Source: Jimgerdemannia flammicorona (Eukaryota). From it: a DNA stretch of 32,028 nucleotides. Positions 1 to 32,028 of this stretch are shown piece by piece. The notes below the pieces were generated by a model. That model had not been told where the DNA came from. It saw only the letters and a program-made list of their open reading frames with translations, and made no database searches. The stretch is taken from contig RBNJ01000366.1 in the NCBI GenBank assembly GCA_003990765.1, positions 1 to 32,028 of the forward strand, given 5' to 3'. Positions within the stretch are counted from its first letter, which is position 1. Every line of letters starts with the position of its first letter. The position numbers and the translations under genes were made by a program.

Positions 1-131
1 ACTTCCCAACAATACCCCTTCACACAAATACTCCTAGTATAGCAATATCATGAATAGCGAATAAACCTATTTCATAACCCACAAACCACTCTTAAGTAAA
101 TCCGCTCTCTGTTAGGTCCTACTCCTAACCC

Positions 132-401
132 TGTCACGAAATTTCCTAATTGGGTATTGTCTGCAGCGATACGCCGATTCAACTAAGCTGGTCTTAGTTT
201 CTTGAACTTCCTGAAATACGGAAAATCCTGAACATCCAGAACTAGTCCGGAAAAGGACTTTGGTTGAGACGTCAACCCGATCTTGAAATCAATAAGCGTA
301 GAGGACGTACTCCATACGAAATTGATCTTGACCATAAGAAAACGGTCTTCCAGAATATCCAGAACTTCCAGAAAACCCTTCTAGAACTACGTAACGGTCA
401 C
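132..401. mobile_element. Candidate younger ~265-bp insertion (solo-LTR-like) inside the decayed gag region
   Basis: Keeps many CpGs while the DNA after ~400 has almost none. Ends TGTCACG (132) and CGTAACG (390-396) resemble LTR termini. Short direct repeats flank it (GTCAC 133-137/397-401, or ACCCT 128-132/400-404). The boundaries and TSD are ambiguous. Confidence 0.3.
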
Positions 402-2437
402 CCTAAAAAGTAACCCTATTACAGAAGACTACAGTAATCTAAACTTGTATCCTACTAAGGTTACTACTTGGAAAACAGTCTATCTAGCAGAGAAAAGGAA
501 GAGACCTGTAGAAAGACCATCCAGGAATATCAGCAGAAGAATCATCTAAAAGAAAGATGAAGAATATAAAGAGAAATAAGTAAAAATATCTCCCCAGACT
601 CCTTCACCTTTTGTCTCCAAAACAAATGAGCTATCACTAGAAGATGAAGAAATAGAATAAAAAAAATGAGAACCTGCTACTTCAAAGCCCAAAAAGAAGT
701 ATACCCTGAAGACTATATCTAGAGACATCTATAATAAAGTCTGGTAGAAGATTCAAGAGGCCAAGATGGAAGTCCCTCTTCTGCAGTTCCTATAACTAAT
801 ACCAGCTGGAGTTCAAAACAAATTACTGAGGACCACCAGATCCAGCACTGGCCAAGTTCCCATCCCACAGTAAGAGCCAGCTTCCATTCCTATTCAGGCT
901 ATAGAAAGATATATCAGCACTTACCTATATAGAGATATTAGAGAACAAAAGGCAAAAATTCTCATAGACATAGGAGCAGCTATCTATATTATTGCCAAAC
1001 AGTTCCTGGATACTCTCCAATAGCCTATTGATGGACCATTCAACCTCAGCATCATAGTAGCAGATGGAGTCTGAACTCAACCTCTCAGAGAAGTATGAAA
1101 TATCACTATCTTCCTTGGACACATTCAGTTCTCTATCCTGAAAGCTATTGTTACTGAAGCTATCACTTATGATATAATTCTTAGTACTAACTGAATGAAG
1201 AAAATAAATGCAGTTGTTAATATTGGTCAACAAGTACTCAAGTTTGACTACTAAGACAAGAAGTATAGAGTTAAGATGACCAGCTATAAGCAATTAAAGA
1301 AGAAGAAGAAGATTACTATTCAGGAGAAATATACCAGCAATAAAGAATCTACCACAGAAGAGGAGGAAGAATCTGAAGACAGAAATGACCCCAGACTCAA
1401 TCCCCAAATTAACTTAGTAGATGATAGACCAGAAGACAATATATGGGTCAAGAACACTGTCTCTATTATTATTGGAGCCATTGCAGGAGAAATCAAAAGA
1501 TGCCCCACCTGCCTCAAGAGATACAAGTACTCTGAGCACTCCTCCAAGATTATTGGGAAAAAGAATTCACCTGGTACAGCCTGCTCTGAGTGTAGAAAAA
1601 AGAAGAAAAAATACAGACATACTCCAGAAATATCTGCAGCCAAAGCTGTAGAAGTGCAAGCAATTTGGGGACAAGAATTATCTGAGGAAGAAGAAGTTCC
1701 TGACTAAGAAGTTCCTGACCAAAAAGTTCCTGAACAAGAAGTACTCGAAGAGGAAGAAGTCTCTGAACTTATTCTCTAGGATGACTCTTACTAGACACCA
1801 CCTAAAGAAAATGACCCTTAGAATATAGAAGAAGAACTCAGTATAATCACCATTATCTCCAAAAAAGAAACTCACCAAGAAAAAGCTTTTCAGCTAGGAA
1901 GATGTTCATACCAAATAGTCTTCTACTCTCCCCAAGACTACTGCTATCAGTATCATCTACTAGACCAATAGAAGAGACAGAGACCCCAGAGACCAGAACT
2001 CCTAAATATAGTTGTACAGTCAACTACCTTCTAAGAAGTTACTACCAAATTGCAAAGTCAATTCAGAGGACAAGACCTCTTTACCTAGACAGAAGTATAT
2101 CTCTTATCTACTCTTTTACTAACTTATGACCAAGATGGATACTAATTTCTGAGACAATAAGAGATCAATAACTAGGAACATCATTTCCAAGCAATGAGAT
2201 ATTGTAACCATAGAAGATACCCAGACTGCCAAGACTGCAGGCATCAGAAGATCCATCTCAGCCATGATGTTGTAATTCACACTTTGAAGAGAGGAGATAA
2301 CTGAAGCTAGATCCAAAAAAGCCAGACCAAAAAGCCAGGAATAAGAACCTATTGAGTGGAGTAACTCTGACCCAAATGAAGATATCAGTTTAGAAATTGA
2401 TGCTGAAGATGCTTATGCATATTGGAATTATGACTAA
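402..2437 (+). pseudogene. Decayed Ty3/gypsy-like Gag-aspartic protease polyprotein with a long non-RT C-terminal extension; 5' part continues upstream
   Basis: Frame +1 from 961 reads LIDIGAAIYIIAKQFLDTLQ*PIDGPFNLSIIVADGV*TQPLREV*...YDIILSTN*MKK. This is a retropepsin (LVDTGA...VADG...PLG...YDVILGTDWM) after reverting transitions. A Gag-like linker precedes it (IQEAKMEVPLLQFL*LIP, ~750-810). The same frame continues through ORF 1276-1707 (CPTC...CSEC) and, with a late frameshift, ends YAYWNYD-TAA at 2437. Confidence 0.8.
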
Positions 2438-2477
2438 AGGATAGTTTGAGGGCAGACCATTCTTTAGTAGAGACTGA

Positions 2478-4024
2478 TGTAATGAGCAACAGAATTATAT
2501 TACTGAAATCATAAATTAGCTATATACTATATCTAGTACACTAAGCAACCAAGACTGCTTTACTGTACCAATGTATATATTTAGCCAGAGATACCAGAAA
2601 CAGTATGTTTACCTATACCCTCAAGATATACCATACTCTTAAGATACACTATACCCTCAAGGTACACTGTACTCTTAAGAAACACTTGCTATAGTTAGTA
2701 ATCTATAGTTAGTAATATAGTAACCTATAGCAACCACAACTGTATAAATTACCCCAGAGACAAGAGTGAATAAAACCTCAGTCCAAAATTAAATCTAAAG
2801 TGATAGTATTCCTTTTTTACTCCAGTCCACTTTCTGATATAAAAGATTGATATGCTTACCAGACTAAGTCTGAAGAATCTGCTACTTAAAGAATAAGCTA
2901 TACTATTGGTATATTTACCAGACTAAGCCTGAAGAATCTGCTGCTTAAGAAATAAGCTATGCTATTAGTATACTTATCAGACTAAGCCAGAAGAGAAGAG
3001 TCTAAATTAAATCCAAAGCAAAAGTCAAGTCTGCCTACTATACTTTGAGAGTAACTCTATAGCCACTGCTAGGAGATTGTAAGCAAAGCATTCCTTTCCA
3101 CTCTAGTCCACTTTCTGATATAAAGAAGAGTTGTTATATTTTTGGTTTACTTACTAGATAAGCCTGAAGTTTGTCACCAAGTTCAAGAAAGAACTTTACT
3201 GCTATTTCTAAGTTATTTATCACATTCTCAGAAAGCTACCTTGCTTAAGCCAGTTTCTAATATAACTCACAGTGATCTATCATACAAATGAAGCCAGTCT
3301 TTAACATAACTTTGCTAAGAGACTCTTTCCCAGTTAAAGTCACTGATTCAGGAAGAATCCACACCAACTGAATTATTTTTCAGTTGAAGCTACCATTTTC
3401 AAGAAGAAGTCCACTGATTCAGAATAATCTACATTATCCACTATTTTCAAGTTATCTATATTCTCAGAGAACTCTACTAATCTAGGAAGAATCTGCAATA
3501 TTCAAGTTATTTGAGCTATCTGAATTATTTATACCACCTAAGTAATATTCTCAGAAGTCTATTAATTTAGGAAGAATCTACAACATCTAAGTTATTTATT
3601 ATTCCCAGTGAGCCTAAGAAGAATTTGCTGCTAGTATAATTCTGATTTAGGAGAATCTATGCTAAATTGAGTTATCTATCAAATTATCAGAATATCTCAC
3701 ATAAGAAATCCATTGTGCTATAGAGATCATCATACTATATAAGAGATTATTACTCAGAAATCATATACTTTTAGAGATCACACTATATATGAATTTTTAC
3801 AATTCCCAGTTGACCTAAGAAGGAAATCTACTTATATACAAATCACCACTATATTTAGAGAATCATCTCAATAAGGAAATCACTTACAGATATCCAGCTT
3901 TGACCATTATACCACTAAATACCAAGAACACTTTATTGCTTTTAACAAAGTAACTGGGGGCTTAAGCCAAACTACACTAACTCTCAACCTTATAATTTGT
4001 CTCTATTGAGCCAGATATGTTATA
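2478..4024 (+). mobile_element. Probable 3' LTR of the Gag-protease element
   Basis: Follows the ORF stop and a purine-rich PPT-like tract (AGTAGAGACTGA, 2466-2477). Starts TGTAATG and ends TGTTATA, both derivable from TGTAACG...CGTTACA by transitions. Contains TATAAAT (~2743), AATAAA (~2768), 18-bp repeats (~2612-2686) and ~59-bp repeats (~2858-2990). The 39-bp array begins mid-unit at 4025. The 5' LTR is outside the window, so this is unconfirmed. Confidence 0.45.
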
Positions 4025-5738
4025 GTATAGTTATCAATTTCTGTTACTGAATTGACTCTTACTTATATTCTCACATTCCTTTAGACTTCCTTTAGTATTG
4101 CTAGAGTAAGTAGAGAGAGCTTTATTTTTTGAAGTAGTCTGGAGAAAAGATGTTAGCATAGTTATTGATTTTTATTACTAAAGAAGAGAGGTTGATATAG
4201 TTATTAATTTTTATCACTTGAGAAGAGAGATTGGTATAGTTATCAATTTTTGTTTTTGTTACTAGAGAAAGAAGGTTAATATAGTTATCAATTTTTATTA
4301 CTAAATTGACTCTTACTTATATTCTTATATTTCTTTAGACTTTCTCTAGTATTGTTAGAGTAAGTAGAGAGAGCTTCAGTTTTTGAAGTAGTCTAGAGAA
4401 AAGAGATTGATATAGTTATTGATTTTTGTTACTAAAAAAGAGAGGTTGGTATAGTTATTGATTTTTATCACTGAAGAAGAGAGTTTGGCATAGTTATTGA
4501 TTTTTGCTACTAGAAAAGAGAGGTTGATACAGTTATCAATTTTTGTCACTAGATTGACTCTTATTTATATTTTTATATTTCTTTAGACTTTCTCTAGTAT
4601 TGTTAGAGTAAGTAGAGAGAGCTTCAGTTTTGAAGTAGTCTGAAGAAGAGAGATTGATATAGTTATTGATTTTTATTACTAGAGAAGAGAGGTTAGTATA
4701 GTTATTAATTTTTATTACTGGAGAAGGAAGGTTGATATGATTATCAATTTTTGTCACTAGAGAAGGGAGGTTGTCATGGTTATTCTAGAGAAGAAAGGTT
4801 GACATAGTTATTGATTTTTATTACTGAAGAAAGGAGGTTGGTATAGTTATCAATTTTCATTACTAGATTGATTCTTACTTACATTCTTATATTTTTTTAG
4901 ACTTTCTCTAGTATTGCTAGAGTAAGTAGAAAGAGCTTTAGTTTTTGGAGTAGTCTAGAGAAGAGAGGTTGATATAGTTATTGATTTTTATCACTAGAGA
5001 AGAGAGATTATCATAGTTATTAATTTTTGTTACTAGAGAAGAAAGGTTGGTACAGTTATTAATTTTTGTCACTGAAGAAGAAAAATTAGCATAGTTATCA
5101 ATTTTTGTTACTAGAGAAGAGAGGTTGATATAGTTATTAATTTTTATTACTAAAGAAGGAAGATTAGTATAGTTATTAATTTTTATCACTAAGTTGACTC
5201 TTACTTATATTCTTATATTCCTTTAGACTTCCTCTAGTATTGCTAGAGTAAGTAGAGAGAGCTTTAGTTTTTGGAGTAGTCTAGAGAAGAGAGGTTGGCA
5301 CAGTTATCAATTTTTGTTACTGAAGAAGAGAGATTGGCATAATTATTAATTTCTGTCACTAAGAAGAAAGGTTGGCATGGTTATTGATTTTCATCACTGA
5401 ATTAACTCTTACTTATATTCTCATATTCCTTTAGACTTCTTTTAGTATTACTAGAGTAAGTAAAGAAAACTTTAGTTTTTAGAGTAGTCTGGAGAAGAAA
5501 GATTGATATGATTATTAATTTTCATTATTATTATTATTATTATTTTTTAATAGAAATTTTCATTACTGTTATCAATTTTTATTACTAGAGAAGAGAGATT
5601 AGTACAGTTATTGATTTTTGTTACTAAAGAAAGGAGATTGGTGTAGTTATCAATTTTTGTCATTAGATTGACTCTTACTTATATTTTTTTACATATACTT
5701 ATATTCTTTTAGCATCACTAGAGTAGATCTGATCTTAT
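4025..5738 (-). repeat. Left arm: modular tandem array of 39-bp units interspersed with a ~92-bp module
   Basis: The unit CTAGAGAAGAGAGGTTGATATAGTTATTGATTTTTATCA (39 bp) repeats many times. The module GATTGACTCTTACTTATATTC...GAGTAAGTAGAGAGAGCTT...GAAGTAGT recurs near 4050, 4305, 4550, 4865, 5190 and 5400. Confidence 0.9.
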
Positions 5739-5832
5739 TATACATATACTCTTTTAGACTTTTCTAATACTTTAATTTATTTGAAATATTATTATATTAA
5801 ATATAAAGTTATTTAAACTATAAATTATAATA

Positions 5833-5906
5833 TTATTTATTTATTTTTCTTTCTTTTTTCATACTTCTTTTCTTCAAATTTCTTTTTTCTATTGTTTCTC
5901 TTTTTT

Positions 5907-5978
<72 letters not shown>

Positions 5979-7701
5979 CTTCTTTTTTTCTTTCTTTTTC
6001 TTTTTGTTTTTTAAAAATTTCATATATTGCATTAGCTATTAATAAATAAGTATATATAAATTGTTTATATCTTATTGATTCTTTATTATTCAACTATAGT
6101 AATTTAGATAGTTATACTAGATATTTGAATATAGTTACTAATGATATTGTTCTAAAATACTTCAATCTTGATTTTCTTCTTTAAGTAATATTAATTCATT
6201 CTTTTAAAGAGTTTACTTTTTATTTTAATAGTTTTATCTCATTTTTTAATATTAAAAATTAAGTGAGTTGAGAATGAGATTAAGGTTAAGATTGAAATTG
6301 AAATTGAAATTGAAATTGAGGTTGAGGTTGAGATTGAGGTTGAGGTTGAGATTGAGATTGAGATTGAGATTAAGATTGAGGTTGAGGTTGAAATTGAGAT
6401 TGAGATTGAGATTGAGAATATTGAAGAAGTTGAGACTAAAAAGATTAAGACTAAAGAGATTGATATTGAGATTGAAGAGGTATAAAATACTGAGTTGATA
6501 GAGATAATACTAATAGATAGTATTAGAATTAACTGACCAAGCACTAGTATATTTATATGTTTTGATAATTCTTTCAGCTATATAGATCTTTAAGTAAGCT
6601 TTACTAAATAGTCTTGCAAAGATATATTTAGTAACTATAGCTCTATTGTTTGTATTATAATATGTATTGATTACAAGTACAATCAAATTCAGACTTCAAA
6701 GTTTTAAAAGAAAGCTTATAGGGCTATAATAAATATATTATATTTGAAGATAATACTAATAGCAAAATATTATTAGCTCTGCAAGCTTTAATAGTTAAAA
6801 GATTGATATGACTTTTATATCTATTAAGTATAAGTAAAATAGATTTTATTAATTCAGATCTTATTGGTAAAATTGATTGAATAAAATGCTGAATATACTG
6901 ATCAAAGAGATTTTTTTATATATATCTCTTTTCAGTAAATCCCATAACTATTCCAGATGATACTCTATCTAATAGATCTTAAATTACTCTTTTTCTTTAT
7001 AGATAATTAATAGTAATAATATAGCATCAGTAGCTAAAATTATTACATACATATATAGATAGAAATATATTCTGTTATATTTATTATTGCTAATTTAGAT
7101 ACTTAATGAGTACCTTTTTTAGATAAGATAGACTGAAGCTCTCTCTTCATATTGAATTCAATTTTATCTATATTTCATATCTAATTAGTAGTAAGAGAAT
7201 ATTTATTAATTAACTTTTAAAGTTTATCAAAATAATTATAGATAATAATAAGATTGCCTTTTTGAGCTCTTGCTATTATAAGTATTGAGACTTTCTAAAT
7301 GATATATTTGAATGATTATTAAGAAATCTCTCCCACTAAGCTTGTTTAGGCTCTTTTTTAGAAAAAAGATATTACTTATTTTTAATCATCTCTAAGACTA
7401 TATAATTGACTAAAGATTTTATTAAGCCAAATCTAAGTTGTTATATATTTAAATAATATCTAATAAGTTCATCTTTCTCTTCAATAGTTAAAATAGTTTT
7501 AAGATCTAAATAATCAGAGACTCTATCTTTTAAAGCTTGATATAAAGCTATTTTCTGAATTCCAAATCTTCTAGTAACTCTATAAATACTAGAAGAATCT
7601 GAAGAATTCTGATAATACTATACTGTTTTTTTAATAACTTTCTTTTGATCTAACAGAGCCTTATTTTGATCAGACAGAGTCTTATTTCAACTTAGTAACA
7701 T
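5833..7701 (-). pseudogene. Decayed pogo/Fot1-like (Tc1-mariner superfamily, DDE_1) transposase
   Basis: Manual - strand translation from ATG 7701 gives an HTH region (SIYRVTRRFGIQKIALYQAL), a CENP-B-type HTH (LTIEEKDELIRY...LRFGLIK...A*WERFLNNHSNISFRK), I*NIDKIEF (=IWNMDETGF, D at 7168-7166), LLILNRYKSH (=LLILDGHKSH), LSSNIIYLL*P (=LPPNTTHLLQP), TSAWSVNSNTI (=TGxWPxNP) and a K/E-rich tail (ORF 5833-6093). Several stops and frameshifts. Confidence 0.9.
6270..6480 (+). repeat. Hexamer microsatellite (GAGATT/GAGGTT/GAAATT)n inside the transposase C-terminal linker
   Basis: Directly visible. It produces the spurious RLRLRL and ISISIS ORFs. Confidence 0.9.
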
Positions 7702-7717
7702 TATCTTACTCTAGAAA

Positions 7718-8357
7718 TATAAGATCAGTCCTACTCTAGAAATACTAGAGAAAATATAAATATATAGAAATATAAGTAAGAGTCAACTCTAGGTAATACT
7801 TTACCAATCTTCTTTCTTTAGTGACAAAAATTGATAATTACACCAACCTTCTTTTTCCAGACTACTTCAAAAACTGAATCTCTCTCTACTTACTCTAACA
7901 ATGTTAGAGAAAGTCCAAAGAAATATGAGTATAAGAGAATACAAGTGAGAGTCAATTCAGTAATAAAAATTAATAATTATACTAACCTTCCTTTTCCAGA
8001 CTACTCCAAAAACTGAAGCTCTCTCTACTTACTCTGACCATACTAAAGGAAGTCTAAAGGAATATAAAAATATAAATAAGAGTCAATCTAGTGATAAAAA
8101 TTAATAACTATACTAATCTCTCTTCTCTAGTAATAAAAATTAATTATTATACCAATCTCTCTTCTCTAGTAACAAAAATTAATAACTATATCAACCTTTC
8201 TTCTCCAGTGACAAAAATTAATAATTATACTAATTTCTCTTCTTTAGTAATAAAAATTGATAACTATATCAACTTTCCTTCTCTAGTAATAAAAATTGAT
8301 AACTATACTAATCTTCCTTCTCTAGATTACTTCAAAAACTAAAGCTCTCTCTACTTA
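7718..8357 (+). repeat. Right arm (part 1): inverted copy of the 39-bp/92-bp modular array
   Basis: ATAAGATCAGTCCTACTCTAG...ATATAAGTAAGAGTCAA at 7718-7786 matches the reverse complement of ~5665-5738. The same KINNYTNLSSLV pseudo-ORFs appear on the opposite strand to the left arm. Confidence 0.9.
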
Positions 8358-10547
8358 TTTTTTTTATTTTATTTTATTTTTTTTCTATAGGCTATAGTCT
8401 CATTTATTAACTATCTATAACATGCTACATATCCTCAGTAGCCCCATTCCACCCCAATCTCAACCCACCTTCACACTTACTTAGTCTTGTATCTTTAGGG
8501 TATAAGTTATGACCTCACTGCCTAAGTAACTAGATCCTCTTATCCAGCTTACCCCACTCAGTAGGTATGAGTTGTGAGCTCTAACTATCTTAAGTACTTA
8601 GCATCTAGTGCACCTGACCTACCCCTATTAGTACCTTCTGTCTTGTCCATCTAGCCCATCTTATCTATCTTGCCTATCTTGTCTATCTGTATTATCTGTG
8701 TTACCTATATTATCATCTTGCCATCTTGCCTGTCTTGTCCATCTTATCTGTCTTACCTGTCTTGCCTATCTTGCTCACCCATATTGTCTGTATTACCCAT
8801 ATTGCCCATATTATCTGTGTTGCTTGTATTGTCTGTTTTGCTCATTTTGCCCATCTTACCCATATCATCTGTCTTGCCATCTACCCATCTTACTCATATT
8901 ACCCATCTTGCCATCTTGCCTGTCTTATCCATCTTGTCTATCTTGTCTACCCATCTTACCATCTTGCCTGTCTTATCCATCTTGCCTATCTTGTCCACCC
9001 ATGTTGCCTATGTTGCCCATATTACCTATATTGCCTATATTGTCCATATTGTCTATATTGTCTATATTGCCTATGTTACTTGTCTATATTGCCTATATTG
9101 CCTATTTTATCCATTTTGCTCATTTTGCCCATTTTGCCCATATTGCCTGTCTTGCTGTCTACCCATCTTACTCATATTACCCATCTTGCTGTCTTGCTGT
9201 CTTGCCCATCTTGCCTATCTTGCCCATCTTGCCTGTCTTGTCCATCTTGCCTGCCTTATCTGTCTTATCTGTCTTATCTATATTGCCTATCTTATTGTCT
9301 TACCATCTTACTCATCTTACCCATCTTATCTATCTTGCTTGTCTTGCCTATCTTGCTTACCTGTATTGTCTGTATTACCTATATTATCTGTATTGCTCAT
9401 ATTATCTGTCTTGCCATCTGTCCATCTTACCTATATCACCCATCTTGCTGTCTTACCTGTCTTGCCTATCTTGCCTATCTTGCCCACCCATGTTATCTGT
9501 ATTGCCTATGTTGTCTATGTTGCCTATATTGTCCATGTTATTTATATTGTCTATATTGTCTATATTACCTGTATTGCCTACTTGTATTATCTGTATTGCC
9601 TATGTTGTCCATTTTGTCTATTTTATCTATTTTGCCTATCTTACTTATATCATCTGTCTTACTATCTACCCATCTTGTCCATGTTACTCATCTTGCTATC
9701 TTGCTATCTTGCCCATCTTATCCATCTTGCCTGTCTTGCCTATCTTGTCTGTCTTATCCATCTTACCTATCTTGCCCATATTGCCCATCTTATTATCTTG
9801 CCATCTTGCTTGTCTTGCCCATCTTACCCATCTTACCTATCTTGTCCATCTTACTCACCCATGTTGTCCATGTTACCCATATTACCTATATTGCCCATAT
9901 TGCCCATATTGCTTATATTGCCTATATTGTCTATTTTGTCTATTTTGCCTATATTATCTATCTTGCCATCTATTTGTCTTGCTTATATTGCCCATCTTGC
10001 CATCTTGTCATCTTGCTCATCTTGCCCATCTTGTCTATCTTGCTTATCTTGCCTATCTTGCCTATCTGTATTATCTGTATTGCTTATGTTATCTATATTA
10101 TCTATATTGCCTATATTGTCCATATTACTTATATTGCTCATTTTGCCTATATTGTCTATTTTGTCCATCTTGCCCATATTGTCCATCTTATTGTCTGCCC
10201 ATCTTGTCTCTGTCATCTGTCTTGTCATCTTGTTCATCTTGCTCATCTTATCTATCTTACCTCTCTTGCTCCTCTTACCTATCTTGTCATCTTATCTGTC
10301 TTGCCATCTTATTATCTTACTATCTTACCATCTTGCTGTCTTACCATCTTGCTCAAAATTCTTGAAATCTTTATAACTTGCTGAAACTAGAAGCTATAGT
10401 CATACCAAAAAGACCAAGTGGGACTCCTATATCTAAGAAATGAGGTATACCTGTCAGTGCTCCTTGAAGTCTATACATACTTATAGCCTTCAAAACTTAA
10501 GATACTCACCCTTCTGGTGACTTAGATGTGTGGATCAATCTTGACTA
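8358..10547 (-). mobile_element. Poly(A)-tailed retroposed insertion (5'-truncated LINE/SINE-like or retrocopy) with a 10-bp TSD
   Basis: TCTCTACTTA is duplicated at 8348-8357 and 10548-10557, splitting one 92-bp module. A T-rich tract at 8358-8384 is a poly(A) tail on the - strand, and AATAAA lies on the - strand at 8408-8403. No RT motif was recognised. Confidence 0.7.
8635..10352 (+). repeat. ~1.7 kb degenerate 9-mer array (GCCCATCTT/GCCTGTCTT/GCCTATCTT/GCCTATATT) with roughly 0.5 kb higher-order periodicity
   Basis: Directly visible. The variants are the CA, TG and TA decay products of an ancestral GCCCGTCTT/GCCCGTGTT. Similar blocks recur about three times. Confidence 0.9.
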
Positions 10548-10690
10548 TCTCTACTTACTCTGACAATACTAGAGAAAGTTTAAAGGAATATGAGAATACA
10601 AGTAAGAGTCAATCCAGTGATAAAAATTAATAACTATACTAATCTCTCTTTTTTAGTGATAAAAATTAATAACTACATCAATCTCTCTTT
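10548..10690 (+). repeat. Right arm (part 2): continuation of the inverted modular array after the retroposed insert
   Basis: TCTCTACTTACTCTGACAATACTAGAGAAAG...GTAAGAGTCAATCCAGTGATAAAAATTAATAACTATAC resumes exactly where the module was cut at 8357. Confidence 0.85.
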
Positions 10691-11432
10691 TCAGCTTTCA
10701 TCTATTTTTAGCTATTCTTTATAAGTATGATAGTTGCAAGTATAATAATTAGTATAGATAATGACCTCACTAACTCAATATGGTTAGTTTGTTTCTTAAC
10801 TTAAAAAGACAGTTACTTGATAATTATAATGAATATCAAGTATTCTTCTATATATTTTACTTGACAATAATAGTAACAGAAGGTATATATATCAGTTTTA
10901 GTACTTAGTACTTTCTCTTAGTTTTGAAATATTTTATTCTTCTCAATTTACCTGTTATTATTGCTTCACTGCTCTATTACTCTTTTTTTTTAACTAACTG
11001 CTTTACTACTCCACCTCTTCTCTGTTTACTACTCTACTTTACTGCTTTACTATTTACCTTGAGTTAGGCTCAGATAGACAGATTTGATCATTAATAGTTA
11101 TTATTAGTATTATATTATTATAGCCCAACTTATTATATACTAAGACTCTCTAAAGACTATAAAAACAGAGGACTTCTCAAAGTCTTGAGTCTTGGCAAAG
11201 TGAATGATTGGTTTCTACTACTGTGGCTGCTCTTGAGGTCTAGAGTAAGTACTAAAAGAAAGAGAGACTGAGAGATTACTAAGAATATTGCTGAGATTGC
11301 TGAGAAGAGTTGTTGAGAACATTATTACTATTACTAATAGACCTCAAGATAGTATATAGTAAAATAGATAAATTAGAATCAGTATTACAAACTGAGATCT
11401 ACTTTAGAAAGAGACATATCTTTTTGAGTCTC

Positions 11433-11840
11433 AAAGATATAAAATAACATAAAAGATATAGAATAGTATAAAAGATATAGAATAGTATAAAATGTATAAA
11501 ATGTTATAAAATATATAGAATAGTATAAAAGACATAAAATAGTGTAAAAGATATGAAATAGCATAAAAGATACAAAATGATATATATAAAAGACATAGAA
11601 TAGAGAATAACATAAAAGATATAAAAGATAGGAAATGATATAGTATAAAAGGTAAAAAATAGTATAAAATATAAGAAATAGTATAAAAGATAAAAAATAG
11701 TATAAAATATAAAGAATAGTATAAAAGATGAGAAATAGTATAGAAAACAGAAAACAGTATGAAAGATAGAGAATAGTATAAAAGATAGAGAATAATATAA
11801 AAGATAAAAAATAATATAAAAGATAAAGAACAGTATAAAA
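11433..11840 (+). repeat. ~20-bp minisatellite (AAAGATATAGAATAGTATAA)n, about 20 copies
   Basis: Directly visible 20-bp periodicity. It explains the F/Y/I/L-rich - strand ORFs. Confidence 0.9.
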
Positions 11841-11848
11841 GGTGAGAT

Positions 11849-12236
11849 TAGTGCTCCCAATGAATTGAATCAAGGGTCCAATTCAATTCAATTCAATTTG
11901 AATCAAATCAAAGGTCCAATTCAATTTAAAGTTCGATTCAAACCTTAATTTTCAAAATGTAATAACTCAACGAAAACTCATCTAAATTTAACATATTTTA
12001 GCTTGTTAAATTCACTGTATTAATGTGATTCTAATAAGCTAAAGTACGTTAGATTTGGATGTGTTTACACTGAGTTATTGTATTTTGAAAATTAGAGTTC
12101 GAATCAGACTCTCAATTCGATTTGACTTTTGATTTGATTTGAATTGATTCGAATTGAAAAATCCCCAATTCGATTCGACTCGTTTAACCCTCAATTCGAT
12201 TTGATTTGAATTGATTTGACTTGTTTGAGAGCACTA
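11849..12236. mobile_element. hAT-type MITE (388 bp), foldback structure
   Basis: Perfect 8-bp TSD GGTGAGAT (11841-11848 and 12237-12244). TIRs TAGTGCTCCCAA / TTGAGAGCACTA match 11 of 12. The interior is a long imperfect palindrome centred near 12020, with subterminal ATTCA/ATTCG pentamer repeats. An 8-bp TSD with YAGTG ends is typical of hAT. Confidence 0.9.
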
Positions 12237-15200
12237 GGTGAGATAATATATATAATAAATACCTAAGCTACCTACTGCTGACTAATACTTATCTGATCTA
12301 TAGACTCTAATGAATCTAGAACTATATCTCATCCTTGAGTAGAGTCTTAGACATTATAGTATCAAGTAAAGAACCAGCTTAACTATAAGTTATTTATTCA
12401 AAAAAATAAACAATTTCTTTAAATTTCTGATTCTAAGATAAGTTATATGATAAGATAAGACTTGAGATCTTTCTATGAATATAAATATAGTAGTATTTTA
12501 ATAAATTCCATCTGAATAATTTCCATAAGATTTCTGAATAAAACTGAGTATAAACAGTATAATCTCTAAAATAAGTTAGATTTTATAAGTTTATTATATT
12601 ACTATTATATTATTATCATATTTAAAGCTTGCTGTTTTTCTTCATATTTTATTGTTATCTTACTGCTTTTTAATTTTTTTCTTTCATTTATCAGTAGACC
12701 TTATTACTATCTTACTACTCTTTTTTTTACTTATCAGTAGTCTCTATTACTGTCTTACTGCTTTTTATCACTACTTATATCTTTCTTTCATCTGTCAGCG
12801 GACCCCATCAATACTCTACTACTTATTACTGCCTATTATCTTATCCTTAGTAAGTAATCTCTATCCTTACTCTATATATTATTTAATTAGAAATTCTAAT
12901 AATATTATATTTCTCTAATATTTCTTAGTATCAAAGTTAGGACCAGATTATACCTTATATAATAATTGCTATAGAAGTCACCAATAATGTCCAAGTTTAT
13001 AAGAGTATTGCAAAGTAATGCACCCTGATATCCAGGACATATCATTGAAGAAAAAAATATGATTTGATATTGAGAAAAGCAAGATTAGATATAAAAAAAA
13101 AAATTAAGCAGTAAGTAAAGTAGTATCAAATTATTATAATTTCACAAAATGATACTATATATTTTATTATTAATAATTAATAATGAGCCAAATACAGATA
13201 AAAAAGAATGGTTATTCTTAATGAAGAGAGTGAACTGATTGCTCATTTTGATTGAGTTCCTTTAGCAGAGAGACTACAGTATCATGTTAAAGAATTCAGT
13301 GGTAGAATAGAGAGAGATGAAGAGACTAATTAGCTTGATTTCAGTGAAGTTGATCAGCTTGATTTCAGTGAAGAGTGATGCATCTTTATATCTTATATAT
13401 AACAAACATTTGATCCTTTCAGTAGATTTATTTTCTCTTAATACTTTTTTAGTTAATAATCTCCTGATTTCTTCCTAACTCAATATATATATATAATATA
13501 TATAATCCTTTACATCTATATGTAACATCTGTATTATTAATAAAAGAACTGCTTCTAATATAAGAGAGATAAACTCTGGTATAGACTCTGACTAGTATAG
13601 ATTGACTAGTATGCATAGCTAGTAGAAATATTTATAGATATATTTGCTTGTATTTATATATATATAATTTATACTTATATAAATATTACAAAGTATAGAC
13701 TACAGTGTTTCTCTTAAACTATAACAGGCATATTCACCTATATTAAGATTAAGTACATATGCTTATCTTATAGATATATATATAGCATAGAGTGAGATAT
13801 TTTATACCAAATGTTTTTGCAGGCAAATTTGCCTGCACTATAGATTAAGAGATAGTAATTTTATAAATAAATAAAAAAAAACTTTTCTTATTCAATTAAT
13901 TACATTTATATTAAGTTTAAAAAATTATAATAATTATTAAGTTAAAATTATAAAGTAAGTTAATTTAAGATAATTCTTCTTTTTTTTTTTTTACAAATTA
14001 GATTTTAATATTTTATTTATATTATATAGTTAATATTAAAATTAAGTTAAATATTGAATATTCATTTTAAATAAAAGATTCAAAAATTTTACTCTATTTC
14101 CCAACTTAGATCTAATTATAAAATAATAAAGCTAAAGTTATAATATTTTATTCTTTGAATATCTTAGAAAATATCTATTTTTGAAAGCTCACAAAATAAT
14201 CAAGCACTGTTTGAGTGATAAAATGTTGTCTCACCTCTTTTGAATCCTAGGTATATACTGACATTAAGGGGATCGCGGCATCATGTGCAGAGCAATTTAT
14301 TTTTTGATATCTGGAAATTTGCATCATTCTGGCCGAACAAGAGGGCCGAAATTCCCGCCAAGCGGGTTGTCTTCCGATCCCATTGGATGGCCTAACCGTT
14401 GAGTTCAAAATAACCCTCCTATACCCGCTCGCTCGGCATTGTCCAATGTCCATTCACCCACCCTGTGAGCTTACTTAGGGCAAATGGCAAGGATTGGGGA
14501 TGCCCTAATGGGAAATCCAAAAGTAAGGGACATGGACATAAGGTTGCACCCGGCATCCGGGTACGACCGAGGGAATTGGCTAGCGTAAGTCGGTCGATCT
14601 GGACGGTTGTGCGTAGGGTGATCGACGGGTGCTCGTGTTTGTATGTGTAGATCTCGCGTGGCTTGATCGGATATCGTTGCTGTCCGTGTGGCGGCCGAAC
14701 CGCCAGAATGGGATGCGTTTTCACGGTGGATGGGAGAACTTGAACAACGGGCCTGAGAGTTGAGCTGAGTTCGATGTGGTTGTCAAGGGTTTCTTTGAAT
14801 AAGATATCTTTGTTTCCGTGACCTTGAATGCTTCAATGAAAGGAATCATCCATTGTTCTTAGTGTCTAGATGACATCATGAGGTCAATAGCTATGACAAC
14901 TGCGTGACTTAACGGATCACACACAGTACATAGTACCAAGGAGAGCAAAAACGAACGAGAAAGAAAATCAAAATCCTCATCCGCCAGGTCGCACGTGCAC
15001 GAACCCACGCCATCAGGTACGATAACACGGCGAAAAAAAAAAAAAAAAAAAAAAAAAAAAACGCCACCAGTACGAAGCCATCCGAAAGGACCATGCAGTT
15101 AATAATTACGTTGCTGGCGGGCCCAATGGGAAAGAAGAGACGAATATGTTTCTGTACGTCAAATGTGATTTCGTGATTGTGTTGTATGCGCCTGCATGTG

Positions 15201-16586
15201 AGGGAAGAGCGGATCAGAGAGACGAGGCCAAGCGATACGGGGTTTCAGATCCACTTCAATAGCTGGGGGATGGCACATGGTTGGGCGCAAATCGACAAAT
15301 GCGTTCACGGTCAGTGCGGACGTTTCAAACAAATTGTTTGATAGATCGTTGTTGTGGGATCGAGGGACCCGCGCGCGCGAAATGAAGTACCGGCACATCC
15401 CCGGGTCGCATAGGCGGTGCCGACGACGCGGTATGCACACCGAGAACAAAAGCAAACTGGGCGTGTCTTTCAGCCCAGCCGCGTTATCCAGGGCGACCTA
15501 CCGCGTCGATCCGAGGCGGCGAACCGTGATTTCATGTGATACCTCGCTCCCGACATTAGGGGGTCGAGGCGTTACGCGCCAAAAGTTGGGGTTGTCGATG
15601 GTTCGTAGAACGTATGGCGCACTACGCCCATGCCGTTTATCGTGAACGTGATCCGCCCGTTTTGGTGGATGGCCCACGTAGCGCAGTTTGAATGGTATGG
15701 AGACATGTGTCCCACCTCCCCCCCCCCCAAAAAAAAAAAAAAAAAATGCGGGGTGGCCTGAGAGACGACCAAGACCGGAAAATCAAATCCACATGTCCCA
15801 TCTGTCGTCAGCGATTTAGAATGGCATGTGCGCGAGGGACAAGACCTCGGGGTGCGACACACAATCGCAATCAAATCGATATAGTTCTCGGTTCGAGCTG
15901 CGCTCGGTAGACGGTTGCCAAATCGGTGAGAGGGCGACCGAGGCCCTTGTGGGCCTTATCGATGGTGGGGAGGATTGGTTTGCCGAGAACAGGGCGGGAG
16001 GGACGTGGAGACTCGGGTAGAATCATATGAGAGCGGTGCACGGGGCTGAAAATGTTGGTTTGACATTTGTAGGTGAGATCTGTCATTTTTTTTTTTTTCT
16101 ATCGTCGTTTTAGGTGGGATGGTGCTGCATCTTGTACGTAATCATGGGCACATGTAGGTATAGCATCTGCAGCAACAGCACGGGGGGGCAATCGGCGGTA
16201 GGGGATGATGTGTGGAATGGCACGGTGCCAGGGTTACGATGACAGAAGGGTAAGATATCAGCACCCCTAATCGCCCCAGATGTGGTTGGACAGGCCGGAA
16301 AAGGCGGGCAGGCCAAAATTGTTCGGTGATTTTCACATGTGAACCAGTTCAACGTGGGCGCGTGGGCGGCTCAGTCAGTAGCACGCGGAAGAAAATATTA
16401 ACGCTTTTTATTTATTATCAACCACTTGTTCCGGTCTGTCCTCGTCATCTGCTCAAATATCCATCCATTCACTCCCGCTTCCTCCCAGACTCAGAAACTT
16501 CCCTTCACCGGCCTTCACAAACACAGAACAAACAACTACTCCCCCCGTGTGGTGCTATCCATTATAAATTACTACAATATCAATTA

Positions 16587-18179
16587 ATGGCTTCAACTCT
16601 AATCAACCTCGTTGTCAACCATACCGACAAATTGCCCCTCAGCGGCTGGATCCCGCTCCCACCAACGACAAAGTCATGGCTGAACGATCTGAAAACTGAT
16701 GCCGACCTACGGAGACGCAATTCGCTCGGCAGCGACGCCAGCAGCGAGTCCGCGGACGACGATGAGGAGGTCACCACCCACCGCCTCAGCTCAAACACTC
16801 CCATCACCACTAATACCACCACCCCACTCCGCTATGGCGCCCCCCCGCCGCCCTACGAGGCCCAGGACGCCATATATCAGCCAGAGAGGAGGATGCCTGC
16901 CCGGTTCTACCAGCACCCATCCTCCAGCACCGATTCCGTCTCCACTGTCTCCACTGCCGTCTCGAATTATGATTTTCAAGAGATCCCCAACGCTTCTCTA
17001 GCCACCTCCAGGAGACCAACATCCATCTCTTCCGGCGCCACCCCCTCTCCTTCTTCCTCCACTTCCTCTAACTCGAAATCCTCTTCTCGTCTCTCCTACT
17101 TCCGGTGGACGTCCACTCCGGCGTCTCCCACCGCCCCGGCTGTGCCTGTTGCCGAACCCGTCATGATCGAGAGCCCGCCCCGTCGCGCGGGCAAATCCCG
17201 CGCCAGGACCGACTCTACCACTTCACTCACCACTACCTCCTCCGTCCAGACCACCTTCAGCCACCGCAGCGTCGAGCAGGCTGTCGCCCTCACCTCCGTC
17301 GCCGCCGAGGAGGACAAGGCTGGCAACCATCAGGTCGCCTTGGATCTTTACCTGACCGGGTTGGAGAAAATGCTAAACGCGTTGCCTGGTATGATTTCCT
17401 TCCACCATCCACCATGGTCGCAATAATAGATGCGGTTGTATCACTACGTGCACACATCTGCATCCCTCCTAACACTCGAACCAATCCACCCTCCCCTTCC
17501 CACAGTTGACGCCGATGAGAACGTCAGGCACGCCCTTCAGTCCAAGCTCGCCCAGTACGTGGACCGCACCGGCCTGGATCTCAACGAAGGCAGCCGCCAG
17601 AACCGGGACGACGGCCTCTTCTCTACGTTCGACACTAAGGTCGGCGGGATCTCGGAGGCTGTCATCAACGCAGCCGTCCTGAGCGCCATTGCCCTGAAGC
17701 AGAGTCCCATCCCAGGTACGTGCGATTTGTTGTGGACGGCCCCAAATCAATGATCGATCGGGCCCTCGATCAGCGTGGAACACGGAACTGTGACCGCGTC
17801 CTGTGACTACGCGCTCACACATACAAATACCACCTACATAGACGCCATCAGTGCGACGCTCAGCTACACCTTCCACACGCTGCAGCGTGTGGATGCCGCC
17901 TACAATATCCGTACTAAGGCCTGGGAACTGACCGCCATGGGGTTGACGCGCGCGATGGAGCTGGACGCTGAGTACAACCTGCACGGCCGCGTCAGCGAGG
18001 CCATCTACACCGGCTGCGCCGCCTTCATCAAGGCCGGAGTCGCGTACACCGACGCACCGGGATACCAGGAGGTGCTGGCCGGCCGCGTCAATGGCGAGGA
18101 GAAGGCCAGGATCATGAACGGGAAGAGTAGAGCCGCCAATCTGAGGCAGGAGGCCACCAGGAGGGCTAGCGTGCTGTAA
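16587..18179 (+). CDS. MIT-domain-containing protein, ~449 aa; exons 16587-17388, 17506-17715, 17842-18179
   Basis: Splicing at GTATGA..CAG and GTACGT..TAG keeps the frame. SVEQAVALTSVAAEEDKAGNHQVALDLYLTGLEKMLNALPVDADENVRHALQSKLAQYVDR fits the MIT three-helix pattern. The N-terminus is S/T/P-rich with a PPPY motif, and the C-terminal domain is helical. Confidence 0.85.
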
Positions 18180-19181
18180 GAAGAGGTGTACATCGGTGCG
18201 AGGGGAGAAGTGGTGAAGGGGAGGGGACTTACGAAGCGAGGCGATGTTGGGGCAAGGCGAGTTCACGAGCGGTCGTACCTATCTCGTTCGTTCTTTCGTT
18301 CGTTCTTTCGTCCTTCCCTTTCGTCCCTCTGTTACATATATCAGTTCGTTACATACTATTCTGAACAATTGTGGTGCGATGTAGGGCCGAGTGGTTGTTG
18401 AACTTTATATTTTTCGCAGTGTTGCTAGTACCACGCGCACATGCAGGAGGGCGTGGGGCGTCGGACTCTCACATTCCGTCGCGCGCGCGGTCGATCGATT
18501 GACCTATCGGGCAGATAAGTCTCTGCTTCGGACTTGCCGTTATCTACAAGTGTTGGGTTTTGTTTGCGCCCGTGCCGCATGTAAAGATAGACTGCACGCG
18601 GTTGCCTACATAATCCCTGTATCCATTATAGCATATCATGTATGTACAGAGAGAGGTGTTAGATCTATAGTAGAAGGGTGGTTTCCGTTCACGAAAAAAG
18701 TTTTTGATTGATTGATCAGTCAAGTCTCATACACATGTAATCGCCTTTGTTAGCGGCTCTACCTCCTTTTTCTCTCTTGTAATATAACATCATTTTGATC
18801 GAACAACTCGGATACAGCGCGTGTGCATGTCGAAAGAATTTTACGAGACGGGCAGCGTTCGGACAAATTTCCTGCTGGTGTGACCTCCGTTAAAACATCA
18901 TAATCCGCACCGGAATTTGTATGTGTATATACTTTCGTAAAGACTGCGGGAACATTGATGCCGTAATCGCTTGGCTCAAACTTGACTTGGTCACCGGAAT
19001 CCCTGGCAGCTAATACCCCTGGATGAGGTATAATAGTCGATTTGTCATATTCACGCTGGCAGATGACCGTTCCACAGAAGGCTTGTGCAATATTAAGCCA
19101 CAGAGTAGAGGAATTGGAACATAAACACCCGCAACGCAGAGACTCTAACAACTACGTCGTCACCTAAGACACTTGATTATA

Positions 19182-20922
19182 ATGAAATACAACCACACCA
19201 CAACACCTGCGCTCAAGGAACCCATATCCTTCATCAACGAGGACCCCGCCGCGCATGTACGCCCTCTCCCGCCTCTCTTCGACCCCGACGATCCCTCTGT
19301 GCGGATCAAGCGCAAACCAGGACGCAAGCCGAACCCTGTGGCGCCTATGCTTCGCAAGGCAGCCAACCGTGTCGCGCAGCGAGCGTTCCGCGAGCGCAAG
19401 GAGCACCACATAAAGGAGCTCGAGGAGCAAGTGAAGGCGCTGCGCGATCGCGCGGGTAAGGAGAGCGATGAGTTGCGCGCCACAGTCGAGGCCTATCGCG
19501 TCGAGAATGGGTACTTGAGGAATCTTGTTGTGTTGATGCAGTCAGTGTTGATACAGCATGGGATACCGGCGCCAGAGTTTGGAGATATGGATGTAGAGGT
19601 TGACAAGTCGACAAGGGCGGTCGCACCAAACGGGGCAGGAGAGGGGGAGGTGCCAATGCAGGTGGGAGGGATGGAGACACTGACGAGTGAGCATGGTTTT
19701 CCGCTTGAGAGATCGCCGGCGAGGACGCTGGATGGCTCGGAGCAAGAACTGCAGTTCCATTTCGAGGACTCGTCGGCGCAACAGGTCCCGGGATCGATAT
19801 CGGTCCCGGTCGGTCTGGAGTTCCAGCCTGACACTATGATAGCGGAGGCAGCCGTGCCCGTCCAGGCGCAATACTTCTCCAGGTCGTCAACAGACACAAT
19901 GTACATCAAACATTCGGACCCGTCGACGTCCCCGCTGCTCCCATGGGGCGCCGTCACGAGCACGCCGCTCAACACGTCGCAACCATTGAACCCTGACTTT
20001 GGGACGATCCTGCAGCCGATTACACCGGGGGCGCAGCTCATAGATAAGCTTTTCGCTCCCGAGGGCATTTCCACGGCGTCGCTGGACCACATAATGGAAC
20101 CCCTATACGCCGCTGACACATCCTACGTCATCTCGTCGGACCCCATTCACGACTCGCCCTCACCCGCCAGCCTCCCCACCTCTCCCGAATCCACCACGTC
20201 GACCTACTCGTCCTACTCGTCTTACCAACTTCTGACCCCATCCGCCTCCGCGACCTCGACGCTCCCCACGACAATCACCATCAATGCTGACACGCCGATC
20301 GTGCGTCCGCCTCCCGAGTTGACGACGCGCGCGGCCATCCAGTTAATCGAGCTTCAACTCCGCGCCCAGTCGGTATCCAAGACCTCCAATCTGCCTTACT
20401 CAATCCACCCGACCGCACTACAGCATGCGGTTCCGCACGACCCGCGGATTGACTTGTTACCGAGCATGCACATCCGCGACCGCATGATTGTCTTCCGCGA
20501 ATCGTTCGATCTCGAAGCCTGCATCCACATGCTCATGACGAAGGCTAAGTTCCACGGAGGGAACCCAGCCGACCCGGAGAACTGGGAACTGCCCGAGGAG
20601 TTCTTTACCGAGTTTTGGTTTTGCTGCGTGCATTCGGATGTTGTGCGAACAAATAAGTGGAGGAGGGCGAGGGGGGCGCCCGATGTGAGGTGGAAGACGC
20701 CGCCTGTGGAGGAGCTGAAGAGATTTGGGGCATATGGAGAGGCAAGAAAAGACCCTGCGATCGGTGAGTTGTATGGTTGGTATCGGTTCGATTTGAGTGG
20801 GGTGGTGCAAATTTGGGTTTCGGGCATGTTCTTTTACTTGATTGGTAAATATACATTATTCGATTATTCGATTTACAGATCGTATGCTACAAGAATCGAT
20901 GAGTGCGCTCTCCTTGTCATGA
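19182..20922 (+). CDS. bZIP (AP-1/Yap-like basic region) transcription factor with a C-terminal DUF3425-like domain, ~541 aa; exons 19182-20763, 20879-20922
   Basis: KRKPGRKP...RKAANRVAQRAFRERKEHHIKELEEQVKAL is a bZIP. PTALQHAVPHDPRIDLLP...RDRMI...NPADPENWELPEEFF..FWF...TNKWRRARG matches the fungal DUF3425 pattern. A terminal intron GTGAGT(20764)..TACAG(20878) is predicted; unspliced, the ORF runs to 21086. Confidence 0.85.
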
Positions 20923-21673
20923 CCGTGCACGGCGGCTCGTTCATGTCCTGTCCACCATATTATCTATGGAGATCTGGTCATGATGCATGTCGATCTCTGC
21001 TGGATGGAGTTATGACTCGAAGGGTGGGCGATGCTCTTGGAGCGTCGAACTTGCGCTTAGATAGATCAGTTGGAAGTTTGCGATGAAGCTCGCCTTAGTT
21101 GTAATTGGGTTTCTTGGCCACGTGATGCGTACTATTTATTTTGAACTATTGTTCCTCCTTTTCTATTTTCACGCTTGATTCGTTTGCCATTATTTTTCAT
21201 TTTATTTTTACGGTGCAATTATGTCCGGAATAGAAATGATCAGCTTTAGTCTTCACGACAATTAAATTTCAAAGGCAATTGACGGTTAGATTGGTCGCCA
21301 CTACCGAGGAATGATGCGCAATACGTCGTCGCAGGGGTGCCGTTGCTTATATTGATGCCATTAGGGTATTAAATACCGCCATTTCACACACGATCACCTG
21401 CACTTTTCCAAGGGACAAAAGAGTCTGATGTGCTGCGGCACCGAAGTTTCGGAATATTGTTGCAAGGAGGAGGCGATAACATGCGAGATGGCGTATCGAT
21501 GCTTTTGTTTTATTTTATTTTATTTACCATTATGGAGGGATGGTTGGATGGTGGGGTGGTTCGTTCTGGCACAAGCAATAAATAGCCACCAGGAAGGGTT
21601 GGCTTTCGGAATGATCGAAGAGACTAGCGGTCAACTACGCCACCTACGCCAGTAACTGCGGCCCTGGATGGAT

Positions 21674-21681
21674 TGACGTCA
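21674..21681. promoter_or_regulatory. CRE/ATF palindrome TGACGTCA ~175 bp upstream of the eRF1 start codon
   Basis: Exact 8-mer match in the proximal promoter region; function not shown. Confidence 0.3.
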
Positions 21682-21853
21682 CCGTCTCCAAGCGAATAAG
21701 AGACGCGGTAAAAAATTTGTTAGAACCAGAGTCTGCCCTTCTTCAACCGATTAAACCAGCCAAGAGGAGCCGCTGAGCTTTGAAACGTCGCCTTTGCCGA
21801 ATCGCAAATAGCTTCCACATAGTCGACTACATAAGCTTAACAAAAAGGCAAAG

Positions 21854-23847
21854 ATGAGCAGCGCGGCAGACGCCACCGACCGCAACGTCGAAATCTGGAA
21901 GGTGAAGAAGCTCATCAAGAGCTTGGAAGCGGCCAGGGGGTAAGCAACGAATCACACCCAAACCACCATCACAAAAATGTCTACCACATCCTCATTGTTC
22001 ACTCGCCGTGCACATTCGTCTCGCGCGTAAACTCGATAGCAACGGCACTTCCATGATCTCCTTGATCATTCGTATGTAACCTCTCCCATTCTCTCATCTC
22101 GCTCTTGTGTCCCCCGGAGAGTGACTGTGTCTGGCTGGATGAGACTACTAGTTGATTAACACGCCATTCCACTCCGATCATCTGTTCTATTGTAGCTCCG
22201 AAGGATCAAATTTCTCGCATCTCCAAGATGTTGGCCGATGAGTACGGCACCGCATCCAACATCAAATCCCGCGTCAACCGTCTCTCTGTCCTGGCCGCCA
22301 TCACCTCGACCCAACAGCGCCTCAAGCTCTACAACAAGGTCCCCCCCAATGGACTTGTCGTCTACTGCGGCACCATCGTGACCGAGGAAGGCAAGGAGAA
22401 GAAAGTCAACATCGACTTCGAGCCCTTCAAGCCCATCAACACCTCGCTCTATCTCTGCGACAACAAATTTCATACTGAGGCCCTCTCGGAACTCCTCGAG
22501 TCTGACGCCAAGTTTGGCTTCATCGTCATGGACGGTAACGGTGCTCTGTTCGGCACCCTCTCGGGCAACACCCGTGATGTCGTCCACAAGATGACCGTCG
22601 ATCTGCCCAAGAAGCACGGTCGTGGCGGTCAGTCCGCTCTTCGTTTCGCTCGCCTGAGAGAGGAGAAACGTCACAATTACGTTCGTAAGGTTGCTGAGCT
22701 CGCGGTCCAGGTATGTGCTCTTTTTGAGTGTGATTTTTTTTTTTTAAATCTAGCGGCCATCTTTTCTTAAGAATACTGTGAATTAATGTTATGTTCCCTT
22801 ATGTTACAGTTCTTCATTACGAGCGATCGGTATGTGATTTCCCTCCCTTATTGTCTATGTATATCTGGGTTCCTTGTGTAAAAATGAATCACTTGCCCAT
22901 TGGTTGAGGTGTCCAAGTGGTCAACCCAACTTAAAATTGACACGTGACTCATTGATCAAACGGTTTCTCTCAATAGTGTCAACTGCGCTGGCCTTGTCCT
23001 TGCCGGTTCTGCTGACTTCAAGACTGAATTGTCGCAATCCGACATGTTCGATCAACGTTTGCAGGCTAAGATCATCAAGGTCGTTGATGTGTCCTATGGT
23101 GGCGAGAACGGCTTCAACCAGGTAAGGGATATATCGGTTACAAATATGTACCATGGCATAGGAAAGAATTGCTCTAGAATGACCAAAAGTTGGCATCTTT
23201 GTCTTAACCTCGTTCGTTTCTGCTTATTTATCCAGGCCATTGAACTTTCCGCCGAGTCACTGTCCAATGTCAAATTCATCCAGGAGAAGAAGCTCATCTC
23301 CACCTATTTCGATGAGATCTCCCAGGACACGGGCAAGTACTGCTTCGGTGTCGAAGACACGCTCAAGGCCCTCGAGATGGGTGCCGTGGAGACATTGATT
23401 GTCTGGGAGAACCTGGACGTCACCCGTTTCATCCTCAAGGACTCCGTGGGCGTCGACCACATCGTGCACATGACCAAACAGCAGGAGAAGGAGCGCACCT
23501 TGTTCCTGGACAAGGACTCGGGAACCGAGATGGAGGTGGTCGAGAGCAAGCCGCTGTTGGAGTGGTTCGCGGACAAGTATAAGGACTTCGGTACGTATTT
23601 ATTATGTATTTCGGCACGAGCAGTCGATAAACACGACAATGTAAGGGACACATTCACGGACTGTTTCTAATATGTTGTTTCTTCCTACCCCACCACAGGT
23701 GCTGTCCTCGAGTTCGTGACCAACCGCTCGCAAGAAGGCTCTCAATTCGTCAAGGGCTTTGGTGGCATTGGTGGCCTGCTCAGGTACAAGGTCAACTTCG
23801 AGCAGCTCAACTACGACAGCGAAGAGGATGGCTTCTACTCCGATTGA
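21854..23847 (+). CDS. SUP45: Eukaryotic peptide chain release factor 1 (eRF1), 433 aa; exons 21854-21939, 22040-22071, 22196-22710, 22810-22829, 22977-23121, 23236-23590, 23699-23847
   Basis: Contains [51 protein letters not shown] and [11 protein letters not shown]. Six GT-AG introns give a 1302-nt in-frame CDS ending in TGA. Confidence 0.98.
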
Positions 23848-24076
23848 CAAACTCTGAACGTCAGCAATGAGGGGACGGCAAAGGGCGGGGAGGGGGCGGG
23901 GCCGGGGCGTGCGGAGTCGGGAGGCGCACGGTGTGATCAGTATATGGAGATGAGCCTCGGTCGTGGAGATGGTAAGAAGGGTGTCTACGAGAAAAATGGG
24001 AAGAGAAATGATAAGGTTGCCGTTGCCCCGGCGGCCTGATGGTGAATGTTAGCCGAGAAGTTCGTGCACACGTTAG

Positions 24077-24186
24077 GTGAGTGGTCGCCTCTTTTCATTG
24101 ATTGCTATTTCTTGGTAATGGATTTTCAGGATCGGTTAAAACGCCCTCCTTCTGACCAATATCGATCTGATTGTTCAATTCTTCAG
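24077..24186 (+). promoter_or_regulatory. Predicted intron in the eRF1 3'UTR
   Basis: Donor AG|GTGAGT at 24077, branch-like CTGAC (~24152) and CTGAT (~24167), acceptor TTCTTCAG at 24186. The 110-nt length is like the coding introns of this gene. There is an alternative acceptor TTTTCAG at 24129 and an alternative donor GTAAGA at 23972. Confidence 0.55.
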
Positions 24187-24230
24187 ACCGCATTTGCGAA
24201 TCAGACAACGTATCCAATATAAAAAGCTCC

Positions 24231-24268
<38 letters not shown>

Positions 24269-24748
24269 GTGATTGCGCACACGCGTCGCAAGACCTGCAC
24301 AATTGCACACGCGTCGTCCAATTTCATAGTTTCTTTCGAATCTCATCAGATGTAACATATCTTCTATCTTTGGTCTTTCTCAACCGTGTGGTGGTATCGT
24401 GCAAGAGCGGGTTCCGTATCGCTCCTGTCTGCATTTCCCCTACTTTTTTCGTTCGTTTGCTGTTTTGTATACGAATAGACCAAAGACATGTTTTACGTGA
24501 CGGAGCGTTGTTGGAGCCTGCTCGATTTGGTTGGAATACGAAGTGATTTTTATTGAAATTTATATATATATGCGTTCTTGGAAGGTTGCTCAAATCGCGT
24601 TTTGGTCAAGGTTCAGGAGTCCCGAAGTCACGGAGCTGGTCAAAAAGTGTGGGAAAAGAACAGAGTGGCTTGAAACGTGACCGTCGATCGTAATCTTCAA
24701 AATTCATGCCCCGTAAACACATCGTCTACTCTGGACTCGCTTTCCAAA

Positions 24749-26974
24749 ATGAGCACGTACCATGACGACGATATCCCTTCGCTTGTTCCTGTAGAGGACC
24801 CTACCATGTATGTACTGTGTCATTTATGGGTTGTGTCTCACTTTGTTCGAGCGTCCCCTTACATCCTGGCGCGTTCATCTTAAAAAGCTCGGAACTCGTG
24901 AACGGCGAGGCTGCCAAATCACCTACCTCGAACCAAGGACAGAAGATACCCATAACTATCGTAACCGGTGAGCCTCATCTGCTATGGCACCTTGTCTTCA
25001 TGATCAACGGAATAAATTGGAACGAAAAATTTTGGTGAATCCGACTCCCACTTGGCTATTTAACGATCACCATAAATGTGCGATAAACAACGCCCTAGGC
25101 TTCCTTGGCAGCGGTAAAACCACGTTGCTCAACTACATCTTAAACGAAAAGCACGAGAAACGCATCGCTGTCATTCTGAACGAGTTCGGCGAAAGTGGGT
25201 AGTTCGTTTGCTTGTACTTTCGACCATTATGTTGGTTGGTCTACGCGGTTTGAACTGACTGCGATTACCATCTCTTCGACTATGTGTGGGGGCGTGTCTG
25301 GCAGGCAGCGACATCGAGAAGGCCCTCTCTGTGAGCGATCAGGGCACGCTTTACGAGGAATGGTTGGAGCTGAAGAACGGGTGTCTTTGTTGCTCGGTCA
25401 AGTATGTAGCGGCTCTGGTTACATATTAATACATCTGTTTTCGAGGTCACATGACTTTCCGGACTCACCACATTTACCCTTCTCTGACTCGCACTCAACC
25501 AGAGATAATGGAGTCAAGGCGATTGAGAACCTGATGCTCAAGCGCGGGCGGTTCGATTACATCCTCCTTGAGACGACTGGGTTGGCGGACCCAGGACCCA
25601 TCGCCTCCATTTTCTGGATGGACGACGAGCTGGGGAGCGAGATTTATCTGGACGGGATTGTGACGCTTGTGGACGCCAAGTATGTCGAGAAGGTGAGCCT
25701 CAGGGCGAGAGCGGGATTTATGGTGATGGGATGGATGGATGTGTGGATGGTGGCTCTAATTAATCGACGTTAACTTTGCAACAGCACATTGGAGAGAAGG
25801 CCGAGAACGGATCGATCAACGACGCAGTCAAGTATGTCCACTGTTGAAGCCAGCTGAAGCGCGCATTATGACGTCACCCATCCTACACGAAACAAAGCTC
25901 CCATCTACGCTATCTACGCTCACATATATTCTGTCTGTTATTCACATATTGAATTCAGACAGATTGCCATTGCGGATCGCATTATCATCAACAAAACGGA
26001 TCTCGTGGATGAGGGTACACTAACTCAATTGGAAAGTGACCTCCGGTATGTTTCTTGATTGTCTGTCAATTGAAGGTTTGCTTGGGATGGTTCATATATC
26101 ATATTTGACGTCCTGATACATCTTCTATAACAAATATACGAATTGCTGGACAGCTTTGTTAATGCCGCAGCTCAGATTGTACGGACGCAGCGGTCCAAGT
26201 AGGCATCCCTTTTCAACTGTGGTACCTACATAACACGTTAGTCCCACTCTTAATTAGACCAATTTGTTTGCCCTTTTCGTAGAGTTTCGTTGGATTTTAT
26301 CCTCGACATCAGAGCTTACGACGCGAAGGGCCTCAACGACATCGGCAGCGCAGACTCGAACTTTATTACTGGTGGGCGCAGCAGCCATCTGGACGGGGTA
26401 AGCGGAATTGTTTATTCGCACACGCATCTGAGATGGAAGGCAATGTATCATGCGGCTTGCCTTTTCCTCCATTGCATTAATGGACACCACATTGCTCCTA
26501 TGCTACACATCCCACCTGCAGTCGGTACAAACAATCTGCATCCAGTTCCGCCAACAGGCGACCGACATATTACGACTCGAACGTTGGATCCAGACGCTGC
26601 TGTGGGAAAAGGTGATACCGCCGTTCACTGCGACCGTCGCGGATGATCATATCGAAGAACATGACAATGGTCACGCGCACGACCACGACCACGGCCCACA
26701 CGAGCCAGCGGCGTCAGGCGACACCGTGATCGTCCTTCGGCTTAAAGGTATCGTCACGCCGCCCGCAGATGACAACAACAGACAAAGGCGGCTGGTCGTG
26801 CAAGGGGTGCACGAGTTGTACGACATGCAGGAGGCCGCGGGGGAGACAGGAGAAAGAGGAACTGGCGAGGATGTGAGCAAGATTGTGCTGATCGGACAAA
26901 ATTTGCATAGATCGAGGTTGGAGACGTCGTTTTGTGAGTGGGTTGGTGTCGCGAGTGGAGATTTGGTGAGGTGA
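24749..26974 (+). CDS. ZNG1: ZNG1/CobW (COG0523, G3E family) zinc-chaperone GTPase; exons 24749-24807, 24888-24967, 25099-25194, 25305-25401, 25503-25692, 25785-25831, 25959-26045, 26154-26198, 26283-26397, 26522-26974
   Basis: Contains [16 protein letters not shown] (Walker A), [22 protein letters not shown] (GCxCC), [14 protein letters not shown] (NKxD) and CobW_C (LRLKG...VQGVHELYD...KIVLIG). Nine GT-AG introns keep the frame. Confidence 0.95.
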
Positions 26975-29382
26975 GTGTTGGGAGAGAGGGAGCCTCAGGA
27001 GAACATCAATAAAGTAGCCCAGAGATTGTTGACAGTATTAGAATTCGCCGTATGCTGCAATAGGAAACCCAGTCAAAGTCCTTTGGAGCGGTGGGTTCCG
27101 GCGCCAGTCAGTGCATGCCACAAACTTCGAAAAAAGGAATATTCCTTTGCCGGTTTGTATTGTATAATATTTTGCGGATGCAATTGGCTAGAATGCTCAC
27201 GTGTTCCGATAACTGGCGCTGCAGGATTGTTCAGTGGGAATGAAAGAAAAGACTGCAGCCGAAGGCAAGAAATTCTAATACGGACATGGGTACTCTTATT
27301 ACACGGCTCAACTATTACACGGCTCAACTTACCGTAAGGTACGTATGATCAAAGTTAGTCGGAAGTCGGGTACAATCGGCAGAGTTAGGCAGCTATGGAA
27401 AAGATAGCTTGGGCGTAGCATCCCAACCTCTCCTTTCGTTACAAGTACATACGCCGCGGGTGACCTCGTCCCCTCCATCGCGAAACGGTACTAGCATGAC
27501 CATGCGTTTGTTGGCGTAGCAATGTTCCTTTAATTCTCCGCCCCAATTAACCAGCGGGCGATACCAGCGTGTGTTTAGTAACCTATCAATAATGTGGCCT
27601 TTTTGGACGTGTTGCGGTCTCTGTATGACCAACCAAATAGGTTGCATGAAAAGCAAGTCCCCTTCACTCGAAACACAGCGTAGTACCAGACCGCATGTCG
27701 GTCACGATCACCATGTTTCAATGGCTACCCTTGACAGCATAAGGGACTATATGCTATGCTAGCCACGCGGGTCCATAATGGTTGCATAAATGGAAGACTT
27801 CAATCCGTTTTATTTTATTTTATTTTTGCTGGGCCAAGAGGAATCACGCAATATGGTATGGTAACATGATAAATGACCAATGCTCACTAGATTTTATTTT
27901 ATTTGTTTTGGTATGCTTATTCTGATTCGGGCTCGACTGATTAAGCCTGCCAACAGAGATGTGAGAAGGTTGAGATTGAAATTCCTTATTTTTCTCAGTA
28001 GGATCTCTAAGAATCGTTTTTGACACGTGTTTCTTTGTACCCAGGTCGTGTTGAAGATCCTTTACAACGTCCCATGCTTGAATTTCTAAAAGGTCTAAAA
28101 ACGAGGTGTCAAAGTAGATTCCAAACAATTATAGAGAATGAGACAATGTCATGTAGGTAAGCATGGGACGATGGGATCAGAGCTTCCTCCTAGTTATCAA
28201 TGTCGACAAAGGCCGGAAGGTGCGATGATCTGTGAGAACATGCTATGATTTACTGCATTGGTTGCTTCCATATTACGCAGTTTTTAGTTTCAGTGCTTAT
28301 GGCTGTTCCGACATGATCGTCTTATTTGATTTATTATTCGCGTTCCCGTTCTTCTGGGGGAAGGCATCACAAGGTAGAGAAAATTGACAATGACCTGCGG
28401 ACTTTGGCCCTGTTTGCGCCATTGGTGATGAGTCAGAAATGGCTCATAGTTTGTTCGGAAATTGCCTACCATCGTAGGTACTGCGTGGGTATCCTTCACG
28501 TTGACAGCGACCAAGGATTGTCATTGCGGGGCGGCCGAATTAGATGAAAGTGCTGGTTCAGGCGGTACCTTTATTGTCATACTTTTATTTGGTCGCAGAT
28601 CTAACCACGCTGGCTTCACAAAATGAAAGTATGTAGCGAAAACTCGAGATATTTGCATTTGATGGACCCGTTTCCATTTTAGTGCCAACATCTTGACCAA
28701 GATCGGTGTTGGCACACGTGGTACTTTCGAACGCGATAAAAACAATACACAAACATAAACACAAACAAAATAAAACACATCCATATGGCTGTGGCCAAAC
28801 AAACACTCGCCTGAAAAATGCACGGGTGTGGATTAGGCGAAGGAACAGTGGCGAAGCATCGATCATTCGCAGACGCGATGACGTACCTGTACCTCGCCAC
28901 CAGCGGGTTTGGAGGTGGTGAAGCCTCGCGGGAGAGCACGCAAGTCAATCACGAGAAAACTTTATCGGAGACCCTCCCATTCCGGGGGAAACGTTTCCTG
29001 TGTGACAACAGGACCTCCAAGATGGCATCCGGTCAAGGTGACACTCCTTTCCATGCTTGTCCATCTTTAGCCAAATCCGGCATGGTTTGCTGTGCCCGGC
29101 CCGTCGTACTCCCGTACCTAACCAGCCGTCGGTTCGCTGAATCCGTGCGCGGTGGCGTTGGGAGTGGCGTCGGGTTGTTTGACTGGAAGGTTTTGCCGGC
29201 CGTCAAAAAAAAAAAAAAAAAAAAAAAAAACAAAAAAAAAAAAAAGGAGACAAGGACAGGAAAGGAAATAGAGAACGAGGGCTATTACAGAGGAATGTGA
29301 CGAATATGGATGCCCAAATTATCAGAAGCACAAATAAGGAGTAAGGAGAAGATAAAAAGTTGTATATGAAAATGCTGACAAG

Positions 29383-29480
29383 AAAAAGGACCAAAAAGTT
29401 CATAATTAATGAACAAAAAGGGACCAAGAGGTTCATAATTAATGACAAAAAAGGAACCAAGAGGTTCATAATTAATGAAC
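29383..29480 (+). repeat. Three tandem ~31-bp repeats (AAAAGGGACCAAGAGGTTCATAATTAATGAAC)
   Basis: Directly visible. Confidence 0.85.
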
Positions 29481-30098
29481 AACAGAAGGTAAAATAAACT
29501 CTCATCTTTTTAAAAAAGACAAGAGAAATGAGCCAGATTCCCTCATTTTCGCATTCTTCATTAGAATTCCCCCCTGTCTCGAAGAGCTTTTTAAAGCCTC
29601 ACATGACAAGAGGTGAAAGCCTGTGACCAATGCTGCATTTTACGGCGGGATCACAAGGTCGATGGCGGAAGAGGGATAATCCTGAGATCTTTGTAATGTC
29701 ATTGATAGATGAATGTGTGCGGGAAAAGAAAGAAAGGTGTTTTAGCATTGTTTGTGATCTTGTTCATTACACGTCATGGTCAAATAGAGATAGATGTGTG
29801 TGGGGGGGGGCATCATGATGTTCCGTGAAATCACACATCTCGAACATGATGTTATTATAGAGTAGGGATCGCCAGAGATTCCTTTTCATGATATTAGCCG
29901 CGGGTTTGCAGGATTCGGAAAAGGAGGGGGTGTTTTGAAATCGCGGATTTGACATTCACAAAGAGGGTGGCGAGACCATGTGGTGCTGGGCTTGCTAAGG
30001 CAGAACGCCATGCCAGCGACGATCTCTTTATGTTGTGATACGTACGTAATCAATGCTGTAATGACGGTTCCGATAGCTCCGGGCGCACCTAGGGGCGT

Positions 30099-30148
30099 GG
30101 GGTGGGGTGGGGTGGGGTGGGGTGGGGTGGGGTGGGGTGGGGTGGGGT
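30099..30148 (+). repeat. (GGGGT)10 pentamer repeat, G-quadruplex-capable
   Basis: Ten perfect units about 570 bp upstream of the cold-shock gene ATG. Confidence 0.9.
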
Positions 30149-30719
30149 GAGGGCGGAAAACGGAAAGTTTAATAAATTGCAAGGGCCGGATGGCTAAATT
30201 TGAGGTGGGCATGATGGACATACCACCTGCTAAATTTAGATCATGGGCCCAAGCCATCTGAAACGTTCGTCGCCAGATGCAAAAAGTGCGGCAGCCTATT
30301 GCCCCTAAATCGCTTAACGCTCCCAATCCTGCCCCCCCCTTTTGGCTTTAAGAGACCCATTTAATTTTTCCTCTTCTGAACTCGTCCCCTCTTTCTGTTG
30401 CGACCCGAGCAACAAACAAACCGAACCCAAAAGAGACCCTGCTCACAACCTCCTCCTCCCCCTGCTACTTGCAACCCGAACGGTACGTGACTGACAAACA
30501 CCTCCCCATTTTGCCCAGCTGCGAGCTGCGGATCCCCCCCCGACGAGGACTGGCGTAGAACCCGCTCCCAGGCCGCTCCCCTCCCTCCTCCCCCCCCCCT
30601 CAACCCGCCGGCCACTTCCCCCACCGTTCCACTTCAATTGCCATTACTGATCGTGCCATTCCCCCACCCACCTTGTACCAGCAGCAAACCTCGCTTTGTT
30701 CACACGCGCAGAATTCGCC

Positions 30720-31920
30720 ATGTCCGTGTCAGGCCGCAAAACTGGCCGAGTAAAGTTCTTCAACAGCCAAAAGGGCTACGGCTTCATCATTCCTGACGAC
30801 GCCGGTCCGGACCCCAAGATCGAAGGTATTTGCTCGTACCACCATCCTCTCGATCCCCGCTGTGCATTATCTTGGCCAGGACTTACGCCACGCGTCGGGC
30901 CCACGCACATACCACCGACCGTGACTTCTTTTTTGGCGACTTGGAGGTGGTTCTAATGTAAACGTAACCAAGGAAGACGACATAACGGAGCGCGGCGGAC
31001 GTTGAGAAAATACTTGCTAGGGGTGGCTGTCTAATACTCAGCCACCTTCCGGAGCCGCCTAGTTATCGTGGTTGTAAACGGGAGCGTTCCGAGCATTTCG
31101 GGAATGCGTTGTCACGGAGATGCTTAACCACTATTTGTTAATGGAGAAGAACGGAAAGGCTGGGTGGGGCTATGTGGAGAGAGAAACAGCGGACAAAGCT
31201 GTGGAGCACAGCCAACAACAGTTTTCGGCTTTAGGCTCTCCGAAACGCCCTATTTTCCACGCTTCCCTTAACGTGAAATTTTCGTGTTTTGCCATTTAAC
31301 TGATGATTTTTGCCTCGTTTTATTCTGTATTCCTGTTTTCTCAATGCCTTTCTTTTCATGTGTCGGTACCACCTTTCGAAATCGTTCCGTATCCCTGGTG
31401 TTTTATCGAACGCAATTCCACGTTTTCGCCGTCATTCAAATCCCTTTGACTTTGCTAACTGAAGAGGTTTTCGTACACCACACTGCCATTCACAACGATG
31501 GAGGCTTTAAGAGTTTGGCTGAGGTATGTCCGGTCTTATGTTGTATTTTTTTTTTAATTTCTGTCCATTTTAGGTTTTGAACAGTTTTTTTCCTGCATAC
31601 ATTCGTCGTTTGTAACACTTTCTTCCTTTTTCCCTCTTGCATAATCTGCCAATCAATCTCGGATTAGAGTGAGGAGGTAAGCATCTGGAACTTTTCATTT
31701 GTACGATTTGTACGGCAATTGGATGACGTTTGTCGGGGCCACGCCATCCCTTTTTAATCTCGACGATTGTCGATCTGATACAAATTTACGATTCGCCCAA
31801 ACTTCAGGTGGAATATGACCTCGTGCAAGGGCCCAAGGGCATGCAGGCCGCCAATGTGTCGGGTCCGAACGGCAGCGCGGTGAGGGGCGATCCTAACGCC
31901 GGTCGGAGGCATTTCGAAGG
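30720..31920 (+). CDS. Cold-shock-domain RNA-binding protein (Y-box/Lin28/CSP-like), 5' part; exons 30720-30825, 31465-31523, 31668-31676, 31808-31920; continues beyond the window
   Basis: Spliced product GRVKFFNSQKGYGFIIPDD...EEVFVHHTAIHNDGGFKSLAE-SEE-VEYDLVQGPKGMQAANVSGPNG contains RNP1 (KGYGFI) and RNP2 (VFVH). A further donor GTGAGT lies at 31921. Confidence 0.92.
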
Positions 31921-32028
31921 GTGAGTTTGAATGGCGACGTTAAGCTCGGTTATAGTCGGCATCGTTGCTATACGTCATGTATGACATGACGTTCGTCGTT
32001 TTTCGGAGGTGGCGGGGAACTTTGGGGG

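Follow-up and report, generated by a model that had tools for sequence, protein, structure and literature searches.

In the early-diverging, root-associated fungus Jimgerdemannia flammicorona (Endogonales, Mucoromycotina), a block of transposon remains and satellite repeats (~13.9 kb) has been depleted of cytosines by transitions polarised from C:G to T:A, with both strands equally affected and with changes that arose separately in every repeat unit. This RIP-like pattern, which the literature consulted describes only from ascomycetes and some basidiomycetes, occurs here in an Endogonales fungus. In our estimate the chances are about even that this is heterochromatin-like DNA mutated from C to T by a methyltransferase-linked process that is confined to repeats and RIP-like in outcome. 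More tentatively, we suggest a RIP-type mutagenic defence outside the Dikarya, in which a non-RID methyltransferase of the Endogonales (DIM-2- or DNMT1-like) would drive silenced repeats from C to T in the order CpG > CpA > CpC > CpT.

All results on the block come from one window, the 32,028-bp stretch analysed here, and thus from a single locus. The suspicion that the host lies outside the Dikarya, and hence outside the Ascomycota, held up, since the eRF1 encoded in the window has a database record under the name J. flammicorona. The genome of this species has been put at ~240 Mb, of which repeats make up more than 77% (PMC10386755, in part). Eleven sequencing runs were found, two of the organism itself and nine root metatranscriptomes in which it has small shares, and we draw no conclusion on habitat from them.

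A repeat block depleted of CpG

The block is set off sharply by its CpG content. Without an embedded MITE it measures 13,465 bp and has kept 2 CpG; its base composition, taken locally, would give 278, so that the observed/expected ratio (O/E) is 0.007. Between 396 and 14273 the only CpG are those at 1746 and 12799, the same two that the initial annotation had spotted outside the MITE, and 10 at 11934-12197, inside it. CpG is normal in the left flank (1-401; 16 against 16.1 expected) and, as had been remarked of the sequence after ~14270, abundant in the right flank (14274-32028; 1181 against 1104 expected), so that O/E values are 1.0-1.2 in the flanks, as they are in the embedded MITE. GC content ranges from 19 to 40% within the block and from 41 to 60% beyond it. 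The edges of the CpG-poor stretch coincide with those of the repeat block: on the left, the final flank CpG lies at 395 and retroelement homology begins at 421-424. The C-to-T changes end ~25 bp or less from the retroelement fragment's left end and, on the right, stop within ~50 bp. The features are as follows.

402-14250, no strand: AT-rich, CpG-free hypermutated repeat block (CpG 2 observed, 278 expected without the MITE; GC 19-40%)
421-2100, plus: degenerate gag-protease frame of a retroelement, 5'-truncated (weak Pfam match; relatives P0121-P0127; DNA homology to L001)
925-1266, plus: retropepsin domain remnant (71% identity to P0122)
1691-1742, plus: 15-bp coding tandem repeat, TAA replacing CAA (comparison with the neighbouring unit)
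3926-4022, plus: piece homologous to L001 173-270, upstream of gag (84% identity, 98 columns); abuts the satellite array
4023-5700, plus: satellite array, 39-bp units within 254-326-bp higher-order repeats (tandem-repeat analysis)
5879-6012, plus: poly(T) tract, 134 nt (sequence)
6264-6417, plus: hexamer array TGAGAT, units differing by G/A only (repeat alignment)
7700-8360, minus: inverted copies of the 39-bp/higher-order satellite (self-alignment, unit search)
8641-10352, plus: 9-bp satellite, inferred unit TCTTGCCCG (all former CpG now TG, CA or TA)
10545-10692, minus: another inverted fragment of the higher-order satellite (self-alignment, unit search)
11433-11841, plus: 19-bp satellite (tandem-repeat analysis)
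11849-12236, no strand: MITE, 388 bp, with normal CpG (8-bp TIRs TAGTGCTC/GAGCACTA; target-site duplication GGTGAGAT)
12245-14250, no strand: AT-rich, CpG at 12799 only, without a recognised element (CpG positions, sequence)

The frame of the retroelement remnant (403-2100) carries 19 stops in 566 codons and is otherwise open, and its protease region aligns to P0122 without a gap, in agreement with the earlier remark that reading frames were largely kept. The motifs LIDIGA and ILSTNX (X, a stop) stand where P0122 has LIDTGA and ILGTNW, and in the 15-bp repeat TAA is found where the adjoining unit reads CAA, as had been claimed. Pfam was scanned in two frames of the block, 403-2100 (plus) and 6401-7801 (minus). 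The former gave a weak match to gag-asp_proteas (E=1.1e-3, below the curated cut-off). A decayed motif string reported earlier, ATAGATAAAATTGAA, has a single minus-strand occurrence, at 7157-7171; no Pfam family matched the frame around this putative transposase motif (6401-7801, stops read as X) at E<=1.

With the decayed frame as query, a word-based homologue search returned 1 match and an exhaustive one 150. Among the relatives, P0122 and P0123 have aspartyl-protease domains, and P0123 also has zf-CCHC and dUTPase. A related-locus search from a two-sequence alignment yielded 1 confirmed locus among 568 pattern matches, namely L001, a metagenome contig that carries an intact relative (GC 46%, CpG O/E 0.30, ~986 open codons). 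Its positions 1843-3061 align at the DNA level to 424-1612 of the window over 1219 columns with 6 gap openings (of any length), and the aligned parts contain 17 CpG in L001 and 0 in the window.

The MITE is flanked by an identical 8-bp target-site duplication at 11841-11848 and 12237-12244. This element, which we take to be hAT-like, has 10 CpG against 8.4 expected; it either escaped mutagenesis or was inserted afterwards.

Polarity and sequence context of the lost cytosines

Direction can be read from the repeats themselves and from the intact relatives. Across six tandem-repeat families, 608 of 1512 G/C site-copies (~40%) have changed, against 14 of 1490 A/T site-copies (0.9%). Transitions outnumber transversions by 891 to 66 (13.5) in 44 self-alignments at >=80% identity, whereas between the arms of the MITE the counts are 42 and 19 (2.2). 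The best self-alignment has 8 transversions in 1134 columns (~0.7%), and of the 24 39-bp units in the window, 18 show zero and 6 show one transversion from the purine/pyrimidine consensus.

The initial annotation had described hypermutation by transitions, and comparison with an intact relative independently bears out the polarity, in protein as in DNA. Relative to P0122, the closest intact relative, 24 of 33 protein mismatches are explained only via C>T/G>A, 0 only via the reverse and 9 via neither; taken non-redundantly over seven relatives, the tally is 74 forward, 13 reverse and 107 other. At the DNA level, comparison with L001 gives 164 forward changes (C/G>T/A), 49 reverse and 123 transversions; of the forward changes, 80 are C>T and 84 are G>A when read along the coding strand of the element, a nearly equal split. 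The piece at 3926-4022 behaves likewise (9 forward, 1 reverse, 5 transversions). The TpA/ApT ratio is 0.49 for the intact relative and is raised to 1.0-1.11 in the block. Permutation tests for strand clustering per repeat unit gave strand-difference p values of 0.09-0.95 in five families, and mutation load was over-dispersed in one family only, HORb (p=0.024). No strand-wise clustering per unit was detected, so the block does not show the pattern that fresh RIP leaves, processive along a single strand.

The 3' neighbour governs the change, in the order CpG >> CpA >= CpC > CpT. In the six repeat families, cytosines were retained at 78 of 296 CpG (0.26), 161 of 320 CpA (0.50), 249 of 411 CpC (0.61) and 398 of 461 CpT sites (0.86). 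Retention at non-CpG sites grouped by 5' base ranges from 0.61 to 0.73, indicating little 5' effect, and for the CpG trinucleotides retention is 0.17 (ACG), 0.39 (CCG), 0.15 (GCG) and 0.31 (TCG). The claim that transitions outside CpG exceed the background also stands, as 14-50% of CpT, CpC and CpA cytosines have changed against 0.9% of A/T sites. None of 124 former CpG dyads is still CG and 53 are now TA, which requires a second change at a non-CpG cytosine. In the 9-bp satellite the former CpG of 84 in-register units reads CA in 37, TA in 32, TG in 15 and CG in 0. The substrate index (CpA+TpG)/(ApC+GpT) is 1.10 in the block and 1.32 in the element part; the usual RIP cut-off for this index lies below the block's value.

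A proposed process and its rivals

We propose that the truncated retroelement and the several satellite arrays constitute silenced, heterochromatin-like repeat DNA. The repeats would have been amplified first, and cytosine-to-thymine mutagenesis would then have acted on double-stranded DNA, confined to the block. A DNMT1- or DIM-2-like member of the C5-cytosine methyltransferase superfamily might be the agent, acting on silenced repeats and accelerating deamination, and the outcome could be a RIP-like genome defence without the ascomycete RID. RIP by the DIM-2/heterochromatin route is a possible parallel, as is the mitotic mutator of Zymoseptoria, on which the mechanism proposed here is modelled and in which Dim2 promotes C>T changes in methylated transposons at mitosis (PMC8016269, in part). 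A DIM-2 homologue and DNMT1 have been reported from the mucoromycete Phycomyces (PMC7862722 and PMC13297926, each in part). The initial annotation had offered either a RIP-like defence or dense all-context methylation acting on repeats, and that pair of readings gains support from the non-ascomycete host and from non-CpG transitions far above background.

The main alternative is passive decay: long-standing dense CG methylation (maintained by a DNMT1/DNMT5-type enzyme) and non-CG methylation, with spontaneous 5mC deamination that is poorly repaired and with no enzyme-driven or repeat-triggered mutagenesis. We take this seriously, though we would sooner bet against it than on it. CpG is the most depleted context, as deamination of CG methylation predicts, but an O/E of 0.007 lies far under the vertebrate level, which is about 0.2 under passive deamination. 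Passive decay would proceed by independent single events, and these would leave an even load from unit to unit and no strand clustering, as is observed. However, little background change has accumulated since the repeats were amplified (0.9% of A/T sites, ~0.7% transversions), so that the rate of CpG loss must be at least ~250 times background; from the retention values, CpA would have been lost at ~70 times the A/T-site transition rate. The mammalian CpG excess from passive 5mC deamination is roughly 10-20 fold. Even the intact L001 is poor in CpG, which fits gradual erosion of this element family driven by methylation. Against passive decay, the MITE inside the block retains all its CpG. Heavy non-CG methylation would also be needed to account for the changed share of non-CpG cytosines and for the dyads that became TA. 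In the related Rhizophagus irregularis, transposons carry heavy CG methylation (PMC8647823, in part), and Phycomyces methylation is mostly CG, with low non-CG levels (CHG 0.3%, CHH 0.5%; PMC7862722, in part). A strictly CpG-limited process was rejected, as 50% of CpA, 39% of CpC and 14% of CpT cytosines were lost as well.

An AT-rich block without an intact gene would also suit a reading in which old junk DNA decays neutrally, mutation being generally biased towards AT and cytosine subject to no process of its own. This reading was rejected as very improbable, because transversions and A/T-site transitions stand at ~1% against 40% of G/C sites; the transition:transversion contrast between block and MITE arms, the preserved frame of the element and the abrupt edges also speak against it.

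The very sharp edges might instead mean that the mutations did not arise in place, the block being foreign DNA, an artefact of assembly or a segment that came from an already-mutated compartment. We give this little credence, given the intact target-site duplication of the MITE within the block, an environmental contig that carries an intact relative of the retroelement, and independent mutations per unit in an otherwise regular array. These points would be equally compatible with the sequence having mutated earlier at another place in this genome.

Least credible is editing of retroelement replication intermediates before integration by an AID/APOBEC-type deaminase or an RNA editor, which the partly retroelement nature of the block might suggest but which was rejected for want of strand asymmetry on the coding strand, while satellites that have no RNA or cDNA stage are mutated alike and the decisive neighbour is the 3' one, AID/APOBEC enzymes being guided by the 5' neighbour.

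Relation to known mutagenic systems

The block shares much with RIP as described in Neurospora crassa and other Pezizomycotina, where a RID-dependent route operates beside a DIM-2/heterochromatin route. The changes are polarised and affect both strands, they are confined to repeated DNA and spare the flanks, their specificity comes from the 3' neighbour, they create stops in transposon frames, and the product is AT-rich with raised TpA/ApT. Unlike RIP, which prefers CpA, the block has CpG as its first target, and its substrate index is not low, although its TpA/ApT fits. RIP is moreover premeiotic, acts only on duplicated DNA that exceeds a threshold of length and identity, and relies on RID/Masc1. 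The block lies in the Mucoromycota, a lineage without reported RID. RID has been described as restricted to the Pezizomycotina or to the Ascomycota (PMC5751038 and PMC13297926, each in part).

Other systems offer partial analogies. The hypermutation of Pucciniomycotina repeats, whose active or methylation-based origin is debated, likewise shows a CpG-centred C>T excess outside the ascomycetes, but it is strictly TpCpG (Horns et al. 2012, PMC3318451, in part), whereas the block loses ACG, CCG, GCG and TCG and is heavily depleted of CpA and CpC. The Dim2 mutator of Zymoseptoria tritici, which is methyltransferase-dependent and needs no sexual cycle, similarly produces C>T changes in transposons at non-CpG (CpA) sites (PMC8016269, in part); the J. 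flammicorona block differs in that CpG is eliminated. The conversion of CpG to TpG/CpA in repeats, with normal CpG in genes, resembles the 5mC decay of vertebrates and R. irregularis (PMC8647823, in part), but the degree of loss, its speed relative to background and the non-CpG losses do not.

RIP signatures went undetected in Mucoromycotina according to Venice 2020, as cited in PMC8647823 (in part), and the consulted portion of PMC12543289 describes RIP-like signatures as enriched in ascomycetes only. No report of RIP-like mutation or methylation in the Endogonales or Jimgerdemannia was found in a literature search whose scope left out the species' genome paper and Venice 2020, and Jimgerdemannia is not listed in the available text and 10 supplements of the CDCA7-HELLS survey.

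If our proposal is true, mutagenic defence is either older than the Dikarya or evolved twice, and surveys of early-diverging fungi with CpA-based RIP indices would have missed a process that takes CpG first. Should the pattern be general, the blindness of CpA-centred indices would bear on RIP screening, divergence-based transposon ages would be inflated (including Kimura distances with a CpG correction only), and the question of how methyltransferase-linked mutagenesis first evolved among fungi would be touched upon. If J. flammicorona repeats are generally CpG-null and C>T-saturated, this would also bear on the tolerance of repeat load. The species has a sexual stage, in the form of zygospore-bearing sporocarps, and could serve as a system for separating active from passive routes.

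Base composition of the block and its parts

Between positions 396 and 14273 the only CpG dinucleotides are those at 1746 and 12799 and ten clustered at 11934-12197, within a MITE. Once these ten sites are set aside, the remaining 13,465 bp of the block hold 2 CpGs against 278 expected from local base composition (observed/expected ratio, O/E, 0.007), a depletion that is real and far beyond chance. GpC stands at O/E 1.01 and CpG is the sole missing dinucleotide, while GC content is 19-40% in ~402-14250 compared with 41-60% elsewhere in the window. The initial annotation had picked out the same two isolated sites and had described CpG as abundant past ~14270; our counts recovered both, with 1181 CpGs against 1104 expected in the 17.8-kb right flank. 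The switch between states is ~25 bp wide at the left edge and ~50 bp at the right. The left flank (1-401; GC 41%) has 16 CpGs against 16.1 expected, and a tblastn search with P0121, a protein relative of the block's degenerate frame, detected nothing there that resembles the 5' portion which the retroelement lacks. The CpG-free sequence and the fragment of the element thus start together.

Parts of the hypermutated block
421-2100: degenerate reading frame (566 codons over 403-2100, 19 of them stops)
2613-2994: short tandem repeats
4023-5700: satellite of 39-bp units in 254-326-bp higher-order repeats
5879-6012: poly(T), 134 nt
6264-6417: hexamer array
7700-8360 and 10545-10692: inverted copies of the 39-bp/higher-order satellite
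8641-10352: 9-bp satellite
11433-11841: 19-bp satellite
11849-12236: MITE, 388 bp
12245-14250: AT-rich, without a recognised element

Across 8618-10384 all three plus-strand frames stay open for ~575-590 codons, because the pyrimidine-rich 9-bp satellite has almost no A on the plus strand; a gene at this position was rejected, the open frames being a by-product of satellite composition. The minus strand of 6401-7801 (~20% GC, stop-filled), which includes an I-D-K-I-E motif pointed out earlier at 7157-7171, matched 0 Pfam families at E<=1. It is possible that a decayed transposase lies here.

Lying at one end of the 19-bp satellite, the MITE has 8-bp terminal inverted repeats that match perfectly (TAGTGCTC/GAGCACTA); the two flanking copies of its 8-bp target-site duplication, GGTGAGAT, are identical (11841-12244 with the duplications). 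Such a duplication is typical of the hAT family, to which we presume it belongs. Its arms, 277 bp each, are 78% identical (42 transitions, 19 transversions), and its CpG content, which comprises all ten clustered sites, is normal (10 against 8.4 expected). Since the target-site duplication is identical and carries four G in 8 bp, its sequence suggests that the MITE inserted after the main mutation episode. This order of events fits an episodic process, and also a recent insertion.

Direction and sequence context of the changes

The view that the repeats changed by transitions is borne out by alignment of their copies. In self-alignments of the block at >=80% identity (44 alignments, mutually non-independent) the transition:transversion count is 891:66 (ratio 13.5), and individually the best of them give 129:8, 52:4 and 44:3. 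Below 80% identity the counts are 3565:1196, with many alignments out of register in short-period arrays. Recoded as purine/pyrimidine, the 39-bp unit was found 24 times with up to three mismatches allowed, 18 times with none and six times with one. For six tandem-repeat families, copies were gathered by purine/pyrimidine identity, which lowers transversion counts and leaves the contrast between G/C and A/T sites unbiased; a column was scored as G or C where this was carried by at least ~8% of copies and by at least two. A or T was read at 608 of 1512 G/C site-copies, as against G or C at 14 of 1490 A/T site-copies, and transversions account for 21 of 3002. The column rule could mislabel an A>G change common to several copies; two outgroup tests independent of the rule, one on protein and one on DNA, agree in upholding the C:G>T:A polarity.

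Both outgroups are relatives of the degenerate frame. Translated over 403-2100 with stops as X, the frame matched an aspartyl-protease family weakly (E=1.1e-3, short of the Pfam cut-off), and an exhaustive protein search returned 150 relatives at E<=0.001, 15 of them at E<=1e-10. The closest, the intact protein P0122, matches retroviral-type protease families, and another, P0123, combines zinc knuckle, protease and dUTPase domains, which identifies 421-2100 as the gag-protease part of a retroelement. Reading frames had been described as largely intact, and this one is indeed kept apart from point stops, its protease part aligning with P0122 without gaps. For each mismatch, the protein test asked whether the window codon can be derived from a codon for the relative's amino acid through C>T/G>A changes alone (forward) or through the reverse alone. 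Among the 114 residues aligned with P0122, 24 mismatches were forward, none was reverse and 9 were neither; with the closest of seven relatives taken for each codon, 74 were forward, 13 reverse, 107 neither and 261 identical.

The DNA test used a 3278-bp metagenome contig, L001, the sole confirmed locus of 568 pattern matches, which encodes a copy 98% identical to P0122 in an open frame of ~986 codons (GC 45-49%, CpG O/E 0.30). Positions 1843-3061 of the contig can be aligned with window 424-1612 (70% identity); over this part the contig has 17 CpGs and 47.5% GC against 0 CpGs and 37.2% GC in the window. C or G in the contig corresponds to T or A in the window at 164 sites (80 C>T, 84 G>A), against 49 reverse sites and 123 transversions, in a comparison noisier than that of the satellites, the contig being a diverged relative and not the parent copy. 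A 98-bp piece upstream of gag (contig 173-270) also matches window 3926-4022. As the gag-protease fragment lies over 2 kb upstream of this position, the element has been rearranged. This piece directly precedes the 39-bp satellite array, and the satellite may have grown from the element's terminal or untranslated region.

As a separate observation, the dUTPase (E=1.3e-32) of the 1179-residue P0123 lies downstream of the protease. This family of elements thus carries a uracil-avoidance enzyme of its own, which is notable beside a signature of cytosine deamination.

In the repeat families cytosine retention depends on the 3' base: 78/296 in CpG (0.26), 161/320 in CpA (0.50), 249/411 in CpC (0.61) and 398/461 in CpT (0.86). 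Non-CpG contexts are thus included, as had been proposed, with losses of 14-50% against 0.9% change at A/T sites. The 5' base has a small effect (non-CpG retention 0.61-0.73, whichever base it is), and depletion extends to ACG, CCG, GCG and TCG alike. In three satellites, the dyads that were once CpG (124) now read CG in 0 cases, CA in 46, TG in 25 and TA in 53, the last class needing a second change at a cytosine no longer in CpG. The same site has differing outcomes among units of one array, so the changes postdate array amplification and arose separately from unit to unit. Over-dispersion of the per-unit mutation load was seen in one family only, HORb (p=0.024), and there was no excess of mainly one-strand units in five families (permutation p 0.09-0.95).

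Candidate mechanisms

We infer a process linked to a C5-cytosine methyltransferase, because the changes follow a 3'-base rule, affect both duplex strands, are confined to repeats (which we take as silenced) and favour CpG, then CpA. In an active version, a DNMT1-superfamily enzyme would itself promote deamination, as has been proposed for RID and DIM-2 in RIP. Zymoseptoria Dim2, the model for this version, does something similar: PMC8016269 describes a mutation rate raised >10x, with >95% of mutations in methylated regions. We put the chances of the active version at about even, and prefer it to a passive one, a possible but less probable reading in which long-standing dense methylation would decay through spontaneous deamination. 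The primacy of CpG in the context order speaks for passive decay, as do the uniform, unclustered mutation load, the CpG poverty already present in the intact relative and the heavy CG methylation of Rhizophagus transposons described in PMC8647823. Three observations incline us towards the active version. The loss rates implied by the retention values are at least ~250x the A/T-site transition rate for CpG and ~70x for CpA. Both are well above the ~10-20 fold excess at methylated CpG sites of mammals. Depletion is all-or-none, the near absence of CpG lying beside O/E values of 1.0-1.2 with the MITE inside untouched. Finally, the element's frame is kept save for point stops, which leaves little time for other decay.

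Other processes were excluded. AID/APOBEC enzymes are guided by the 5' neighbour, whereas here the pattern is set by the 3' neighbour. Editing of a cDNA or RNA intermediate does not accord with strands that are equally affected, or with satellites changed like the retroelement. General AT-biased decay is excluded by transversions of ~1%, and a CpG-limited process by the non-CpG losses.

Host lineage and precedents

The longest eRF1 exon is 99% identical to the 471-residue eRF1 of Jimgerdemannia flammicorona (NCBI), followed at 90-94% by Calcarisporiella, chytrids, Umbelopsis, Rhizophagus and other early-diverging fungi. The initial annotation had supposed a non-Dikarya fungus, and the eRF1 match bears this out, placing it in Endogonales (Mucoromycotina). 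The J. flammicorona genome is given as ~240 Mb with >77% repeats (PMC7928374; PMC10386755).

Badet and Croll 2025 describe enrichment of RIP-like signatures in repeats as unique to ascomycetes (PMC12543289), and Dallaire et al. 2021, citing Venice et al. 2020, give RIP signatures as undetected in Gigaspora and Mucoromycotina (PMC8647823). RID is placed in Ascomycota by reviews (PMC13297926; PMC5751038), and Phycomyces is credited with DNMT1 and a DIM-2 homologue (PMC7862722; PMC13297926). According to PMC8016269, Neurospora RIP follows a CpA-first order, in contrast to the block's order of CpG first and CpA next. The strict TpCpG pattern described for Pucciniomycotina (PMC3318451) likewise differs from that of the block, which lacks the TpCpG restriction. 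The literature found on RIP, AT-rich regions, CpG or transposons in Jimgerdemannia or Endogonales, which did not include the species' genome paper, holds no report of this pattern. The proposal that a RIP-like defence or dense methylation drives C>T change on repeats is supported at this one locus. Judged from sequence, the block would be a case of C>T hypermutation, RIP-like and of a methyltransferase type, whose lineage and context order are undescribed in the literature found.

Neighbouring coding regions with normal CpG
16254-17426: protein weakly matching the MIT domain (under the curated threshold)
19182-20800: bZIP protein with DUF3425
25180-26974: CobW/COG0523-type GTPase

The eRF1 gene itself (21854-23850) has at least five short introns, with exons read from three-frame translations, and its 471-residue database model is labelled variant.

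Follow-up and report, generated by a model that had tools for sequence, protein, structure and literature searches.

Does the eRF1 gene of Jimgerdemannia flammicorona carry, behind its stop codon, a switch that adjusts its own expression? The question arose from a window of 32,028 nt, the whole stretch of DNA analyzed here, for which a sequence-only reading had proposed an autoregulatory circuit combining stop codon readthrough with nonsense-mediated decay (NMD). The eRF1 level governs the fidelity of stop codon reading throughout the cell, and, to our knowledge, control of the steady eRF1 level in eukaryotes was until recently known just in plants and in one ascomycete. For Neurospora crassa erf1, Kurilla et al. 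2020 (FEBS Lett) and Zhang & Sachs 2015 (Genetics) reportedly described readthrough together with NMD elicited by a 3'UTR intron, and Kurilla et al. 2020 are said to have proposed similar circuits for many fungi. The plant eRF1 circuit was shown experimentally and, in the passages of that study drawn on here, needs three elements: a stop codon open to readthrough, a downstream intron at a distance of more than 50 nt, and a following stop placed where it does not trigger NMD; CARYYA after the stop is given there as the readthrough context, with the +4 C being most important (Nyiko et al., 2017, PMC5397192). The distance of a junction past a stop follows a rule of roughly 50 nt, as summarized in part of PMC6173133, and in N. 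crassa NMD from spliced 3'UTR introns requires exon-junction complex (EJC) factors, according to an excerpt of PMC10578600.

J. flammicorona belongs to the Endogonales within the Mucoromycota, in agreement with the sequence-only reading, which had taken the DNA to be from an early-diverging fungus. The product of exon 3 is 100% identical to protein P0004, named eRF1, and the six coding introns (99–147 nt) are all skipped in RNA contigs. The CDS ends with TCC GAT TGA (23845–23847), followed by CAA ACT CTG. Thus, the TGA-CAA that had been read from the letters indeed lies at 23845–23850, and TGA is followed by C, as in the 3'UTR module of Dikarya-like fungal eRF1 genes described below. Relative to the full readthrough context, the +4 C and CAR are present, but YYA is not (TGA-CAA-ACT). 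The features of the locus are compiled in the table.

Table. Features of the eRF1 locus and its 3' region (window positions; a slash marks an exon-intron boundary)
Feature	Position	Strand	Remarks
eRF1 gene	21854..23847	+	7 exons, 433 aa; stop-free translation
eRF1 exons	21854-21939, 22040-22071, 22196-22710, 22810-22829, 22977-23121, 23236-23590, 23699-23847	+	
Main stop TGA, then CAAACT	23845..23853	+	+4 C and CAA present, YYA unmatched
In-frame readthrough extension (putative), 63 codons, G-rich, peptide not conserved	23848..24036	+	frame reading and variants
G-tract region with four-tetrad G-quadruplex motif (predicted)	23871..23907, core 23887-23906	+	motif search
Next stop TGA-TGG-TGA, two in-frame stops	24037..24045	+	37 and 31 nt 5' of the exon junction
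3'UTR intron, 110 nt	24077..24186	+	TAG/GTGAGT...TTCTTCAG/ACC; skipped in X1 and X2 RNA contigs
Distal 3'UTR exon	24187..24268	+	AATATAAA (24216-24223), T13 (24231-24243), A25 (24244-24268)
Further transcribed stretch	24278..24500	.	about 1/3 depth; X2 record 7 (287.7 vs 941.9) and X1 contigs

The circuit depends on an intron behind the stop codon, and this intron is real. Exactly the 110 nt that had been proposed as a consensus intron (GTGAGT...TTCAG) are removed in RNA-derived contigs from two runs. In X1 as in X2, a single contig jumps over 110 nt bounded by GT..AG (24074>24185, cut +2), the joint having a depth of 381.6 and a side of 21 in X1 and a depth of 941.9 and a side of 36 in X2. 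The longest view is provided by record 6 of X2 (1730 nt), which covers 21728–24220 and has lost all seven introns, the six coding introns as well as the 3'UTR intron. The interior of the intron (24077–24186) was covered by no contig, and the depth of the corresponding bin stems from its 11 exon bases only. Since these 110 nt are spliced out in RNA-derived contigs, the exon junction must be real. The last exon base is 24076, which puts the junction 229 nt past the main stop and 37 nt past the next one, as had been calculated; the 3'UTR thus contains the second element of the plant circuit, a spliced intron at a distance of more than 50 nt from the stop. The contig transcripts run beyond the intron. 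Of the junctions anticipated earlier, 24076/24187 was found, whereas no joint at the alternative donor at 23972 or at an acceptor ending at 24129 was seen in four runs, which does not imply its absence, as assembled contigs lose rare forms and are blind to minor isoforms, RNA ends and strand. The AG of this alternative acceptor exists, but it ends at 24129, and 24130, the position originally assigned to it, would be the first exon base. Runs X3 and X4, both root metatranscriptomes, contain sections of the CDS with some of its coding joints, but not the 3'UTR.

The frame behind the main stop is open for 63 codons (QTLNVSNEG...VAVAPAA, 23848–24036) until the TGA at 24037–24039, as had been reported. 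Beyond this, we found that the second stop is doubled, TGG and a further in-frame TGA (24043–24045) following directly. With two TGAs that precede the junction by 37 and 31 nt, the next in-frame stop is at a position at which NMD should not be induced, the third element of the plant circuit. The other two frames contain 4 and 5 stops within the same 229 nt, the first of them at +7 and +20 nt, so that frame 0 is longer than both other frames and exceeds 40 codons, which is also typical of the Dikarya-like module. In 5000 dinucleotide-preserving shuffles, at least 63 open codons were obtained with P = 0.054, and a next stop located at most 55 nt before the junction, or past it, with P = 0.078. 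With a P value of about 0.05, the open frame by itself is weak evidence and only suggestive. A second variant of the gene differs in the extension by five substitutions, four of which are non-synonymous, versus none of ten in the CDS; none of them creates a stop, and the sole indel is 3 nt long. To judge from this pattern, in which four of five substitutions alter the residue and the frame stays open, the extension evolves like a spacer, and the peptide itself is probably not functional. An X1 variant contig contains an extra TGA inserted behind 24036. The extension peptide is of low complexity.

The eRF1 mRNA thus has an exon junction 229 nt past a UGA-C stop, and the extension of its frame meets a double stop 37 nt before this junction. 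The two distances fall on opposite sides of the rule of roughly 50 nt, which is why we count them in favor of a readthrough-NMD 3'UTR. By analogy, the following circuit can be envisaged. When eRF1 is abundant, ribosomes would terminate at the first stop, the downstream exon-junction complex would stay in place, and the mRNA would fall prey to NMD. Scarcity of eRF1 would let more ribosomes pass UGA-C, translate the 63 codons and end near the junction; the complex would be displaced, the mRNA spared, and more eRF1 produced. It is fairly likely that this Endogonales eRF1 gene ends in an intronic readthrough-NMD 3'UTR like those through which seed plants and N. crassa autoregulate eRF1. The predictions that the switch proposed in the sequence-only reading makes for in silico data were all borne out, but its agreement with CARYYA is partial and a GC hairpin is absent. 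Both observations weaken this reading, the former because CARYYA is matched only in CAA, and the latter because the hairpin occurs in 47 of 50 other fungal loci.

These loci come from a survey of 80 metagenome eRF1 loci, in which two large fungal clades together comprise 50 loci; the loci are mutually related, and the following counts are therefore not independent. TGA-C was found in 45 of the 50 loci, and an extension of at least 40 codons in 46 of the 47 loci for which the extension is known. For the Ascomycota-anchored clade the values are 25/25 for TGA, 21/25 for TGA-C and 25/25 for extensions of at least 40 codons; for the second fungal clade they are 24/25 for TGA-C and 21/22 for known extensions of this length. 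Twenty other loci, including four (L028, L034, L035, L052) with unreliable stop calls, have TGA-C in two cases and a median extension of 17 codons. Prior to counting, the duplicates L058 and L048 (of L055 and L046) were dropped, and stops were re-read in 15 Ascomycota-type loci whose terminal exon is tiny or whose C-terminal part contains an intron. The stop's own frame is the longest open frame of the three in 21/23 and 16/17 genomic loci. Therefore, the prediction that orthologs retain UGA-C and an open frame is supported by the metagenome survey of fungal eRF1 loci. Among the 50 loci, one 3'UTR intron could be confirmed by a transcript/genome pair: comparison of the spliced contig L060 with its genomic relative L063 revealed a 55-nt intron 183 nt after TGA-CAATTT, with a frame of 98 codons that is open across the junction. 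The first in-frame stop lies just inside a donor-like motif in 8/23 and 3/17 loci in frame 0, and in the other frames the values are similar or higher. Another fungal locus that is not Dikarya-like, L007, has TGA-C, a next stop at +69 and a candidate donor (AAG/GTAAGA) at +101, 29 nt after the second stop, from which an intron is predicted.

A direct alignment with the window was limited by distance. The best whole-protein identity to the window eRF1 among the metagenome loci is 84% (L015, which ends before its stop), blastn of the 3' tails of the metagenome loci against the window tail gave no match, and none of the loci is near enough for a 3'UTR alignment. In a FastTree phylogeny the window eRF1 is placed outside both large clades; the tree is midpoint-rooted and the placement weak.

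In addition to TGA-C and the long frame, 47 of the 50 Dikarya-like loci have in common a GC hairpin located about 12 nt (10–15 nt) past the stop, which in the Ascomycota-anchored loci has the form CCTCGC-loop-GCGAGG and lies 12 nt after TGA. Joint alignment folding of 45 stop-proximal stretches yielded no consensus structure; the stems do not line up between the two clades, and their loops differ in length. Therefore, the hairpin claim rests on the stem search with shuffles. Rfam searches at the hairpins of six loci gave no match. The conserved hairpin probably boosts readthrough in these other fungi. The window eRF1 has no such GC-rich hairpin 10–15 nt past the stop: the stem search detected no stem of at least 5 bp starting within +1 to +30, and the RNA fold has a z-score of 0.07. 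In the window, Rfam gave sub-threshold matches alone, on the T/A run. Instead, a G-quadruplex motif is located near +40, one of 7 such motifs on both strands of the window, and the G4-aware minimum free energy is −57.3 kcal/mol versus −32.1 ± 7.6 in 200 shuffles. We venture, as a long shot, that the switch predates the split of Mucoromycota and Dikarya and was rebuilt in the Endogonales, where an RNA G-quadruplex of four tetrads, located 40 nt downstream, would have taken the place of the hairpin. Ribosomes in readthrough would stall there, past the stop by about the length of one ribosome, and thereby hold the next ribosome on the UGA. If true, ribosome queuing would be coupled to termination efficiency and mRNA fate.

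Part of the evidence is also compatible with NMD that damps eRF1 expression without any rescue. The intron is real and more than 50 nt away from the stop, which would make the mRNA a constitutive NMD target, and readthrough might be too rare to matter: the hairpin that probably boosts it elsewhere in fungi is missing, the match to CARYYA is incomplete, and the open frame, viewed alone, may be due to chance or a relic. Even then the eRF1 level may modulate the efficiency of NMD. However, it is difficult to see why the next stop should be doubled and placed 37 nt before the junction if ribosomes never reach it, TGA-C is retained both in the window and in L007, and the frame is open in nearly all fungal relatives, so that we regard damping without rescue as rather unlikely. 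It is less probable still, and in our opinion quite doubtful, that the junction does not destabilize the mRNA at all, with an intron that is neutral or enhances expression, and with no regulatory meaning in either the stop context or the open frame. We found no demonstration of EJC-dependent NMD in Mucoromycota in the literature consulted, which leaves room for a neutral intron, and also no paper on eRF1 readthrough in this group; yet eRF1 genes of fungal clades and of plants repeatedly show this combination of three parts, and its chance co-occurrence in one gene would be a coincidence.

A leaky stop context and an open frame would also be expected if the purpose of readthrough were not mRNA protection but a functional eRF1 with 63 extra C-terminal residues. 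The low complexity of the extension argues against this, as do the lack of a blastn match to the window tail among the 3' tails of the loci and the excess of non-synonymous substitutions over the CDS. Furthermore, the extended form of plant eRF1-1 might not act in termination, as far as the consulted passages of the plant study go (PMC5397192). A functional extended isoform is thus highly improbable. The window eRF1 is probably another member of the known readthrough-NMD circuit, in a hairpin-less form.

As a probable member of this circuit, the window eRF1 resembles plant eRF1-1, as far as the latter is described in the passages used, in the CAA, with +4 C, that follows its putatively leaky stop, in the spliced 3'UTR intron more than 50 nt past the stop, in a next in-frame stop at which NMD should not be induced, and in that the longer protein is probably not what readthrough is for. 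The contexts differ in detail: plant eRF1-1 has TAG-CAATCA with A at −1 and −2, whereas the window has TGA-CAAACT with T at −1. Moreover, plant eRF1-1 belongs to another lineage and was tested functionally, whereas the window eRF1 is known from sequence and RNA contigs. With N. crassa erf1 it has in common that the gene is fungal and that a spliced 3'UTR intron follows a stop prone to readthrough and elicits NMD, readthrough and NMD being predicted for the window. The Dikarya-like module agrees with the window in TGA-C, in a frame 0 that extends far beyond the stop, and in the 3'UTR intron. In contrast to the Ascomycota-anchored loci, in which the frame is open across the junction in one verified case, the next stop of the window lies just before the junction. 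Bacterial RF2 with its +1 frameshift and a recoded release factor of giant viruses sense factor abundance at a stop in their own mRNA, as the window eRF1 would, and convergent origins of release-factor autoregulation are argued for in the part of the plant study used here (PMC5397192). In these two cases rare recoding yields the functional factor, whereas in the window normal termination yields eRF1 and recoding would merely protect the mRNA.

The mechanism is not of a new kind; what is new are the RNA-derived contigs in which the 3'UTR intron at 24077–24186 is spliced. An RNA-verified architecture in the Endogonales, which are early-diverging and plant-symbiotic, extends its range beyond Dikarya. 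Combined with the metagenome survey, it suggests that fungi either have had the design of leaky stop, open frame and 3'UTR intron for very long or can readily invent it anew. As a natural variant, the form that lacks the hairpin and has a stop right before the junction could reveal which elements are truly required by the switch.

Further downstream, the RNA contigs break in the distal 3'UTR exon, where the repeat at 24221–24277 is skipped. The transcribed stretch that follows, at 24278–24500, may belong to a longer 3'UTR isoform.

The 3' region of the eRF1 gene was read again from the sequence, and its coordinates agree with those of the sequence-only reading, including the distances from the last exon base (24076) to the eRF1 stop codon (stop 1; 229 nt) and to the stop codon that follows in frame (stop 2; 37 nt). 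The positions of stops and intron stand, an alternative acceptor had to be corrected (its AG ends at 24129), and the TGG and further TGA behind stop 2 were absent from that reading. The six coding introns are 99-147 nt long, with the donors GTAAG, GTATG or GTACG. A public Jimgerdemannia flammicorona protein annotated as an eRF1 'variant' (P0004, 471 aa) shows 100% identity to the exon 3 product over the whole length of that product and equals the present gene model with intron 5 kept in frame, with an identical ...GFYSD end. Because intron 5 is spliced out in RNA contigs of the sequencing runs X1 and X2 (the root metatranscriptomes X3 and X4 have no joint there), P0004 looks like an intron-retention model.

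Features of the eRF1 region in the window and of related metagenome loci (L-numbers)
Feature	Coordinates	Strand	Remark
eRF1 gene	21854-23847	+	gene model; seven exons, 433 aa
Intron 5	23122-23235	+	in frame; +38 residues in P0004
eRF1 CDS end, ...TCC GAT TGA, then CAA ACT CTG	TGA 23845-23847	+	stop 1
Open in-frame extension	23848-24036	+	63 codons, up to TGA 24037-24039 (stop 2)
G-tract	23871-23907	+	unusual, early in extension; canonical G-quadruplex motif
Second in-frame TGA	24043-24045	+	reached after TGG behind stop 2
3'UTR intron	24077-24186	+	starts TAG/GTGAGT, ends TTCTTCAG
Hairpin examples	L055:2729-2745; L009:2670-2683		survey over L001-L066, 10-35 nt past stop
Split-Asp-codon loci			L037, L039, L045-L051, L054-L059, L062, L071, L076, L079, L080

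Contigs from two runs, which stem from different studies but bear the same organism code, were compared with the window over 21700-24800. X1 and X2 contain 55-56% of the sampled words, the share expected of a spliced transcript, and the joints of all six coding introns are present in both. Record 6 of X2 (1730 nt, spanning 21728-24220) lacks all seven introns, and the contigs are therefore RNA-derived, despite the run label 'RNA?'. Both runs also contain a 110-nt skip with GT..AG ends at 24074>24185 (24077-24186 with the cut moved by +2), represented by one contig each, with a depth of 941.9 and a short side of 36 nt in X2, and 381.6 and 21 nt in X1. No X1 or X2 contig covers the intron interior; the depths of 99.6 and 40.4 in the bin 24092-24195 are the contribution of its 11 exon bases. 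Thus, the 3'UTR intron is real and spliced as predicted from the sequence. The joint was found at the proposed junction 24076/24187, and none was found in the contigs at the other proposed positions, 23971 and 24130, that is, at donor 23972 or acceptor 24129; because contigs drop rare forms, minor isoforms using these sites are possible.

Transcripts reach beyond 24186, which removes polyadenylation upstream of the intron, an outcome that the sequence-only reading had named as speaking against it. The contigs break off at a run in which T13 adjoins A25 (24231-24268), directly after AATATAAA (24216-24223) in the eRF1 3'UTR. This genome-encoded A run could be a poly(A)-tail mimic or an oligo-dT priming site, and the contigs show neither strand nor RNA ends. 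Rfam near-matches, all far under threshold, were located only on the T13/A25 run. Another contig spans 24278-24500 at about one third of the depth and may represent a longer 3'UTR isoform. The next gene downstream, covered by X2 record 8 and hence transcribed, starts at about 24750 (24742 onward, + strand); its GSGKTT P-loop stretch suggests a putative CobW/COG0523-type GTPase.

A last-exon peptide scan of metagenome contigs yielded 80 eRF1 loci; stops were corrected in 15 loci with a tiny terminal exon (...YYD G/intron/AT TGA), and two uncorrected duplicate rows were left out of the counts. In clade A, the stop is TGA in 25/25 rows and TGA-C in 21/25, and the extension comprises at least 40 codons in 25/25. 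The values for clade B are 24/25, 24/25 and 21 of the 22 known. Among the 20 other loci, which are largely non-fungal-looking and include some unreliable stops, they are 6/20, 2/20 and 4/17 (median 17 codons). Since the rows of each clade are mutually related, these counts represent non-independent events. As an internal control, the stop's frame is the longest open one of the three in 21/23 (A) and 16/17 (B) genomic loci. Protein matches anchor clade A in Ascomycota (L047, 97.7% identity with a protein from Tuber borchii; L050, 97.4%, Neophaeococcomyces; L071, 90.3%, Xylariaceae); clade B, which lacks an anchor, is probably, at a guess, Basidiomycota. Judged by these sequences, TGA-C with a long open frame is a broad pattern among fungal relatives, and the conservation in orthologs on which the sequence-only reading depended extends family-wide through both clades. 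In many Ascomycota-type loci, the last eRF1 intron splits the final Asp codon, so that the stop and its context lie on a tiny terminal exon right after the splice junction.

One relative's 3'UTR intron is directly confirmed: L060, a spliced, transcript-like contig, lacks 55 nt (CAG/GTGTGT...CCAG/) that are present in the related genomic locus L063, 183 nt past TGA-CAATTT. In L060, the open frame crosses the junction and extends over 98 codons. In this sole verified Dikarya-like case, the extension runs past the junction, whereas that of the window stops just before it. A rough FastTree, midpoint-rooted and built from query-anchored eRF1 sequences, places the window and L007 outside the A+B group. 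L007 has TGA-CCC, its next stop at +69 and a candidate 113-nt intron (AAG/GTAAGA...GTAG) starting at +101; the predicted junction would lie 101 nt past stop 1 and 29 nt past stop 2, a geometry like that of the window.

The plant eRF1-1 element (Nyiko et al. 2017; PMC5397192) consists of a stop prone to readthrough (stop-CARYYA, in which +4 C matters most), an intron in the 3'UTR at a distance of more than 50 nt downstream of it, and a next stop positioned so as not to induce NMD. Part of the mRNA is saved from NMD by readthrough, the rescue is lost when the next stop is shifted to an NMD-inducing position, and eRF1 overexpression decreases readthrough and increases NMD (PMC5397192). EJCs located at least 50 nt past a stop escape the ribosome (PMC6173133). 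The window has both structural elements outright, intron distance and next-stop position, and part of the context, namely +4 C and CAA but not YYA. For this reason we prefer the model of the sequence-only reading, in which high eRF1 leads to termination at stop 1 and NMD, and low eRF1 to readthrough to stop 2 and sparing of the mRNA, as probably the best explanation of this 3' end. Beyond the observed anatomy, splicing and family-wide leaky stop with open frame, ribosomes would have to read through stop 1, an EJC would be deposited at the 3'UTR junction and then removed, the eRF1 mRNA would be NMD-sensitive, and the eRF1 level would feed back on its own mRNA.

NMD could also damp the eRF1 mRNA without any useful readthrough, an alternative to which we assign a clearly smaller chance; the incomplete context speaks for it, and the doubled stop so close to the junction against it. 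That the 3'UTR intron is neutral seems unlikely. By itself, the open frame of the window is only weakly above chance: 63 open codons occur in 5.4% of 5000 dinucleotide-preserving shuffles of 23848-24076, and in 7.8% of them the next stop lies at most 55 nt before the junction or past it; the window's remaining two frames contain 4 and 5 stops there. The architecture gains weight beyond chance because the relatives repeat the pattern. A functional extended eRF1 isoform is very improbable. The extension peptide is of low complexity, and blastn of the window's 3' tail against the tails of the metagenome loci gave no match. Alongside the exact 3'UTR, X1 contains a second version, 90-95% alike, with five substitutions in 23951-24076 (four residue-changing, none creating a stop), a 3-nt insertion behind 24036 that gives another TGA, and 6 further substitutions in 24352-24466; the 10 CDS variants over the four runs are all synonymous. 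In this small sample, the extension fits a spacer, of which the openness matters and not the sequence. The X1 material may thus contain another haplotype, nucleus type or close strain.

Structurally, the eRF1 3' end of the window is a well-supported further case of the plant/Neurospora circuit, and under the readthrough-NMD model it would work as do eRF1-1 of plants and erf1 of N. crassa. However, the plant gene has a TAG stop, whereas the window has TGA and a different post-stop hexamer. Kurilla et al. reportedly proposed similar circuits for many fungi already in 2020. In the literature searched, we found no paper joining eRF1, readthrough and Mucoromycota, and that Neurospora paper with its supplements may cover early-diverging fungi. 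The sequence-only reading was right to suspect an early-diverging fungus, as Endogonales, to which J. flammicorona belongs, are described as an early-diverging lineage inside Mucoromycota (PMC5729711).

Two leads deserve a separate look, the hairpin survey and the G-quadruplex. A GC-rich stem starts 10-15 nt past the stop in 47 of the 50 clade A and B loci (6.0 expected from mononucleotide shuffles), as CCTCGC-loop-GCGAGG at +12 in clade A and GGCTC(C)-loop-(G)GAGCC at +11 in clade B. Between the clades, both bases of each of the five outer pairs are replaced, with complementarity kept. A structure that stimulates readthrough would be expected at this site, and the hairpin is probably such an element. 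Rfam gave no match in the six loci tried, and among the paper titles listed in a literature search none concerned a hairpin of fungal eRF1 genes; Kurilla et al. (2020) may describe it. Unlike these Dikarya-like loci, the window has no stem of at least 5 bp starting within +1 to +30 (fold z-score 0.07).

Counting both strands, the 32-kb window contains seven G-quadruplex motifs, among them the one in the extension. Folding that takes G4 into account gives -57.3 kcal/mol with a four-tetrad quadruplex at 23887-23906, compared with -32.1 +/- 7.6 in G-rich shuffles of the same composition. At +40, it is too distant downstream to touch a ribosome sitting on the stop; speculatively, by our own arithmetic, a ribosome stalled at the G-tract would leave space for about one more, whose A site would lie near the stop. 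In one run, the RNA contigs are interrupted at the G-tract. Elsewhere in the window (30092-30153, + strand), a GGGGT-like repeat run, perhaps a microsatellite or telomere-like, contains three adjoining G-quadruplex motifs.
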